In this document: piece after piece, positions 1-64,000 of the stretch
Position numbering within the stretch: the first letter of the stretch is position 1
Layout of the letters: each line of letters opens with the position of its first letter
Assembly: GCA_963828445.1 (NCBI GenBank)
Contig: CAWHFP010000014.1
Span: 37,565 to 101,564 of the forward strand
Source: an uncultured Actinomycetes bacterium
GTDB lineage: Bacteria > Actinomycetota > Actinomycetes > Streptosporangiales > Streptosporangiaceae
Direction of reading: 5' to 3'
DNA length: 64,000 nt
The notes under the pieces: generated by a model
Seen by the model: only the letters and a program-made list of their open reading frames with translations
Database searches by the model: none
Told to the model about the DNA's origin: nothing
Position numbers and translations under genes: made by a program

Positions 1-715
1 GTCAGGATGTAGATGTTGTCGAAGATCCGGAACGAGTCCAGCGTGCGGAACAGCACCGCGACCAGGATGGCCGGTTTCATCAGCGGCAACGTGATCTGGG
101 TGAACCGCTGCCAGGTGCTGGCCCCGTCGACCTTGGCCGCCTTCTGCAGGTCCTCCGGGACCAGGGACAGGCCGGCCAGCAGTAGCAGGCCCATGAACGG
201 CGTGGTCTTCCAGATCTCGGCCAGGATGATGACCACGATCGCCTGAACCTGACTGGTCAGCGCGGCCGTGTTGTTGAAAGCGGCCGACAGGTAGCCGGTC
301 CCCGGCGTCCACGCGTACTGCCAGCCGTAGGCCGCGGCCACGGTCACGATGCCGTACGGGATCAGGGACGCGGTGCGGACCCCGCCCCGGAAGAAGATCG
401 TCCGGTGCATGAGCTGGGCCAGCAGCATGCCCAGGACCAGCGAGATCGACACCGAGAACACCGTGATGATCACGGTGACCTCCAGCGCCGTCCACCAGTA
501 CGACGACGACAGCACCGCGCCGTAGTTGGCCAGCCCGACGAACTTCTTGGCCTGCGGCAGTTCCAGGTTGTACTTCTCCAGCGACAGCCAGATCGCGTAG
601 ATGATCGGGTAGGCGGTCACCGCCACCATCACGATCACCGCGGGCGCGATCAGCAGGAAGCCCAGCCGGCGTTCGGCCCGGGCCCCCTCGGACAGCTGCC
701 TGCGGTGCCCGGGCA
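1..715 (-). CDS. Carbohydrate ABC transporter permease (CUT1, MalF/UgpA type); the 3' end runs off the window
   Basis: Own translation of the minus strand from ATG 715-713: MPGHRRQLSEGARAERRLGFLLIAPAVIVMVAVTAYPIIYAIWLSLEKYNL... It has multiple hydrophobic spans and the EAA-type loop LAGLSLVPEDLQKAAKVDGASTWQRFTQITLP. It is absent from the ORF track because there is no stop inside the window. Confidence 0.85.
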
Positions 716-810
716 TTTGCTCCCTGGTGGCTTCGGCGCCCGCCGCCACCTCTGCGTTCACAGCCATCGCGATGTTCCTTCCCTCGCCGCCAGCCGCCGG
801 CTGCGGCGGC

Positions 811-2148
811 TCACGGGACCAGGCCCTTCGATTGCAGTGCGTTGGTCAGCTGGCCCTTCAGCGACGAGACCGTCCCGGTGGGATTGATCCCCGACGCTGG
901 GAAGACCTGGTGCGAGATGTCGATCGAGACCACCTGGTAGAGCGGCGACTTGGGTCGCACGCTGGCGTTCTGCAGGGCCTTGAGGATGTCGGCGTGCATC
1001 GGGTAGTCGGGGTACAGCTTGGGGTTGTGGTACAGGCTGGTGATCGTGGGCGGAGCGCCGCCGACGGTCGCCCCGAGCAGCTGGTTCTGCGCGTCCCGCA
1101 TGCAGAGCGCGGCCTTGAACGCCAGGTCCCTGTGCTGGGAGTACCTGCTGACCGCGAGGTCCACTCCACCGATCGTCACCTTGGCCGGCGTGCCCGGCAC
1201 GACCTCCGGGTACTGCGTCCACTTGAAGCTCTTGAACAGCTTCGGCTCGTCGGTCTTCATGGACGGATAGACGAACGGGTAGTTCAGCTCGAACGCGGCC
1301 GTGCCCGCCTCCATGGCCAGCCGGTTCTGGTTCTCCATCTGCACGTCCAGCGACGGGTCGGCCGCGTCCGAGCTGGCCAGCTGCTTCATGATCGTCAGCG
1401 CCTTCGTCGCTGACGAGTCCAGCGTGACCTTGGAGCCGTCCGCGTTGAGGATCGAGCCGCCCGCGCTGGCCACCATGGTGTTGAACCAGACCGTGCCACC
1501 CTCGTACTGCGCGCCCTGGATCTCGATGCAGGTGCGGCTTGCCTTCCTTGGCCAGCTTCTCGGCGTCCGCGATCATCTCGGCCCACGTCTTGGGCGGGTT
1601 CGGCACCAGGTCCGAGCGGTACCACAGCAGCTGGGTGTTGGAGTTGTCCGGGGCCGCCCACAGCTGGCCCTTGTACTCCGCCGTCTCCAGGGCCGGCTTC
1701 AGGGTGTTGCCGACCACGGAGGCCTTGTTGGCTGCCGGTCCAGGGCTGCGATCCAGCCGGCCTGAGCGAACTCGGCCTCCCAGGTCACGTCCAGGGCCAT
1801 GATGTCGATCGTGTTGTCGTGCGCGGCCAGCCGCCGGACCAGCTGCTGACGCTGGCCGTCCGAGCCCTGCGGCAGCAACTGATAGGAGATCTTGTACGCG
1901 CCGTTGCTCTGCGCGTCGCAGTTCTTGATCATGGTGTCAGTCGCGCCGGACACGTCCGGGAACTGGTAGAAGTTCAGCGTGACCGGGCCGGTACTGGCCC
2001 CGGCCGAGCTACACGCGGCCAGGGCACTGCAGCCCAGCACCGCGGTGGCCACGGCCGCACCCGTCTTCGTGCGCAAACGCCGGGTGGACCGGCCAAGGAC
2101 CGAGCGCCGTGAGGCGCGCCGGGCCGGAGGATCGGTGGCAGACGTCAT
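811..2148 (-). CDS. Carbohydrate ABC transporter substrate-binding lipoprotein (CUT1), frame broken twice
   Basis: Three minus-strand ORF pieces read as one SBP. Piece 1 (2148 to about 1740): MTSATDPP... lipobox LGCSALAAC ... DVTWEAEFAQAGWIAALD. Piece 2 (about 1735-1530): VVGNTLKPALETAEYKGQLWAAPDNSNTQLLWYRSD...AKEGKP. Piece 3 (about 1530-811): CIEIQGAQYEGGTVWFNTMVASAGG...QSKGLVP. The shift near 1738 lies in a short G run. Confidence 0.8.
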
Positions 2149-2538
2149 TGTCCCTCCCGCGTGGGGCAGCCATGACCGGCCCAGCACGTCCATGCCCGAC
2201 CACCCCACTTCGTCGTCGGTGGCCCGCCGGCCCCGAAGACCGGAGCCGGCGAATCGTTCAGGTCCCTGGCGAGCGACAAGGACCTATGCATATGAAAACT
2301 CTCCGGTTACTTAGTGCGTCAAGAGGCAGGAGTGATTCGTTGTTGACAGTGCTGTGTGCCAGTGTGGTCCCTTGTGTGGTGGAACGTTAAATCATGTCGC
2401 TCTGACGCCTAATTTCGGCAAACTTTGCACACTGACGCTCCAAATCGCCCGTTGGCTCGCGGGCCGTGATCAGATCTTTATCCGGGTCTTACCGTCACTT
2501 GGCTGGTTCTTACCCACTACGGCGACCTGGCACGACAG

Positions 2539-3201
2539 TCAGGCCGCACCAGTGTGGCGGGCTCGCAAGCCGTCGATGAGGATGCCGAGCCCGTGCTCGA
2601 AGCGGTCGCCGGGCGAGCTCAGCGCCCCGGTCGCCGCGCGCAGCAGCGGAAAGGAACCCGCCCCGGGCGGTACCGGCGGCCCGTCCTGGCCCGGGTCACT
2701 GGCCCGGGTCCTGGTCGCGTCGTGCTCGGCGGGGGCGGCCCGGCCGTCCTCGGCCTGGAGGTCCAGCACGTCACCGAGCACGTAGGCGTTCAGGGTCAGC
2801 AGCGCCAGCAGCCCGTCGCCGGGCGAGAAGCCCGCGCCGGCCAGGGCCTCCAGCTGCCGTTCGATGCCGGGCAGGCTGGAGGTGGTCGGGCGGTTGCCCG
2901 ACACGACCAGGGCGCTGTCCCGATGAGCCAGCAGCGCCGTGCGCATGACCCGGGCCCGGGCCGTGAGCCATTCCCACCACGGCTGCCCGGGCTGCGGTTC
3001 GCGCCAGGCGGCCAGCGCCTCCTCCAGGATCGCCCCGGCCAGCAGGTCGAGCAGCTCGCGCTTGTTGCGGACGTGCCAGTACAGGGTGGGCGCGCGGATG
3101 CCCAGGCGCTCGGCCAGCCGCCGCAGCGTGAGCCCGTCCAGCCCGGCCTCGTCGAGCAGCTCGAGCGCGACGGCGACGATGCGTTCCCGGGTGACCGGCA
3201 T
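2539..3201 (-). CDS. TetR/AcrR family transcriptional regulator
   Basis: N-terminal HTH RIVAVALELLDEAGLDGLTLRRLAERLGIRAPTLYWHVRNKRELL. About 220 aa, divergent from a monooxygenase remnant. Confidence 0.9.
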   Translation of the reverse strand: MPVTRERIVAVALELLDEAGLDGLTLRRLAERLGIRAPTLYWHVRNKRELLDLLAGAILEEALAAWREPQPGQPWWEWLTARARVMRTALLAHRDSALVVSGNRPTTSSLPGIERQLEALAGAGFSPGDGLLALLTLNAYVLGDVLDLQAEDGRAAPAEHDATRTRASDPGQDGPPVPPGAGSFPLLRAATGALSSPGDRFEHGLGILIDGLRARHTGAA

Positions 3202-3222
3202 GGCCGGAATTCTATGGCCCCT

Positions 3223-3272
3223 CTAACGACGTTAGGGGAGGCTGGGCGACAGCGACTCTAACAACGTTAGAG
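3223..3272. promoter_or_regulatory. Two operator-like palindromes in the TetR/monooxygenase divergent intergenic region
   Basis: CTAACGaCGTTAG (3223-3235) and CTCTAACaacGTTAGAG (3256-3272) share the half-site TCTAAC/GTTAGA. They lie within the 81 bp between the two start codons. Confidence 0.5.
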
Positions 3273-3282
3273 GAGAGGCGGG

Positions 3283-3694
3283 ATGAACGCACCGGACGAG
3301 GCCGGCGTCCTGATCGCGGGCGGCGGCCCGGTGGGCCTGATGCTCGCCTGCGAGCTGGCCCGGGACGCGCCCGCTGGTGCTGGAGCGGCGGGAGGGCATC
3401 GACCCCACGATCAAGGCCGGCTCGATCAACGTGGCCGCGGTCGAGGCGCACTACCGGCGCGGGCCGCGGCCGGCCGTCCGGGCCGAGCAGGAGCGCATCC
3501 AGGCCATGCCGCGTCCCGGCGCTGGTGGACGTCCATCATTTGATCGAAGGTCGGTACCCGGCTGACCGGTCACTTCGCGGATCTGTGGGATCGGCCGCGT
3601 CCGGGTGGTCACCGCGGCCTGCCCGGAGCGCCCGGCGCTGGCCGCCCTGCTGGTCCGGCCGGATCCGGCCCTGGGCCGGCCCCCCTGCCTCTGA
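3283..3694 (+). pseudogene. Remnant of an FAD-dependent monooxygenase (frameshifted, internally deleted)
   Basis: Starts with the FAD fingerprint MNAPDEAGVLIAGGGPVGLMLACELAR. A second frame gives LVLERREGIDPTIKAGSINVAAVE. A third frame ends RVRVVTAA..ALLVRPD..*, typical of this family. Only about 0.4 kb remains where about 1.5 kb is expected. Confidence 0.6.
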
Positions 3695-3720
3695 GCAATC
3701 GATTTCTCTAAGCTGGGGGT

Positions 3721-4746
<1,026 letters not shown>

Positions 4747-4769
4747 GCCTGATCCAGCCGGGGAAAGCG

Positions 4770-4798
4770 GCGGGCCCCAGGGTTGCCCTGGGGCCCGC
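4770..4798. terminator. GC-rich hairpin downstream of the AKR gene (13-bp perfect stem, 3-nt loop, no T tract)
   Basis: GCGGGCCCCAGGG ttg CCCTGGGGCCCGC, 24 nt after the AKR stop and between convergent genes. Confidence 0.5.
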
Positions 4799-4970
4799 GC
4801 CGTTCCCAGGCGGTCCGGAAGCCGCCCCCTAATCGCCAGTGTCCAGACCACTCGGGAACTCCGCCCGCTGGTCACGGAACGTAACCAGCGGGGAAAGGGA
4901 TTATGACACGTCCGCCGCACGGACGGAAGAGTCAGGTCCCCGTGTTGTCCATTATAGGAACCTTTGTTCG

Positions 4971-5225
4971 TTATTTCCACTTGAAGTGGACGAACAATCG
5001 GCCGAAGTTCTTGGAATCCTTCTCCACCCGGTGGTACTTGGCCTTGATTTCCTTCTGGTCCAGGAACCGCAGCACGCGCTTCTTCAGCTGACCCGAGCCC
5101 TTGCCGGGAATGATCTCGATCAGCGGGGCCTTCTTGGCTTCGGCCTCGGCGATGATGTCGCGCAGCGCCTGGTCGATATCGGCACCCCGGTTGTAGATGT
5201 CGTGCAGGTCCAGCTTCAGCTTCAT
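4971..5225 (-). CDS. Smr domain protein
   Basis: MKLKLDLHDIYNRGADIDQALRDIIAEAEAKKAPLIEIIPGKGSGQLKKRVLRFLDQKE... The internal ATG at 5225 is chosen because the upstream part of ORF 4971-5390 looks non-coding. Confidence 0.75.
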   Translation of the reverse strand: MKLKLDLHDIYNRGADIDQALRDIIAEAEAKKAPLIEIIPGKGSGQLKKRVLRFLDQKEIKAKYHRVEKDSKNFGRLFVHFKWK

Positions 5226-5261
5226 GCCCTGACCGTACGACAGTGAGCAGAAAGGTAACGA

Positions 5262-5666
5262 ATGCTGTTCGGAGATGAGCACGTCAAGCGCTACGAGGAG
5301 ACCGACGGGGCCGAAGGCCACGAGTGGCAGGGCACGACCGCGCTGATCCTCACCACCACCGGGCGCAAGTCGGGCCAGCAGCGTAAGCATGCGCTGATCT
5401 ACCAGAAGTTCGGCGACGACTACCTGATCGTGGCGTCCAAGGGCGGCGCGGACGAGCCACCCACCTGGTACCTCAACCTCGAGGCCGACCCGGAGGTCCA
5501 GGTCCAGGTGCTAGGGGACAAGTTCCGGGCCCGGGCCCGGACCGCGACCGCGGCCGAGAAGCCCGCCATGTGGGACGTCATGGCCAAGGCCTGGCCGTCG
5601 TACAACGACTACCAGAAGAAGACCGACCGCCAGATCCCGGTCGTGGTCCTCGAACGCGAGTCCTGA
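5262..5666 (+). CDS. Nitroreductase-family deazaflavin (F420)-dependent oxidoreductase (DUF385 type)
   Basis: 134 aa: LILTTTGRKSGQQRKHALIYQKFGDDYLIVASKGGADEPPTWYLNLEADPEVQVQV... Confidence 0.85.
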   Translation: MLFGDEHVKRYEETDGAEGHEWQGTTALILTTTGRKSGQQRKHALIYQKFGDDYLIVASKGGADEPPTWYLNLEADPEVQVQVLGDKFRARARTATAAEKPAMWDVMAKAWPSYNDYQKKTDRQIPVVVLERES

Positions 5667-5669
5667 GCG

Positions 5670-6179
5670 TCATCGCGGCGGGCCGTCCGGCCACAGCCGG
5701 GTGACGATCTGGGCCACCGTGTCCGCGGGCGAGCCGCCGGGGGTGACCACCACCACCTGCGGCTCGTCCTGCGGCACCTCCTGCGCGGCCAGCTGGCTGG
5801 CCAGCAGGTCCTGGGGGAAGAAGTGCCCATGCCGCCCGGCCAGCTGCCGGGCCAGGGTGCCGGCGTCCTCGAGCAGGTAGACCAGGGTGACCGCGGGCCG
5901 GCCCCCCAGCAGCGAGTCGCGGTACTCGCGGCGCAGCGCGGAGCAGGTCACCACCGCGGACCCGCCGGCCGCGATCCGTTCGTCCATCCAGGCCCCGATG
6001 GCGTGCAGCCACGGCCAGCGGTCGGCGTCGGTCAGCGGCTCGCCGCGGTGCATCTTGGCGATGGCGACCGCGGAGTGGAAGGTGTCCGCGTCCGCGAACG
6101 TCCAGCCCAGCCGGCCGGCCAGGCCGGTCCCGATCGTCGTCTTACCGCTGCCGGACGGCCCGGCGATTATCACGATCAC
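5670..6179 (-). CDS. gntK: Gluconokinase
   Basis: GTG start at 6179 gives MIVIIAGPSGSGKTTIG (P-loop) followed by FADADTFHSAVAIAKMHRGEPLTDADRWPWL, the GntK/IdnK signature. Confidence 0.8.
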   Translation of the reverse strand: MIVIIAGPSGSGKTTIGTGLAGRLGWTFADADTFHSAVAIAKMHRGEPLTDADRWPWLHAIGAWMDERIAAGGSAVVTCSALRREYRDSLLGGRPAVTLVYLLEDAGTLARQLAGRHGHFFPQDLLASQLAAQEVPQDEPQVVVVTPGGSPADTVAQIVTRLWPDGPPR

Positions 6180-6190
6180 GGTGCCGGACT

Positions 6191-6664
6191 CTACCGGCGG
6201 CCCCAGTGGAGTGCACCGTGGCCGCCGTGGCCGATGCTGATGCCACCACTGCGGCGGCTGGCCAGCACGCGCTGCCACCAGGCCAGCCAGGCGGCCACTG
6301 CCGAGCTGACCGGGCGGCGGGCCGTGACCGGCGGGGCCGCGCTCCGGGCCACCGGGGCGCGCTGGGCGTTCTCGGCCGTGGCCGGGTAGGTGGCCTCGCG
6401 GGCCGGGGACGTCTTCTCCGGGGCCGGGGTCCGGGCCGGAGCCGAGGACGCGGGCGGCGATGCGCTGGGCAAGGACGACGTGGGCTCGGCCGGCGTGGAC
6501 GGCGCCGGGGCGCTGGACCGGGCGGCCGGCGCCGAGCCGAGCGCGGTGGGCCGGGCCGGAGCGGGCGCCTGGGCCATCAGCAGGCCCACCCCGGCGATGA
6601 CCGCCGCCACCGCGACCACGCCGGTCAGCACGGTGATGGCGGTGCGGAAGCTGATCTCCTCCAT
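6191..6664 (-). CDS. Hypothetical membrane-anchored Pro/Ala/Ser-rich protein
   Basis: MEEISFRTAITVLTGVVAVAAVIAGVGLLMA (one TM) followed by a low-complexity tail. There is no family match I can name and the start is uncertain. Confidence 0.35.
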   Translation of the reverse strand: MEEISFRTAITVLTGVVAVAAVIAGVGLLMAQAPAPARPTALGSAPAARSSAPAPSTPAEPTSSLPSASPPASSAPARTPAPEKTSPAREATYPATAENAQRAPVARSAAPPVTARRPVSSAVAAWLAWWQRVLASRRSGGISIGHGGHGALHWGRR

Positions 6665-6785
6665 GCGCGCGTACAGCGAGCTACGCAAGGCCGCGAACCG
6701 GGTCAGCACCACTGGACAATACACGGCCGGGTGCAGATGTCACGAATTGCCTGACGGGCCGGAATCGCCCGGCCAGGGGCCCTGA

Positions 6786-7733
6786 TCAGTGGATCAGGGC
6801 GTCGACGGCCAGGGCCGCGAACAGCAGGGTGAGATAGATGTTCGACTCGTGGAACAGCCGCATGGTCTGGACCTTGCCGCCGCGGATGGCCCGCCAGTGC
6901 ATCCGGTGCACCTCGGCCAGGAACAGGGCGCCGAACACGATCGCGCTGATCCCGTAGACCGGGCCGGTGGCCAGCGGCCAGACCGCGACCGAGGCGATCA
7001 CCGTCAGCCACGTGTCGACCAGGCTCTCGGTCATGACCCGGCGCAGCGAGGCCACCACCGGGAGCATGGGGATGTCCACGCTCCGGTAGTCGTCCTTGAA
7101 CTTGACCGCCAGCGCCCAGAAGTGCGTCGGCTGCCAGAAGAACACCACCAGGAACAGCAGGAACGCCGGCCAGGACAGGGAATCCCGCACGGTGGCCCAG
7201 GCGATCAGCACCGGCGCCGCCCCGCAGATGCCGCCCCACAGCGTGCTCTGCGACGTCCGCCGCTTGAGCAGCATGGTGTAGACGACGACGTAGTACAAGA
7301 TCGCGCCCAGGGTCAGCGCGGCCGCCAGCAGGTTGGCCAGCGCCGCGAACAGACCCACCGACACCAGGCCGATCACGGTCCCGAAGATCAGGGCCGCGCG
7401 CGGGGAGACCGTGTGCCGGGCCAGCGGCCGGCCCCGGGTCCGGCGCATGACCTGGTCGATGTCGCGGTCGATGTAGCAGTTCAGGGCGTTGGCGCTGCCG
7501 GCCGCGAGCGCGCCGCCCAGCACCACCACGGCCGCGTCCAGCAGCGACGGCAGCCCGCGGTCGGCCAGGAACAGCACCGGCACGGCGGTGATCAGCAGCA
7601 GCTCGATGATCCGCGGCTTGCACAGGGCCACGTAGGCCTGCACGACCTGACGGGCCGTGGGCGCCTCGGACGCGTGGGCACTGCTCTCGTGGCCCGCGCC
7701 GAGCGAGCTTCGCCGGGTGTCGACGGCACTCAA
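6786..7733 (-). CDS. ctaB: Protoheme IX farnesyltransferase (heme O synthase)
   Basis: TTG start at 7733 preceded by AAGGTGG. MSAVDTRR...[22 protein letters not shown]...[21 protein letters not shown]...[12 protein letters not shown] (UbiA-type motifs). Confidence 0.9.
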
Positions 7734-7951
7734 CGAAAACCGACCACCTTCCGGCTGGCGGGGAGAACAGCGCGGCACGGCTGCGCCGCAGCGTACGTGG
7801 GGGGCCCGGGCGCGCGTACCGCGCGGTGGGCGAAACGAGCAGGGAGACCCGCCAGCCACATCGAAGCCTACATGGCGTCGTAATTGCCCCGACGGGAGTC
7901 CGGGGGTTCTGCTGCTGGCCGACGGCCGACGGCTGTGAAATTCTGGGCCGG

Positions 7952-10203
<2,252 letters not shown>

Positions 10204-10228
<25 letters not shown>

Positions 10229-12581
10229 AGGGTGCCGGCGGCCGTGGCCGAGCCGGCGTAGTCCCGGGCCGGGACCGTCTGGCAGCTGCTCTGCACCCAG
10301 GACTCGATCGTGCTGGCGGTCGCGCCCCGGCCACCCCCGGGGCCGCCGCCCCCGAAACCGCCACCCGAGCCGCTGAGCAGGAAGAACTTCAGCTGGCCGG
10401 TCTTGACCAGTTGCTTGACCCGGGCCAGGGTCGGCTCCGGCACCGAGCCGCTGAAGCCGCCCATCGGCATGACCTCCTGGCCGGTGGCTTCGATGTACGG
10501 GGACGCCTCCGTCCAGGAGGACACCGCCAGCAGGTAGGAGGCGCCGTCGCGGTGGGCGCTCACGTACCGGTAGATCTCCTGCTCGCTGCCGGTCAGCGCG
10601 GTGGTGGCGCTGCCCTGGATGCCGCCCGCGCCGCCTCCGCCGAAGCCTCCGGCTCCGCCCGCGCGGGTCCGCCCGGTTCCGGCCCGGTCCCCGGAACGGT
10701 CGGCGAAGTCCCGGAACGCATCCTCGGCCGAGGCGTTCCCCCCGGCCGGCCCGCCGCCGCCAGCGGCGAAGCCGCCCATACCGCTGGACGGCCCGGCGGT
10801 GGCGTTGAACGAGCTGCCCGCGTACCTGGCGTCCAGCACCGAGCCGGCCCAGGCGGCCGGGGCCACCAGCATCGCGCCCACCCCGGCCGACAGGCCCACG
10901 GTCAGCAGCCGGGCCCGGGCCCGCCGGGTCAGCCGGACCAGGACCATGATCGCGATCCCGGCCGCCCCGGCGACCAGGGCGAGGATCCGTACCCAGGGCA
11001 GGAAGCCGGTGAAGTCGCGCCAGAGGAACCAGGCCCAGGCCACTTCGGCCGCCACCGCCACCGGCAGCAGCCAGCCGCGGGCGTCACCGGCCCGGAAGTA
11101 GCGCCAGAACATCACGATCCCGGCCGCCGACAACGCGGCCAGGGGCGGGGCCAGCGAGGCCACGTAGGCGGTGTGCGGGATGCTGCTCATCTTGCTGAAG
11201 ATCAAGCCGAACGTCAGCAGCCAGAGCCCCCACATCACGAATCCGGCCCGAACCTGGTCGGTGCGCCGCGCCCGCCGCGTCCAGAGCAGGCCGAAGATCA
11301 GCGCCAGCACGGCCAGCGGGTAGAGCCAGCCGACCTGCGAACCGAACTCGCTGCCCAGCAGCTTGGTCCAGCCCTGCCCGAAGCTGCTGCCGCCGGCCTG
11401 ACCGCCGCCAGGCCCCGCGAACCGGCCGGTGCCACCCGTGCCGGTGCCACCGGGGGCGCCGCCGAAGCCACCCGTGCCCGTCCGGCCGGGCCGGTACCAG
11501 TGCCTGTGCCCGTGCCTGGGGCTCCGCCGGGGGCGACCCCACCCGGAGTGGTACCGGTGCCTCCCGGAGCCGCACCGGTACCACCGGGCGCCGTGCCGGT
11601 ACCACCGGGCGCGGTGCCGCCGTTCCCGGCCGCTTCCCGGGTCGGGCCACCGGCTCCGCCACCGCTCACGCCGGGGCCGCTGGTGACGGAGCCGGGCACG
11701 CTGATGCCGAACCGCTCCAGGCCGTTGTAGCCGAAGACCATCGAGATGGCGCTGTTGTTGGTGGACCCGTCCACGTACGGGCGGTCCTGGGCCGGGGTGA
11801 ACGTGTACAGCGCGACCCAGGACAGCGACACCGCCAGCATGACCACCCCGGCCACCCCGACCTGCCAGATCCGGCGCCACGGCCGGGCCGGCGCGAAGAG
11901 CAGGTAGCCGATGACCAGCGCGGGCAGCACCATCCAGGCCTGCAGCATCTTGGCCTGGAAGCCCACCCCGACCCAGACCCCGGACCAGATCAGCGAGCGC
12001 AGGCGCGCCTCCATCACGGCGCGCTGGTAGGCGTCGGCCGCCAGCACCAGGCACATGGTCAGCAGGCCGTCTTCCATGCTGTGCCCGAACATCGACGCCG
12101 CGATCGGCGTCAGCGCGAAGATCCCGGCCGCCAGCAACCCCGGCACCGGTCCGGCCCAGCGGCGAACGACCCGGTACATGGCCAGGGTGGCGATGACACC
12201 CTCGATGACCTGGGGCAACGCCAGCGACCAGGGGTGGTAGCCAAAGATCCGGGCCGACAGCGCCTGCGGAGCGAACGAGCCGGCCAGCTTGTCGATGGTG
12301 ATGGTGGCCTTGGGGTCGAAGGCGCCGTAGAAGAACGCCTTCCAGCTCACCGACATGCTCTTGACCGCGACCGAGTAGAACGGGGCCAGCCCGGCCTGGG
12401 TGATGTTCCACGCGAACAGCAGGGCGGCGACGGCGGCGACGGCGAGCAGCGCCGGCCGGGCCCAGCTGGGCTGGTCAGCGGGCGAGCGCCAGACCTGCCA
12501 GCGCCGGCGTTCCGTCCCGCCCCCGGCCCGGTCCTGATCGTGCGACGGGCTCAGCGGCGGATCAACCACGAACGTGGCCAA
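10204..12581 (-). CDS. Glycosyltransferase family 39 (ArnT/PMT-like) membrane protein with a Gly/Thr/Pro repeat insert; frame broken near 11490
   Basis: The N-terminal piece (ORF 11298-12581) reads FYSVAVKSMSVSWKAFFYGAFDPKATITIDKLAGSF... The C-terminal piece (ORF 10204-12411 frame) reads GWTKLLGSEFGSQVGWLYPLAVLAL...LKFFLLSG... The frames switch inside the GGTGTAPGGTG repeat. Confidence 0.8.
11370..11681 (-). repeat. Coding low-complexity tandem repeat (GGTGxAPGGTG units) inside the GT39 gene
   Basis: NGGTAPGGTGTAPGGTGAAPGGTGTTPGGVAPGGAPGTGTGTGTGP... continues in the other frame as GTGGFGGAPGGTGTGGTG. Confidence 0.7.
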
Positions 12582-12676
12582 GCGGGACCTCCAGGCGCGG
12601 TGTGACGGGTCGGAGGTGACACTGGCCGGCCCGACTGAGTACCAGCTCAGTCTTTGCTGAGGCCGGGCACGGAGAA

Positions 12677-12711
12677 ATGGCGTTCCCTCTCAAAACCCTC
12701 TGGAACGCCAT
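12677..12711 (-). terminator. Hairpin downstream of the CUT2 permease gene
   Basis: ATGGCGTTCC (15-nt loop) GGAACGCCAT, about 100 nt past the permease stop at 12808. Confidence 0.35.
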
Positions 12712-12807
12712 CGCTGGAAGCTTCAAGCACCGTAGCGCCGCCGGACATGGACCGGGGAGGCCCCCGCCACCTGGACGGGTGCCTCCCCGGGTACTGCGGT
12801 AACGCCG

Positions 12808-14115
12808 TCAGCTCGACCGGCCGCGCCGGGACAGCGCGTCCACGCTGACCGCGGCCAGCAGGACCAGCGAGGTGACGATGTAGGTCGCCGCCGCGCTCGT
12901 TCCGAGCAGGGCCAGGCCGTTGGCGATCGCCGCCACGACCAGGCCACCGATCAGGGCGTTCAGCATCTTGCCGTGCCCGCCGAACAGGTGGGTACCGCCG
13001 ATGACCGCCGCCGCCACCGCGAACAGCACCAGCTGGCCGCCGTTGGTGTCGGTGGAGATCGACCCCAGCCGGGAGGCCAGGATGATGCCCGCGATCGCCC
13101 CGGTCAGGCCGGTCAGCACGAAGGCCAGCGTCCTGATCCGGTTCAGGCTCACGCCGGCCCGCCGGGCCGCCTCGGCGTTGCCGCCGACGGCGTAGATGTA
13201 CCGGCCGAACCGGGTCCGCCCCAGCAGGAACGTCCAGATGGCCAGCACTCCGAGGATGATGGGGACCACCCACGGCACCCCGCGCAGGGCCTGCAGGGCG
13301 GTGCCCCGGTCGGCGTTGCCGATCAGCACGACCACCACGCCGGCCACGGCCATGACCCCGATCTTCAGCGCGGTCACGCTGAGGGGCGGGGTGACCAGGC
13401 CGGCCGCCCGGCGCTGCCGGTCGCTCAGCAGCAGCATGGCCGCGGCCGCCGCCACGATCACGACCATCAAGATCCAGCCGGCCACCGGGCTGAGGTTGCC
13501 CTCGGTCAGGTCGCCGATGATCTTGTTGCTGATCGGGATGGAACCGCCGGGCCCGTGGCCGCTGCGGGCGACCAGAACGATCATCAGGCCTTCCAGCCCC
13601 AGCAGGCCGGCCAGGGTCACCACGAACGATGGCAACCCCAGCCTGGTTATCAGCAGGCCGAAGATCAGGCCGATGAAGGCCCCGGTGGCCAGCCCGAGGA
13701 TGATGGCCACCCACCACGGCAGGCTGAACACCGTCCAGGCCGTGATGACCGCGGCCACGGCGCCGGTGTACCCGACGGCCAGGTCGATCTCGCCCAGCAG
13801 CAGGACGAACACCTCGGCCATGCCCAGGATGATGTAGGGCGCGCCCTGGATCAGCAGGTTGACCAGGTTGCCCGGCGACAGGAACAGCGAGTTCCTGACC
13901 TGGAAGTAGATCACGATCGCGACCAGGCCGATGACGACCGGGAGCGCGCCACTCTCGCCGCTGCGGATGCGGCGGAACTGAATCCGCGCGTACTCGCCCA
14001 GCGAGTTGGCCATCACCTCGGGCGCGGCCGTGGCGACCTGGGCGGCCTCGCCGTTCTCAGCCGACTCGGGTGTATCGGGCGTCTCGGGCGACGGCTGGTG
14101 AGTTTCGGTGCTCAT
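12808..14115 (-). CDS. Sugar ABC transporter permease (CUT2, XylH/RbsC type)
   Basis: The ATG at 14115 overlaps the ATPase stop (ATGA). MSTETHQPS...LPVVIGLVAIVIYFQVRNSLFLSPGNLVNLLIQGAPYIILGMAEVFVLLLGEIDLAVGY... It has many TM spans. Confidence 0.9.
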   Translation of the reverse strand: MSTETHQPSPETPDTPESAENGEAAQVATAAPEVMANSLGEYARIQFRRIRSGESGALPVVIGLVAIVIYFQVRNSLFLSPGNLVNLLIQGAPYIILGMAEVFVLLLGEIDLAVGYTGAVAAVITAWTVFSLPWWVAIILGLATGAFIGLIFGLLITRLGLPSFVVTLAGLLGLEGLMIVLVARSGHGPGGSIPISNKIIGDLTEGNLSPVAGWILMVVIVAAAAAMLLLSDRQRRAAGLVTPPLSVTALKIGVMAVAGVVVVLIGNADRGTALQALRGVPWVVPIILGVLAIWTFLLGRTRFGRYIYAVGGNAEAARRAGVSLNRIRTLAFVLTGLTGAIAGIILASRLGSISTDTNGGQLVLFAVAAAVIGGTHLFGGHGKMLNALIGGLVVAAIANGLALLGTSAAATYIVTSLVLLAAVSVDALSRRGRSS

Positions 14116-15005
14116 GAGGCCTCCCCAGCGTGCTGCCCGGCCTGGACCTGGCCGGCCGGGGAATGGGTCCGGCCCGAGCGGCCGGTGGTCATGAGCTCGA
14201 CGATGGACGCGGTGTCCAGCTGTTCCACCGGCTCGACCGCGGCCATCCGGCCCAGGTACAGCACCGCGATCCGGTCCGCGCTGTTCATGACGTCGGTCAG
14301 GTTGTGCGAGATGACCAGGACGGCGATGCCGCGGCCGGACAGCGTCTCGATGAGGTCGAGCACGACCTTGGTCTGGGTCACGCCCAGGGCCGCGGTCGGC
14401 TCGTCCATGATCACCAGCTGGGCGTTCTGCATGACGGCCTTGGCCACCGCCACGGCCTGGCGCTGGCCACCCGACAGCGAGCCGACCGGCTGGCGGATCG
14501 AGCGGACCGTCACCACCGACAGGTCGGCCAGGGTCTGCTTGGCCGCCAGCTCCATGCCGATCTCGTCGAGCTGCCAGTGCTTCACTTCCTCGCGGCCGAG
14601 GAACATGTTCTGCACGATGTCCAGGTTGTCGCACAGGGCGAGGTCCTGGTACACGGTGGCGATCCCGAGGTCGGTGGCGGCCTTGGGGCTGTGCAGGTGG
14701 ACCGGCCGGCCCTGCCAGAGGATCTGGCCGTCGTCCGGCTGCCAGATGCCCGAGATCGTCTTGATCAGGGTCGACTTCCCCGCGCCGTTGTCGCCGACGA
14801 GCGCGGTGACCTTGCCCGCGGGGACCGTGAGGTTGATGTCGCTGAGGGCCCGGACGGGACCGAAGTTCTTGCCGATGCCGCGCAGTTCGAGCAGGGGCGT
14901 GTCGCCGCCGGAGCGCTCAGCCGGGTGGGTGGGAGCCGCGGGGGACGGCGCCCGGCCGCCATTGGCAGGCCGGGCGCCGTCAGCGGCGCTTGGTGTGGTC
15001 ACCAA
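14112..15005 (-). CDS. Sugar ABC transporter ATP-binding protein with a single NBD
   Basis: Walker A GDNGAGKST, Q-loop YQDLAL, signature LSGGQRQ, Walker B LVIMDEPT, H-loop VISHN. 297 aa, so one NBD only. Confidence 0.9.
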   Translation of the reverse strand: MVTTPSAADGARPANGGRAPSPAAPTHPAERSGGDTPLLELRGIGKNFGPVRALSDINLTVPAGKVTALVGDNGAGKSTLIKTISGIWQPDDGQILWQGRPVHLHSPKAATDLGIATVYQDLALCDNLDIVQNMFLGREEVKHWQLDEIGMELAAKQTLADLSVVTVRSIRQPVGSLSGGQRQAVAVAKAVMQNAQLVIMDEPTAALGVTQTKVVLDLIETLSGRGIAVLVISHNLTDVMNSADRIAVLYLGRMAAVEPVEQLDTASIVELMTTGRSGRTHSPAGQVQAGQHAGEAS

Positions 15006-15039
15006 ACACGTCCGATCTGGTGCCGATGATGGGTCAGCA

Positions 15040-16272
15040 TCATGGCGTGATGCTGTTGGCCTTGCAGTCCGAAGCGTAGCTACCTGCGCAAAGCTGCTTG
15101 GCCGGCACGAACTGGTCCGCGATCACGGTCTTGTTCATGTTGGACGGGGTGACCCACTCCGGCGTCAGCAGCACGGACGGGACGGCCGTCTTGGTCTGCG
15201 TGTCGGTGGTGGTGCCGTTGGCCAGCGACGCCGGCGGCTTGTCGCCCGCGCGCAGGTACATGGCCAGGGCCGCGGCGGCCTGAGCCTCCAGGTAGATCGG
15301 CTTGTAGGCGGTGCCGCACTGGTAGCCGGCCAGGATGTTCTGCAGGCCGACCAGGGTCGCGTCCTGCCCGGTGACCGGGAAGGTCTTGGGCTTGACGTTC
15401 AGCGACTGCAGGTAGTGGATGATCGGGGCGGCGTTCTCGTCGTTCGGCACCAGCACCGAGTTGATGCTCTTGTGCGCGGTGTACTGCTGCTGGAACTCGG
15501 TCTCCGCCGTGGGCGGGTCCCAGGTGCCAGCGGCCGAGCCGACCGACTTCCAGCCGCCGCCGCTGAACTTGGAGGCCAGCACGCCGTTGTAGCCCTGCGC
15601 GAACAGGGTGGCGTTGTTGTCGGTCGGGTCGCCCTTCATGACCAGCACCTGCGGGCTCTTCACGCCCCAGGCCGTCACGCAGCTCTCCAGGCCCTGGCCG
15701 ATGAGCTTGCCGACCTGGACGTTGTTGAAGCTGACGTAGTAGGCGCGGCTGCCGCCGAGGCTGATCCGGTCGTAGTCGATCACCGCGACGCCGTGCTGCT
15801 TGGCGTAGGACTCGATCTTGGCCCCGGTCCCGGAGGTCAGCGGGTCCATGATCAGGACGGTGGCGCCCTTGGTGATGTCTTCCTGGGCGTCGGTGAACTC
15901 GGTCGAGTCGCTGCCCTGGGCGTTCTGCACCGAGAACTGCGACGACGACAGGCCGGCCGACTGCAGGGCCTTGGTCAGGTACGGCGCGTCGAACTCGGTG
16001 TACCGGGCCGAGGTGACGGTGTCCGGGAGAATGACACCGACGCTGGCCTTGCTCTTGGACGCCAGCGGCTTCAGCTTGGCCATGGCCGAGAAGTCCCGGG
16101 TGAAGTCCGACGTGGAAATGCTCGGCGCGCTGCCGGACGAGCCGCCGCTGCTGGCGGAGGCGCTCGACGACGGCGACGAGCCGCCGCCACCGCTGCTGCT
16201 GCAGGCAGCGAGGGCGACACCGGCGGTGACCGCCAGCGCCGACGTCCAGCTAATTTTGGTCGTCAGATTCAA
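15040..16272 (-). CDS. Sugar ABC transporter substrate-binding lipoprotein (periplasmic-binding-protein type I, XylF-like)
   Basis: TTG start at 16272 after GAGGTGA. MNLTTKISWTSALAVTAGVALAAC (lipobox) then Ser/Gly linker ...VGVILPDTVTSARYTEFDAPYL... Confidence 0.85.
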   Translation of the reverse strand: MNLTTKISWTSALAVTAGVALAACSSSGGGGSSPSSSASASSGGSSGSAPSISTSDFTRDFSAMAKLKPLASKSKASVGVILPDTVTSARYTEFDAPYLTKALQSAGLSSSQFSVQNAQGSDSTEFTDAQEDITKGATVLIMDPLTSGTGAKIESYAKQHGVAVIDYDRISLGGSRAYYVSFNNVQVGKLIGQGLESCVTAWGVKSPQVLVMKGDPTDNNATLFAQGYNGVLASKFSGGGWKSVGSAAGTWDPPTAETEFQQQYTAHKSINSVLVPNDENAAPIIHYLQSLNVKPKTFPVTGQDATLVGLQNILAGYQCGTAYKPIYLEAQAAAALAMYLRAGDKPPASLANGTTTDTQTKTAVPSVLLTPEWVTPSNMNKTVIADQFVPAKQLCAGSYASDCKANSITP

Positions 16273-16393
16273 AAGATCACCTCGAGAGTAGGCAAGACCG
16301 CGGCCGGATGCGCCGGCAACATTGACCAGGCATCCGCCCACGCGGGAGCCGCCGCGGCCTCAGCTTTTGACGGAAACCATAAACCTGGCGGAA

Positions 16394-16409
16394 TTAACGG
16401 GGCCTTAAC
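16394..16409 (-). promoter_or_regulatory. Direct repeat GTTAA-N6-GTTAA upstream of the SBP gene (candidate OmpR-type response-regulator box)
   Basis: On the minus strand: atGTTAAggccccGTTAAttc, 11-bp spacing, in the AT-richer 198-bp gap between the RR stop and the SBP start. Confidence 0.25.
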
Positions 16410-16470
16410 ATCGCCGCCGCGTCATAAAAATAGTGTGAACAAGACGGTCCGCTAACCCGTCCGGGTGAGG

Positions 16471-17175
16471 CTACTCCGGGGCGAAACGGTAGCCCGCGCG
16501 GGGCTGGGTCAAGATCATCGGCTCGCCCCCCTCGGTCTCCAGCTTGGCCCGCAGCCGCCGGACGTAGACCCGGACGTACTCGGTCTCGGTCTCGTACCCC
16601 AGACCCCAGACCCGGCGCAGCAGGTGGGAGTGGGTCAGCAGCTTGCCGCGGTTGGTGGCCAGCTCGCGGAGCAGGGCGAACTCGGTGGGCGTCAGGTGCA
16701 CCGGCTGGCCCAGCCGGGTGACCTGCTGGCGGGCCAGGTCGATGGTGATGTCGCCGGCCGCGATGACCGGGGTCTGCGGCTCCGGCAGCACCGCCGGGCG
16801 GGTCCGGCGCAGCGTGGCGGTGATCCGGGCCAGCAGTTCCTCGATGCTGAACGGCTTGGTCAGGTAGTCGTCGGCGCCCATGTTGAGCGCGGTGACCTTG
16901 TCCCGTTCGCCGCCGCGGGCCGACACCACGATGATGGCGACCAGGGACCGCTCCCGGATCTGCCGGCACAGCTCGAACCCGTCGGCCTCGGGCAGCATCA
17001 GGTCCAGCAGCACGATGTCCGGGTCCTCGGTCTCCAGCAGCTTGAGCACCCGCATGCCGTCCTGGGACACCACGGTGTCGAACCCGCGCACGGCCAGGTT
17101 GGACCGGATCAGGTCGACGATGTTGGGGTCGTCCTCCACCACCAGGACGCGGGTGTTGGCGGTGCTGTCAGGCAT
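16471..17175 (-). CDS. OmpR/PhoB-family response regulator (KdpE-like)
   Basis: REC domain VLVVEDDPNIVDLI...DIVLLDLMLPEADG...ADDYLTKPF and winged helix LTPTEFALLRELATNRGKLLTHSHLLRRVWG...YVRVYVRRLRAKLE. Confidence 0.93.
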   Translation of the reverse strand: MPDSTANTRVLVVEDDPNIVDLIRSNLAVRGFDTVVSQDGMRVLKLLETEDPDIVLLDLMLPEADGFELCRQIRERSLVAIIVVSARGGERDKVTALNMGADDYLTKPFSIEELLARITATLRRTRPAVLPEPQTPVIAAGDITIDLARQQVTRLGQPVHLTPTEFALLRELATNRGKLLTHSHLLRRVWGLGYETETEYVRVYVRRLRAKLETEGGEPMILTQPRAGYRFAPE

Positions 17176-19705
17176 CGTCTTCCTCTCCGGCGGGAGTTCC
17201 CCCGGGCACCAGGACCAGCGCCCCGGAGGCGGCCTCGCCCGCGTCCCCGGGCACGTCGGCCGGCAGGCACACCCGGAACCGGGTCCCCCGGGGCAGCCGC
17301 TCCAGCTCGATCCGGCCCTGGTGGGCCTCGGCGATGCCCTGGGCGATGGACAGGCCGAGCCCGGCCCCGCCGGTGCGGGTCCGGCGGCGGCGGCCCGCCT
17401 CGAACGGCGCGGCCGCCACCTCGTCGGGAATGCCCGTCCCGTTGTCGGTCACGCTGATCACGACCTCGGCGTCGGCCACTTCGGCGGTGACCCGGACCTG
17501 GGTCCCGGGCGGGTTGTGGCCGACCGCGTTGTTGATGAGGTTGACGAAGACCTGTTCCAGCCGGTCGTGGTCGGCCCAGATGACCGGCAGGTTCGGGTCG
17601 CACTGGACCGAGACCGCGGTCGCGGCGGCCGGCGGCAGGCAGGCCACCGCGGCCTGGACCACCAGCGGCAGGTCGCACCAGTCGGGGGCCAGGCGCATCA
17701 GGCCCGATTCGATGGTGGAGAAGTCGAGCAGGTCGTCCACCAGCCGGCCGAGCCGGGCCGACTCGGCCGCGATGCGGTCCAGGAACCGGTCCTGTGAGCT
17801 GCGGTCCCAGGTCACGTCGGTCTGCATGAGGCTGGAGGCGTAGCCCCGGATCGCGGTCAGCGGCGTACGCAGCTCGTGGCTGAGCCGGGACAGGAAGTCC
17901 CGCTGCAGCTCGCCGGACCGGCGCAGGGCGGTGGCTTCCTGGTGGGCCAGCCCGGCCTCCTCCCGGTCCAGGGCCAGCCGCAGGGAGTGCGCGGCGTCCT
18001 CCATCAGCGCGATCTCCTCCTGGGCGGCCTTGGCGCTGGGCTGATTCCAGCTGGCCACCAGCACGGCCGGGCCGTTGGCGGCGGTGAACGGGACCAGCCG
18101 GACCCGGCGTCCCTGGCCGCTGGTGAGCTGGCGGGGTGTCCCGTCCGGGTAGGCCTGGGCCAGCGTGTGATCCGCGGCCTCGCGCAGCGCGGGCGAGGCA
18201 TCGGCCGGGTCCCAGATCGTGTCGGTGCCCTGCGGCCCGGCGTAGGCCCGCCACCGCGGCTCCTGCCCGTCCGGCCGGGTGAGCAGCGCGACCTCGTCGG
18301 CCTGCAGGCCGTGCCGCAGCGCCTGGGCCGCGATGACCAGGCCCTCGGTCACCTGCGCCGGGCCGGCCAGGTTCTCCAGCATCTCCCGGATCGTCTCCAG
18401 CACCCGGTTGCGCGCGGTGGCCTGCTCCAGCAGCCGGTCCCGCTCGATGGCGCTGGCCGCGTAGCCGGCGTACAGCGTGACCAGTTGCAGCTCGTGCCGG
18501 TGCGGCATGCCCGCCTCGGGCCGGAACACGGTGATGATGCCGCTCAGGCCGCCCGGGCCGGCCACCGGGACCGACCACGAACTGCCGACCTCGGCCAGGT
18601 CGGTCATGCCCCGGAACCGCGACCAGGCCGCACTGGAGTGGACATCGGCCTCGATGACCGGCCGCTGGGTGGCGGCGGCCAGGCCGACCGGGCCGCCGCC
18701 CGGGCCGAACGGCAGCTGCGCCCACGGGCTCAGCTCGCCGGGCGCGAACCCGAGCGTGGCCGCGCAGACCAGCGACTGATCCGGGCCGGGGCCGGACCCC
18801 GGATCGGAGACCAGGTGAATGCAGAGCCGCTCGGCGTTCAGCGCCGCGCCGAGCGCGGACATGATCAGCGACAGGCTGGACGAGGCGTCGGCCGACACCA
18901 GCCGGTCGGCCAGGCCGTGCAGCCGGGTGAGCTGACGGCGGGCGGTGGAGTCCACCGGCTGGCCGGAGATCAGCGCCACCACGTCGTCCGGGTGGGTGCT
19001 GACCGGGTCCAGGTCGGCGACGACCCGGCCCTGGCGCAGCACCACGATGCGGTCGGCCAGCCGGAACATCTGATCGATGTCGTGGCAGGCCAGCAGGATC
19101 GTGGTGCCCTTCTCGCGCAGCCCGGCGATGAGCTCCTCGACCTGAGCCGACTCCATCACCCCGAGCGAGGCGGTGGGCTCGTCCAGGGCCAGCAGCCGGG
19201 GCTTGCTGCCCATGGCCCGGGCCACGGCCACCAGCTGGCGCTGCCCGCCGGACAGCGAACTGACCCGGCGGGTGGTGTCGCGCAACGGGATGCCCAGGCT
19301 GTCGAGCAGGGCGGCCGCCGTCCGGTGGAAGCGGCTGTCGGAGAACATCATCCAGCGCGACTCGCGGCCGAGCAGCACGTTGGCCGCGATGTCCAGGTTC
19401 TCGCACAGGGCCAGGTCCTGCCAGACCACGGCCACGCCCTGCCGGGCCGCGGCGGCCGGGTCCGGGCCGACCCGGCGGCCGGAGATGTAGATCTCGCCCT
19501 GACTGGGGGCGATGTCCCCGGCGATACAGCGCACCAGGGTGGTCTTGCCGGCGCCGTTCTCGCCGGCCAGCGCGATCAGCTCGCCCGGGCGGACGGTCAG
19601 GCTCACGCCGTCCAGGGCCTGGACCGCACCGAACCGGGCGGACAGACCGGACACCGACAGCAGCGGCGTCACCGCGGGCTGGGCCAACTCGGAGGCTGCG
19701 ACCAT
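17168..19705 (-). CDS. Soluble sensor histidine kinase with an N-terminal ABC-type ATPase domain (NBD-GAF-GAF-HisKA-HATPase_c)
   Basis: Residues 1 to about 255 form a full NBD (GENGAGKTT, WQDLAL, LSGGQRQ, LLALDEPT, LACHD). Two GAF-like regions follow, then the H-box FLSRLSHELRTPLTAIRGY, N-box NLINNAVGH, and G-boxes DNGTGIP and GGAGLGLSIA. There are no TM segments. The stop overlaps the RR start by 8 nt (ATGCCTGA). Confidence 0.9.
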   Translation of the reverse strand: MVAASELAQPAVTPLLSVSGLSARFGAVQALDGVSLTVRPGELIALAGENGAGKTTLVRCIAGDIAPSQGEIYISGRRVGPDPAAAARQGVAVVWQDLALCENLDIAANVLLGRESRWMMFSDSRFHRTAAALLDSLGIPLRDTTRRVSSLSGGQRQLVAVARAMGSKPRLLALDEPTASLGVMESAQVEELIAGLREKGTTILLACHDIDQMFRLADRIVVLRQGRVVADLDPVSTHPDDVVALISGQPVDSTARRQLTRLHGLADRLVSADASSSLSLIMSALGAALNAERLCIHLVSDPGSGPGPDQSLVCAATLGFAPGELSPWAQLPFGPGGGPVGLAAATQRPVIEADVHSSAAWSRFRGMTDLAEVGSSWSVPVAGPGGLSGIITVFRPEAGMPHRHELQLVTLYAGYAASAIERDRLLEQATARNRVLETIREMLENLAGPAQVTEGLVIAAQALRHGLQADEVALLTRPDGQEPRWRAYAGPQGTDTIWDPADASPALREAADHTLAQAYPDGTPRQLTSGQGRRVRLVPFTAANGPAVLVASWNQPSAKAAQEEIALMEDAAHSLRLALDREEAGLAHQEATALRRSGELQRDFLSRLSHELRTPLTAIRGYASSLMQTDVTWDRSSQDRFLDRIAAESARLGRLVDDLLDFSTIESGLMRLAPDWCDLPLVVQAAVACLPPAAATAVSVQCDPNLPVIWADHDRLEQVFVNLINNAVGHNPPGTQVRVTAEVADAEVVISVTDNGTGIPDEVAAAPFEAGRRRRTRTGGAGLGLSIAQGIAEAHQGRIELERLPRGTRFRVCLPADVPGDAGEAASGALVLVPGGTPAGEEDDA

Positions 19706-19764
19706 TCACTCATTGTGTGGCCTGTCCGGCCAGCTCGCCAATTGCGGCGCTATCGTTCGGTGCA

Positions 19765-22700
19765 ATGGACAACACCCGGGCCGCCGGGCCCGCCCGCGAC
19801 GAGCCCGGCGGCGTACTGTTTCCCGGCGGCGGCGAGATGGCGCGCCGGATGCAGGCCTACCCGTGGGCGGAGTCCGCCCTGGGCGATCCGCACGGCTGGC
19901 CGGCCAGCCTGCGGACCGCCTGCCGGATCTGCCTCACTTCACGGTTTCCGATGATCGTGTGGTGGGGACCGGACCTCACCTTCTTCTACAACGACGCCTA
20001 TCTGCCGCTGCTGGGCAGCAAGCACCCGGCCCTGGGCAAGCCGGGCGAGACCGTGTGGACGGAGATCTGGGACATCATCGGCCCCATGCTGGCCTCGGTG
20101 ATGACCAGCGGCGACGCCACCTGGTCGGAAGACCTGCTGCTGCCGATGGACCGGCACGGCTACTGGGAAGAGACCTACTGGACCTACTCCTACAGCCCGG
20201 TGCACGACGACGAGGGCGTGGTGCGCGGGGTGTTCACCGCGGTCAGCGACACCACCGAACAGGTCATCGGCGCGCGGCGGCTGGCGGCCCTGCAGGACCT
20301 CGGGTCACTGGCAGGCCGGGCCCGCAGCGCGGCCGAGGCCAGCCAGCTGGTCGGCCGGGCGCTGGCCGGGGCGGCCGACGTCCCGTTCGCCGCCGTTTAC
20401 CTGCGCCGGCCGGATACCGGCGAGCCGGTGCTGGCCGCCACCAACGCGCCCGGGGCGCCACCGGTCCCGCTCGCCGCCGGGCCCGGCGACTGGCCCGTGG
20501 CCGACGTCCTGCGCACCGGCCAGCCGGTCACCGTGACCGACGTGGCGGCCCGGTTCGAGGGCCTGCCGTCCGGTGGCTGGGAGACCTCGCCGGCCGAGGC
20601 CATGGTGCTGCCGCTGCCCGGCGAGCTCGGCAGCCAGCCGGTGGGGGTGATGGTGCTGGCGGCCCGGGCCGGGCGGGCCCTGGACGACGCCTACCGGTCG
20701 TTCCTGGGCCTGGTCGCCCAGCAGACCAGCGCGCTGGTCAACGGGGCCGTGGCCTACCAGGTCCAGCAGCGGCGAGCCGAGGACCTGGCCGACCTGGACC
20801 GGGCCAAGACCACCTTCTTCTCCAACATCAGCCACGAGTTCCGCACCCCGCTCACCCTGATCATGGGCCCGCTGGAGGAGCTCCGCGCCCGGGTGCCGGA
20901 CACCGATGAGGCCACCCGGCAGGAACTGGACGTCATCCACCGCAACGGCCTGCGGCTGGGCAAGCTGGTCAACACGCTGCTGGACTTCTCCCGGATCGAG
21001 GCCGGGCGGATGCAGGCCCGGTACGAGCCGGTCGACCTGGCCGCCTTCACCGCCGACCTGGCCAGCGTGTTCCGGTCCGCGGTGGAACGGGCCGGGCTGG
21101 CCTACCAGGTGGACTGCCCGGCCCTGCCCCACCCGGTCCACGTGGACCAGGAGATGTGGGAGAAGGTCGTCTTCAACCTGCTCAGCAACGCGCTCAAGTT
21201 CACCTTCGAAGGCCGCATCAGCGTCTCGCTCCGCCCCGACGGCGACCAGGCCGTGCTGCGCATCGCCGACACCGGCGTCGGGGTGGCCGCCGACGAGATG
21301 CCCCGCCTGTTCGAGCGCTTTCACCGCATCCCCAACGCGCGGTCGCGGTCGAACGAGGGCAGCGGCATCGGGCTGGCACTGGTGCGGGAACTGGTCGGGC
21401 TGCACGGCGGCACGATCACCGCGGACAGCACCGAGGGATCCGGGACCGAGTTCACCATCCGGCTCCCGTTCGGCCGCGACCACCTGCCCGCCGGTCACGT
21501 GGCCGACGCGGCCGCGCCCAGCATGGTGTCGGCGGTGGCCGACCCGTTCCTGGCCGAGGCGCTGCGCTGGCTCCCGGAAAGCGTTCCCGCCGTCGGCGCC
21601 CTGCCCCCGGCCGCGGCCCGCGCCCGCCGTGGCCTGGCCGGACACCGGTGGCCCGGCCCGGGTCCTGGTCGCCGACGACAACGCCGACATGCGCGCGTAC
21701 CTGGAGCGGCTGCTTCAGGTCAGTTACGAGGTCACCACCGTCGCGGACGGGCTCACCGCCCTGGACACGATCCGGTCCGACCCCCCCGAGCTGGTGATCA
21801 GCGACGTGATGATGCCGGGGCTGGACGGCCTGGCCCTGGTGGCCGCGCTGCGCTCCGACCCGCGCACCGCCGACGTGCCGGTCCTGCTGCTGTCGGCCCG
21901 GGCCGGCCAGGAGGCGGCGATCGAAGGGCTGGAGGCCGGCGCCGACGACTACCTGGTCAAGCCGTTCTCGGCCGCCGAGCTGCTGGCCCGGGTCCGGGCC
22001 AACGTCGAGCTGGTCCGGCTGCGTACCCATCACAACCGGTGGCGGGCGGCCGTGATCGACTCGCTGCACGAGGGGTTCTTCCTGTGCGACGAGACCGGCG
22101 CCGTGACCGAGATCAACGCGGCCTTCACCGACATCCTCGGGTACGGCCCGGACGGCCTGCCGTACCCGGCGGCGCACCCCTGGTGGCCGCGGGCCGACAC
22201 CGACCCGGAGGGCTACCGCCAGGTCAGTGCGGTCTTCGAGCAGCTCAAGGACGAGAGCCGGGGCAGCTTCGTGGCCCCGGTCACGCATAAGGACGGGCAC
22301 CGGCTGTGGGTGGCGGCCAGCTTCAACGAGGTGCACGACCCCGACACCGGGCGTCGCGTGGTGGTGGGCACGCTGCGGGACATCACCGCCGAGCACTACG
22401 CCGGCCAGCGCGAGCAGGCCCTGGCCGCCATGGGCCTGCTGCTGTCCCAGGCCACCAGCGTCCCCCAGGCCATCGAGGGTGCCCTGCACGAACTGCAGCG
22501 GCTCTGGCGGGCCCCCCGTGCCCTGGCCGTGACCTGGGACGACGGTGACCAGCCGACGCTGCTGGGCACCGGCCCGGCGCGCGGCTGGGACGCGCTCCCG
22601 GCTCCGCTGCGCGAGGAGATCGGGGTCCTGCGGCAGCGGCCGCCGCTGACGCCCACCGACGGGACGGGGCCCGCGGTCGGGGTCACCGTCGTGCATCCGC

Positions 22701-23911
22701 AGGGTCTGCTGGTGGTGTGGCTCGAGCTGGGCGTGGGCCGCCCGTTCAGCGCCGAGGACCGGGCCCTGCTCGCGCTGCTGTGCGGCTACCTGGGCCAGGC
22801 GCTGCACCGGGTCCACCAGAGCGACCAGCAGCGGGAGACCGCCCTGGTGCTGCAGCGGGCCATCCTCGGCCCGGCCCGGCTGCCCGCGGGTTTCGCGGCC
22901 CGGTACGAGCCCGCCAACCGCCCGCTCGAGGTCGGCGGGGATTGGTTCGACATCGTCGAGCTGCCCGACGGCCGGACCGGCATCGTGGTCGGCGACTGTG
23001 TCGGGCACGGGCTCGACGCGGCCACCGTGATGGGCCAGCTGCGCAGCGCCTGCCGGGCCCTGCTGCTGCAGGACGCCAGCGCGGCCCAGACCCTGAGCGC
23101 CATGGACCGGTTCGCGGCCCTGATCCCGGGCGCGATCTGCAGCACGGTGTTCTGCGGCATCCTCGACCCGGACGCGAGCCGGCTGACCTACAGCAGCGCG
23201 GGCCACCCGCCCGGCATCCTGGCCTGGCCGGACGGCCGCGTCGAACTGCTCGACGGCGGCCGCTCGTACCCGCTCGCGGTCCGGCCCGGCATCGAGCGCA
23301 CCGAGGCCAGCTGCGCCGTACCGGCCCGGGCCACCCTGCTGCTGTACACCGACGGGCTGGTCGAGCGGCGCCGCCGGTCGGTCAACGCCGGCATCGCCCA
23401 GGCCGGGACGGTGCTGCTCGCGGGGGGCGAGGCCGGGGTGGAGGAGCTGGCCACCGAGCTGATGACCACCATGGCGCCGGACGGTGGCTACGAGGATGAC
23501 GTGGCCTTCGTCATGTACCGGCACCCGGCCCCGCTGGACCTGGCCTTCCCGGCCGAATCGGCCCAGCTGGCGCCGGTCCGGTCCGCGCTGCGGGACTGGC
23601 TGAACCGGTGCGCGCTCACCCACCGGGCCGCTCAGGACGTGCTGGTCGCGGCGGGTGAGGCCTGCGCCAACGCGATCGAGCACGGCCACCGCCACGCCCC
23701 TGGGGAGCAGGTCCGCCTGCACGCGGCCGCGACCGTTTCGCAACTGCGCCTCACCGTGACCGATACCGGCCGGTGGAAGGATTCCCAGCCGGATGGCAAC
23801 CCGCACCGCGGGCACGGCATCCCGCTGATGCGCGCGCTCATGCACCACGTCACCATCGAGCCGGGCTCGGCCGGCACCATCGTCGACATGCAGCTCAGGA
23901 TCTCGTCATGA
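19765..23911 (+). CDS. Multidomain sensor: PAS-GAF-HisKA-HATPase-REC-PAS-GAF-PP2C(SpoIIE)-RsbW-like ATPase; frame broken near 21620
   Basis: Frame 1 (ORF 19717-22290): WPASLRTACRICLTSRFPMIVWWGPDLTFFYNDAYLPLLG (PAS), GAF, FFSNISHEFRTPLT, GSGIGLALVRELV. Frame 2 (ORF 20906-23911): ARVLVADDNADMRAYL...VISDVMMPGLDG (REC), PAS, GAF, PP2C (EVGGDWFDIVELPDGRTGIVVGDCVGHG...LLLYTDGLVE), C-terminal EACANAIEHG...GHGIPLM. Confidence 0.85.
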
Positions 23912-24225
23912 CCACTCCGCTCACCCTCTCCACCGACCAGCGGCCGGACGGTACCGCCGTGCTGACCGCCGTCGGCGAGATCGACATGAGCAACGCCGGC
24001 CAGTTGCGGGACGCTCTCGATCGGGCCGGTGGCAGCGAGCTGATCATCGACCTCACGTCGTGCGAGTACCTGGACAGCGCGGGCCTGACCGTGCTGTTCG
24101 CCCACGCGGATCACATCGAGCTGGTGGCCGCCCCGCTGCTGGTCCCGGTGCTCAAGATCTCCGGCCTGTCCCAGCTCACCCAGATCCGCCAGTCCGGCCC
24201 CGGAGCCGACGCCGCCGCCCAGTGA
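23908..24225 (+). CDS. STAS-domain anti-sigma-factor antagonist (RsbV/SpoIIAA-like)
   Basis: The ATG overlaps the upstream stop (ATGA). MTTPLTLSTDQRPDGTAVLTAVGEIDMSNAGQLRDAL...DLTSCEYLDSAGLTVL. Confidence 0.85.
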   Translation: MTTPLTLSTDQRPDGTAVLTAVGEIDMSNAGQLRDALDRAGGSELIIDLTSCEYLDSAGLTVLFAHADHIELVAAPLLVPVLKISGLSQLTQIRQSGPGADAAAQ

Positions 24226-24251
24226 GCCGGCCCGTATCCGCCCGCCGTTCC

Positions 24252-25203
24252 TTAGGCCGCGCGCCGGGCTGTGATGGCCAGCCGCGGTCGCTTCTGCCCG
24301 GCGACCAGCGCGGCCCGGATCTGCTCCACCACCTCCTGCGGGGCCGTCCGGATCCGCGCCGGGGTGAAGTGCAGCAGCAGGATTCCGTGGGCCACCAGCC
24401 GGTCGTGCCGCTGCATCGTCTTCTGCCAGTCCTCGGCCGAGTAGTGGTAAGCCCGCGAGTCCACCTCGGCCACCACCCCCGCTTCCTCCCACCAGGCGTC
24501 GGCCACCGCGAGCAGGCTCGTCCCCGTGTACAGTCGCGCGTTGAACACCGGCATCGGCATTTGCTCGTTCTTGAGCAGCGCCCTCAAGTCCCCCTCCGGC
24601 AACGACCGGATCCCGGCCCGCACCTCCGCTAAGGCCGCTCGGAAGGGTGCCGAGCCGGCCGTCGGCCCCTGTTCCAGCTCGGCTTCCAGCAGCGCGGCCG
24701 AGCACCGCTCCCGCTGAATCGCCTGCGCCACCAGAGCTCTCAGCTCCCGCGCCGAGATCATGGTCCGCGCCGCGTCCGCCACCGCCCGCGCGACCAGCAC
24801 GTAACTGATTTATCCGTCCACACATACCTCGCGGGGCGTCCGGTGCTGTGCCGGATGCGGACGAATCCGGTGCTCTGACGGCGCACGCTCGCCGGCACCA
24901 CCACGTCGACCAGGCCAGTGTCCGGTACGACCAAGCCGTGCCGCCGCGCCGCCGCCAGCCCGTCAGCGCACCCTGCGGCCCGGCGTGCAGCAGCGCGGCC
25001 ATCTCCCGCTGCCTGGCCGAGGCCGGACCGGTCATAGCCAGGTAGACCCCGGGCACCAGCTTCTGCCACGGTCCGCCTCGCCGGAGGCGGTGTTCGAGCA
25101 TCTTGCCGGTGAGGCCGCACTCACGAGCTTGCCCGCGCGCTATGACCTTGTGCTGGATGAGGAGAAGCCGCCGAAGCCTGTCCTGATCAATCCCTGATCC
25201 CAC
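24252..25203 (-). CDS. AbiEi_4-like N-terminal domain / DUF559-type endonuclease-like protein, frame broken twice
   Basis: Three frames read in series. Frame 1: LLIQHKVIARGQARECGLTGKMLEHRLRRGGPWQKLVPGVYLAMTGPASARQREMAALLHAGP. Frame 2: RRHGLVVPDTGLVDVVVPASVRRQSTGFVRIRHSTGRPARYVWTD. Frame 3: LVARAVADAARTM...AEVDSRAYHYSAEDWQKTMQRHDRLVAHGILLLHFTPARI. Confidence 0.6.
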
Positions 25204-25344
25204 GCCTCCACCATGCGCCCACCCCCGACAATCCGGCGACTCCACGGGGCGCGAATGCGCATTTGCACCCACCCCGCTGGGTGCGAATGCGCATTTGCTC
25301 CCCCTCGCACGTACTGCCCTCGGCGTACTGGGAGTTGGGTGCGG

Positions 25345-27060
25345 TCAGTGGGACTCGCGGTTTACCTCGTCGCCGCTGGCGCCGCGCAGGAAGTCCAGGT
25401 CGGCACCGGTCTCGGCGCCCTGCACGCTGTTGACGTAGAGCAGCTCCCAGCCCCGGCGCGGCCTGGCCACCGCGTCCGCCATGGCCTGCGCGACCGGCCG
25501 CTCGGCCAGTTCGTCGTCGCTGAGCTCGACGTCGACCCGGCGCCCGGGCACGTCGAGCACGATCCAGTCGCCGGTCCGGATCCGGCTCAGCGGGCCACCC
25601 GTCGCACCCTCGGGCGAGACGTGCAGGACCACGGTCCCGTAGGCGGTGCCGCTCATCCGCCCGTCGCAGATGCGCACCATGTCGCGGACGCCCTCCCGCA
25701 GCAGCTTGGCCGGCATCGGCATGTTCGACACCTCGGGCATGCCCGGGTAGCCCTTGGGACCGCAGCCCCGCAGGACCAGCACCGAGTCGGCGTCCACCTC
25801 GAGGTCCTCGTCGTCCAGCCGGCTGTGCAGGTCCTCGATCGAGTCGAACACCACCGCCCGCCCGCGGTGCTGCAGCAGCTGCGGCGACGCGGCGGCCGGC
25901 TTGATGACCGCCCCGTTCGGGGCCAGGTTGCCGCGCAGCACGGCGATACCGGCCGCGTCCTGCACCGGCTCGTTCCGGACCGCGATCACCTCGCGGTCCC
26001 AGATCTGGGCGTCGCTCAGGTAGTCGGTCAGCGGCTTGCCGGTCATGGTCAGCGCGGACGGGTCCAGCAGGTCCCTGACCTCGCGCAGCACCGCCAGCAG
26101 GCCGCCGGCCCGGTGGAAGTCCTCCATCAGGAACTGCCCGGCCGGCTGCAGGTTGACCAGCAGCGGCACCTCGGACCCGATCCGGTCGAAGTCGTCCAGC
26201 GTGAGCGGGATGCCCAGCCGGCCCGCGATGGCCAGCAGGTGCACCACGGCGTTGGTCGACCCGCCCAGCGCGGCCAGGGCGACGATCGCGTTGTGGAACG
26301 ACGCCGCCGACAGCACCTGGCTGGGCCGCCGCTGGGACTGCACCATCTCCACCGCCAGCACCCCGGTTTCGTGCGCCTGGGCCAGCAGCCGGCTGTCCGG
26401 GGCCGGCAGCCCGGCCGTGCCGGGCAGGGTCGTGCCCAGCACCTCCGACAGCAGCCCCATCGTGGAGGCGGTGCCCATGGTGTTGCAGTGGCCCTTGCTC
26501 CGGATCATCGCCGATTCCGAGGCGGTGAAGTCGGCCTGGGACAGCTTGCCCGCCCGCACGTCCTCACTGAGCCGCCACACGTCGGTCCCGCAGCCCAGCG
26601 GCTGGCCGCGGAACGTTCCGGTCAGCATCGGGCCGCCCGGCACCACCACCGCGGGCAGGTCGACCGAGGCCGCCCCCATCAGCAGGGACGGGATGGTCTT
26701 GTCGCAGCCGCCGAGCAGCACCACCCCGTCGATGGGGTTACCCCGGATCATCTCCTCGATGGCCATGGCGGCCATGTTCCGCCACAGCATCGCGGTCGGC
26801 CGGAGGTTGGTCTCGCCCAGTCCCACCACCGGCATGTCCAGCGGGACCCCGCCCGCTGCCCAGATCCCGGCGGCCACGTGCTGACCGACCTCGGTCAGGT
26901 GCCGGTTGCAGGGCACCAGGTCCGAGGCGGTGTTGGCGATGGCGATCTGGGGGCGGCCCCGGAACGCGGAATCCGGCAGCCCCCGGCGCATCCAGGCCCG
27001 ATGCAGGTAGCCGTCCTTGTTGTCGCCGCCGTACCAGTGGTTGCTGCGCAGATCCGTCAT
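25345..27060 (-). CDS. IlvD/Edd-family dehydratase (sugar-acid dehydratase type)
   Basis: ATG at 27060: MTDLRSNHWYGGDNKDGYLHRAWMRRGLP...LLGGCDKTIPSLLMGAAS...SKGHCNTMGTASTM... Confidence 0.9.
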   Translation of the reverse strand: MTDLRSNHWYGGDNKDGYLHRAWMRRGLPDSAFRGRPQIAIANTASDLVPCNRHLTEVGQHVAAGIWAAGGVPLDMPVVGLGETNLRPTAMLWRNMAAMAIEEMIRGNPIDGVVLLGGCDKTIPSLLMGAASVDLPAVVVPGGPMLTGTFRGQPLGCGTDVWRLSEDVRAGKLSQADFTASESAMIRSKGHCNTMGTASTMGLLSEVLGTTLPGTAGLPAPDSRLLAQAHETGVLAVEMVQSQRRPSQVLSAASFHNAIVALAALGGSTNAVVHLLAIAGRLGIPLTLDDFDRIGSEVPLLVNLQPAGQFLMEDFHRAGGLLAVLREVRDLLDPSALTMTGKPLTDYLSDAQIWDREVIAVRNEPVQDAAGIAVLRGNLAPNGAVIKPAAASPQLLQHRGRAVVFDSIEDLHSRLDDEDLEVDADSVLVLRGCGPKGYPGMPEVSNMPMPAKLLREGVRDMVRICDGRMSGTAYGTVVLHVSPEGATGGPLSRIRTGDWIVLDVPGRRVDVELSDDELAERPVAQAMADAVARPRRGWELLYVNSVQGAETGADLDFLRGASGDEVNRESH

Positions 27061-27148
27061 CGTTTCGCCGCTCCCGGCCTGTCGCTCTAATATGCGGAAC
27101 GAAATGGACGTTACCCCTGCCCACGACGCGCGGACCAGGTAGCCCGGC

Positions 27149-28160
27149 GTGCGCGCGTTCGTCATCACCGGTCCCGGCCAGGCCGAAGTCCGCGACCTTG
27201 AGCCGCCCGAGCCCGGTCCGGGTCAGGTGGTGGTGGACGTGGAGCGGGCCGGGGTCTGCGGTACCGACGTCGAGTTCTACACCGGCCACATGGTGTACCT
27301 GCGCACCGGTGAGGCCCGCTACCCGGTCCGGATCGGGCACGAGTGGTGCGGCCGGGTGATCCGGGCCGGCGACGAGGACAGCGCATCCTGGGTCGGCCAG
27401 CGGGTCACCGGGGACACCATGCTCGGCTGCGGGCACTGCCACCGCTGCCGGAGCGGCCGCCAGCATCTGTGTGCGGACCGGTTCGAGATCGGGATCCGGG
27501 GCGGCTGGCCCGGCGCCCTGGCCGAGCAGCTCCTGGTCCCGGCCTCATCGCTGCTGCCGCTCCCGGACGCCATCGGCGCCACCGCCGGGGCCCTGGTCGA
27601 GCCGGGCGGCAACGCGCTCCGCGCGGTCCGGGCCGCGCAGGTCGCTCGCGGGCCAGCGCGTCCTGGTCATGGGCCCCGGCACGATAGGCCTGCTCAGCGC
27701 CCTGATCGCCCGTTCCCGGGGCGCCGACGTGCACCTGCTGGGCCAGGACGACCGGTCGCTGCGGTTCGCCCGCCGCCTCGGCTTCGATCAGGCCTGGGTC
27801 CGCGACACCCTGCCGGGCGGCACATTCGACGCCATCATCGACGCCTCCACCGGCCGTGAGCTGCCCGCGCTGGCCACCGAGCTGGTCGAGCCGGGCGGCC
27901 GGATCGGCTACATCGGCCTGTCATCCGAGCCCAGCCTGATCGACACCCGGACCCTGGTCCTCAAGGACGTCACCGCCACCGGCGTGCTCAGCGCGTCCGG
28001 CGGCCTGGCCGAGACCATCGCCCTCTACGCCGACGGCGCCGTCGATCCCGAGCCCATCGTCGCCGCCACCGTGGGGCTGGCCGAGGCGGCCACCGTGCTG
28101 GCCGGCCGCCGGCCCCCCGAATGGGGCGACGCCCCCAAGGTGCACATCGACCCTGCTTGC
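27149..28160 (+). CDS. Zinc-type medium-chain alcohol/polyol dehydrogenase, frame broken near 27645; 3' end uncertain
   Basis: VERAGVCGTDVEFYTG...GHEWCGRVI...GCGHCHRCRSGRQHLC, then in another frame GQRVLVMGPGTIGLLSALIARSRGADV...PKVHIDP. No in-frame stop occurs at the expected end. Confidence 0.7.
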
Positions 28161-28295
28161 TTACCCCCACTCGCTCCGGGCGCTCAAGGCGCCGTCTTCC
28201 CTCGTCGCTCTGGCCTCGTTCCTCGGCCATCGCTCCTCAGTCCAGACGGCGCCGCGCCCTTCGCTCGCGGGGCCCCGGAAGTGACCTTCGATAAA

Positions 28296-28838
28296 TTATT
28301 CGGCTTGCAGGGCGGCGCGGCGGGCGGCGGCAACGGGCTGGCGGGGATCCGGGGCGGGCAGCTCGGCGGCCAGCCGCTCGAACACGGCCAGGTCGTCCCG
28401 GCCCGGGTCGCGCTGGCTGTACTCCCACAGGGCGTCGACGTCGCCCCGGTCGAGCACGGCGTGCCGCAGCGCCGCCCCCAGCTCGTCGCGTTCGACCCGG
28501 ATGGCGGGCGCCTCGGACCGGGCCAGCAGCGGCGCCCGGCCCGCGGCCAGCGCGGCCCGCAGGTCCCCGTCCCGCAGCGCGGCCCGGGCGGTCAGGAAGT
28601 CCGCCTCGACCTCGGCCCGCCATCTTGCGCAGCAGCGGTATCACCGATACAAGGGGTGGGCCGAGCGGACATCGGCCACGTCGTCCGGGGCGTAGACCGT
28701 GGGCGGCCGGTAGTCGTCGGGGTCGACGTGCGCGGCCAGCGACCGGCGCCAGGAATCGGCGATCAGCGAGCGTGCCGGAACCCGGGCCCGGCTTCCGCTC
28801 AGTTCGGCTTCGTATGTCTGCTTCAGCACACGGAACTG
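28296..28838 (-). pseudogene. Degraded regulator-like gene (N-terminus resembles GAF/HTH acetoin/aldehyde-type regulators)
   Basis: VLKQTYEAELSGSRARVPARSLIADSWRRSLAAHVDPDDYRPP...RSAHPL. The frame is then lost. A third frame reads WRAEVEADFLTARAALRDGDL...AARRAALQAE* and ends at 28296. It is far shorter than an intact family member. Confidence 0.35.
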
Positions 28839-28882
28839 CAGACGGGGGTCCGTCGTCGGGCTCTCGGCCGGCCGAGGCCGGA

Positions 28883-29243
28883 CGGGTAGATGTTTCCGAG
28901 GCCGCGGCTGACATGCTGCGGCAACTGACCGAGCAGCACGGGCCGCTGATGTTCCATCAGTCCGGTGGCTGCTGTGACGGCAGCTCACCGATGTGCTACC
29001 CGGACGGCGAGTTCCGCACCGGCCACTCGGACGTGCACCTGGGCGATGTCATCGACGGCATCGAAAGCCGATCGGCTTCTGGATGTCGGCTTCGGGTACT
29101 GGAGCCACACCCACCTGACCGTCGACCTGGTCAAGGGCCGGGGCAGCGGTTTCTCGCTGGAGGCTCCGGAGGGGTTCCGGTTTATGATCCGGTCCCGCCT
29201 CTTCACCGAGGAAGAGCTGACCGACCTGGTCGCCGTCAGCTAA
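28883..29243 (+). pseudogene. DUF779-family gene lacking a start codon and frameshifted near 29060
   Basis: RVDVSEAAADMLRQLTEQHGPLMFHQSGGCCDGSSPMCYPDGEFRTGHSDVHLGDV, then in another frame GYWSHTHLTVDLVKGRGSGFSLEAPEGFRFMIRSRLFTEEE. There is no ATG/GTG/TTG just upstream of RVDV. Confidence 0.6.
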
Positions 29244-29365
29244 CTGATTTCCACCAATCCCCCCGCCCCGGTTTCCCGTAAGAAGACTGAGCGACGGGTG
29301 ACCGGCCGGCCCCTGGCGCGGGCACGCGCGAACGCGCGTGCTGTCGCGAGCCAAGGAGACAGGCA

Positions 29366-30490
29366 ATGGGCAGGGGATCAATAACCAAACGCCTGGCGGC
29401 AGTGGTCGCCGGGGCCACGGCGGCCGTGCTGGCGGGAGTCCTTCCCGCGACGGCCGGGACCAGTGGACGCAGCTCTTTCACCGGCTTCATCGGCGGCCTG
29501 AAGCAGGCCACGGTGGCCAGCACCATTCCGGCCAACGGAGACGTCAACCCGTACGGAGTGGCGGTCGTGCCGCGCAGCGACGGCCGGCTGACCGCCGGGG
29601 ACGTACTGGTCAGCAACTTCAACAACGCCGCCAACCAGCAGGGCCGGGGCACCACCATCGTCGAGGTCTCCCCGCGCGGGAAGCAGCGGCTGTTCGCCCA
29701 GATCCCCGGGTCGACCGAGCCGGGTGGAGTGGGGCTCACCACCGCGCTGGTGGCGCTGCGCTCGGGCTGGGTGATCGTGGGCAGCCTGCCGACCGCCGAC
29801 GGTTCGGCGGCCACGGCCGGGCCGGGTGAGCTGTTCGTACTCGACCCCGGGGGCCGGGTCCGGGAGGTCATCCGGGGTTACGGCATCGACGGCCCGTGGG
29901 ACGCGACCGCTCTGGACCTGGGTGCGGTGGCCGACCTGTTCGTCAGCAACGTGCTGACCGGCATCAATGGTGGCCAGCCGTCCAGCACCACCCGCGGCAA
30001 CGTGGTCCGGCTGACGCTGAGCCTGACCGGCGCGGAGCCCCGGGTGGTGGCCAGCACGGTCATCGCCACCGGGATCTCCGTGCACACCGACCCGGCGGCC
30101 CTGGTCGTCGGGCCCACCGGTCTGGCGCTGGGCCGGGACGGGACGTTGTTCGTGGCGGACACCGTCAACTCCCGTATCGCCCGGGTGCCCGACGCGGTGT
30201 TCCGGCACCGCGCGGTCAACGCGGGGGCGGCCGCGGCCACGGTGTCCGCCGATCCGCACCTCAACGGCCCGCTCGGGCTGGCCATCGCCCCGGGCGGTGA
30301 CCTGCTGGCCGCCAACGGTGGAGACAACAACCTGGTCGAGCTGACCCAGCAGGGGAGCTTCGTGGCGGTCCGGAACCTCGACACCGCCGATCCGCCCGGT
30401 GGTGCCCTGTTCGGCCTGGCCACCACGGCCTACCCGCACCAGGTCTACTTCGTCAACGACGACACCAACACCCTGAACGCACTGCGCTGA
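29366..30490 (+). CDS. Secreted NHL-repeat/beta-propeller-like protein
   Basis: Signal peptide MGRGSITKRLAAVVAGATAAVLAGVLPATAG. Repeated motifs of the type GPxGLAxxxDGTLFVAD / NNLVEL. Confidence 0.7.
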   Translation: MGRGSITKRLAAVVAGATAAVLAGVLPATAGTSGRSSFTGFIGGLKQATVASTIPANGDVNPYGVAVVPRSDGRLTAGDVLVSNFNNAANQQGRGTTIVEVSPRGKQRLFAQIPGSTEPGGVGLTTALVALRSGWVIVGSLPTADGSAATAGPGELFVLDPGGRVREVIRGYGIDGPWDATALDLGAVADLFVSNVLTGINGGQPSSTTRGNVVRLTLSLTGAEPRVVASTVIATGISVHTDPAALVVGPTGLALGRDGTLFVADTVNSRIARVPDAVFRHRAVNAGAAAATVSADPHLNGPLGLAIAPGGDLLAANGGDNNLVELTQQGSFVAVRNLDTADPPGGALFGLATTAYPHQVYFVNDDTNTLNALR

Positions 30491-30560
30491 CGCAAGCGTG
30501 GTGACCGCTGCCGACGGCCTGAGGGGGGCCGTCGGCGGCGACACGTCAGGACGGAGCCGA

Positions 30561-32040
30561 TCAGGGCGGAGACGAGCCGCGCTTACGTTCCTGGGCGACC
30601 ACCTCGTCCAGGTCCTTGAGCCGGGCCGCACCCTGGACCTGGCGGCTCATCCGCGGGTTGCTGGCGAACTGGTCGGCGTGCCGGTCGATGAAGGCCCAGT
30701 AGCCCGCGGTGAACGGGCAGGCGTCCTCGCCGACCCGGACCGACGGGCGGTACCGGCAGTCGCCGCAGTAGTCGCTCATGCGGTTGATGTAGGCCCCGCC
30801 GCCCGCGTACGGCTTGGTGGCCATCAGGCCGCCGTCGGCGTGCTGGGACATGCCGACCACGTTGGGCACCATCACCCAGTCGTAGCCGTCGACGAAGTTG
30901 GTGTGGAACCAGTCGGTGACCTCGGCCGGGTTCCAGCCGCGCTGCAACGCGTAGTTGCCCAGGACCATCAGCCGGATGATGTGGTGGGCGTAGCCGTGCT
31001 CGCGAACCTGGGCCAGCGCGTCGGACAGGCACCGGGCCTGCACCGTGTCCGCGTCCAGGCCGGTGAACCAGTCCGGCAGCGTGCGCCGGGCCCGCAGCTG
31101 GTTGCGGTGCCGGTAGCCGTCGCCGAAGTGCCAGTACAGGTGCCAGACGTAGTCCCGCCAGCCGATGATCTGCCGGGTGAAGCCCTCCACGCTGCCGATC
31201 GGGGCGTCGCCGTCCCGGTAGGCCTGCTCGGCGGCCCGCACACACTCCAGCGGGTCGAGCAGGCCCAGGTTCAGCGCCGGGGACAGGTGGCTGTGGGCCA
31301 GCACGGGATCGTCGGCCAGCATGGCGTCCTGCTGGGGCCCGAAGGCGGCCAGCCGGTCGCGGACGAAGGCGCGCAGCGAGGCCAGCGCCTCCCTCCTGGT
31401 CACCGGGAACTCCAGCGGTCCGTCCTGCCCGGTGAACCGGACGTCTCCGGCCTTTTCCCAGGCGTCCAGGTCGTGCCGGACCTCGCTGGTCGATGTCATC
31501 CTCGGCCGGCCGCCTGGGCGGCGGCACGTTCAGGCCACCCTCGGGCGGCGGCTCGCGGTTCTCGTGGTCGAAGTTCCACCGGCCGCCGGCCGGGTCGTCC
31601 CCGTCCATCAGGACGCGGAGGCGTACGCGGGCGTCGCGGTAGAAGTCTTCCAGCAACAGGCGGCGCCGGCCGCGGCCCTGGGCCCAGGCCTGGAACTCCT
31701 CGGCACTGGTCGCGAACCCGCGCGAGGGCAGGACCGTCGTGCGGGCGAGGCTGCGCACGAAGCGGTCGGCGGCGAAGCTGGTCGGGCCGCACACGGTCAG
31801 CTCCTGGCTGGGCTTGCTGCAGGGCCTCGCGGTAGGTGCTGGCCTGGATGAACTGGGCCTGGTCGCCTAGTTCGGCGGCCCGGTGCCGGAGGGCGGACAG
31901 GACCAGGTGGGCCTTGCGCCGGTGCACGCGGGCGGCGGGCGAAGGCCGCCTTGGACTCGATGAGCAGGACCGGCTGGTCCTTGTCGTCCAGGAAGTGGGG
32001 CCCGAGCTGGTCGGCGAACAGCCAGCGCCTGGGGTGCCGT
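30561..32040 (-). CDS. Cryptochrome/photolyase-family protein (FeS-BCP/CryB type), at least 3 frame breaks
   Basis: Pieces in series: RRWLFADQLGPHFLDDKDQPVLLIESKAAF; HRRKAHLVLSALRHRAAELG; FAADRFVRS...LLLEDFYRDARVRLRVLMDGD..GGRWNFDHEN; then ORF 30561-31499 with FTRQIIGWRDYVWHLYWH...YAHHIIRLMVLGNYA...MSDYCGDCRY (Cys cluster). Confidence 0.75.
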
Positions 32041-32049
32041 GGTCCGGTG

Positions 32050-33298
32050 GGGCGTAGGAATAGCGGTCTCCGGAGGCCAGGAACTCGCGGGCGGCCCGGG
32101 TTCCGGACGCCATCGCCCCCTGCACCGAGCCGGTGGCCCGGTGGTCGCCGCACACGTAGCGGCCCGGGCTGATCCGGGTCGGCTGGCTGAGCGGGTGCGG
32201 GGCGGGCATGGCCGGCAGGGCGCCCGGGATCGCGTAGCTGGCCAGGTGTTCCCAGCCCGCGGTGTCGGTGCCGTACAGCTCGGCCAGCCGGGCCCGCACC
32301 TCGGGCTCCCGGCCGCTGGCGTCGCCCAGCACCGAGCTGGAGACCAGGGCCCGGCCTTCGGGGGCGAACGTGTCCGAGACCTCGGACAGCACCACGGTGT
32401 TGAGGATCTTGCGTTCGGTGTCCACCAGCAGGGTCGGCTCGGCCAGCGGCGACGACGGCGCCGCGTGGTAGAAGGTGGTCACGGTGCGGGTGGCCGGGAC
32501 GGGCAGCGCGCCCTCGAACAGCCGGCCCGCGTCGGCGGCCCCGGTGGCCACGATCACCGCTTGGGCCGGGATCTCGGTGCCGTCGGATGTCGCCACCCCG
32601 TCCTCGGTGAGACTGCCCACCGGCGTCTCCAGCTGGACGGTCCCGGCAGGCAGCTTGGCCGCGAGTTGCTCGGGCACGGCCTGGATCCCGCGCCGGGGCA
32701 GGCACAGCGTGCCCCGCAGCATGGTCCGCCAGACCAGGTGGAAGAAGCGGGCGCTCGTCTCCAGCTCGTCTTCCAGGAACACCCCGGCCAGGAACGGCCG
32801 GAAGAGCAGCTCGCACAGGTCCGGCGAGACGCCCGCCTCGGTCAGCGCCGCGAACGTGGTCCGGTCCGGCTGGTGCTTGATCAGCCCGACCGGCAGCAGC
32901 ATGTCACCGGCGCTCAGCCGGGCCAGCGCCAGCACGTCGGCCGGCCCGCCCAGCCGCCCCCGCAGCAGATCGGCGGCTCCGGCCGGCTGCCGGGTGGGAT
33001 CGGTGAACCGCACCCGCCGGTCACCCGCCTGCAGCAGCACCCCGGGCGTGAACGGCCGCAGCTGCAGGGCCTTTAGGTCGATCCGCCTTTTGACCTGCGG
33101 ATAGCTGGTATTGAACACCTGGAATCCGCGATCCAGCAGAAACCCCTGGCGTTGATCGGTGCGCATTCGCCCACCGACCGCGTCCGCTCCTTCGAGAATC
33201 TGCACCGGAACCCCGGCCGCGGTGAGGTCCAGCGCACAAGCCAGCCCGGCGACTCCGGCGCCCACGATGACCACCGGCGGTTGGGTGTGTGACGGCAT
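32050..33298 (-). CDS. NAD(P)/FAD-dependent oxidoreductase (amine-oxidase/desaturase fold); 3' end uncertain
   Basis: MPSHTQPPVVIVGAGVAGLACALDLTAAGVPVQILEGADAVGGRMRT... ...YVCGDHRATGSVQGAMASGTRAA. The reading frame runs on into the next gene with no stop. Confidence 0.8.
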
Positions 33299-33366
33299 GT
33301 GATGCTCCTACCCGGCCCGGCCCGGCCAACCCGGCCAGCTTCATCGGTTTGCGCTGGTCAATACTG

Positions 33367-34209
33367 ATGCTCGTGGCGCACGGTGGAATCGGCTGGTTCA
33401 CCAGCCGGGTGTTCACCCGGACCGGCCTGGACCAGCTGCCCGCTCATCTGGAGCAGCAGTACGGCATCACGGTGACCGGCGTGACCGAAGTGGAATCTCC
33501 CGTGTCAGTCTTGGATGATCAGGCGGTCCTGGTCACGGAGTTCGTTCCCCGGCGAGCGGGCCAGGGGCAATGGTCGGACCTACGCCATCCTGGGTGCCCT
33601 GCTGGGACGCGTGCACGCGCGGGGTCGGGGTGGCGACGGCTTGCCGCTGGGAGGTGGCTGGCACCACCTGACCCTGAGCGGCACCGCCGCCGACGAGATA
33701 AGGGTGGCACGGGCCTTGCTCGCGAAGCTCAAGTCGACCGCCAACCTGGCCGATCGCAGCGGGATCGCCTTCTTGGATGAGGCTTTGGAGGCGGCCGCAA
33801 CCACCACCGGGCTGCCTGAATCCTTCGTTCACCCGGACTTCGTCCCGGTCAACGCTATCTCGGGAGCTGAGGTTGACACGGGCGGCCCTGGCCTGACCAT
33901 TCTCGACTGGACCAACTCCGGCCGCGGCCCACGCGTATGGTCGCTGGGTTTCGTGTTGTGGGCGGCCGGAGCCCGCGACCCCCGCTTGGTCGACGCCTTC
34001 ATCTCCAGCTACCGCCGCCACGTCACCCTCACCGATGCGGAACTGGCCGCATTGCCGGTCGCCATCGCCGCTCGCCCCCTGACCATGTGCATCTGGTCCT
34101 TGGCGGTCGGCCGCCTTGAGCCCGCTCGAGCCGTGACGACGTTCGGGCCGCTGCCCAGCAGGCCCGTCAGATCGCCGCCTGGGCCCACCGGGCGCTACAA
34201 GCGGCCTAG
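33367..34209 (+). pseudogene. Aminoglycoside/choline-kinase-type phosphotransferase (APH family) remnant, frameshifted and N-lobe shortened
   Basis: LPAHLEQQYGITVTGVTEVE..., then LVTEFVPGERA...YAILGALLGRVHA...FVHPDFVPVNAI...ILDWTNSGRGPRVWSLGFVLW. The final frame reads DDVRAAAQQARQIAAWAHRALQAA* and ends at 34209. Confidence 0.55.
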
Positions 34210-34390
34210 TGCTCACGCCTCACAGGCAGGCACGACATCCCAGCGGCGATCAACTCTCCCGGTCACCGGCAGGGGCACGATTTAGCCCAGGGCTCCAACG
34301 CCCGGCTCTCGAGAGTGCTCACCTGCCGGCGGCCACCACACTCCGAGTCTGCCGCAACAGCGGACCCGTTAACTCTTATTAGCTCTCTGC

Positions 34391-35548
34391 TCAGGCCGAA
34401 AGTAAGGCCGCTCGCCGGGGTGGCATCTGTATCGGTGAACCGATCAGGCTCATCCAGCCGTGCGACGAGGTTTCCTTCACCTTGACCCGCACCCGCTGGA
34501 AGCCCGCCGGGTCGGTCACTCCCTTGGCGTGTTTGACCGTGTTCTGGAACACGAAGTCCGAGCAGATCAGCCCGAGTTCAGCCTGCCCGCCGCTGATCGC
34601 CTTCTTCAAGGCCGGTGCGTCCAGTAGCCGCGCGGCGTTGATGATCATTTGTCCGGAAACGCCCATCTCGTCACTGGTCACGGCGCCCACGTCGAGCGCG
34701 ACCCGCAACTTGAAGTGAGTACTGGCGCCACCGCTCGCGTTGTGCCGTTTCAGGGCAATGGGCAGGGCCAGGAGCAGATACTCCAGCACGTCCGTGGTCG
34801 GTACAGATGGCGGGGCAATCACCAGGAATCCATCGCCCCGGTCTTCGCAGATGCAGTCATCCCAGATCAACCTGAGCGCCGCTGAGGTCATCATGGCCAG
34901 CTCGTGCCGTATGTGGAGACGGTCGTTGTCGTCACGATTCGGTGAGCTGAAGCTCACGACATCAGTGAAGACGATCGTGCAGTTTTCCCCGGCCAACGAG
35001 CCGATCCGAGTCGGCAACGGCGTTTCCGGCCGACCGGCTTCAGCCAACCGGCTCTCCGCCGCGTCATCGTGTCCCGACCTGTCCGGTCGCACTGGCTCTT
35101 CGGTGAGCCGGGAGTAGACCTCGTTTTCCACAATCTTGAGCACTTCGGGGTGGGCGCTGAGAAAGGACACGAAGTCCCCGGTTTGCATGGTCAGCGCCTT
35201 GACGGTGTCCATAGCCACGACGGTGGCCGAGCGGACCGTCACCTCTAGAGCGGCGCGCTCCCCGATCAGTTGACCGGGGCCACGGTAGGCGATGATCCGT
35301 TCTTGACCGCCTTCGTCGACGCAGATCTTGGTGTGCCCAATCAGAATGACGGCCACGTGGTCGGCGGCCTCGCCTTCCTGCATCAGCTGTTCGCCGCTGG
35401 CATAGGAACGCCTGCGGGCACCGGCCATGAACTCGTCTTTTTGGGGCGGCGTGAGAGCGTCCCAGAAGCTCACCACGGTAGTCAGATCCTCGACCAGTTT
35501 GTGCTGGGTGCCGACCTCGGCCGCGTTCTCCACCACCTTGGATGACAT
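34391..35548 (-). CDS. Cyclic-nucleotide-binding domain fused to a class III nucleotidyl-cyclase-like domain (alternative start 35803)
   Basis: CNB domain with phosphate-binding cassette GPGQLIGERAALEVTVRSATVVA. C-terminal domain: CTIVFTDVVSF..., EDRGDGFLVIAPP, LRVALDVGAVTSDEMGVSGQMIINAARLL, VRVKVKETSSHGWM. Many A/T-ending codons, unlike neighbouring genes. Confidence 0.75.
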   Translation of the reverse strand: MSSKVVENAAEVGTQHKLVEDLTTVVSFWDALTPPQKDEFMAGARRRSYASGEQLMQEGEAADHVAVILIGHTKICVDEGGQERIIAYRGPGQLIGERAALEVTVRSATVVAMDTVKALTMQTGDFVSFLSAHPEVLKIVENEVYSRLTEEPVRPDRSGHDDAAESRLAEAGRPETPLPTRIGSLAGENCTIVFTDVVSFSSPNRDDNDRLHIRHELAMMTSAALRLIWDDCICEDRGDGFLVIAPPSVPTTDVLEYLLLALPIALKRHNASGGASTHFKLRVALDVGAVTSDEMGVSGQMIINAARLLDAPALKKAISGGQAELGLICSDFVFQNTVKHAKGVTDPAGFQRVRVKVKETSSHGWMSLIGSPIQMPPRRAALLSA

Positions 35549-35958
35549 CGACCCGGCCGCAGGGACCACCGACTGGCGTCCGAATCCTCGGACAGGCCAC
35601 CACCTCAGCCCCCCGGCGCGTTCGGCGGCTGAGCCTCCACTCCGAGTCGCCCTGGTCTGGTACAGCTCCATTTGAAACTGAAGCCACGAGGAAGGGTGAC
35701 CGAGACGAAGCTTGTAGACGCTGCCCGACTGCGGAGCACCCATATCTCCCCGGCCGGTGGGTCCGGGCTCTTCCTCACTGGAGTCAGGTGAATTGGCGAC
35801 CATGGGCACGATCTCTTTCTTGATCAAGTCTTCCGTGAAGTGCCAGAACGCGCTGAGGCACACCAGCACCGGATAGCCACAGCAGCTGGCTGCGGTCGCC
35901 GATGCAAGGAACGGATGTAAGTTTGCACATGCATGATCGTAGGATAGATAGTTCTAAT

Positions 35959-35988
35959 TTGCCACCTTGCACTTTTGATTGTTATAAT
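35959..35988 (+). promoter_or_regulatory. Near-consensus sigma70/HrdB-type promoter facing the XRE gene
   Basis: TTGCCA-N18-TATAAT, bracketed by the inverted repeat GCCACCTTG...CAAGAGGTGGC (35961-36006). It lies in an AT-rich gap of about 450 bp. Confidence 0.4.
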
Positions 35989-36278
35989 CTGACACCAAGA
36001 GGTGGCCGACAGGTTACAACGGCAAGGTTTACGACGCGCAAGGGGAGCAGAGCCGGTGTGACTCCAGGCTAAATGTGATCCATGTGACGATTGGGTTACC
36101 AGACACTGATCGGGGCCCCTGCCTGCCTGACATCCGGAAGGCTGGGAGCCCACAAGTGGAAGGTTGCATTCCGCAGGCTTCACAGTTGACAGCTTGCGAC
36201 TTGGTGCAGTGTTCTTTGTAGCAAACCGGACACTGGGCACCCCGAGCGGACAGGACCATCTAGCCGTGGTTGTAGAGT

Positions 36279-36295
36279 GCAACCTGCCAGGTTGC
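36279..36295. promoter_or_regulatory. Perfect 17-bp palindrome (candidate operator) just upstream of the XRE regulator gene
   Basis: GCAACCTG c CAGGTTGC. A related half-site, AAGGTTGC, occurs at about 36160. Confidence 0.4.
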
Positions 36296-36323
36296 CTGAC
36301 GATGATTTGCCTGCTAGTGGGAG

Positions 36324-37304
36324 GTGACCTGGCAAGTGGAAGCCTTAAATCCGGGGGGAGACAGGCCTGTGGGGGTTGACCAGGGACCGACAGTGCAGAG
36401 CGCGGCTCTTCGCGGGGAACTCTTGCGACTGCGCAAGGAACGCGCACTCACGCAGGAGGAAGTGGCGGCCGACCTGGACTGGTCTCCGTCCAAGCTGATC
36501 CGGATCGAGGGTGGCCACAGCCAGATCACCAAGGTGGACCTCGACGCACTCCTGTCCCTGTACGGGGTCACGTCTAAGGCCGATCGCAATCGGCTCCAAG
36601 AGCTGAATCGCAAGGCCCGGTCGCGCGGCTGGTGGGCGGCCTACCGCGGCGAAGTACCGTCGGAATATCTCAAGTACGTCGGTTACGAGGCCGGGGCGTC
36701 CTCAATCCGCCAGTTCCCCGGTGGGGTCATCCCGGGGCTGTTGCAGACCCGGGAGTATGCCGAGGCATTGACCAAGGGCGCTGTCGAGACGGACCAGGTC
36801 GATCCCGTAGTCGACCTGCGGATGCGCCGCCAGGCCGAACTTGCGCAGCGTGAGCCCCCGCCCCGCCGGACCTACGTTCTGGACGAAGCCGTGATCCGCC
36901 GCCGCGTGGGGGGCGGATCCGACCGGAGCATCATGCCGGCGCAGCTCAGATTTATCGTCGACCGGGCCGCCCAGGACAAGAACACCACCATCCGGCTGGT
37001 TCCCTTTGATGCCGGTGCCCTGCCGGTGCTGTCCGGACCGTTCACTCTGCTCGAATTCGCGGGCAACGTCCCGGATCGGGTCTACCGGGACCCGGGCCAG
37101 GGAGAGCTGGCCAACACCCAGACTGATGAGGAAACGGTTTCGGAGTACGCGAGAGACTTTGCGAATCTCCTCGATCTGGCCCTGACTGAGGACGAGTCGA
37201 TCGAGTTCATCCGGAAGGTCGCCGAGGACATGAAGTTACCGTTAGCCGGTGACTTTGAATATCATCAACTTCTTACTGCCCAAACGTCGCAGGTGCACCA
37301 TTAA
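36324..37304 (+). CDS. XRE-family HTH regulator with a DUF5753-type C-terminal domain (WhiJ-like / Scr1-family antitoxin-like); alternative start GTG 36369
   Basis: LRGELLRLRKERALTQEEVAADLDWSPSKLIRIEGGH (HTH) ...YLKYVGYEAGASSIRQFPGGVIPGLLQTREYAEAL... Confidence 0.85.
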   Translation: MTWQVEALNPGGDRPVGVDQGPTVQSAALRGELLRLRKERALTQEEVAADLDWSPSKLIRIEGGHSQITKVDLDALLSLYGVTSKADRNRLQELNRKARSRGWWAAYRGEVPSEYLKYVGYEAGASSIRQFPGGVIPGLLQTREYAEALTKGAVETDQVDPVVDLRMRRQAELAQREPPPRRTYVLDEAVIRRRVGGGSDRSIMPAQLRFIVDRAAQDKNTTIRLVPFDAGALPVLSGPFTLLEFAGNVPDRVYRDPGQGELANTQTDEETVSEYARDFANLLDLALTEDESIEFIRKVAEDMKLPLAGDFEYHQLLTAQTSQVHH

Positions 37305-37488
37305 TTGCTCTGTGTCACATTTAGCTGACACAAATTGATTGGCATTGGGGCGTAGGCGACGAAAGCAAACCCGTTTATACTCAGGTCCAGATTGTCCTTG
37401 GGGCTGCGGTTTTGCACTTCTGTGATCGTTGCCAGGCGGGGGGCCGCCCAATAGCCAAGGCGCACGGCGGGTGAGCGGAGGGTCGTTG

Positions 37489-37683
37489 ATGAGTGTTCAA
37501 CTGGAGCCGCACTTCTATTTTGGCTGGCGCACGAGCAGCTACAGCGCCGACCAGGGCAACTGTGTCGAGGTCGCTACTCGATCCTCAGACGTGCTGGTTA
37601 GAGACTCAAACGAGCACCATGGGCCTGTGCTTGCGATGACCGCAGCCCAGTGGGAACAGTTCCTGATTCGTATTGGGAAATAA
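37489..37683 (+). CDS. DUF397 protein (BldB/AbaA-like small partner of WhiJ-type regulators)
   Basis: GGAGGG 7 nt upstream of the ATG. MSVQLEPHFYFGWRTSSYSADQGNCVEVATRSSDVLVRDSNEHHGPVLAMTAAQWEQFL. Confidence 0.85.
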   Translation: MSVQLEPHFYFGWRTSSYSADQGNCVEVATRSSDVLVRDSNEHHGPVLAMTAAQWEQFLIRIGK

Positions 37684-37812
37684 TCACAATTGCGCCGCGT
37701 GACAAACCAATGGTTTCTGTTGACTATCTGGATAGCGCCTGGATTCTTGCTGCATCAGGGGGCTGGTAAGGGTTGACAAACAACGGTAATTGCGGTGCGG
37801 CACTAAACAGCC

Positions 37813-38292
37813 CTAGGACGACGACTGTGCTTCGATCAGCTTTCTGAGGTCGGGCCAGGTTTGGGCGAAGGCAGGGAGGAGGGGGTAGGTGTCGACCTCT
37901 TCGATGGGGATCCAGCGGAGGGCGGCGGTCTCCCAGGTGGCCCAGCCGTGGCCGATCCGGATTGGGGCGTCGGATGGGAGCGGGACGACGAACGTGGTGT
38001 AGGACCAGCCGCTGACGCAGGCGTATTGGTGGCTGTCGGCGGCGAGGGCTCCATTGAGGTCCAGGCCGGGCACTTCCTCGGAAGCCTCGCGGACGGCGGC
38101 TTCCCAGGGGGTTTCGTCTTCGTCGATGGCGCCGCCGATGGTGGACCAGGTGCCGCCCTGGTGGGTGCCTTTGCTGCGGAGGGCCAGCAGCACGCGGATG
38201 CCGGACGGGGTGACGGTGAAGGGGAGCAGGCCGGCGGCGCCGCGTACGCCCCAGTGGCGGTCGTGGACCGGGCACCTCAGCCATCCGCTCAT
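37813..38292 (-). CDS. NUDIX hydrolase
   Basis: Nudix box GGAIDEDETPWEAAVREASEEVPG. Confidence 0.85.
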   Translation of the reverse strand: MSGWLRCPVHDRHWGVRGAAGLLPFTVTPSGIRVLLALRSKGTHQGGTWSTIGGAIDEDETPWEAAVREASEEVPGLDLNGALAADSHQYACVSGWSYTTFVVPLPSDAPIRIGHGWATWETAALRWIPIEEVDTYPLLPAFAQTWPDLRKLIEAQSSS

Positions 38293-38328
38293 CCCTTAGA
38301 GGGTAGTTGTCCAAAATGACTAGGCTTA

Positions 38329-39156
38329 GTGCCTATGCCTGACAGCACCGAGGCGGGGGACGCACCGCCGGAAATCGATGTGACCAAGCCGCATCCGGCG
38401 CGGATGTACGACTACTTCCTCGGCGGCAAGGACAACTTTGCCGCCGACCGGGCCATCGCGACCCAAGTGCTGAACAGCTGGGGCAGCGTGCGCACGGCCG
38501 TGCGGGAGAACCGGGCCTTCCTGGGCCGGGCCGTGAAGTATCTGGCCGGTGAGGCGGGCATCAGCCAGTTCCTCGACCTCGGCACCGGGCTGCCCAGCGC
38601 CAACAATGTGCACGAGGTCGCGCAGGCCATCAATCCCGAAGCCCGGGTGGTGTACGCGGACAACGATCCGATCGTGCTCGCGCACGCCCGCGCCCTGCTG
38701 GCCAGCGGGCCGCGGGGGGTCACCGCCTACCTGGATGCCGACGTCCGGCAGCCCGAGACCATCCTGGCCAATCCGGCCGTCCGGGACACCCTCGACTTCG
38801 GCATGCCGATCGCGCTCATGCTGGTGGCGGTGCTGCACTTCCTCCCCGACGAGGACGATCCGGGCCAGATCGTGCGGACGCTGGTCGACGCGCTGCCGTC
38901 GGGCAGCTATCTGGTGGCCTCGCACGCCACGGCCGAGCACAATGAGGAAGGCCTGTCCGGGGCAGGCCAGGCCTACCGCCAAGGCGGCATGCGAGGGGCG
39001 ATCCGCAGCTCGGACGAGTTCGGGGAGCTGGCCTTCGCCGGCCTGGAACTGGTCGATCCCGGGGTGGTCCTGGTCTCCGAATGGCGCCCGGACGAACCGA
39101 TCCGGCCGCTGCCATCCGAGGTCAACACCTACGGCGGAGTGGCCAGAAAGCCCTGA
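38329..39156 (+). CDS. SAM-dependent methyltransferase (actinobacterial DUF574 type)
   Basis: PARMYDYFLGGKDNFAADRAIA...FLDLGTGLPSANNVHEVAQ...YADNDPIVLAHARALL... Confidence 0.85.
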   Translation: MPMPDSTEAGDAPPEIDVTKPHPARMYDYFLGGKDNFAADRAIATQVLNSWGSVRTAVRENRAFLGRAVKYLAGEAGISQFLDLGTGLPSANNVHEVAQAINPEARVVYADNDPIVLAHARALLASGPRGVTAYLDADVRQPETILANPAVRDTLDFGMPIALMLVAVLHFLPDEDDPGQIVRTLVDALPSGSYLVASHATAEHNEEGLSGAGQAYRQGGMRGAIRSSDEFGELAFAGLELVDPGVVLVSEWRPDEPIRPLPSEVNTYGGVARKP

Positions 39157-39241
39157 GCGCCTGTTGCCAGGGCCATGAGCCAATAGGGTGCTGGAGGCGC
39201 ACGGCACACGACCGGGCGCGAACCGAACGGGAGGGCAGGGC

Positions 39242-40201
39242 GTGAGGCGGACGGCCGGCGTGATCGCCAGGGCCTGCGCCGCCGGCGCCATCGGCGCCCC
39301 CTTGGCCGCGGGCCTGCAGGCCTGTGCCGCACCGTCGGACCCGGCTTCCACGGCTCCGGCCTCGGTTCCGGCCATCACCGGTCCCGCCAGCACGGGTCCC
39401 GCCAGCACGGCCGGTCCCACCAGCCCGAGCGCTACCAAAGCGCCGGCGTCGGCCGCTCCGCACCAGAGTCCCTTCGGTACCGCGGCCACCTCGTACGTCT
39501 CAGACCGCAGCGGCACCGTGACCGCGGCCGTCTACGACATCACGACCGGTCAGACGTGGACGTTCGGCAGCACCAAGCCGCAGGCCGAAGCCAGCATCGT
39601 CAAGCTCAACATCCTCGAGACGCTGTACGCCCAGCACCGCACCGGCTCGGGCGACCTCTCGGCCAGCGACGCGTCGCTGGCCGAGAGCATGATGGAAGAC
39701 AGCGACAACGACTCCGCGACCAGCCTCTGGGACGCGGTGGGCGGCTCCTCGGAGATCGCGTCGTTCAACAACTCGGCCGGGCTGACCCACACCGAGCCGT
39801 CCTCATGCGTGCAGTGTCCCGGCTTCCCCTGGCCGGGGTGGGGCCTGAGCACGACCACTCCCAGCGACCAGCTGGCCCTGCTGCGGGAGCTGATCAAACC
39901 CAGCACCCTGCTGACCGGCACGCAGCGGGACTCGGCCCTGAAGCTGATGGAGAACGTCGCGCCGTCCCAGCGCTGGGGCGTGAGCGGAGGCGTGCCGTCC
40001 GAGGCCAAGGTGGCACTGAAGGACGGCTGGCTGCCGCTGAACGAAGACAACACCAACTGGCAGATCAACAGCATCGGCTGGGTCTCGGGCGGTGGCCGGG
40101 ACTACCTGATGGCGGTGCTCACCACCGGCAACCCGAGTGAGCAGTACGGCATCGACACCATCAATCAGCTGTCCAGTCTGGTCTGGCAGCACCTGGGCTG
40201 A
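39242..40201 (+). CDS. Class A beta-lactamase-related serine hydrolase lipoprotein
   Basis: GTG start at 39242 after GGGAGGG. Lipobox LAAGLQAC. S-x-x-K (EASIVKL) and SDN-like motif (EDSDNDSAT). Confidence 0.8.
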   Translation: MRRTAGVIARACAAGAIGAPLAAGLQACAAPSDPASTAPASVPAITGPASTGPASTAGPTSPSATKAPASAAPHQSPFGTAATSYVSDRSGTVTAAVYDITTGQTWTFGSTKPQAEASIVKLNILETLYAQHRTGSGDLSASDASLAESMMEDSDNDSATSLWDAVGGSSEIASFNNSAGLTHTEPSSCVQCPGFPWPGWGLSTTTPSDQLALLRELIKPSTLLTGTQRDSALKLMENVAPSQRWGVSGGVPSEAKVALKDGWLPLNEDNTNWQINSIGWVSGGGRDYLMAVLTTGNPSEQYGIDTINQLSSLVWQHLG

Positions 40202-40277
40202 CCGGCCACGGCCGGCCGCCCGATCGGAGCTGGCCGGTCGGAGCTGGCTGATCAGGGCGGCCGATCGGGCTGGCCGG

Positions 40278-41707
40278 TCAGAGCTGGCCGGTCGAGTACC
40301 GGGTCAGGTTGTACTTGGCCGCGACCTGGTTCCACTGGCTGACGAACGCGGCCTTGAAGTTGGTGGCCTGGACGTCAGGGGTGTTGGACGCCGAGAAGCT
40401 GGCGTCGTTGTGGTCCTCCTTCTTGCACCCCTTGGACGCCTCGTCCTGAGCCCACTGACCAAGGTCCCGGTCCACGGTGGCGGACGCCTGCCAGGCTCCG
40501 GTGAGATCCCGCAGCATGGCGGGCGAGAGCTTGGCGCGCCCCGGCAGCTGAGCCAGCTGCCGGAGCAGCCGCTGCCGGCCGGAGGCCGCGTTCTGGAACG
40601 CCTGCGGCGCCTGGGCCAGGCCGGACGTGCACTGGTTGACGGCGCCGACCGCACGCACGATGGTGTCCCGGTCGGTGACGCTCTGCGCCAGCAGCGCAGC
40701 CAGGGCACTGGCGGCGGACTGCTGCGTCGCGGGCGCGGCGGCCCCGCTGGACTGGGTGGGCTTCTGGCGGGCGGGCGGCTGGCCGGTGGCGGCCGACGAT
40801 CCGCCACCGAGGCCGTGCATGGCGTGCACGATCAGCAGCGCGGGCACCACCAGCACCGCCGCCACCAGCACGAACAGGCCGATGACCAGCGGCCGCCGTG
40901 GCCGGGGCCGATCGCTGCCGGAGCGTGCGTCGGTGATCGACGGTAGGGCCGCGGATCCTTGCTGCCACTCCGGGTTGAAGCCGACGTCGTCCATCCAGTT
41001 GTTGCCGAACTGCGCGGTGTTCGCCGCCTCCGGAGGCGGCGGCGCGGGCGGCCTGCCCGGAGGCGGGGGCGTCGGCGGCCCAGCCGACAGCGCGTACTGG
41101 GCCGGAGCCTGGTAGGGCGTGCCCGGCGGTGGTGGCGCGGGGCGGCCCGGGGGCGGATAGGACGGAGCGGTCGGCGGGTACGCGGGGCCGGTCAGCGTGG
41201 CTGAGGAGTCCACCACCGCCGGCAGCGGCGGGGACGGCAGCGGTGGCGACGGGGCTGGTGGCGGCGGGTACGCAGGGCCGGTGGGTGGCGCGGCGAAACT
41301 GGGCGGGGCCGCAAAGCTCGGCGGGGCCGCAGAAGCCTTCCGTACGGGACGGCACCGGCTGGCCCGGGTGGCCAAGGTCAGCCGGGTACCCGGCGTCCTG
41401 GTCCGGACCCTGGTAGCCCGCGCCTGCGTCAGCCCTGGTCCGCGGGGATCGGGTCGCTGTCGACAGAAGTGTCCACCGGAGAAGACGCCTCCGGCCACGC
41501 CGACGACGACCGTGGGAGCGGCGGGCCCGGCCGCACATCAGTACCCCGGCTGGGCATGTCGACTTCGCGAGCCACTGAGCCCGGCTGAGCGACAACGGCG
41601 GCCCCCACCTCGGCCGGGGCCGTGGCGTGCCCGCACTCACCACAGAAACGGGTGCCGGGTCTCAGCCCGCTCCCGCACTGGACGCAAAATCGCGGGTTAC
41701 CCCCCAT
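40278..41707 (-). CDS. Zinc-ribbon / Pro-rich / single-TM protein with an extracytoplasmic C-terminal domain, at least 2 frame breaks
   Basis: N-terminus MGGNPRFCVQCGSGLRPGTRFCGECGH. A PxxP/YPP-rich linker is spread over three frames. TM LVIGLFVLVAAVLVVPALLIV, then ...VTDRDTIVRAVGAVNQCTSGL... Confidence 0.6.
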
Positions 41708-42234
41708 GCGTCTCCTGATTCACTCGGCAGCATGTCTCGCCCACCCAGCCGGCCGCGGGCACGATGAAGGCGCCGCTGCCTTCCGCTGCCGGTGCGGACT
41801 CCGCTCGGGCGGGCCAGGCCAGCATATTTCGTGAACCCTCGGCCGAGAGGGCTAATGCGCCCGTTGGGGGACAGACGTGACAGTCGGTCACGAGCAGCCA
41901 AGCCCATTATCGTGACATTTCGGACGTAGCGACGTAAATGCCTTGATGGCCTGGCTTATCAAGGCGGCAAAAGCACAGGAACCCAACCTTGTCCAGGTCG
42001 CAGGCTGGACGTACGCTCATCTACAGTCCTGTTGTCGCGATACGGGGCCCTGCCGTGGTCGCGACGGATCAGCGGAGGTCAGCGAGTGGCCAGGTTCAGG
42101 TCGCGCGTGGCTCCTCGACCCGTCATGATCAGGGCAAGACGCCTTCAAGCGCCAAATTTTTCCCCACTAAACCCGTGGATCTGTACTCCACGGGCACTCG
42201 CTCCGCGTCATTTAAAGGACAGCGAGGAGAAGAC

Positions 42235-42720
42235 GTGAACGTGAAAAGGGCCGTGGCCACCGCCGCAGGTGTCCTCGGGGCACTCCTGCTCGCGGCAGTA
42301 GTGGGCCTTGGCCACTTCGCCGGCCACTCGAGCGGCGCAGGCACCCAGACCCGGGCGGCCGCGATTCACGCCGCGCCGGTGAAGGCCAACCTGACCGCTG
42401 CCATCTACGGCGATAGCGTCGACGCCCCCGCCACCAGCACCACCGCGAGCAGCAGCTCCCCGTCCAGCACGCCGAGCTACGTGGACGACAGTTCTTCGTA
42501 CACCAGCACCTACAGCAGCGACGGGTCGACCACCCCCGCCTCGAGTGACGGCAGCACGATCTACGGTGACGGCAGTAGCACGATCTACGGTGACGGCACC
42601 AGCAGCATCTACGGCGACGGCACCAGCATCTACGGTGATGGCTCGAGCGACATCTATGGCGACGGCGGCAACATCTACGGGGACACCAGCCCCACTACCA
42701 CCTACATCTACGGCGACTGA
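42235..42720 (+). CDS. Small signal-anchored Ser/Thr-rich protein ending in seven IYGD repeats
   Basis: GTG at 42235 after AGGAGAAGAC. VNVKRAVATAAGVLGALLLAAVVGLGHFAG ... TIYGDGSSTIYGDGTSSIYGDGTSIYGDGSSDIYGDGGNIYGDTSPTTTYIYGD*. Confidence 0.6.
   Translation: MNVKRAVATAAGVLGALLLAAVVGLGHFAGHSSGAGTQTRAAAIHAAPVKANLTAAIYGDSVDAPATSTTASSSSPSSTPSYVDDSSSYTSTYSSDGSTTPASSDGSTIYGDGSSTIYGDGTSSIYGDGTSIYGDGSSDIYGDGGNIYGDTSPTTTYIYGD
42559..42717 (+). repeat. Tandem 21-27-bp coding repeat (ATCTACGGNGAC core, 7 copies)
   Basis: Read directly from the sequence. Copies differ by synonymous changes and spacer length. Confidence 0.8.
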
Positions 42721-42780
42721 CCGAACCGCAGGTCAGCCCGGGCAGGCCCGTGCGGGCCAGGCGGCTGGAAGCCCTGAGGC

Positions 42781-43125
42781 TCAGCGGGCCTTGCGCAGCT
42801 CGGTAGCGGCGGTGTGGGCCTCTTCCAGCGCGGCCGTCATCATGTCTGCGGCCTGACCGGCCGCATTGAGTGCTTCCATCACCTCGGTGACCGACAGATC
42901 CGGGTCAGCTCCTGATCCGTGCCGGACCTGACCGTCCTCCTGGGCGGCGACCAGGAACCGAGCCAGCTGCTCGCACAGCTGAGGCAACCCCTGACCCATC
43001 AGGCCCAGGCTGGCGATGATGTCACGAACCTCGTCTGGGCTGCCGAGCTCGCCGCCGCCATAGGTCAGGTGATTGAGCGCGCGAATGGCTTCGGCAACCT
43101 GACTGGCGATCTCGCGCGGCGTCAT
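42781..43125 (-). CDS. Conserved-looking hypothetical helical protein
   Basis: MTPREIASQVAEAIRALNHLTYGGGELGSPDEVRDIIASLGLMGQGLPQLCEQLARFL... High GC3 in this frame. I cannot name a family. Confidence 0.5.
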   Translation of the reverse strand: MTPREIASQVAEAIRALNHLTYGGGELGSPDEVRDIIASLGLMGQGLPQLCEQLARFLVAAQEDGQVRHGSGADPDLSVTEVMEALNAAGQAADMMTAALEEAHTAATELRKAR

Positions 43126-43515
43126 CGTGCTGGCCAGCTCGGTCACTGGCCTGCCCCCAGCGGGTGCGGGGCCGGAACCTGTTCGAGCATCTGTCTCCTC
43201 GGGGGTACGCGGAGGGGGCCCGCGCGGTCCGTACTGGCAGGCAATCAAAATCGCTCACCAGTACGATACGTGACGATCGGGGCCGGGGTACGCCGGTCAT
43301 GCGGGCGACTTCCTCGGCGCCGCATACTTACGCTACCCGCGTTGCGGCCCAGATCAACATGTCCCGGGTCAACCGCGCCCGGCGGGCACCAGCGGAAACC
43401 GCCCCGCCGCGGCCCCATCAGCACGCCGGTTACCGGCCCAGCAGGGTCTCTTGTGCCCAGCCGACGGGTGTTGTCTCATGGTGACAATGGACCCGGTCAA
43501 GGGAGATGGGTACAC

Positions 43516-45006
43516 ATGACAGTCACAATCGACCGCAGCGTTCAGGACTTCACCGCCTCGCCCCGCAAGCTCTTCATCGACGGCGAATGGGTGGAGGCCG
43601 CGTCCGGAAAGACCTTCGACACCCCCAACCCGGCCACGGGACAGACCCTGGCCAAGGTGGCCGAGGGCGACGCCGAGGACATCAACCGGGCCGTGCGGGC
43701 CGCGCGGCGCGCGTTCGAGGAAGGGCCATGGGGCCGGATGACCCCGTCCGACCGCGGCCGCATCGTCTGGAAGATCGGTGACCTGATCCTCGAGCACGCC
43801 GAGGAGCTGGCCCAGCTCGAGTCGCTGGACAACGGCAAGCCGGTCGCGGTGGCGCTCGCCGCTGACGTGCCGCTGGCCGCTGACCTGTTCCACTACATGG
43901 CCGGCTGGGCGACCAAGATCGAAGGCAACAGCATCAACATCTCGGTGCCCTACATGCCGGGCGCCAACTTCCACTCCTACACGCTGCGCGAGCCGCTCGG
44001 CGTGGTCGGGCAGATCATCCCCTGGAACTTCCCGCTGCTGATGGCGGCCTGGAAGCTCGGGCCCGCCCTGACCACCGGTAACTGTGTCGTGCTCAAGCCG
44101 GCCGAGCAGACCCCGCTGACCGCGCTGCGGCTGGCCGAGCTGATCGCCGAGGCGGGAGTGCCCAACGGCGTGGTCAACGTGGTGCCCGGCTTCGGAGAGA
44201 CGGCCGGGGCGGCCCTGGCCGCGCACAACGACGTGGACAAGGTGGCGTTCACCGGGTCGACCGAGGTCGGCAAGCTGATCGTGCAGGCCGCCGGGGCCAC
44301 CAACCTGAAGAAGCTGACCCTGGAGCTGGGCGGCAAGAGCCCGAACATCGTCTTCGACGACGCCGACGCCAGCGCGGTCGAGGGCGCGGCCAACGCCATC
44401 TTCTTCAACCACGGCCAGTGCTGCGTGGCCGGCTCCCGGCTGTTCGTGCAGCAGGACCGGTTCGACGAGGTGGTGGACGGGGTGGCCGAGATCGCCAAGT
44501 CCATCAAGCTCGGCTCGGGCATGGAATCCGACACCCAGATGGGCCCGCTGGTCTCCGACGAGCAGCTGCGCCGGGTCACCGGCTTCCTGGAGTCCGGGCA
44601 GTCCGACGGGGCGACCTACCTCACCGGCGGCAGCCGCTTCGGCGACCAGGGCTACTTCGTCGAGCCGACCGTCATCACCAACACCCGCCCGGACATGAAG
44701 ATCGTCCGCGAGGAGATCTTCGGGCCGGTCGTGGTGGCGGCGCCGTTCCAGAGCATCGACGAGATCGCGGCCCAGGCCAACGACTCCGACTACGGCCTCG
44801 GGGCCGGCATCTGGACCAAGGACATCTCCAAGGCCCACGCGCTGGCCAAGAAGCTGCGGGCGGGCACGGTCTGGATCAACTGCTACAACGTGTTCGACGC
44901 CTCGCTGCCGTTCGGCGGGTACAAGCAGTCCGGCTGGGGCCGCGAGATGGGCCACGAGGCCCTGGAGGCCTACACCGAGGTCAAGGCGGTGACCGTCCAG
45001 CTGTAA
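43516..45006 (+). CDS. NAD(P)-dependent aldehyde dehydrogenase
   Basis: IPWNFPLLMAAWKLGPAL, FTGSTEVG, LELGGKSP, NHGQCCVAGSR, EEIFGPV. 496 aa. Confidence 0.93.
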   Translation: MTVTIDRSVQDFTASPRKLFIDGEWVEAASGKTFDTPNPATGQTLAKVAEGDAEDINRAVRAARRAFEEGPWGRMTPSDRGRIVWKIGDLILEHAEELAQLESLDNGKPVAVALAADVPLAADLFHYMAGWATKIEGNSINISVPYMPGANFHSYTLREPLGVVGQIIPWNFPLLMAAWKLGPALTTGNCVVLKPAEQTPLTALRLAELIAEAGVPNGVVNVVPGFGETAGAALAAHNDVDKVAFTGSTEVGKLIVQAAGATNLKKLTLELGGKSPNIVFDDADASAVEGAANAIFFNHGQCCVAGSRLFVQQDRFDEVVDGVAEIAKSIKLGSGMESDTQMGPLVSDEQLRRVTGFLESGQSDGATYLTGGSRFGDQGYFVEPTVITNTRPDMKIVREEIFGPVVVAAPFQSIDEIAAQANDSDYGLGAGIWTKDISKAHALAKKLRAGTVWINCYNVFDASLPFGGYKQSGWGREMGHEALEAYTEVKAVTVQL

Positions 45007-45060
45007 GCGCACCGACCGCAGGTGATCACCGGGCGGGGACCGGCCACGGGCTGGTCCCCG

Positions 45061-45792
45061 TCACGCGTCCGGGGCCTCCCGGGCGGCCGCGGCCCGCTGG
45101 GCCAGGCCGTCCACGTAGAGATCGACCAGCATCTCGAACTGCACGTCGTTGTCCCACTGGGCGAAGTGCGGGGCGGACGCGACGATGTTCGGGAACTGGT
45201 CCACCGGCAGCGAGGACAGGTAGCCACTGACCGCGCCGGGTGAGGGCACGCCCGGGTGGTCGTCCGCACTCGACACGGGCTCGGCCATCTCGTCCATGGT
45301 GAACCCGTTGACCAGGGCGAACAGCAGAAGATAACCGGACACGGCCAGGTCGTCCGGCACACCGCCGGCCCGCAGGACACCCACCACCCGCTCGGTGTAG
45401 CGCAACGCGTGGGGACCCATGGGGATCCGGCCCATCGAGATGGCCACCAGGTCCCGGTGCCGCAGGATCGTGGCCCGCTGGCTCAGCGCGATCTGCTTGA
45501 GCTGCTCCTTCCAGCGATCACCCTGGGGAGCCGGCACGTCCATCTCGCCGATGATCTCGTCGAAGATCAGGTCGAGCAGGCCGTCCTTGTTGCCGACGTG
45601 CCAGTAGAGCGAGGCGGGCCCGGTGTTCAGCGCGTCCGCCACCCGCCGCATGCTCAGGCCTTCGAGGCCCTCGCTGTCCAGGATCTTGATCGCGGCCTCG
45701 GTGATCGCCTCGGCGGTGATCGGATCCCGGCGCGTCCGGCTCGGCCGCCGCGGGGACCGTTGCCAGGGCGGCTCTGGAACTTCGCTCGTCAC
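45061..45792 (-). CDS. TetR family transcriptional regulator
   Basis: ITAEAITEAAIKILDSEGLEGLSMRRVADALNTGPASLYWHVGNKDGLL. Confidence 0.9.
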   Translation of the reverse strand: MTSEVPEPPWQRSPRRPSRTRRDPITAEAITEAAIKILDSEGLEGLSMRRVADALNTGPASLYWHVGNKDGLLDLIFDEIIGEMDVPAPQGDRWKEQLKQIALSQRATILRHRDLVAISMGRIPMGPHALRYTERVVGVLRAGGVPDDLAVSGYLLLFALVNGFTMDEMAEPVSSADDHPGVPSPGAVSGYLSSLPVDQFPNIVASAPHFAQWDNDVQFEMLVDLYVDGLAQRAAAAREAPDA

Positions 45793-45845
45793 ACGAACAG
45801 CGTACTACCAACGAACACGCTAGACACGAACACATGACCATGCTA

Positions 45846-45902
45846 GAACGGTGTTCGACGAACGATGTTCCAGGAACGACGTTCGATTTAAGATCGACGT
45901 TC
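45846..45902. promoter_or_regulatory. Phased array of GAAC-N3-GTTC palindromes (TetR operator candidates) upstream of the MFS gene
   Basis: GAACggtGTTC (45846), GAACgatGTTC (45860) and GAACgacGTTC (45874) fall exactly 14 bp apart, plus GATCgacGTTC (45892). Further CGAACA half-sites lie upstream. Confidence 0.55.
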
Positions 45903-45917
45903 TACGAGGGAGTTGTC

Positions 45918-47363
45918 ATGCAGACTCGAGCGCCGGCCCAGGCTCAGGGAGCGGTGACCACCGGGGGCTACCCGCGCCGCTGGTTCGCCGCGGCCGCGAT
46001 GATGGCCGCGGTACTGATGGACATGATCGACGTGACGATCGTCAACGTGGCCCTGCCCACGATCCGGCATGATCTGGGCGCCAGCGCGACCCAGCTCGAA
46101 TGGGTGGTGTCCGCGTACATGCTGGCCTTCGCGGCGGTGCTGATCACCGCGGGCAGCCTGGGTGACCTGTTCGGCCGCAAGCGGCTGTTCCTGGCCGGGA
46201 TCGCGATCTTCGGGCTGGCCAGCCTGGGTGCGGGCCTGTCCGGGAACGCCGCCGAGCTGATCGCGGCCCGGGTGGTCCAGGGCGCGGCCGCGGCGGTGAT
46301 GACCCCGCAACTGCTGGCCACGTTCCGGACCATGTTCGCCGGGCGCGAGCGGGGTCAGGCCTTCGGTATCTACGGGGCGGTACTGGGGCTCGCCTCGGCC
46401 GTGGGCCTGATCCTGGGCGGGCTTCTCACCAGCGCCGACCTGTTCGGCTGGGGCTGGCGCTCGGTGTTCTTCGTCAACATCCCGATCGCGCTGGCCGCGC
46501 TGGCCGGATCCTTCCGGGCCATGCCGGAGACCCGGGAACGCTCGGGCGGCCGGATCGACGTCACCGGAGCCGTCCTGCTCACCGCGGCCCTGGTCGCCAT
46601 CACCTACCCGCTGCTGGAAGGACGCAGCCTGGGCTGGCCCGCCTGGTCCTGGGCGCTGCTGGCCGCGGGCGTGGCGGCCCTGGTCGTGCTGGGCCTGATC
46701 GAGGCGCGCCGCCAGCACCACCGGATCGCGCCCCTGCTGCGCACCAAGCTGTTCCGGGTCCCGGCCTTCACCAGCGGCCTGATCGTCCAGCTCGCGTTCG
46801 CGGCCGGCATCCAGGGGTTCTTCCTGATCTTCACGCTATGGGTGCAGGCCGGCCAGCACTACTCGCCGCTGCGGGCCGGGCTGACTGCGGTGGCCTTCAG
46901 CGTGGGGAGCTTCGTGCTGGCCCCGCAGGCGGTCCCGCTGGCCGAGCGGTTCGGCCGCCTGGTGCTGGCGCTGGGTGGCCTGCTGTTCGCGGCCGGCATC
47001 GTCGGGGTCATCGTCGGAGCTCACCACGTGGGCACCGGCACCAACCCGTGGCCGCTGGTGCCCGGTCTGGTGGTGGCCGGCATGGGCCTGTCCCTGCTGG
47101 TCATCCCGCTGGTCAATGTGGTCCTGGCCGCAGTGCCGGCCGAGGCCGCGGGCGGGGCCTCCGGCCTGTTCAGCACGGCCCAGCAGCTCGGCGGGGCGAT
47201 CGGGGTCGCGGTGGCCGGGACGATCTTCTTCGGCGATCTGGGCCGGGGATCTTTCCAGGCCGCGTTCGAGCACACCGCTCCGTACGCGGCCGGGGCGCTG
47301 CTGATCTGCGCGATCTTCTCGCTCACCCTGCCCCGGACGGCGGTCGCCGACGAGGGTGCGTGA
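45918..47363 (+). CDS. MFS drug:H+ antiporter (DHA2/EmrB-QacA type, 14 TMS)
   Basis: GAGGGAG before the ATG at 45918. MDMIDVTIVNVALPTIRHDLGAS..LEWVVSAYMLAFAAVLITAGSLGDLFGRKR. Confidence 0.9.
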   Translation: MQTRAPAQAQGAVTTGGYPRRWFAAAAMMAAVLMDMIDVTIVNVALPTIRHDLGASATQLEWVVSAYMLAFAAVLITAGSLGDLFGRKRLFLAGIAIFGLASLGAGLSGNAAELIAARVVQGAAAAVMTPQLLATFRTMFAGRERGQAFGIYGAVLGLASAVGLILGGLLTSADLFGWGWRSVFFVNIPIALAALAGSFRAMPETRERSGGRIDVTGAVLLTAALVAITYPLLEGRSLGWPAWSWALLAAGVAALVVLGLIEARRQHHRIAPLLRTKLFRVPAFTSGLIVQLAFAAGIQGFFLIFTLWVQAGQHYSPLRAGLTAVAFSVGSFVLAPQAVPLAERFGRLVLALGGLLFAAGIVGVIVGAHHVGTGTNPWPLVPGLVVAGMGLSLLVIPLVNVVLAAVPAEAAGGASGLFSTAQQLGGAIGVAVAGTIFFGDLGRGSFQAAFEHTAPYAAGALLICAIFSLTLPRTAVADEGA

Positions 47364-47391
47364 GCCGGTCTCGCCAGCGGGCCCCGTGGCG

Positions 47392-47787
47392 TTACGCCGC
47401 GGGGCCCGTCGCCTTGTCCACGGTCAGCCGGACGATGACGCGGACCGCTCCCGGGCGATCGGGGTCCGGATCCCGGCCGTCGTACTTCCACGACAGCTGG
47501 GTGTCGAAGCTCCGGCCGACGTCGGGGGTCATCGACACCCGGCCCCGCAGCTCGACGTAGTTCTCCGGGTCGGCCGAGTCGATCACCGACACGCTGACCC
47601 GGGGATCGCGCAGCATGTTGCGGTGTTTCCGGCGCCCTTCCACGGTGGAGAACAGCACGTCGCTGCCCTCGCGGCCGACCCACATGACCGAGGTCTGCGG
47701 GCCGCCGTCCGGGTTGACCGTGGCCAGCACCGCGTAGTTCCGGCCATCGACCAGCGCCCGGGCCGCCTCGCTGAGCTCGAATCCCAT
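47392..47787 (-). CDS. PPOX-class F420-dependent oxidoreductase
   Basis: ALVDGRNYAVLATVNPDGGPQTSVMWVGREGSDVLFSTVEGRRKHRNMLRDPRVSVSV. Confidence 0.85.
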   Translation of the reverse strand: MGFELSEAARALVDGRNYAVLATVNPDGGPQTSVMWVGREGSDVLFSTVEGRRKHRNMLRDPRVSVSVIDSADPENYVELRGRVSMTPDVGRSFDTQLSWKYDGRDPDPDRPGAVRVIVRLTVDKATGPAA

Positions 47788-47813
47788 GCCGGCACCGTAA
47801 CAGGGGCCAACCC

Positions 47814-47930
47814 TCAGCCGAGATCAGACGGGTCGAGCACGAAGCGGTAGCGGACGTCACCCCGGTCCAGGCGGCCGAGCGCCTCGTCCACAGCGCCCGA
47901 CGGCAGCACCTCGACGTCGGCGGTGATCCC
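47814..47930 (-). pseudogene. C-terminal stub (about 39 aa) of a zinc alcohol dehydrogenase
   Basis: Own translation: GGITADVEVLPSGAVDEALGRLDRGDVRYRFVLDPSDLG*. Nothing ADH-like lies upstream of about 47935. Confidence 0.5.
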
Positions 47931-48075
47931 GCCGGGCCCTGCTCCGCGACTGCGTGAAGCGCGCCCTGGCTCCCTGAGCCACTGTGACCGGCGGCGCTGC
48001 GCGAAAGGTTGTTATCGCCTGTACGAGCTGGTTTGCGTGCTATTAGGCTCGCTACGTCCCGGCGCGGAGGTGACG

Positions 48076-48387
48076 GTGGGCGGCCATTTAAGAGCGGATC
48101 TGACCCGGATCGGTCAGGTGGCACGGCAGGTGGAACGGATCGCTGACGAGTTTCGGCAGGCCACGACGCTGGCCGAGGGGTATGAGCCGACGCTGGGCAG
48201 CGCGGAGGTCGCGGGCGCGCTGCACAGTTTCGCCACCGACTGGGCGATCCACCGCGCCCGGCTCCTGGACGACCTGGAGCAGGAGTCCAAGCTGGCCGAC
48301 ACCGCGGTCAAGAGCTACCACGGCACCGACGAGGAGCTGGCCGCGGCCCTGCGCCAGCAAGAACAGCAGGAACTCGGGCGGCGGCTG
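48076..48387 (+). CDS. Small EspC/WXG100-like helical protein (putative T7SS-type partner); 3' boundary uncertain
   Basis: GGAGG 5 nt before GTG 48076. HLRADLTRIGQVARQVERIADEF...GSAEVAGALHSFATDWAIHRARLLDDLEQ...AVKSYHGTDEELAAAL (YxxxD). It runs in frame into the next ATG at a GCTGATG junction. Confidence 0.5.
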
Positions 48388-49954
48388 ATGGGGCGCCCGG
48401 CCGACTGGAGCCCGCTGGCGGGCGCCGATCCGGTGCCCGGTGACCCGGATGAGGTGGCGGCGCTGGGGCGCCGGTTCCGGGGCACCGCCGCCGAGATCGA
48501 GCAGGCGGCGGCCCGGCTGCGGACCATGTGCACCGACGAGTTCTGGGACTCCGACGCCGGGCAGGCGTTCCGGCAGCGGTCGGACGACACCGCGGGCAAG
48601 CTGGCTCAGGCCTACGCCCGCTACGAGGCGGCCGCGACCGCGCTGGGCACCGACTCCGGCGACCCGACGCCGTCCACGGGCGCCCAGCCCCGGTACGCCG
48701 GCGCCCTCAGCCAGGCCCAGCGCCTGTCGCTCCAGGCCCTGACGTCGGCTCAGGACGCGGCGGCCACCCAGCGGCAGGCCATGTCCCAGCTGCGCACCGG
48801 CGGTCGCCACCACCACCAGCCTGGCCAGCCCCCGGTGCCGGGCGCCCTCGATCTGTCCGCTGGGCCTGCTCACCCCGGACAGCTCCGGCCATCTGCCGGT
48901 CCGGCCGGGCGAGAAACCGGAGATCACGGCGCTCAAGGGCCGCTACAACACCGCGGCCGACCAGCTGGCCGCGGCCCGGGCCCTGCTGGCCCGGGCCGAG
49001 CAGACCCGCGACCAGGCCGCGCACCACGCGGCCGCTCTGATCAGCGACGTGATCGGCCACGACGGGCTGACCGACGGCTTCTGGGATCACGTCACCAACT
49101 TCATCGACGAGCACGCCGGGCTGCTCAGCGCGATCTCCAAGGTGGCCGGCTGGGTGGCCACCATCGCCGGGACGCTGGCGCTGTGCGTGGGCTGGATCCC
49201 GGTCGTGGGCCAGGCCCTGGCCGCGGTGCTGGGTACGATCGCGCTGGTCGCCAGCGTGGTCCTGCTGATCGCGGACGGGCTGCTGGCCATCGGCGGCAAG
49301 GGCAGCTGGCTGGACGTCGGCCTGGACGTGATCGCGGTGGCCTCGTTCGGGCTGGGCCGGGCCGCCACTGGCGCCGTCAAGGACTCCGCCCTGCTGGCCC
49401 GCAGCACGGCCCGGGGCGAGGGCTTCGAGCGGACGCTCGGGATCCTGATGGGCGACACCTACCTCAAGGGCGGTGAGGAAGCACTGGACCGGGAACTTCC
49501 GGCCGCCTGGGAAGGCTTCCAGAAGCAGGTCGGAGCCTTCGATGAGCAGGAGATCGAGTCGGCCACCGAACACCATCCCGGGCCCTGGCCCGGGTGGGGC
49601 GGCATCATGCGCGGGTTCCACCCGGTGTCGATCCTGCGCGACGGTTTCGCCGACGTCGGCGACCTCAAGCTGTCCAACTGGGCCGAGCTGGGTCAGAGCT
49701 CGACCTGGAAGGGCGCGCGCTTCTTCCTCGGCGACCCAGAGATCCACGAGGCCCTGGCCAGCGTGGACAAGCTGGGCGACCTGGCCACCCTCACCAGCGT
49801 CCGGGGGTTCGTGGCCAACGTGACCAGCAACCACACCATGTGGCAGTACGTCACCACCCCGGCCGTCGCGGTGGACTGGGCCAACCACCTGCTGACCGAA
49901 ACCGGCCTGAAGGACCCGCTGCTGCGCGCCGCCCACCTGGGAGCACCGGGCTGA
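48388..49954 (+). CDS. Large protein with an actinobacterial T7SS-signal-like N-terminal domain, central multi-TM block and unassigned C-terminal domain; frame broken near 48800
   Basis: MGRPADWSPLAGADPVPGDPDEVAALGRRFRGTAAEIEQAAARLRTM..EFWDSDAGQAFRQR...AQAYARYEAAATAL (YxxxE). TM block AGWVATIAGTLALCVGWIPVVGQALAAVLGTIALVASVVLLIADGLLAIG...VIAVASFGLG. The C-terminal 230 aa or so have no family I can name. Confidence 0.65.
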
Positions 49955-50511
49955 TGACCGGGACCGGCCGCCCCCGCGACTACCAGCTGATCGTCCCGGA
50001 GGGCTGGTTCCGCATCGGCCTGGAACCCGGCGTCCGCGAGAAGGCGGTGGCCGCCCTGGTCGACCGGCAGTTCCACGGGGTGGACAACGCTCCGCAGGTC
50101 AAGGCCGAAGCCCGGCAGACGCTGCTGGCCACGGCCCAGGACGCGTTCGGCAACGGGGGTATCGAGCTGTACGTGTCGCTGCAGACCGCGGCCGGTTTCC
50201 CGCTGTCCGCGGCCCTGGTCGTCACCCTGGCCCCGCCGCCCCAGCACCCCGAGGCGATCGTCACGCCGGACCGGCTGGCCCGCACCGTGGCCGGAGACGG
50301 CCGGAAGGTCTCGCTGGTAGAGCTGCCGGCCGGGCAGGCCCTCCGGGTGCGCGGTGGGGATCCCCCCGTCACCACGCTGGACGTGCACGTCCCGGTGCCC
50401 GGCAGCGGCGCGTATCTGCTGCTGTCCTTCTCCACCCCGCTGGCCCCGCTGGCTGATGCCCTGGTGGGTATGTTCGACGCGATCGCCGCCACCTTGAGAT
50501 GGATCCCATGA
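49954..50511 (+). CDS. Hypothetical protein, paralogue 1 (accessory, immunity or chaperone candidate)
   Basis: The ATG overlaps the upstream TGA (TGATG). DYQLIVPEGWFRIGLEPG...VELPAGQALRVRGG...LLLSFSTPLAPLADALVGMFDAIAATL. Confidence 0.6.
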   Translation: MTGTGRPRDYQLIVPEGWFRIGLEPGVREKAVAALVDRQFHGVDNAPQVKAEARQTLLATAQDAFGNGGIELYVSLQTAAGFPLSAALVVTLAPPPQHPEAIVTPDRLARTVAGDGRKVSLVELPAGQALRVRGGDPPVTTLDVHVPVPGSGAYLLLSFSTPLAPLADALVGMFDAIAATLRWIP

Positions 50512-51131
50512 GCCGCAAGCCACGGTACGACCTTGACTTCTCCGTCCCCCGGGGCTGGATTCAGCTGCCGGTCCTGGACAACAAGAACGAGCTCCGCCAC
50601 GACCGGAAGTTGCGGGCCTGGGCCAGCACGCGGGCCCAGCAGATGCTCGGCGCCGGGGCCGCACCGGACCAGCTGGACCGCCGCACCCAGGAGCTGGCCA
50701 CCCTGACCTTCGAGGCCCGGGCCCGCCGGTCCACCTACGCGCTGGCCCTTTACCCCGAGCCCACGGCCGCCCCGCTGGCGTTGCTCGACGCCAGGCACCT
50801 GATACCCGACCGGACCAACCCGGAACTGACCTTCGATGTCCTGCGCGACCTGTACGCCGAACCCGACGCCGACACCCTGGGCGAGGTCGAGGAGCGGCAA
50901 GCGGATCTGCCCGGCGGCCCGGCGCTGCGGGTCCGCCGCAAGCGCGCCGTGAGCGGTGACCCCACCGGGCAGAGCGTCGTCATGGAGGGTGTCACCTGGG
51001 CCATCCGGCCTCCCGGCCTGGACGACGCCATCGTCATGATCATGACCTGGACCGCCCTGCAGGCTGGTGACCGGCTCGCGGCCATGGCCGACACCATCGC
51101 CGGGACCGTCAAGGTAACGGACGAGCCGTGA
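50508..51131 (+). CDS. Hypothetical protein, paralogue 2
   Basis: ATGA overlap with the previous gene. YDLDFSVPRGWIQLPVLDN...ADLPGGPALRVRRK...VMIMTWTALQAGDRLAAMADTIAGTV. Same motif order as paralogue 1. Confidence 0.6.
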   Translation: MSRKPRYDLDFSVPRGWIQLPVLDNKNELRHDRKLRAWASTRAQQMLGAGAAPDQLDRRTQELATLTFEARARRSTYALALYPEPTAAPLALLDARHLIPDRTNPELTFDVLRDLYAEPDADTLGEVEERQADLPGGPALRVRRKRAVSGDPTGQSVVMEGVTWAIRPPGLDDAIVMIMTWTALQAGDRLAAMADTIAGTVKVTDEP

Positions 51132-51150
51132 GTTGCGCGGAGCCGACCGC

Positions 51151-53760
51151 TCAGCTGGGGGCCATGTCGACGAAGCGGCTGTAGTGGCCCTGGAAGGCCA
51201 CGGTCACGGTGGTGGTCGGGCCGTTACGGTGCTTGGCCACGATCAGGTCGGCCTCACCGGCCCGAGGTGACTCCCGCTCGTACACGTCCTCGCGGTGCAG
51301 CAGGATCACCATGTCGGCGTCCTGCTCGATGCTGCCGGACTCACGCAAGTCGGAAAGCTGCGGCTTCTTGTCCGTGCGCTGCTCGGGACCCCGGTTGAGC
51401 TGGGACAGGGCGATGACCGGAACTTCGAGCTCCTTGGCCAGCAGCTTCAGCGACCGGGACATCTCGGAGACTTCCTGCTGACGGTTCTCGGTCCGTTTGG
51501 GCGAGGACATCAGCTGGAGGTAGTCGATGATCACCATCTTCAGCTCGTGCCGCTGCTTGAGGCGACGGCACTTGGCCCGGATCTCCATCATCGACATGTT
51601 CGGCGAGTCGTCGATGAACAGCGGGGCGTCGGCCACCTCGCTCATCCGGCGGGCCAGCCGGGTCCAGTCATCGTCGCTCATCTGGCCGGTACGCATGGTG
51701 TGCAGGCCCACCCGGGCCTCGGCCGACAGCAGACGCATGGTGATCTCGTTGCGGCCCATCTCCAGGCTGAAGAACGCCGTGGTCAGCTGGGTCTTGATCG
51801 CCGCCGCGCGGGCGAAGTCGAGGGCCAGCGTCGAGTTGTGCGTGGGCACCATTCCCCGGCCGGCAAGGTACAGGTGGTCGGCGTTGTTCACCTGGACGCA
51901 GCGAACCGGCACGGATGCGATTGGCCGCACCTCGGTGATGTACCGCCACCGCCTGCGCTGCGGCGAGCCACGCAGCCGTTCCCGCTGCACCCTTGTCTTG
52001 CGGCTCAGCCGGAAGACCTCATCAGTGGTGGTGAAGTTCAGCAGGTAGCAGATTGACGATTTCTCAGATCGACCGTGTACCCGCTTCCGTGCCATGGAGC
52101 AGCGATACCCCAGGCTCAGCACCAGTTCCCGGACATCCATGGCCAGGCGCTTGCTCGTGACCGCGAACTGAACAGCGCCGACGTTAGTGACCGTGCCGTC
52201 CGTATCAAGCAGGCCAGCGAGCAAGGACCGGCGCTGCTCGGCCGACGCCCGCAGATAACTAGCCGGGATGTGCTTGTTACCCAGCACATCCAATGATCGG
52301 AGGACACCTTGGAGCGTTCCCGATTCCTTCCAGCATTGCTGGCACAATCCCCTGCCGGGCAGAAGGCCAACCATGGAGCCGCCGCATTGGCGGCATTGCG
52401 GTGTGGGTACCGGCGGAGTGCTGAACCGGGCCTTTCCTCCGCACGAACGTCCACAGGTCCGCACCGCCGAAGTCCTGGGAGCGAATGAACGTCCACACAC
52501 GGCGCACTCTCGAGTCTTCGGCAGAATCGGCGTCGGTGCGAGAGTCATGCCGTATCTGAGCCGAGCACGCTGTGGGGTGACGACAATGCCCGTCGCGGTG
52601 ACATGCTCCACGACTTCCGGGTCGGCCGAAGTGAACTGGGCGGCCTTGGACGTCCCGTCGCCCAGCCATACGCCGAGCGCGTAAGGCGGTACGGGCAGCT
52701 CAGCCTCAGGCATTTCCAGGGGCGCCGTCAACGGCACGGCGTGGTTGAGCCTGCCTTCCGCTCCGGGGCAGCGCAAGGTACGCAGAATGTCCGCGGTGGT
52801 AACGACTTCAGGACGCACCGGCTCCGCATATTCCCTGCCGAGGCCTCTGTCCTGGGCGTCGTATCTGCGCGCCCGGCGTGTCCAGGTAAGCCACTGATGC
52901 TGCTCGTCGGCGATGATCACTTCACCATCCGAGAACTTCACTTCGTAGCACGGCCGACCGACCATGATCTCGGTAGCCGCAACGACCTTCGTGGGCTTAC
53001 CGTCCATGCCCAGCAATTGGTCACCGACCTCGACGTCCTTCATCGTCGTCCAGCCCGTCGGTGTCGCGAGTGGCGTATCGAGGGCCAGTGCCTTACCCAT
53101 AGCGGGCCGGGCCGCGATGACGATCATCTGGCCGGGATGGAGCCCGTTGGTGAGCGAGTCGAGGTCGGCGAACCCGGTCGGCACGCCGGTCATCGCGCCG
53201 CCGCGGCTGCCGATGGCCTCGATCTCGTCCAGCGCGCCCGGCATGATGTCGGCCAGCGAGTGGTAGTCCTCGGTGGTCCGCCGCTCGGTGATCGCGTACA
53301 CCTCGGCCTGGGCCCGGTCCACCAGATCGTCGGCCTCGGCGTCGCCGGTGTAACCGAACTGGACGATGCGGGTGCCGGCCTCCACCAGCCGCCGCAGGAT
53401 GGCCCGCTCCCGGACGATACGTGCGTAGTAGCCGGCGTTGGCCGCCGTCGGCACCGAGGCGATCAGCGTGTGCAGATAGGGCGCGCCGCCGACCCGGCCG
53501 ATCTCTCCGCGCCGGGTGAGCTCGTTGGCCACGGTGATCGCGTCCGCGGGCTCACCGCGCCCGTAGAGGTCCAGCACCACTTCGTGGATGATCTGGTGAG
53601 CCGGGCGGTAGTGGTCGTGCGGCCGGATGACCTCGATGACATCGGAGATGGCGTCCTTGGAGAGCAGCATCCCGCCGAGCACGCACTGCTCCGCGGCGAC
53701 GTCGTGCGGCGGCGTCCGCTCGAACTCGTCACCGCGGCGTGCGATCTCGGCGACACTCAC
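51151..53760 (-). CDS. dnaB: Replicative DNA helicase DnaB, interrupted by an intein in the Walker A motif
   Basis: N-extein PHDVAAEQCVLGGMLLSKDAI...GLHPGQMIVIAARPAMGK. C-extein STLALDFARAAAIK...FFSLEMG...IIDYLQLM...IALSQLNRGPEQR...SDLRESGSIEQDADMV. GTG start preceded by GGGGAGGAG. Confidence 0.95.
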   Translation of the reverse strand: MSVAEIARRGDEFERTPPHDVAAEQCVLGGMLLSKDAISDVIEVIRPHDHYRPAHQIIHEVVLDLYGRGEPADAITVANELTRRGEIGRVGGAPYLHTLIASVPTAANAGYYARIVRERAILRRLVEAGTRIVQFGYTGDAEADDLVDRAQAEVYAITERRTTEDYHSLADIMPGALDEIEAIGSRGGAMTGVPTGFADLDSLTNGLHPGQMIVIAARPAMGKALALDTPLATPTGWTTMKDVEVGDQLLGMDGKPTKVVAATEIMVGRPCYEVKFSDGEVIIADEQHQWLTWTRRARRYDAQDRGLGREYAEPVRPEVVTTADILRTLRCPGAEGRLNHAVPLTAPLEMPEAELPVPPYALGVWLGDGTSKAAQFTSADPEVVEHVTATGIVVTPQRARLRYGMTLAPTPILPKTRECAVCGRSFAPRTSAVRTCGRSCGGKARFSTPPVPTPQCRQCGGSMVGLLPGRGLCQQCWKESGTLQGVLRSLDVLGNKHIPASYLRASAEQRRSLLAGLLDTDGTVTNVGAVQFAVTSKRLAMDVRELVLSLGYRCSMARKRVHGRSEKSSICYLLNFTTTDEVFRLSRKTRVQRERLRGSPQRRRWRYITEVRPIASVPVRCVQVNNADHLYLAGRGMVPTHNSTLALDFARAAAIKTQLTTAFFSLEMGRNEITMRLLSAEARVGLHTMRTGQMSDDDWTRLARRMSEVADAPLFIDDSPNMSMMEIRAKCRRLKQRHELKMVIIDYLQLMSSPKRTENRQQEVSEMSRSLKLLAKELEVPVIALSQLNRGPEQRTDKKPQLSDLRESGSIEQDADMVILLHREDVYERESPRAGEADLIVAKHRNGPTTTVTVAFQGHYSRFVDMAPS
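51835..53091 (-). mobile_element. 419-aa intein (class-3-like, Ala1) with a LAGLIDADG homing-endonuclease domain
   Basis: Inserted between GK and S of GxxxxGK|S. It starts ALALDTP. Block B reads ADEQHQW, block F VPVRCVQV, and it ends VPTHN|S. LAGLIDADG motifs LGVWLGDGTS and LAGLLDTDGTV. By eye it has more A/T than the flanking dnaB sequence. Confidence 0.85.
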
Positions 53761-53773
53761 CCGGCTGCTCCTC

Positions 53774-54095
53774 CCCAGTGTGGCTGACCCAGTGTGGCCA
53801 ACGCTGTGTGGCCTCGCCCGGCTGGCGCGAGGTGATGATGCTTCCGTTCTAACCGATGGCTACGACAGTTTGCCGGCCCTGGGCGCCGGACGCCAACCCA
53901 TGGTGTGCACAGCCCTGTGGATAGCTTGTGAAGACACGCCGCCGGTGGTGTGCACAGCCTGGGGATGACGCTGTGAAGAGCCCTTCAGCCACACCGCGAA
54001 GAAACCTCTGAACAGGTAAAACGTCCTGCACCTCCTGTGGGCGGGAAAAAGATTGTCCCCCGAGCCGAACCCACAGCGGTCGCGAGTTATCCACA
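53774..54095. promoter_or_regulatory. Cluster of CCACA-core (DnaA-box-like) motifs and direct repeats upstream of dnaB
   Basis: CCCAGTGTGGC x2 (53774, 53788) plus GCTGTGTGGCC (53803). Read toward dnaB, one of these is TTGGCCACA. TGTGGATAG (53916). A 13-bp exact repeat GGTGTGCACAGCC (53902, 53947) heads an imperfect repeat of about 35 bp. TTATCCACA (54087-54095). Confidence 0.3.
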
Positions 54096-54265
54096 GGCCA
54101 GGCGCTGGCCGGCTGGTGACCGACCGCAGCACGGCAACCCCTTCCGGGTCACAATCCGGCCAGAAATCAGGGTCGAACCGGCGGCGGTGCTCCGGTTCGG
54201 GTCGCGCGGGAGATATTCGGCCGAGCCCGGCGTGTCCTGTCGGCCGCTCCCACTAGGATCCGAGC

Positions 54266-54496
54266 GTGTGTTCGAGCGAGGACGGGGCAATCGCCGAGGT
54301 CATCAGGGCCATCGACCAGCTGGCGGAGGACGCGGGCCAGGGTCTGGAGGCCGCTGAGATGAGCGCGCGGGTGGCGGCGGTGTGGGGCATGCTGTCGGCC
54401 CTCGACCCCGAGCTCGCCCGGCTCCGGGTCGCCTACGAGGCACCCGGTGGCCGGCCCGGGCGGGCGCTCAGGCCACCGGACCATCCCGAAGGCTAG
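54266..54496 (+). CDS. Small hypothetical protein
   Basis: GTG start. High GC3 in this frame. VCSSEDGAIAEVIRAIDQLAEDAGQGLEAAEMSARVAAVWGMLSALDPELARL. Confidence 0.4.
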   Translation: MCSSEDGAIAEVIRAIDQLAEDAGQGLEAAEMSARVAAVWGMLSALDPELARLRVAYEAPGGRPGRALRPPDHPEG

Positions 54497-54506
54497 GCTC
54501 GGCCGG

Positions 54507-55409
54507 ATGGCAGGCCCTCCGTTCCGCTACCGGTCACCCGAGGAGGACAGCGTCCGGTGGCTCGGCCTCCAGTTCCGGGACGGCGACATCGTCATCAGCA
54601 CCCGGTCCAAGACCGGGACGACCTGGGTGCAGATGATCTGTGCGCTGCTGATCTTTCAGGACCCGGCTCTGCCCGCCCCGCTCGGCCGGTTGTCGCCGTG
54701 GCTGGACCACCTGGTCCGGCCGATGGACGAGGTGTACGCGCAACTGGCCGCGCAGCCGCACCGCCGGTTCATCAAGACCCACACGCCACTGGACGGGATC
54801 CCGATCGATCCCCGGGCGACGTATCTGGTGACCGCCCGGCATCCGCTGGACATGGCGGTCTCCCTCTATCACCAGGGCGACAACATCGACCGGGCCCGGG
54901 TCCGGCAGCTGACCGGCCAGCCCGAGCCAACCGGGCCGCCGCGGCCACGGCCACCACTGCGCGACTGGCTGCTCCGCTGGATCGCCGACGACGATGACCC
55001 CCGCGAACGGCTGGATTCGCTGCCGGGAGTCATGTGGCACCTGTCCGACGCCTGGTCCCGCCGCCACCAGCCGAACATCAGGCTGGTGCGCTACGAGGAC
55101 CTGCTGGCCGACCTGGCGGGCGAGATGCGCGCCCTGGCTGACTACCTGGCGATCGAGATCCCGGACGCGACCTGGCCCGCGCTGGTCCGGGCGGCCACGT
55201 TCGAGAGCATGTCTCGCCAGGCCAGCACGCTGGCGCCCGCTGGTGTGCTCAAGAGCAGCGCCGCGTTCTTCCGGCGCGGTACCGCCGGGGCGGCCCGGGA
55301 GGTCCTCAGTGACGACGACCTGGCCACCTACCGAGCCCGCGTAGCGGAGCTGGCCCCGGCCGACCTGCTGGCCTGGCTGCACGCCCCGCCGTCCGCTGGG
55401 GGCCCGTGA
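54507..55409 (+). CDS. Sulfotransferase-domain protein
   Basis: 5'-PSB motif ISTRSKTGTTWVQMI. FIKTHTPLD, ARHPLDMAVSLYH (3'-PB-like). Confidence 0.85.
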   Translation: MAGPPFRYRSPEEDSVRWLGLQFRDGDIVISTRSKTGTTWVQMICALLIFQDPALPAPLGRLSPWLDHLVRPMDEVYAQLAAQPHRRFIKTHTPLDGIPIDPRATYLVTARHPLDMAVSLYHQGDNIDRARVRQLTGQPEPTGPPRPRPPLRDWLLRWIADDDDPRERLDSLPGVMWHLSDAWSRRHQPNIRLVRYEDLLADLAGEMRALADYLAIEIPDATWPALVRAATFESMSRQASTLAPAGVLKSSAAFFRRGTAGAAREVLSDDDLATYRARVAELAPADLLAWLHAPPSAGGP

Positions 55410-55485
55410 GCCAGGGAGAACAGCAGACGGCCGCGGCGGGAGCAATGTCCCGGCCGCGGCCGTCTGATGGTGCTGTGACCCTGGA

Positions 55486-55932
55486 TCAGTCCGCGACGAC
55501 CTCGACGTCGATGGTCGCGTTGACCTCGGGGTGCAGGCGCACCCGGACCTGGTGGGTCCCGGCGGTCTTGATCGCGTCGGGGACCTCGATCCGGCGCCGG
55601 TCCAGCTCCGGGCCACCGGCGGCGCGAACTGCCTCGGCGATGTCGGACGGGCCGACCGAACCGAACAGCCGGCCGTTGGCACCCGCGCGGCGCGGCAGCC
55701 GGACCCGGAGGGCCGCCAGTTCCTGGGCGGCCGCCTTGGCGTCGTCCAGGCTGCGGATCTCGCGGGCCGAACGGGCCCGACGGATCACTTCGACCTGCTT
55801 CTCGGCGCCGCGCGTCCACCGCATGGCGAAGCCCCGGGGGATCAGGTAGTTCCGCCCGTAACCCGCGGCGACGTCCACGACGTCGCCAGGGGCGCCGAGG
55901 CCGCTGACCTCCTGGGTGAGGATGAGCTTCAT
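55486..55932 (-). CDS. rplI: 50S ribosomal protein L9
   Basis: [36 protein letters not shown]. Confidence 0.95.
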
Positions 55933-55967
55933 CGGTGTACTGCTCATGTCAGTTCCTCCCCCCGGAC

Positions 55968-56204
55968 TCAGCGAGCCGTGCTGGTGTAGGGCAGCAGCGC
56001 CATCTCACGGGCGTTCTTGATCGCCGTGGCGACGTCGCGCTGGTGCTGCGTGCAGTTGCCGGTGACCCGCCGGGCGCGGATCTTGCCGCGGTCGGAAATG
56101 AACTTCCGCAGCAGCCCGGTGTCCTTGTAATCCACGTAGGAGATCTTCTCCTGGCAGAAAACGCAGACCTTCTTCTTTGGCTTACGTACTGGTGGCTTGG
56201 CCAT
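55968..56204 (-). CDS. rpsR: 30S ribosomal protein S18
   Basis: [47 protein letters not shown]. Confidence 0.95.
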
Positions 56205-56282
56205 CGTGGTGCTCCTGTTCAGAGCCCCGCCCGAGGCGGGGATGGTCGGTATGGGTAATGATGTGGGATCCGGAGCCGCCGG

Positions 56283-56824
56283 TTAGAACGGAGGCTCGTC
56301 CGAGAACCCGCCGCCGGAGTCGGAGGAGGCCCACGGGTCGGCCTCGGCCCGGCCGCCGCCGGACCCGCCGGATCCACCGGATCCACCGGATCCGTTGCCG
56401 CCGTAGCTCTGGCCGCCGCCCCCCCGCCGCCGCCGCCGCTGAATCCGCCGCCGGAGCGGCTGACCTTGGCTACCTTCGCGGAGGCATTGCGGAGCGACGG
56501 GCCCACGTCGTCGACCTCGACCTCGTAAACGGTGCGCTTCTCGCCCTCTTTGGTCTCGTACGAGCGCTGCCGCAGCCGGCCCTGGACGATGACCCGCATG
56601 CCGCGCTGCAGGCTCTCGGCCACGTTCTCGGCCGCCTGGCGCCACACGTTGCAGGTCAGGAAGAGGCTGTCGCCGTCCTTCCACTCCCCGGAGGCGTTGT
56701 CACGGAAGCGCGGCGTCGAGGCCACGCGGAAGCGCGCCACCGGTTGCCCGGACGGCGTGAAACGAAGTTCGGGGTCGTCAACGAGGTTGCCCGCGATCGT
56801 GATCTGGGTGTCGCCTGCTGCCAT
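56283..56824 (-). CDS. ssb: Single-stranded DNA-binding protein; frame broken in a C7 run (56419-56425)
   Basis: OB fold [36 protein letters not shown]... The Gly-rich tail and acidic tip (...[10 protein letters not shown]) are only recovered in the ORF 56283-56684 frame. Confidence 0.9.
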
Positions 56825-56879
56825 CGGGCTCTCCCGGTCCTAACGTCGTGCTCGTGCGGTGATGGTGACTGTGCCCCGG

Positions 56880-57170
56880 TCAGTGGACCTGCGGTCGCAC
56901 GACCTTGGTGCGGAGCACGGCTTCGTTGAGGTTGAGCTGACGGTCCAGCTCCCGGACCGTGTCGGGCTCGGCGGTCAGGTCGACCACCGCGTAGATCCCC
57001 TCGGCCCGCTTGTCGATGTCATAGGCGAGGCGGCGCCTCCCCCAGATGTCCAGCTTCTCCACCCGGCCGCCGCCTGACGGCACGACCTGGAGAAACTGCT
57101 CAAGGGACGGCTGTACGGTCCGTTCCTCGAGGGTCGGGTCGAGAATGATCATCATCTCGTAGTTACGCAT
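56880..57170 (-). CDS. rpsF: 30S ribosomal protein S6
   Basis: [30 protein letters not shown]...[10 protein letters not shown]. Confidence 0.95.
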
Positions 57171-57505
57171 GCGCGATCCTTGCCTCCTCTGGACTGCGCG
57201 GTCACGGTCTCTCCGTGACAGGAGGAGCTGGAGAACGGCGACTCCGGTGGCCTGCCGTTAATCTCACAGCGCGGTCAGCATACCGTGGGCCACCGACATT
57301 CCGGGCCGCAACGCTTCCGCACCAGGTCATAACCGTCGTGACGGCTCATCTCATCCAGCCGCTCAACCAGACCCCCGGGTGGCCGCCACCGTCGGCTGGC
57401 CCGCGGGCAACCCGCCGTGATCATTTAGCCGGAGGCCGGAGGTGACTCAGCGGCCCGGGAGGGGAAGAATCAGGATCAGCAGTTGTCCCGGGCAGGCCCG
57501 ACGAG

Positions 57506-57868
57506 ATGGAGGTGGCGGACGTGGCAGAGACCAGAACGCCAGGCGTGGAGCGGACCGACGAGCAGTCGCCGCCGGCGCTCGCTCCGCCGCACGGCACCGG
57601 CAGCATGGCCCTGATGGCGGGAGCCGGCCTGACGCTGCTGCTCGGGCTGCTCTCCTTCGTACTGGGGATGGTGGTCCGTAACGCGTCCTCAGCCCCGGCG
57701 GCGTTGCACGTGGTGGCCACCGTGACCGGCGGCCTTGCCATGGTGCTGGGACTCTTCCTGCAGATGATCTCGGCCACCCGCAACGAGCGCATCGTCATCG
57801 TCACCGGCATGATCGCCGGCTTCGTCGGCGCCTGCCTCGGCCTGGCCGCGGGTGGTTTCTCCGGCTGA
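57506..57868 (+). CDS. Small integral membrane protein (3-4 TM), unknown function
   Basis: MALMAGAGLTLLLGLLSFVLGMVV...VATVTGGLAMVLGLFLQMI...VTGMIAGFVGACLGLAAGG. The start is uncertain. Confidence 0.5.
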   Translation: MEVADVAETRTPGVERTDEQSPPALAPPHGTGSMALMAGAGLTLLLGLLSFVLGMVVRNASSAPAALHVVATVTGGLAMVLGLFLQMISATRNERIVIVTGMIAGFVGACLGLAAGGFSG

Positions 57869-57924
57869 GCCGCGGCGCGGCCCGAGTCCGGCGCACTGAC
57901 CCCACCGGCGGCTAGGCTCGGGCC

Positions 57925-58725
57925 ATGGTGCGTATCGGTGTGCACATCGACCAGGCCGACCCCCTCGCGGAAGCGACCGCGCGCGGGGCGGACGCGGTGC
58001 AGTTCTTCCTGGGTGATCCGCAGGGCTGGAAGGGGCCGGTCATCCCCGGCGACCCGGCCGAGCTCAAGGCGTCGTTCGCCGACGCCGGGGTGGACGCCTA
58101 CATTCACGCGCCCTACGTCGTCAACGTGGCCACCACCAACAACCGCATCCGGATCCCCAGTCGGAAGATCTTGACCCAGCAACTCGAGGCGGCCGCGTCC
58201 ATCGGGGCCAAGGGGCTGATCGTGCACGGCGGCCACGTCACCAACGGCGTCGACCCGGCCGAGGGCTACGCCAACTGGCAGAAGGTCATGGAGCGGGTCG
58301 AGCGCCCGATCCCGCTGCTGATCGAGAACACCGCGGGTGGGACCAACGCCATGGCGCGGACGCTGGAGGCCATCGGCCGTCTGTGGGACGCGGTGACGGC
58401 CGGGGTGGCCGACGGTTCGGGTGAGGTCGGGTTCTGCCTCGACACCTGCCACGCCTACTCGGCCGGACTCGACCTGTCCGACGTGGTGGACAAGATCAAG
58501 GCCATCACCGGCCGGATCGACCTGGTGCACTGCAACAACTCACGGGACGACTTCGGCTCCAGCCGGGACCGGCACGCCAACCTGACCAGCGGCACCATCG
58601 ACCCGGAGCAGATCCTGGGCGTGGTGCGGGCGGCCGGCGCCCCGGCCATGCTGGAGACCCCGGACAGCGACGGCAGCCTGGCCGCCGACGTGCACTTCCT
58701 CAGAGAGCACCTGGCCGCGGGCTGA
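57925..58725 (+). CDS. nfo: Deoxyribonuclease IV (endonuclease IV, AP endonuclease family 2)
   Basis: IGVHID...YIHAPYVVNVAT...LIVHGGH...LIENTAGG...CLDTCHAYSAG...VHCNNSRDDFGS. Confidence 0.88.
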   Translation: MVRIGVHIDQADPLAEATARGADAVQFFLGDPQGWKGPVIPGDPAELKASFADAGVDAYIHAPYVVNVATTNNRIRIPSRKILTQQLEAAASIGAKGLIVHGGHVTNGVDPAEGYANWQKVMERVERPIPLLIENTAGGTNAMARTLEAIGRLWDAVTAGVADGSGEVGFCLDTCHAYSAGLDLSDVVDKIKAITGRIDLVHCNNSRDDFGSSRDRHANLTSGTIDPEQILGVVRAAGAPAMLETPDSDGSLAADVHFLREHLAAG

Positions 58726-60127
58726 CTTCCGACGCCGCCGCCGGGGCGGTCCGGCGCAGCCGTAGCACGAACCGGTCGGGCGCATCCACCAGCACGCCGC
58801 CGGCGGGGTCGTCCTCGCCGTCGCGGCGGACCACATCGAACTCCGGCCGCAGGATGTCGTGCACGACGTAGCCGCACAGCAGAGCCACGGTCAGGAACCG
58901 GGCCAGCAGCGTGGCGAAGTACCAGCCGGTGCTGATGCCGTTGTAGCCGGGAATTACCGCGCCGTTGCGGGACACGAAGATGAGGTAGCCCCAGATCCCG
59001 AAGAAGTAGCCCACTTCGGCCAGCTGCCACAAGGCGTAGGGCCAGAACCGGGGCCGGGCCAGAACCGCGAACGGCACCAGCCAGATCACGTACTGCGGTG
59101 ACCACACCTTGTTGGTCATGAGGAACACCGCCAGCACCAGGAAGCACAGCTGGGCCAGCCGGGGGCGACGCGGCGCGGCCAGCGCCAGCACCGCGATGGC
59201 CACGCAGCCGATCACCAGGCTGACCGCTGACAACAGGTTCAGGGTGCCGATTGTGGTGTCGCCGAGGACCGGCACCCCGAAGTGCTCGAACACGTACCAG
59301 ATCGAGCCCCAGTCGGCCGGCCGGGTCCGGCTGAACTGGTAGAACGTGGCCCAGCCGGACGGCGCCACGATGAGGACCGGGACGTTGACGACCAGCCAGG
59401 CCACGGCGGCCGAACTGAACGTGACCCAGAAGTCCCGCATCCGCCCGGCCCGCCAGCACAACAGCAGCAAGGGGCCGAAGAACACCAGCGGGTAGAACTT
59501 GGTCGCAACGGCCAGCCCGGCCAGCACCCCGGCGATCACGGTCCGGCGGCCGGCCCAGGCCGCGATGGCCACGGCGGCCAGGGCCATCGCGATCAGGTCC
59601 CAGTTGACGAAGGCGGCCAGCACCAGCGCGGGCGACAGCGCCACCAGCAGCGCCGCCCAGCGGCGGCTCGGCCCGGCCGCGTAGGCGGTGGCCACCACCC
59701 CGGCCACCGCGCAGATCACCAGCAGGATCACGGTGACGTCGAAGAACTCCCGCCCCCGGGTGTAGGGGTCGGCGATCGGGTGGACCAGCCAGGCCACCGC
59801 CTGCATGGCCCCGCCGATCAGCACCGGGTACTCGACGTGGTGCCCGGTGTAGGGCACCTTGCCCGCGCTGAGGCCCTCGTTGTAATAGAGGGGATAGATG
59901 TCGGTGTAACAGGCGTCCTGGAACTGCTTGGCGTAGCTGTTCCAGGCCCCGGCCCGGCAGGGCGCCTTTTCCAGGAACGCGAGCAGCGCCCCGAGCAGCG
60001 CCGCTCCGACCAGGACACTCGTGCTTCCGGCGAGCAGGGCCAGCGATCGGGTGGAGCGGCCCGTGGCGCCCGCGGAAGCCTCCGGCATGCTCAGCGACGT
60101 TTCCGTTTCCGCCGCGACCGCAGCCAC
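58700..60127 (-). CDS. GT87/DUF2029-family membrane glycosyltransferase (PimE-like); alternative start 60088
   Basis: Polytopic. CYTDIYPLYYNEGLSAGKVPYTGHHVEYPVLIGG... Confidence 0.8.
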   Translation of the reverse strand: MAAVAAETETSLSMPEASAGATGRSTRSLALLAGSTSVLVGAALLGALLAFLEKAPCRAGAWNSYAKQFQDACYTDIYPLYYNEGLSAGKVPYTGHHVEYPVLIGGAMQAVAWLVHPIADPYTRGREFFDVTVILLVICAVAGVVATAYAAGPSRRWAALLVALSPALVLAAFVNWDLIAMALAAVAIAAWAGRRTVIAGVLAGLAVATKFYPLVFFGPLLLLCWRAGRMRDFWVTFSSAAVAWLVVNVPVLIVAPSGWATFYQFSRTRPADWGSIWYVFEHFGVPVLGDTTIGTLNLLSAVSLVIGCVAIAVLALAAPRRPRLAQLCFLVLAVFLMTNKVWSPQYVIWLVPFAVLARPRFWPYALWQLAEVGYFFGIWGYLIFVSRNGAVIPGYNGISTGWYFATLLARFLTVALLCGYVVHDILRPEFDVVRRDGEDDPAGGVLVDAPDRFVLRLRRTAPAAASEVSPRPGAL

Positions 60128-62988
60128 CGCAACGGGATCACCGGCACGAGCAGGACCGAGCCGCCCAGGGCGGCCGCGCCGTTGTTGGCCGGACCACCGC
60201 CCCCGCCGTTGCCGTTGGGGTTGTTGCAGTTGGGGTTCTGGAACGGGTTACAGGTCGGCGCCGTGGTCGGCTGAGTGCTGGGGAAGCCGCCCAGCGACGG
60301 GGTCGGTACCGGCACCGACGGGACCGACGGCGGCGTGAAGTGGTGGTGGTGCGGCTGGGTCTGGGTCGCAGTGGGCGTTGGCGTCGCGGTGGCCGGCACG
60401 CCGTCGGCCCCGAACATGTTCCAGGCGGTGCCGGAGAACTCCGGGGTGGGGAACTGCTGGACCGGCAGCGACGCGAACGCGTCCTCCGCGAACGAATGCC
60501 AGATCCGGGCCGGCCAGTAGCCACCGAAGCCACCGCCGACGTTGCCGCCCAGGTTGTCCAGGGTCTCGGTGTTCTTGTTGCCATGGGCGTCGATGTTGCC
60601 CTGGTTCTGGACGAAGATGCCCACGGTCAGCGCGTACTGCGGAATCGCGCCGATGAAGAACGCCGATCTCGAACTGTCGGTGGTGCCGGTCTTGGCGATG
60701 ATCGGACGGCCGTCGTCCATGGCCGCCGCAGTACCGGTGCCGTTGACGGTGTCGAACGACATCGCGTACTGGACCTGCGAGTCCTGCGCCGGCGTCAGCA
60801 CCTGAGCCGTCTTTACCGTGGCCGTCTTGTTGATGGTGGCCGAGCTGATCTGCTGGATCAGGTGGGCGGCGTGGTAGGTGCCGTTGTTGTCCAGCGTGGC
60901 CAGCATGGTGTCCTGCTCGTTGACCGACAGCGACGCCTGTGCCCAGGGCCATGCCGACTTGGCCGATCTCGCCCTGCAGTCCGGAGCCGCCGCCTTGACA
61001 TAGGACTTGACGTTGACCCCGAACTGCTGCGGCCAGGTTGACCACGTTCTGGGTGCCCACCCGGTGGATCAGGTCGGTGAAGGCGGTGTTGGACGACTGG
61101 GCCTCGGCGTGGGCCACGCTCATCGGCCCGTAGTCGTCGTTGTTGTCGTTCTTTTCCTCGAACTAGCCTTCGACCGCGTCGGTCTGGGAGCGGGCCGCGG
61201 GCGTCATCCGCTCGCTGTCCGGGCGGGATCCACAGCGGGCTGTACCCGTCCAGCTTGGTGGTCTGCACGTTCATGCCCTGCTGGACCGCGGTGGCCAGCA
61301 CGTACGGCTTGAACGAGGAACCCACCTGCTCGCGCTGGAGCACGCTGTTGAGCGTGCAGGTGTTGTGGCAGTCCTTGGCGGACAGGTTCTCGCCCGGGAC
61401 CGCCGTAGAAGGCGACGATGGCGCCGGTCTGCGGGTTCTGCAGCTCCGCCCCGATCATGGCGTAGGACGGAAGCGCGCCGCCGTCCTCGGCCATCTGCTT
61501 CACGTTCGTCGTTCACCGCGTGAGTACAGCTGGTCCATCATCGGCTTGCTGAGCGTGGTGACGATGCGCAGGCCGTCGTTGTCCCACTGGGCCGAGCTGA
61601 GGTGGTAGTCGGCCTGCAGTTCGTTCTTCACGATGTCCAGGACGTACTGGTCGTACGTGGACCCGAGCCGGACGTCTGGTCCTGCGGCTTGAGCGTGGCT
61701 GGGGAACTTCAGGCTGGCCGCCTGGGCCGCGCTGATGTCGCCCATGGCGACCATGCCGTTCAGCACGTAGTGCCAGCGGTTGACCAGAGCCGCGCTGGCC
61801 CGCCGGGGTCGGGTAGTAGCTCGGGCTCTGGATGATGGCCGCGATCTCGGCGGCCTGGGCCACGGTGAGCTGGCTGGCCGACACGCCGAAGTAGGTCTTG
61901 GCCGCGGCCCCGACCCCGTAGGCCCCGTTGCCGAGGTAGATCGTGTTCAGGTAGTTGGTCAGGATCCAGGCCTTGGACTTCTCCTTGGCCACCTTGAGCG
62001 CGACGAAGATCTCCTTGATCTTCCGGGTCGCGGTCTGCTGGGTCCCGATGTTCGCGTAGTAGTTGCGGACGAACTCCTGGGTGATGGTCGAGCCACCCTG
62101 CAGTGAGCCCTGGCTGCCGCCGCTGTTGAACACGTCCTCGTAGGCGGCCCGGACGATGCCCCTGGGCGAGACCCCGCCCTCGTTGTAGAAGCTCCGGTCC
62201 TCGGCCGCCACCACCGCGTCCCGCATGTAGGGCGAGATCTGGTTGTAGGTCAGCAGCTGGCGGTCGGTCGTGCCGAGCGTGCCGGCCACGGTCTTGCCGT
62301 CACTGAAGTAGACGGTGGACTGCTGCTGGGTCGCGGCCTGGGCCGCGTCCGTGGGGACCTGGGTGGTGGCGTAGGCGTAGCTGACCCCGGCCACCACGAG
62401 CAGGACGAAACCGCCGAAGCCGGCCGCGGCCACGCCGATGGCCTTCTTCCACGTCCAGTGCCGCCACCAGCTGCCCTTGACCTTGACCCGGTTCGGGCCG
62501 GTCCCGGTGCCACGGCCACCGCCCCGGCCGCCGTTCCCGCCGCGGCCATTGCGCGGGCCGGGACCACCGGGGCCGCCTCCATTCGGACCGCGGCCGCCCG
62601 GACCGCGACCACCGGGAGTGCGGCCACCTGGACTGCGGCGAGGGCCGGTCCCGTAGCCGTCGCTGTACTGGTCCGCCGGCCGCGGCTCGAAGCGGGGCCG
62701 GGCCGGCCGCTGGCGGTCACCGGCCAGCTGCGCCTGGTTGTCATTGGGAACCAGGCGCGGCCGAGGCCGTTCGCTGGTCGCCCGCTGCGGCGGATAGCCG
62801 TCATCCCGGCGCCGTCGGCCCGCGTAGGACCCGGTGTTGGCGTGGGACCCGGTACCAGGACGCGGTTCCGCGTTCTGGTACCCGCGCGGCCCGTTGCGGG
62901 AGCCCGCGTGTTCTGGCCACCGCTGGTCGCGGTCCCAGCCGTCGCCCGGCTGCGACCCGTACGGCCCACTGACGTCTCTGCTGCTCAC
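60091..62988 (-). CDS. Class A penicillin-binding protein (transglycosylase/transpeptidase), at least 5 frame breaks
   Basis: GT51 motifs AAEDRSFYNEGGVSPRGIVRA, GGSTITQEF, RKIKEIFVALKVAKE. TP motifs lie in other frames (REQVGSSFKPYVLATAVQ, KTGTT in ...IIAKTGTTDSS). The N-terminus is Gly/Arg/Pro-rich. The pieces are ORFs 61513-62988, 61500-61766, 61204-61503, 60858-61343 and 60091-60906. Confidence 0.85.
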
Positions 62989-63256
62989 ACATCCTCGCTG
63001 TTAGCTGAGCGGAAGCGGCTAGGCAGCACCGCCGAAATCTAAACGGTACCCACGGGAGTCTGCCGCCGCTGGCACGTCCGCCCTATCGCGCCGTCGCGAT
63101 TCCACGTGCCTTCCGGTGCATTTCCTGTGACTTACGGTGTTATCTAATGGGCCTCGCGTTACTCCTGTGACCCGCAAGCGTTGCGGGCGCTGCGGCTCAC
63201 ATTAGCTATTTCCGGGGCCAGGTCCCCGCGTCAGCCAGCTGACGGATTGGTTACGC

Positions 63257-63661
63257 TCACTGGCCGGTACGGGCGCGACGTCCGCGCCGGACCGGGGGCT
63301 CGCCCGTGCCAAGAACGTAGGACGTCGCCAGATGGTTCCAAGCGCAATTTTGGCAGACTTCGACCACATAAACCCGGAATTCGCCGTATTCGGCGGCCAT
63401 CTCGGCCAGCTCCGGGCCGCGCTTCACCCGGCCCGCGTATTGCCCCAGCTCATCCCCGTACACGTAGGTGACGTGGGTCAGGTTGGTCTTCCGGCAAATG
63501 GGGCAGCGGGCCTCGGTCGGCTCCCCGTGAAACTTGGCCGCTCTCATCAGGTACGGGTGCGCGTCGCAGACGTCGGTCACCGTGGTGTGGCCGGCGTACA
63601 CGGACGCGAGTGTGGCCCGGCGGGCCAGCCCGTAATCGACGACGGAACGCCTCGTCCTCAT
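63257..63661 (-). CDS. DUF5318-family protein (conserved PBP neighbour in actinobacteria)
   Basis: MRTRRSVVDYGLARRATLASVYAGHTTVTDVCDAHPYLMRAAKFHGEPTEARCPICRK...VVEVCQNCAWNHL. Confidence 0.8.
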   Translation of the reverse strand: MRTRRSVVDYGLARRATLASVYAGHTTVTDVCDAHPYLMRAAKFHGEPTEARCPICRKTNLTHVTYVYGDELGQYAGRVKRGPELAEMAAEYGEFRVYVVEVCQNCAWNHLATSYVLGTGEPPVRRGRRARTGQ

Positions 63662-63873
63662 GACCCACAGGGTACGTCGGAACCCCCGGCCAAGCCGAGT
63701 CCGGATATGCCCCCCTTGCGTGATCCTGGATGGATCTATATCCTCCTGATGTATCGGCTCGATACATCGACGTGAAACATCGGGCTGATACATCGAAACG
63801 GCAACACCTGCTAAAGATCTTCATTCAGCATCCGGACGGCAGCGGGGGCTCGCCGACAGGCGGGGGTGGCAAT

Positions 63874-64000
63874 GTGACAGGTAAGCGGTCTGGCGTACTG
63901 GAGCTGGCCGTACTGGGGATCCTGGATGGATCGCCCATGCACGGCTATGAGCTGCGCAAGCGGCTCAGTTCGGTACTGGGAGCGTTTCATGCGTTCTCGT
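63874..64000 (+). CDS. PadR-family transcriptional regulator, 5' part only (runs off the window)
   Basis: Own translation from GTG 63874: VTGKRSGVLELAVLGILDGSPMHGYELRKRLSSVLGAFHAFS. Confidence 0.7.
   Translation, partial: MTGKRSGVLELAVLGILDGSPMHGYELRKRLSSVLGAFHAFS

Follow-up and report, generated by a model that had tools for sequence, protein, structure and literature searches.

An ABC nucleotide-binding domain fused to a soluble histidine kinase and encoded beside a CUT2-type sugar importer in uncultured Actinomycetota

In the E. coli maltose system MalK, the nucleotide-binding domain (NBD) of the sugar ABC importer, also acts in signalling. Its transport cycle governs the activator MalT, a transcription regulator belonging to the same regulon, and MalK sequesters MalT via a C-terminal regulatory domain. 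The locus described here shares with MalK-MalT an importer-type sugar NBD as candidate signalling element, but MalK-MalT involves neither a phosphorelay nor a fusion. In the BceAB-BceS flux sensors of Firmicutes (PMC8534201, PMC6978683; complex structure, PMC10314905) what the two-component kinase monitors is how active an ABC transporter is, not a free ligand; the regulator induces the transporter's operon, and signalling depends on the transporter ATPase cycle. BceS is a two-TM, intramembrane-sensing protein without an NBD, in non-covalent association with a MacB-like exporter whose extracellular domain is large, whereas the present kinase is soluble, carries its NBD covalently, has a CUT2 importer dependent on a substrate-binding protein (SBP) as its putative partner and is found in Actinomycetota. 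In PstSCAB-PhoU-PhoR (PMC6978683) the state of an SBP-dependent importer likewise reaches a HisKA kinase from the NBD side, and both the PhoR-like catalytic core and the OmpR/PhoB-family regulator have counterparts here; our kinase core matches the PhoR and PnpS models at E=1e-43 to 1e-50, below those models' cut-offs. In Pst, however, PstB and the PAS domain of membrane-anchored PhoR communicate through an obligatory adaptor, PhoU, whereas the present system has neither PhoU nor a membrane anchor and places the NBD inside the kinase.

A XylF/ChvE-type (Peripla_BP_4) SBP feeds a two-component system in ChvE-VirA and in XylFII-LytS, which controls a xylose CUT2 transporter operon (PMC8050422). 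There the SBP directly contacts the extracytoplasmic sensor domain of a membrane kinase; the present kinase has no extracytoplasmic part, and any SBP signal must therefore go through the permease. Transporter modules fused N-terminally to histidine kinases as sensors are known from KsAmt5 (Amt-HK; PMC8534201) and the SLC5/STAC kinases CbrA and CrbS (PMC9100948, PMC5715377), but what these carry is the translocation domain, embedded in the membrane, of a channel or secondary carrier, whereas the present fusion takes from a primary (ABC) transporter nothing but its soluble ATPase motor. In a 2021 review of kinase diversity the only cases listed are such membrane-transporter fusions (e.g. KsAmt5) and the non-covalent BceAB-BceS complex. 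Our search of the full-text literature found no published description of an NBD-histidine kinase fusion, in agreement with a first-pass annotation of the locus, and the fusion with its CUT2 cassette would be a form of transporter-coupled two-component sensing for which we found no published account.

The kinase gene lies in a window of 64,000 nucleotides (64 kb) from an uncultured Actinomycetes bacterium (Table 1). As the annotation had stated, it is a single uninterrupted ORF of 845 codons plus stop; the strand, which had not been given, is minus. GC3 is 0.95-0.99 in one phase from end to end. All ABC motifs quoted in the annotation were located in the translation (GENGAGKTT 48-56, WQDLAL 95-100, LSGGQRQ 151-157, LLALDEPT 171-178, LACHD 205-209), as were those of the kinase core (SHELRTPL 609-616, NLINNAVGH 722-730, DNGTGIP 754-760, GGAGLGLSIA 779-788). 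Pfam models called ABC_tran strongly on the N-terminus (residues 31-179, E=7e-33), followed by GAF_2 (279-421, E=1e-8), HisKA and HATPase_c, every call being above its gathering cut-off. The protein has no transmembrane span by Kyte-Doolittle analysis in 19-residue windows: the top mean, 1.67, falls within the HATPase domain, whereas the neighbouring permease exceeds 2.5, and the claim of a cytoplasmic kinase holds.

Table 1. Features of the kinase locus, in window coordinates.
Feature	Position	Strand	Evidence
NBD-GAF-(GAF/PHY-like)-HisKA-HATPase_c histidine kinase, soluble, 845 aa	17168..19705	-	ORF, translation, GC3 phase, Pfam, no TM span
ABC nucleotide-binding domain, residues 15-250	18956..19663	-	PF00005 E=7e-33
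Fused NBD motifs	Walker A 19538-19564; Q-loop 19406-19423; signature 19235-19255; Walker B + catalytic Glu 19172-19195; H-loop 19079-19093	-	
NBD-to-GAF linker, residues 251-273, ...ARRQLTRLHGLADRL..., highly conserved	18887..18955	-	alignment A1
GAF domain 1, residues 274-425	18431..18886	-	GAF_2 E=3e-10, GAF E=8e-9 (isolated segment); α/β fold in model
Second α/β module, residues 449-560, GAF/PHY-like by predicted fold only	18026..18361	-	AlphaFold2 secondary structure
HisKA/DHp, residues 601-668, phospho-acceptor His610 in H-E-L-R-T-P	17702..17905	-	PF00512 E=1e-19
HATPase_c catalytic domain, residues 712-816, N, G1, G2 boxes	17258..17572	-	PF02518 E=5e-25; Foldseek matches to HK853
OmpR/PhoB-family response regulator, 234 aa	16471..17175	-	Response_reg + Trans_reg_C
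Putative regulator operator + promoter of transporter operon	16376..16439	-	repeats + −10-like hexamer
Operator and promoter elements	TTCAC-N6-TTTAT 16439-16424; GTTAA-N6-GTTAA 16409-16394; −10-like TATGGT 16381-16376	-	
Sugar-type substrate-binding lipoprotein (Peripla_BP_4; XylF/ChvE-like), start codon uncertain	15040..16341	-	PF13407 E=5e-40
NBD2, transporter's own single-NBD ATPase, start codon uncertain	14112..15005	-	PF00005 E=6e-32
CUT2-type permease (BPD_transp_2; GguB/RbsC-like), 435 aa	12808..14115	-	PF02653 E=3e-30; GguB model 205 bits

Two GAF-like regions had been described. The first is a GAF domain by sequence, whereas the second (~431-600) gave zero Pfam matches even at E<=10 and no profile similarity to the first (hhalign probability 0.2%), and is GAF/PHY-like only in its predicted fold. 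In the AlphaFold2 model (pTM 0.35) the domains are joined by continuous helices: one is predicted at linker residues 255-270, but with pLDDT<50, the second α/β module sits between long helices, and an unbroken 66-residue helix (562-627) leads into the DHp. This layout resembles that of bacteriophytochrome kinases (PDB 9eut, 8upk), which share tandem GAF-type modules and a continuous helical spine into HisKA-HATPase_c and were the best whole-chain Foldseek matches, lending support to the second module; their TM-scores are low (~0.2) because the domain orientations of our model are poorly predicted. Unlike bacteriophytochromes, the kinase has no Pfam match to PAS_2 or PHY and no photosensory signature. 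In the DHp, S609-L616 is invariant in a 40-sequence alignment (A1), and this stretch includes H-E-x-x-T, the phosphatase motif of bifunctional HisKA kinase/phosphatases; with that motif invariant, bifunctionality would be expected here as well.

Apparent frameshifts in two neighbouring genes indicate that indel errors or pseudogenes occur in the window, and the fusion might likewise be an assembly or annotation artefact, or a pseudogene, in which an indel has joined adjacent ABC ATPase and GAF kinase genes. This explanation is effectively refuted already. Besides the single GC3 phase, NBD and kinase core share one uninterrupted frame in 78 of 80 independently assembled relatives from different projects and methods, which excludes the indel fusion that the annotation had named as its own refutation, and homologues at full length number in the hundreds. 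The junction linker is moreover among the most conserved segments, with A255, R256, Q258-L262, G264, L265, R268, L269, S271 and A272 invariant in A1; we propose that it forms a signal-transmitting helix. The architecture recurs in other genomes: all four Pfam domains are found at full length in at least 120 distinct clusters at 90% identity (68-98% identical), and about 20-25 clusters at 50% identity extend the full-length family to 41% identity. The named sources are all MAGs, with labels from several Actinomycetota classes (Streptosporangiaceae, Solirubrobacteraceae, Acidimicrobiales, Egibacteraceae, Nitriliruptoraceae), and the fusion is conserved across many uncultured soil Actinomycetota. 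The family is catalogued but uncharacterised, relatives being named 'ATP-binding cassette domain-containing protein' at NCBI and 'histidine kinase/ABC-type ... ATPase subunit' at JGI.

The regulator gene starts within the kinase gene, with the 8-nt overlap already described in the annotation (ATGCCTGA), and the regulator is 78-99% identical across loci L001-L080. Upstream of the SBP gene, a GTTAA direct repeat with 11-bp spacing occupies the −35 position of the promoter. It occurs once in the window, against 0.06 expected, and is present in the regulator-SBP spacer of 46 of 75 loci; across 1.5 Mb of loci 45 of its 53 matches lie in that spacer, with a conserved layout and a fixed distance to the −10-like hexamer. 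The position of this putative operator alone suggests that the regulator may activate the transporter operon.

The annotation had made no mention of the genes directly downstream, which encode a CUT2-type sugar importer with its own NBD; this context is conserved family-wide. It is the most telling fact about the locus. The SBP has a lipobox (...LAAC) followed by a Ser/Gly linker and matches the xylF and ChvE models below cut-off; the permease has 123 hydrophobic windows, and its ATG overlaps the NBD2 stop by 4 nt. The SBP and permease families are those of the CUT2 importers RbsABC, XylFGH and GguAB/ChvE, although all CUT2 model scores of the window proteins are far below equivalog cut-offs, and the XylF/ChvE-like SBP points to a monosaccharide as the probable substrate. 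The cassette order (NBD-kinase, regulator, SBP, NBD2, permease) is kept in every locus with enough flank, including distant lineages. A separate transporter NBD is present at about 88 of 90 loci, so that the fused NBD would be unnecessary for powering transport in most members. In one lineage, seen in L084 and on the independent contig L087, however, the operon consists of NBD-kinase, regulator, SBP and permease, leaving the kinase-fused NBD as its sole NBD.

The fused NBD and NBD2 are paralogues by sequence comparison, with 43% identity (BLASTP, E=2e-54). The best NCBIfam matches of the fused NBD are the N-terminal halves of the CUT2 ATPases YtfR, AraG, XylG, MglA and RbsA, which NBD2 matches as well, but the classical enzymes are ~500-aa tandem NBDs whereas both NBDs here are single. 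Sister grouping of the two clades received only 44% bootstrap, with E. coli CUT2 ATPases as the only outgroups. The fused NBD is catalytically intact and under selection as an ATPase: its Walker A, Q-loop, LSGGQ, Walker B-Glu and H-loop motifs show no variation in A1 and hardly any in 75 sequences. Of the positions conserved in both NBD families, 65 are identical and none differs. The segment formed by the Q-loop and helical subdomain, which contacts the coupling helices in ABC importers (MalFGK2), is 71% identical against 46% overall; conservation of the Q-loop region is, however, common within NBD subfamilies and makes this similarity only suggestive. We tentatively propose that the paired NBDs of the kinase dimer dock on the permease. 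Alternatively, each kinase NBD could pair with one NBD2, on or off the permease, and the kinase would sense NBD2 availability or nucleotide state without replacing NBD2. Catalytic and D-loop motifs do not differ between the two paralogues, almost every locus has NBD2, and CUT2 ATPases are normally pseudo-heterodimers of two fused NBDs. Both NBDs, however, resemble the canonical N-terminal half of RbsA/XylG and neither the C-terminal half, so that they are not a split tandem ATPase; a homodimeric kinase sets its two fused NBDs side by side, and the lineage lacking NBD2 could not form such a pair. We regard this heterodimer as distinctly unlikely.

The fused NBD evolves with the kinase and not with the transporter cassette. 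For the split between transporter types A and B, SBP, NBD2 and permease each require one Fitch change, whereas the fused NBD requires four, as does the rest of the kinase, and its ratio of between to within distances is 1.09, where the transporter parts give 2.0-3.0. If an interface exists, it must therefore cope with strongly diverged permeases. With the other three two-component parts controlled, the fused NBD nevertheless shows residual co-variation with permease (r=0.25), SBP (r=0.32) and, less than with either, NBD2 (r=0.18), which also speaks against pairing with NBD2. Each value has p=0.0005 in Mantel tests, in which phylogenetic structure can overstate significance; the other two-component parts serve as internal control, with GAF and regulator near zero and the kinase core at 0.08-0.11. 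Evolution of the fused NBD with the kinase rather than the cassette favours a second alternative, in which the kinase NBDs never touch the transporter and form an ATP/ADP-dependent dimerisation clamp that senses energy charge. The real signal, such as the imported sugar or its phosphate, would then bind to the GAF domain, and the transporter would be only a regulatory target. In ABC-F, Rad50 and SMC proteins ATP drives NBDs into sandwich dimers although no membrane partner is involved; conservation of the GAF domain is good, and the transporter nearly always has its own NBD. Against such a free-standing switch, the almost invariant Q-loop/groove segment matches that of NBD2 and has, to our knowledge, no role beyond permease coupling, the NBD is the one part showing residual co-variation with permease and SBP, and one lineage's operon lacks any other NBD. 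The cassette link has also survived at least four exchanges of transporter type, though a purely regulatory link could explain this too. We consider this alternative unlikely, if less so than the heterodimer.

Conservation of the fusion, invariant NBD motifs, groove similarity, cassette synteny, the lineage without a separate NBD, residual NBD co-variation, the operator footprint, predicted continuous helices and the invariant H-E-x-x-T together support a model of docking on the permease, signal transmission to the kinase core and induction of the transporter, although we hold it only tentatively. HisKA kinases are parallel homodimers, and on a spine of linker helix, GAF, helix, second α/β module, 66-residue helix and DHp the two NBDs would be adjacent at its far end. 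There they may engage the coupling helices on the cytoplasmic face of the permease dimer, replacing or exchanging with the NBD2 dimer. When sugar-loaded SBP docks outside, the kinase NBDs would close around ATP, hydrolyse it and reopen, and this cycle would pass down the spine and shift the DHp/CA core between phosphatase and kinase states; the GAF domain may contribute a cytoplasmic metabolite input. An effector role would reverse this flow: a kinase state set by a GAF ligand would make the fused NBD occupy the permease and throttle or license transport post-translationally, analogous to inducer exclusion. The same docking evidence, a GAF domain plausible as metabolite sensor and the competition invited by two NBDs per permease would suit such a decoy, but a decoy would not need the hydrolysis motifs, all of which are kept, the NBD lies at the distal N-terminus of the spine, the usual input-to-output order of histidine kinases, and the lineage without NBD2 implies a productive rather than inhibitory NBD; we find this reversal highly improbable. 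In the docking model, transport-coupled ATP cycles would lead to phosphorylation of the OmpR-type regulator, which would bind the TTCAC/GTTAA repeats and activate the transporter operon, and the system would measure transport activity (flux or occupancy) rather than free ligand. The kinase may thus provide the sensing half of a two-component system that is coupled, covalently, to a transporter, a possibility we put forward tentatively; if this is true, the cell would read the activity of its transporter directly as a phosphorylation signal.

The first-pass annotation had described the 845-residue kinase of this window as a histidine kinase that carries a complete ABC-transporter ATPase domain (nucleotide-binding domain, NBD) at its N-terminus. 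Its single frame was borne out, with 845 codons and no internal stop, and each of the quoted ABC and kinase motifs was present at its expected site in the translation. ABC_tran, GAF_2, HisKA and HATPase_c all scored above their Pfam gathering thresholds (see table), and by Pfam and motif criteria the protein belongs to the ABC NBD, HisKA/HATPase_c and GAF families. Across 40 family members the kinase boxes (H610-E-L-R-T-P, N722/N726, D754-G-x-G and G782-L-G) do not vary, and the H-E-x-x-T phosphatase motif in the DHp is likewise invariant in the family alignment. As had been noted, the kinase lacks a hydrophobic span: its highest 19-residue window scores 1.67 and falls within the catalytic domain, compared with 123 windows above 1.6 in the neighbouring permease, which indicates that the kinase is soluble.

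Features of the fused kinase, its cassette and the flanking genes (window coordinates; residues for domains of the kinase)
Feature	Position	Strand	Evidence or remark
NBD-kinase	17168..19705	-	845 codons
ABC_tran (PF00005)	residues 31-179		114.6 bits, cut-off 25; E=7e-33; full model length
GAF_2	residues 279-421		above gathering score (Pfam, full ORF)
GAF_2 and GAF, first copy	isolated residues 261-430		40.7 bits (GAF_2), 36.5 bits (GAF); above cut-off
HisKA	residues 601-668		70.3 bits, above cut-off
HATPase_c	residues 712-816		88.5 bits, above cut-off
OmpR/PhoB-family regulator	16471..17175	-	receiver 100.7 bits, Trans_reg_C 78.8 bits
Direct repeat GTTAAGGCCCCGTTAA	16409-16394		129-bp regulator-SBP spacer; 11-bp periodicity
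Sugar-binding lipoprotein (SBP)	15040..16341	-	Peripla_BP_4; XylF/ChvE-like; lipobox LAAC
NBD2	14112..15005	-	stand-alone single-NBD ATPase
Permease	12808..14115	-	BPD_transp_2; GguB/RbsC-like; ATG overlaps NBD2 stop by 4 nt
Hybrid signalling protein	19765-23911	+	PAS-GAF-HisKA-HATPase_c-REC-PAS-SpoIIE(PP2C)-HATPase_c_2
PMT_2/YkcB_C-type glycosyltransferase	10204-12581	-	two overlapping ORFs
Fused E1 dehydrogenase/transketolase-type protein	7610-10228	+
Dihydroxy-acid dehydratase	25345-27222	-

Two GAF-like regions had been proposed between the NBD and the kinase core. The first is matched by both GAF models; the second did not hold up as a GAF domain by sequence: residues ~431-600 drew no Pfam match at a threshold as loose as E<=10, and hhalign detected no profile similarity between the two regions (probability 0.2%). 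An AlphaFold2 model of the kinase (mean pLDDT 71, pTM 0.35) places an α/β module at 449-560 between long helices at 403-444 and 562-627, and the top whole-chain Foldseek matches were bacteriophytochrome kinases, with tandem GAF-type modules on a helical spine. The second module is best described as an α/β domain with a GAF/PHY-like fold by prediction only. Bacteriophytochromes have a PAS_2-GAF-PHY core, whereas the window kinase gave no PAS_2 or PHY match, and it resembles them only in its overall GAF-helix-GAF-kinase layout. The linker from the NBD to the first GAF domain (251-273) is among the most conserved stretches of the kinase.

The first-pass annotation had itself raised the possibility that two genes were joined by an assembly indel. 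Third-position GC is 0.95-0.99 in one phase along the entire ORF, which speaks against an undetected frameshift where the NBD joins the GAF domain (about 18930-18960), and the NBD and kinase core share a frame, with no stop between them, in 78 of 80 independent assemblies. On these grounds assembly fusion was rejected, and we assign an artefact next to no probability. One related locus, L018, has a single in-frame stop within its NBD-kinase ORF (10001-12445), the mark of a pseudogene or of an error in assembly.

Among 5.8 billion proteins searched, no fewer than 120 distinct 90%-identity clusters matched the kinase, with 68-98% identity and 95-100% coverage, and each of them carries PF00005, PF13185, PF00512 and PF02518. 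With each GTDB species represented by a single genome, a scan yielded 182 relatives; the 80 best all derive from metagenome-assembled genomes (MAGs) of soil and peat whose labels read Streptosporangiaceae bacterium, uncultured Actinomycetes/Actinomycetota or Solirubrobacter-type. In an exhaustive run of HMMER on 1.84 billion 50%-identity representatives, we recovered some 20-25 clusters of full length, the most distant at 41% identity; matches beneath these were ordinary ~500-aa tandem-NBD sugar ATPases. The distant members come from MAGs of Nitriliruptoraceae, Acidimicrobiales, Egibacteraceae and Solirubrobacteraceae, and there is no cultured isolate among the named sources of the family. NBD-kinase proteins carry only generic labels in databases; in openly accessible full-text literature and reviews we found no description of an NBD-histidine kinase fusion, and candidate papers that name both Pfam domains proved to be domain-count tables. 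The fusion is real and conserved and, as far as can be told, uncharacterised. According to JGI annotation, P0257 and its cluster members (829 aa) join a CUT2 ATPase to a ribose/xylose-type permease.

The fused NBD retains its catalytic residues (G48-T55, Q96, L151-Q155, D175-E176 and H208), which are invariant in 40 family members. Its top NCBIfam matches are YtfR, AraG, XylG, GguA, MglA and RbsA (E=1e-52 to 1e-41), spanning positions 1-247 of the 492-position CUT2 ATPase models and thus a single NBD; its YtfR equivalog score is 178.8 bits against a cut-off of 850, and the kinase NBD is not a tandem two-NBD polypeptide of ~500 aa at equivalog score. Judged by these motifs and matches, the fused domain is an intact CUT2-type NBD placed N-terminally in a soluble HisKA kinase. 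An inhibitory decoy or an output role for this domain seems to us very improbable. A PDB sequence search with the fused NBD returned only generic NBDs (Rv1281c, DppD and ABCB1) and no close CUT2 structure.

Directly downstream of the kinase lie four genes on the same strand. The first encodes the OmpR-type regulator, whose reported 8-nt overlap with the kinase gene was confirmed, with the start inside ATGCCTGA at the kinase gene end; it adjoins the kinase gene in all loci. Its best equivalog models, MtrA and PhoB, each scored below cut-off, so the regulator is not an orthologue of a named regulator. The other three genes, which the first-pass annotation had missed, follow the regulator directly and encode the SBP, NBD2 and the permease, which together form a CUT2-type monosaccharide importer. 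Genes for a BPD_transp_2 permease and a Peripla_BP_4 binding protein thus accompany the fused NBD in one conserved cassette. Its gene order (NBD-kinase, regulator, SBP, NBD, permease(s)) recurs in every one of the 80 loci that has sufficient flanking sequence, with the transporter block inverted yet adjacent in three, and is kept in lineages only ~40-55% identical (L083, L085, L086 and L093-L096). In two of these distant loci, from Acidimicrobiales and Nitriliruptoraceae-like lineages, a DUF6008/FG-GAP (UnbV_ASPIC) protein of ~750 aa follows the permease gene (L083 14521-16743; L085 14420-16687) and may be a sixth cassette member there.

Two operons, one in an Egibacteraceae MAG (L084) and an additional case from the metagenome scan on an independent contig (L087, 59% identical), consist of NBD-kinase, regulator, SBP and permease. 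Given that tblastn found no second NBD anywhere in either locus, the kinase-fused NBD is the only NBD of these operons. Operons of this kind are uncommon (about 2 of 90 loci), and all four additional loci in related lineages carry NBD2.

Both NBDs match the N-terminal halves of RbsA, XylG, AraG, MglA and YtfR. They are 43% identical to each other, and 30-38% identical to the N-halves of E. coli CUT2 ATPases against 23-26% to the C-halves; we therefore rejected a split RbsA-type tandem ATPase, with the fused NBD as its N-half and NBD2 as its C-half. In a neighbour-joining tree the fused NBD clusters with NBD2 and with the N-halves of RbsA and XylG from E. coli, with modest support (bootstrap 63% for the fused-NBD clade, 99% for the NBD2 clade and 44% for their union). 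A robust sister relation was not upheld at 44% despite the agreeing topology, and sisterhood of the two clades is suggestive. Of the positions conserved within each of the two families, 65 carry the same residue and none a different one. In the Q-loop and first helical-subdomain segment, the part that holds the coupling helix of the permease in ABC importers, identity between the two consensus sequences is 71%, compared with 46% overall. Sensing through a heterodimer of the fused NBD with NBD2 strikes us as improbable.

A conserved putative operator precedes the importer operon. The repeat in the regulator-SBP spacer is the sole match in the 64-kb window (chance expectation 0.06) and recurs in the same spacer of 46 of 75 loci; across 1.5 Mb of related loci, 45 of 53 matches fall in this spacer. 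Spacer alignment gives TTCAC-N6-TTTAC, about 11 nt, GTTAA-N6-GTTAA, 12 nt and a −10-like TAnGGT. Tandem half-sites at 11-bp spacing that abut the −10 region are a hallmark of OmpR/PhoB-type activator sites. From this hallmark and the conserved layout we infer that the regulator probably activates the SBP-NBD-permease operon. An autoregulation site was rejected, with no GTTAA-N6-GTTAA at one mismatch or fewer upstream of the kinase gene. The kinase ATG (19705, -) is separated by 59 bp (19706-19764) from that of a divergent hybrid kinase (19765, +), and this interval holds no GTTAA repeat. A −10-like CACAAT stops 6 nt short of the kinase ATG, a spacing suggestive of a leaderless kinase transcript.

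The divergent neighbour is a single ORF of about 1,398 aa in six related loci. Its halves lie in different frames in the window, with a GC3 phase switch near 21480-21650 and the first frame's stop at 22290, and so the window carries a frameshift there (a sequencing indel or a pseudogene). The glycosyltransferase next downstream of the permease is likewise divided between frames, with a phase switch around 11400-11700, and its tblastn matches are also split in L003; this is an apparent second frameshift within 13 kb. The E1 dehydrogenase/transketolase-type and dihydroxy-acid dehydratase genes on either side are housekeeping genes. No sugar-catabolic genes adjoin the cassette in the window, and gene context thus gives no clue to the substrate.

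Transporters of the family fall into two types, one with a single permease (59 loci) and the other with a second permease and an SBP that has diverged (11 loci: L019, L023, L036, L037, L043, L047, L063-L065, L070 and L071). In the two-permease type the SBP is only ~45-50% identical and NBD2 forms a distinct clade; the kinases are otherwise ordinary family members. On the SBP, NBD2 and permease trees one change suffices to split the types, and distances between types are 2.0-3.0 times those within them; 4-5 changes are needed on each of the trees for the fused NBD, GAF region, kinase core and regulator, where the between/within ratio is 1.06-1.09. These values rejected our prior expectation that the fused NBD would co-segregate with transporter type. 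The 4-5 independent changes on the kinase and regulator trees indicate repeated exchange of the transporter block with adjacency kept, and the fused NBD, changing as often as the other two-component parts, travels with the two-component system. It is not a freely exchangeable transporter part.

We then compared each two-component part with the transporter proteins by partial Mantel tests, controlling for the other three parts. A significant correlation remains for the fused NBD alone (permease r=0.25, SBP r=0.32, NBD2 r=0.18, each p=0.0005); values are about 0 for the GAF region and regulator and 0.08-0.11 for the kinase core. This residual co-variation is modest, and the fused NBD is the one kinase part that 'feels' the transporter. 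A switch that reads ATP or energy state independently of the transporter, with the GAF domain as its ligand sensor, is in our judgement unlikely.

From sequence and genomic context we infer a candidate mechanism, to which we give slightly less than an even chance, in which the kinase NBDs dock on the permease and a transport-linked ATP cycle sets the kinase/phosphatase balance that switches the importer operon on. The kinase homodimer would present both NBDs together at the tip of its helical spine, and this pair would alternate with the NBD2 dimer in docking on the permease dimer. On the outside, the arrival of sugar-loaded SBP would drive ATP-dependent closure and reopening of the NBDs, and the motion would pass through the conserved linker helix, the GAF modules and a 66-residue helix to the DHp, there setting kinase against phosphatase activity; the phosphorylated regulator would then switch on the importer operon. 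With a shade less confidence, we propose that the fused NBD pair may be a true importer motor that docks and hydrolyses ATP on sugar-loaded SBP, so that each transport cycle switches the kinase between kinase and phosphatase states, and that it may even power uptake in the lineage that lacks NBD2. The remaining probability belongs to explanations outside those considered here.

In the best-studied cases, BceAB-BceS, PstB-PhoU-PhoR and MalK-MalT, transporter and sensor are separate partner proteins with weak interfaces, and the motion transmitted is still debated. The window kinase fits none of the characterised transporter-sensing systems. A Bce module pairs an intramembrane-sensing kinase of two transmembrane helices with a BceB/MacB-type permease bearing a large extracellular domain, whereas our kinase has no transmembrane span and its permease is BPD_transp_2; it is therefore not a Bce module. 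Nor is it a Pst/PhoR system, since the five cassette genes hold no PhoU or PAS domain and the kinase has no membrane anchor; PhoR models scored 148 against 334 bits, below cut-off. With no hydrophobic span and no Amt, SSF or STAC Pfam match, it lacks the membrane transporter domain of Amt-HK and SLC5/STAC kinases, and without an extracytoplasmic sensor domain it is not of the XylFII-LytS or ChvE-VirA kind (PMC8050422). The cassette is most like Bce and Pst in that ABC transporter activity would be reported to a two-component kinase controlling the transporter's own genes; unlike in those systems, the coupling element would be the motor domain itself, fused to the kinase. If the mechanism is true, this would be a covalent version of the 'flux sensor' logic described for BceAB-BceS (PMC8534201, PMC6978683, PMC10314905).

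Transporter-coupled two-component sensing is a known kind of signalling; what appears new here is the input domain, and the kinase would add the ABC NBD to the inputs of two-component systems. The mechanism by which a transporter's activity becomes a signal is still an open question, and an ABC motor and kinase in one polypeptide would offer a genetically dissectable path from NBD closure through linker helix and GAF spine to DHp, and so a compact model for flux sensing. The cassette and its well-defined putative operator could also serve as a portable biosensor of transport activity. Because annotation pipelines label these proteins generically, a large, phylum-wide family of putative sugar-uptake regulators has been overlooked in uncultured Actinomycetota of soil and peat. 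If our reading is true, the NBD-kinase would be the first two-component sensor with an ABC motor as its input, and a flux sensor that nature has built as one polypeptide and that is widespread among the uncultured Actinomycetota of soil.

Follow-up and report, generated by a model that had tools for sequence, protein, structure and literature searches.

What does an operon that couples a small helical protein, a large membrane protein and two related accessory proteins do in an uncultured actinomycete, and is it served by a T7SS? The window analysed here is a stretch of 64,000 nucleotides, in which positions 48076-51131 of the forward strand hold four genes of the same orientation forming one operon (Table 1). 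We think it probable that this operon is an orphan ESX substrate cassette, in which gene 1 acts as the signal partner, gene 2 as a membrane-inserting effector and genes 3 and 4 as chaperones. The preliminary description of the locus had proposed a T7SS effector-like operon, and profile or structure tests of its elements support that interpretation overall. The tight coupling of the four genes was confirmed in the sequence, with a TGATG junction between genes 1 and 2 (48386-48390), another between genes 2 and 3 (49952-49956), and ATGA between genes 3 and 4 (50508-50511), gene 4 having a further ATG at 50499. With the reading frames corrected as described below, the products of genes 1 to 4 are 105, 520, 185 and 210 aa long. 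A scan of the operon for promoters and terminators yielded nothing informative. In this genome the cassette adjoins a truncated ADH stub and dnaB.

Table 1 Features of the operon, numbered from the first letter of the window
Feature	Position	Strand	Description
Gene 1	48076..48388	+	Small helical EspC/WXG100-like protein, about 104-105 aa; gene model by comparison with L009
Gene 2	48388..49954	+	Putative T7SS substrate of 520 aa in relatives; broken by indels here
Gene 2, N-terminal helical domain	48388..49066	+	Residues about 1-225; homology to T7SS_signal (PF21725), WXG100-like hairpin with W-D-S turn
Gene 2, hydrophobic helical hairpin and amphipathic GxGSWxDxxxD helix	49109..49381	+	Residues about 240-330
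Gene 2, C-terminal domain	49382..49951	+	About 190 aa, predicted all-helical
Gene 3	49954..50511	+	185 aa, cytoplasmic, predicted Mog1/PsbP-like alpha/beta sandwich; candidate chaperone
Gene 4	50499..51131	+	210 aa (207 aa if the start is in the ATGA overlap, 50508); distant paralogue of gene 3

Two trouble spots had been flagged earlier, at the boundary of genes 1 and 2 and at a frameshift within gene 2. Both proved to contain extra bases when the window was compared with L009, a metagenome locus of 97% identity that served as the reference for indel calls. One surplus C lies at about 48373, so that the TGA of gene 1 (48386-48388) is out of frame and gene 1 is fused in frame to gene 2. Within gene 2, a surplus C at 48797 and a surplus CC at 48820-21 compensate each other (nine residues in place of eight), and a surplus G at 48859 leaves an uncompensated +1 shift, through which the TM and C-terminal part of gene 2 is read in the frame of 48743-49954. 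An intact gene 2 homologue of 520 aa (P0001) shows 94% identity. The cassette could be a genuine, decaying pseudogene with real frameshifts, a lost gene 1 stop and a truncated gene 2 product, since the four indels fall inside 500 bp and none lies within a long homopolymer, the cassette sits in an orphan position beside the ADH stub, and the exact window sequence occurs in none of the indexed runs, the best of which shares 0.59 of the sampled words. However, the other 2.3 kb of the operon is free of indels and 97% identical to the intact relative, and every related population is intact, the extra bases being absent from all contigs of four other runs, one of them metatranscriptomic. Furthermore, a GC3 phase scan detected 203 frame switches in the 6.66 Mb of the genome (about 30 per Mb), a rate about 19 times that of the control DNA, where 1.23 Mb contained 2 (1.6 per Mb), and inspection by eye confirmed broken conserved genes, with EccC split too. 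Given this high rate and the indel-free relatives, the extra bases in genes 1 and 2 are most likely indel errors of the assembly, and we regard true decay as improbable. A direction bias of the frame switches was considered as a further sign of systematic error and rejected, because off-frame stop frequencies favour the detection of +1 switches. Other apparent pseudogenes and gene fusions of this error-rich assembly need further evidence before they are trusted. In a soil metatranscriptome run, contigs of 90-99% identity covered most of 48005-49100, which we count as support for expression.

Pfam and NCBIfam scans of the four window products returned sub-threshold matches only. Since genes 1 and 2 of the window lie under the Pfam thresholds, their assignment draws on results for the families as a whole and on profile-profile comparison. 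The gene 1 product had been described as a WXG/EspC-like helical protein of about 104 aa with a C-terminal YxxxD. The motif is present as Y-H-G-T-D, with Y83 invariant and D87 at least 90% conserved among 49 homologues, and the EspC/WXG likeness was borne out at the level of the family: T7SS_ESX_EspC (PF10824) was matched by 43 of the 49 members (best E 5e-6), WXG100 (PF06013) by 33 and EspB_PE by 25. The copy in the window and L009 matched DUF6507 (E 1e-3 to 1e-2), DUF6317 and, weakly, WXG100, all below the cut-offs. Weak matches to the PE region of EspB and to EsxA were obtained in a profile search of the PDB. The W-x-G turn is absent from gene 1, where the conserved W58 stands in the context D-W-A/K-I-H-R with no G two residues later; gene 1 resembles the WXG-less member of a WXG100 pair. 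The protein is probably a co-secretion partner or targeting factor of gene 2.

The N-terminus of gene 2 had been taken for a T7SS-targeting domain, and its homology to T7SS_signal (PF21725) upholds this reading. Among 54 full-length gene 2 homologues, Pfam searches detected PF21725 in eight (best E 4.8e-11) and WXG100_2 in ten, and the family profile aligned over 183 columns with the PF21725 domain of an Rhs toxin from the same genome (hhalign 95.6%, E 1.2e-8). This toxin, encoded at the ESX locus (C8:212681-217324), carries a full PF21725 domain (5.8e-78) and has a gene 1-like partner upstream. Neither the window copy nor P0001 exceeded the gathering score of PF21725, both matching only WXG100_2 at 17-20 bits (cut-off 27). 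Helices were predicted at residues 20-47, 56-86, 103-144 and 176-223, mostly with pLDDT above 85. Of the W-x-G-like turn and following YxxxE proposed earlier, the turn stands and reads W-D-S, but Y76..E80 lacks conservation; R78 and Y79 are the residues conserved there.

For the membrane part, three to four TM helices had been expected; instead, a pair of strongly hydrophobic helices is accompanied by a single amphipathic one. The hydrophobic hairpin is present in all 97 gene 2 homologues of at least 380 aa, with G260, W268, P270, G273 and other residues invariant in its region. Column conservation is highest here (0.73), followed by the N-terminal hairpin (0.66) and the C-terminus (0.50). A TM region conserved above the C-terminus is unusual for classic polymorphic toxins and counts against an effector function. 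The C-terminal domain was modelled as all-helical (pLDDT 60-82), and among the homologues its sequences form several divergent classes, two of them large and a few small. In agreement with the earlier failure to assign this domain, it had no Pfam match and none of its classes matched a known toxin domain. A Foldseek search of the PDB with the whole 520-aa model gave no fold match (best E 0.64), and PDB sequence profiles returned coiled-coil noise alone.

Genes 3 and 4 are paralogues, as the preliminary description had recognised, aligning over their full length with an hhalign probability of 98.9% (E 1.6e-17). They also occur fused in a single natural protein (P0320). The AF2 model of gene 3 (pLDDT 89.3, pTM 0.85) retrieved the Mog1/PsbP-like fold in nearly all of its top 30 or so Foldseek matches in the PDB (E 2.5e-4 to 1e-2, TM-score 0.42-0.58), including 3lyd, LpqN, PsbP, MTC28, Mog1p, Tsi3, EagT6, SciW and DcrB. 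The similarity to the Eag chaperones is modest and at the level of fold only (TM-score 0.35-0.5, E about 6e-3), and the same fold occurs in the immunity protein Tsi3 and in unrelated lipoproteins. No Pfam or NCBIfam family, DUF1795 (PF08786) included, was detected in 50 members each of the gene 3 and gene 4 families, a PDB sequence-profile search with gene 3 gave no match, and the homologues of both are all annotated as hypothetical without a domain family. Gene 4 has 559 cluster representatives among 1.84 billion proteins. Direct reading of the sequences revealed no N-terminal hydrophobic stretch in either protein.

Genes 3 and 4 could alternatively be immunity proteins that neutralise the gene 2 protein in the producer, a role compatible with gene 2 being a T7SS substrate. 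Their position immediately after the effector gene recalls toxin-immunity pairs, the Foldseek matches include the T6SS immunity protein Tsi3, and gene 4 is much more divergent than gene 3 across the cassette classes, paralleling the variable C-terminus of gene 2. However, both proteins look soluble and cytoplasmic, whereas the membrane on which the effector probably acts would be approached from outside. Two paralogues per effector, their natural fusion, and the high conservation of gene 3 (42-55% identity between this genome and Streptomyces) also argue against immunity, and the role would better suit an extra multi-TM protein encoded between genes 2 and 3 in the full-length class of Streptomyces. 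In the window cassette, neither a membrane immunity candidate nor any other immunity gene was identified. Immunity is a possible but doubtful function of genes 3 and 4. A mirror-tree comparison of genes 1, 3 and 4 with the regions of gene 2 does not discriminate between the models, since all correlations are uniformly high (0.79-0.91) because of shared phylogeny; the best pairs were gene 1 with the N-terminus and gene 3 with the TM region, by differences too small to use.

Among 80 related loci, most of them from Streptomyces, 77-80 keep genes 1, 3 and 4 around gene 2, and gene 3 accompanies gene 2 in all 80. The cassettes are often multi-copy and in tandem, and orphan copies exist. In 52 of the 80 loci an EssC/EccC-like ATPase is encoded nearby; an FHA-bearing form of this ATPase together with a WXG100 gene is a frequent neighbour and the usual one in Streptomyces. 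A second cassette of the genome studied here, on contig C9, likewise lies beside an FHA-type EssC-like ATPase and a WXG100 gene. As had been noted before, the window itself contains no EccB/C/D/E or MycP gene, nor any other ESX core gene. The search for such a core elsewhere, suggested at that time, uncovered a complete one on another contig, with EccC above the TIGR03924 cut-off, EccB (1e-64), EccD (3e-82) with YukD, and a mycosin-like S8 protease.

Of 401 genomes sampled from the phylum, only 6 carry the gene family, and in its best-represented genus most of the sampled genomes lack it. Such a patchy distribution is as expected of an accessory effector. It also bears on the counter-case named in the preliminary description, namely that the genes code for ordinary membrane proteins with a housekeeping role, kept in synteny with dnaB (here considered as the dnaB/rplI region). 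The cassette does adjoin dnaB both here and in L010, a relative of 75% identity, but L011, L013 and all of the Streptomyces loci lack dnaB within 8 kb. Together with the patchy spread, the paralogous cassette copies and the T7SS signal homology of the proteins, this locus comparison contradicts a housekeeping role, which we reject as highly improbable.

A second view of gene 2 deserves more weight, although we consider it rather unlikely. Gene 2 may not be a toxin and may instead reside in the membrane as a component or client of a separate T7SS-like machine, built on the FHA-EssC-like ATPase and the WXG100 protein, or an envelope or developmental factor, with genes 3 and 4 as cytoplasmic adaptors. 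The strong conservation of the TM hairpin, the lack of a detected toxin domain, the usual proximity of the ATPase and WXG100 genes in Streptomyces, the mid-chromosome position of the cassette in complete Streptomyces chromosomes and the missing membrane immunity gene in the window all fit this view. In contrast, the tandem, multi-copy and orphan cassettes, the restricted occurrence of the family, an N-terminal domain of the type that an Rhs polymorphic toxin carries and the several divergent classes of C-terminus fit an effector better.

If the operon is an ESX substrate cassette, gene 1 and the hairpin at the N-terminus of gene 2 would pair in a four-helix bundle, and this bundle would offer a composite W-x-G/S and YxxxD signal to an ATPase of the EccC type. 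After export, the gene 2 protein would insert its conserved hydrophobic hairpin into a membrane, most likely that of a competitor, where gene 2 may be pore-forming or depolarising, and less likely the envelope of the producer. Genes 3 and 4, as cytoplasmic Mog1/PsbP-fold paralogues, may act as a heterodimer in which gene 3 keeps the hydrophobic hairpin soluble before export and gene 4 perhaps attends to the variable C-terminal domain. Their role would be analogous to that of the Eag chaperones of T6SS effectors. Genomic context speaks for such binding of TM helices, in that the hairpin occurs in each of the 97 gene 2 homologues and gene 3 in each of the 80 loci.

Several known systems resemble parts of this scheme. 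Polymorphic toxins with PF21725, such as the Rhs toxin of this genome, have in common with the cassette an N-terminal helical domain about 225 aa long (homologous by hhalign at 95.6%), a small upstream helical partner with YxxxD/E and an ESX core in the same genome. However, instead of an enzymatic toxin or Rhs repeats, the payload of gene 2 consists of a conserved hydrophobic hairpin and a 190-aa helical domain, the copy in the window is under the Pfam threshold, and two Mog1/PsbP-fold genes follow in place of a recognisable immunity gene. Like the cassette, the ESX-1-associated operons of mycobacteria, espA-espC-espD and espE-espF-espH, are located away from the core locus and encode a larger substrate whose N-terminus is WXG-like, together with a small protein of the EspC type and an accessory one of about 185 aa; they differ in gene order, in the hydrophobic hairpin of gene 2 and in the host, here a monoderm soil actinomycete, and no sequence similarity of genes 2, 3 and 4 to EspA/E or EspD/H was detected. 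EsxA/EsxB (ESAT-6/CFP-10) offer the same arrangement of two helical hairpins predicted to pair, with a W-x-G-type turn facing a YxxxD/E partner. In the cassette, however, a 520-aa membrane protein supplies one partner with its N-terminus, WXG is missing from gene 1 and gene 2 has W-D-S.

LXG toxins of T7SSb use Lap targeting factors, and TspA is a membrane-depolarising toxin with TsaI as its immunity protein (PMC9600955, PMC7456083). These also combine an N-terminal helical targeting domain, small upstream helical partners and a membrane-active C-terminal part, but they belong to another phylum, machinery and set of families, no matches to LXG or DUF3130/DUF3958 were found for the cassette, and the polytopic membrane protein TsaI contrasts with the soluble-looking products of genes 3 and 4. 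The Eag (DUF1795) chaperones of the EagT6-Tse6 and SciW-Rhs1 pairs (PDB 6xrf, 6xrr) share the fold class of gene 3 and, like genes 3 and 4, are cytoplasmic and encoded beside a secreted effector with TM helices. They differ in showing no sequence-level relation (TM-scores as given above), in serving a different secretion system and in forming a homodimer where two paralogues occur here; the gene 2 hairpin is central and not N-terminal. Our literature search found no relevant paper on PF21725, T7SS_signal or DUF6507, and Esx goes unmentioned in the papers on umbrella toxins. A survey of T7SS subtypes reported T7SSd, of Olsenella and Bifidobacterium, as the sole new actinobacterial type and did not mention Streptomyces (PMC11217815).

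T7SS effectors are poorly known beyond mycobacteria and Bacillota, and little is clear about the way in which such a system copes with substrates that carry hydrophobic membrane helices. The cassette forms a compact, testable set, in which a signal partner is joined by an effector whose hairpin is conserved and by two helpers of a TM-chaperone fold, and its homologues occur in genetically tractable Streptomyces. Tentatively, genes 3 and 4 may represent a Mog1/PsbP-fold T7SS chaperone pair that shields the TM hairpin of the effector, convergent with Eag, and the cassettes may be widespread but patchy membrane-inserting effectors of Streptomyces and relatives, served by an FHA-bearing EssC-like ATPase system outside subtypes a-j of that survey.

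The operon consists of four tightly coupled genes in a genome of 6.66 Mb (40 contigs, about 89% complete, GC content of 71.5%). The preliminary description had proposed an orphan ESX/T7SS effector-like operon from the sequence alone, and the three gene junctions that it read were all borne out (see table). Gene 1 encodes an EspC/WXG100-like protein. Across 49 homologues, Pfam T7SS_ESX_EspC was matched by 43, WXG100 by 33 and EspB_PE by 25; the window copy by itself scored below threshold, and a profile search of the PDB gave weak matches to the PE region of EspB and to EsxA. In the alignment of these homologues, F28, F54, W58, R62 and Y83 were among the invariant residues and D87 was nearly invariant. 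Therefore, the C-terminal Y-x-x-x-D noticed in the single sequence is a feature of the family.

Full-length relatives of gene 2 are about 520 aa long. The N-terminal T7SS-targeting domain proposed for this protein was supported by profile comparisons: PF21725 (T7SS_signal) was matched by eight of 54 homologues (best E-value 4.8e-11), and the family profile aligned over 183 columns (hhalign 95.6%, E-value 1.2e-8) with the T7SS_signal domain of an Rhs toxin of the same genome (PF21725 E-value 5.8e-78). The window N-terminus itself gave a sub-threshold match to WXG100_2. AlphaFold2 predicted an all-helical protein with a confident N-terminal bundle (helices 20-47, 56-86, 103-144 and 176-223). A hydrophobic hairpin (about residues 246-300) and an amphipathic helix come next, and the helices of the C-terminal region were modeled with moderate confidence. 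Conservation along gene 2 is highest in the hairpin region, and every one of the 97 homologues with a length of 380 aa or more has the hairpin. The C-terminal part (125-195 aa) occurs in two large and a few small classes; searches of Pfam, of PDB sequence profiles and, with Foldseek, of PDB structures gave no match.

Coordinates of the operon, of its sequence breaks and of related loci in the source genome (window positions unless a contig is named)
Feature	Position	Strand	Remark
Genes 1-4	48076-51131	+	
Junction TGATG	48386-48390	+	
Junction TGATG	49952-49956	+	
Junction ATGA	50508-50511	+	
Extra C versus L009	~48373		13 nt upstream of gene-1 stop; fuses genes 1 and 2
Extra C versus L009	48797		compensated by extra CC at 48820-21
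Extra CC versus L009	48820-21		compensated by extra C at 48797
Extra G versus L009	48859		uncompensated
Frameshift-split conserved gene	27143-28199	+	Zn-dependent dehydrogenase (Zn-ADH)
Frameshift-split conserved gene	61516-63000	-	PBP transglycosylase
Frameshift-split conserved gene	814-2100	-	ABC substrate-binding protein
Frameshift-split conserved gene	~21600	+	histidine kinase
Canonical ESX locus	C8:212105-227719		EccB, EccD, EccC, mycosin-like protease
Second, divergent cassette	C9:272631-281656		adjoins FHA-like EssC/EccC-type ATPase

In the assembly, a single open frame runs from upstream of gene 1, via the start of gene 2, to position 49476, its second half being a spurious off-frame translation, and it is the +1 frame (48743-49954) that encodes the TM and C-terminal part of gene 2. 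All four genes are intact, at 105, 520, 185 and 210 aa, in L009, a JGI metagenome contig with 97% identity across the operon. The extra bases of the window relative to L009 were also missing in all contigs of four other public runs, one of them a metatranscriptome and none of them the window's own sample. A GC3-phase scan, which searched for stop-free frame switches on the same strand, detected 203 switches in the source genome (30 per Mb), five of them in the window, operon included, versus two in 1.23 Mb (1.6 per Mb) of control actinomycete loci taken mostly from Streptomyces genome assemblies. Four conserved genes of the window were confirmed on inspection to be frameshifted, and the genes for the two T7SS ATPases encoded on other contigs are likewise frame-split. 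A true pseudogene is a minor alternative for genes 1 and 2; because of the intact copies, the excess of frame switches and the split conserved genes, the breaks are very probably indel errors of the assembly. Apparent fusions and pseudogenes elsewhere in this error-prone assembly are thus suspect. Immediately upstream of the operon lies a C-terminal stub of a Zn-alcohol dehydrogenase (47814-48011, reverse strand), which is polymorphic among close relatives, since 157 bp (47848-48004) are missing in L009.

Genes 3 and 4, already recognized as two paralogues, proved to be distant ones related over their full length (hhalign 98.9%, E-value 1.6e-17). Neither family matched Pfam or NCBIfam. All the 306 homologues found for gene 3 are annotated as hypothetical, and the gene-4 family comprises 559 cluster representatives among 1.84 billion proteins. 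No N-terminal hydrophobic stretch was seen in either protein when the sequences were read by eye. The AlphaFold2 model of gene 3 was confident (pLDDT 89.3, pTM 0.85) and showed a Mog1/PsbP-like fold, with Foldseek matches to 3lyd (an uncharacterised Jonesia protein), LpqN, PsbP, MTC28, Mog1p and DcrB. The matches also include the T6SS immunity protein Tsi3, and immunity is the main alternative role for the gene 3 and gene 4 proteins. Further matches, EagT6 and SciW, are DUF1795 chaperones that bind TM helices of effectors; in the role that we favor, the two proteins would shield hydrophobic parts ahead of export. In one natural fusion protein of the representative library (P0320, 426 aa), domains like those of genes 3 and 4 share a single chain, suggesting that the two proteins act together; in another (P0255, 506 aa), the gene-4-like domain is present twice, along with an additional C-terminal region. 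A lone gene-4 paralogue (37% identity) is encoded on another contig of the source genome (C1:246116-246775), with no homologue of genes 1, 2 or 3 detected anywhere on that contig.

Relatives of gene 2 are encoded at 151 loci in GTDB species genomes, and in the best 80 of the 151 each of genes 1, 3 and 4 flanks gene 2 at 77 to 80 loci. The cassette order is g1-g2-(TM protein)-g3-g4 or g1-g2-g4-g3, often with two or three cassettes per locus. These loci are mostly from Streptomyces, and also from Wenjunlia and from MAGs of Pseudonocardiaceae and Nocardioidaceae; close gene-2 homologues come from soil and mine metagenomes, some of them labeled Trebonia or Streptosporangiaceae. Where gene 2 of a Streptomyces cassette has a C-terminus of the window type, an additional gene between genes 2 and 3 encodes a protein of about 450 aa that has several TM helices and matches nothing in Pfam (L014:9445-10878 and the same place in other Streptomyces loci). 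This protein, which the window cassette lacks, is a candidate membrane immunity protein. The preliminary description had also considered an ordinary housekeeping membrane protein with conserved synteny next to dnaB. Outside the window, dnaB adjacency was found in one relative only (75% identical), and in a sample of 401 genomes from across the phylum, only six had gene 3. Therefore, the cassette is accessory rather than housekeeping. In the dnaB gene of that 75%-identical relative (L010:6788-8134), the intein that interrupts the window dnaB (51151-53760, reverse strand) is absent, because the alignment runs without a break over the insertion point and connects residues 1-228 with 642-868.

At 52 of the 80 loci, an FtsK/SpoIIIE ATPase of about 1500 aa is encoded in divergent orientation. 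At the locus examined in detail (L027), its N-terminus is FHA-like, its best NCBIfam match is EssC (572 bits, below the cut-off), and a bona fide WXG100 gene adjoins it. The second cassette of the source genome has a similar setting: its neighbors are a frame-broken ATPase gene, a bona fide WXG100 gene and genes for two small TM proteins. This locus may represent a variant T7SS separate from the canonical ESX one. Instead of being a toxin, the gene-2 protein may belong to such an FHA-EssC-like system as a membrane client or component, which is the main alternative. The ESX core genes are present on contig C8, with EccC frame-split at about 222965. This locus also encodes the Rhs toxin (1548 aa), which carries a full T7SS_signal domain and is preceded by a 191-aa gene-1-like protein (hhalign 75%, E-value 2.5e-5).

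For the gene-2 protein as a T7SS substrate, we propose that the gene 1 protein and the gene-2 N-terminus would form a composite WXG/YxxxD signal bundle, that an EccC-type ATPase would export the resulting complex, and that the gene-2 hairpin would then insert into a membrane. In the literature searched, neither the TM-hairpin payload nor the pair of Mog1/PsbP-fold paralogues was found to have been described. Known parallels of the cassette are PF21725 toxins, LXG-Lap, EspA/EspC and AesA/AesB (PMC13622651). By analogy, the putative role of the cassette resembles that of a T7SS effector accompanied by a targeting partner.
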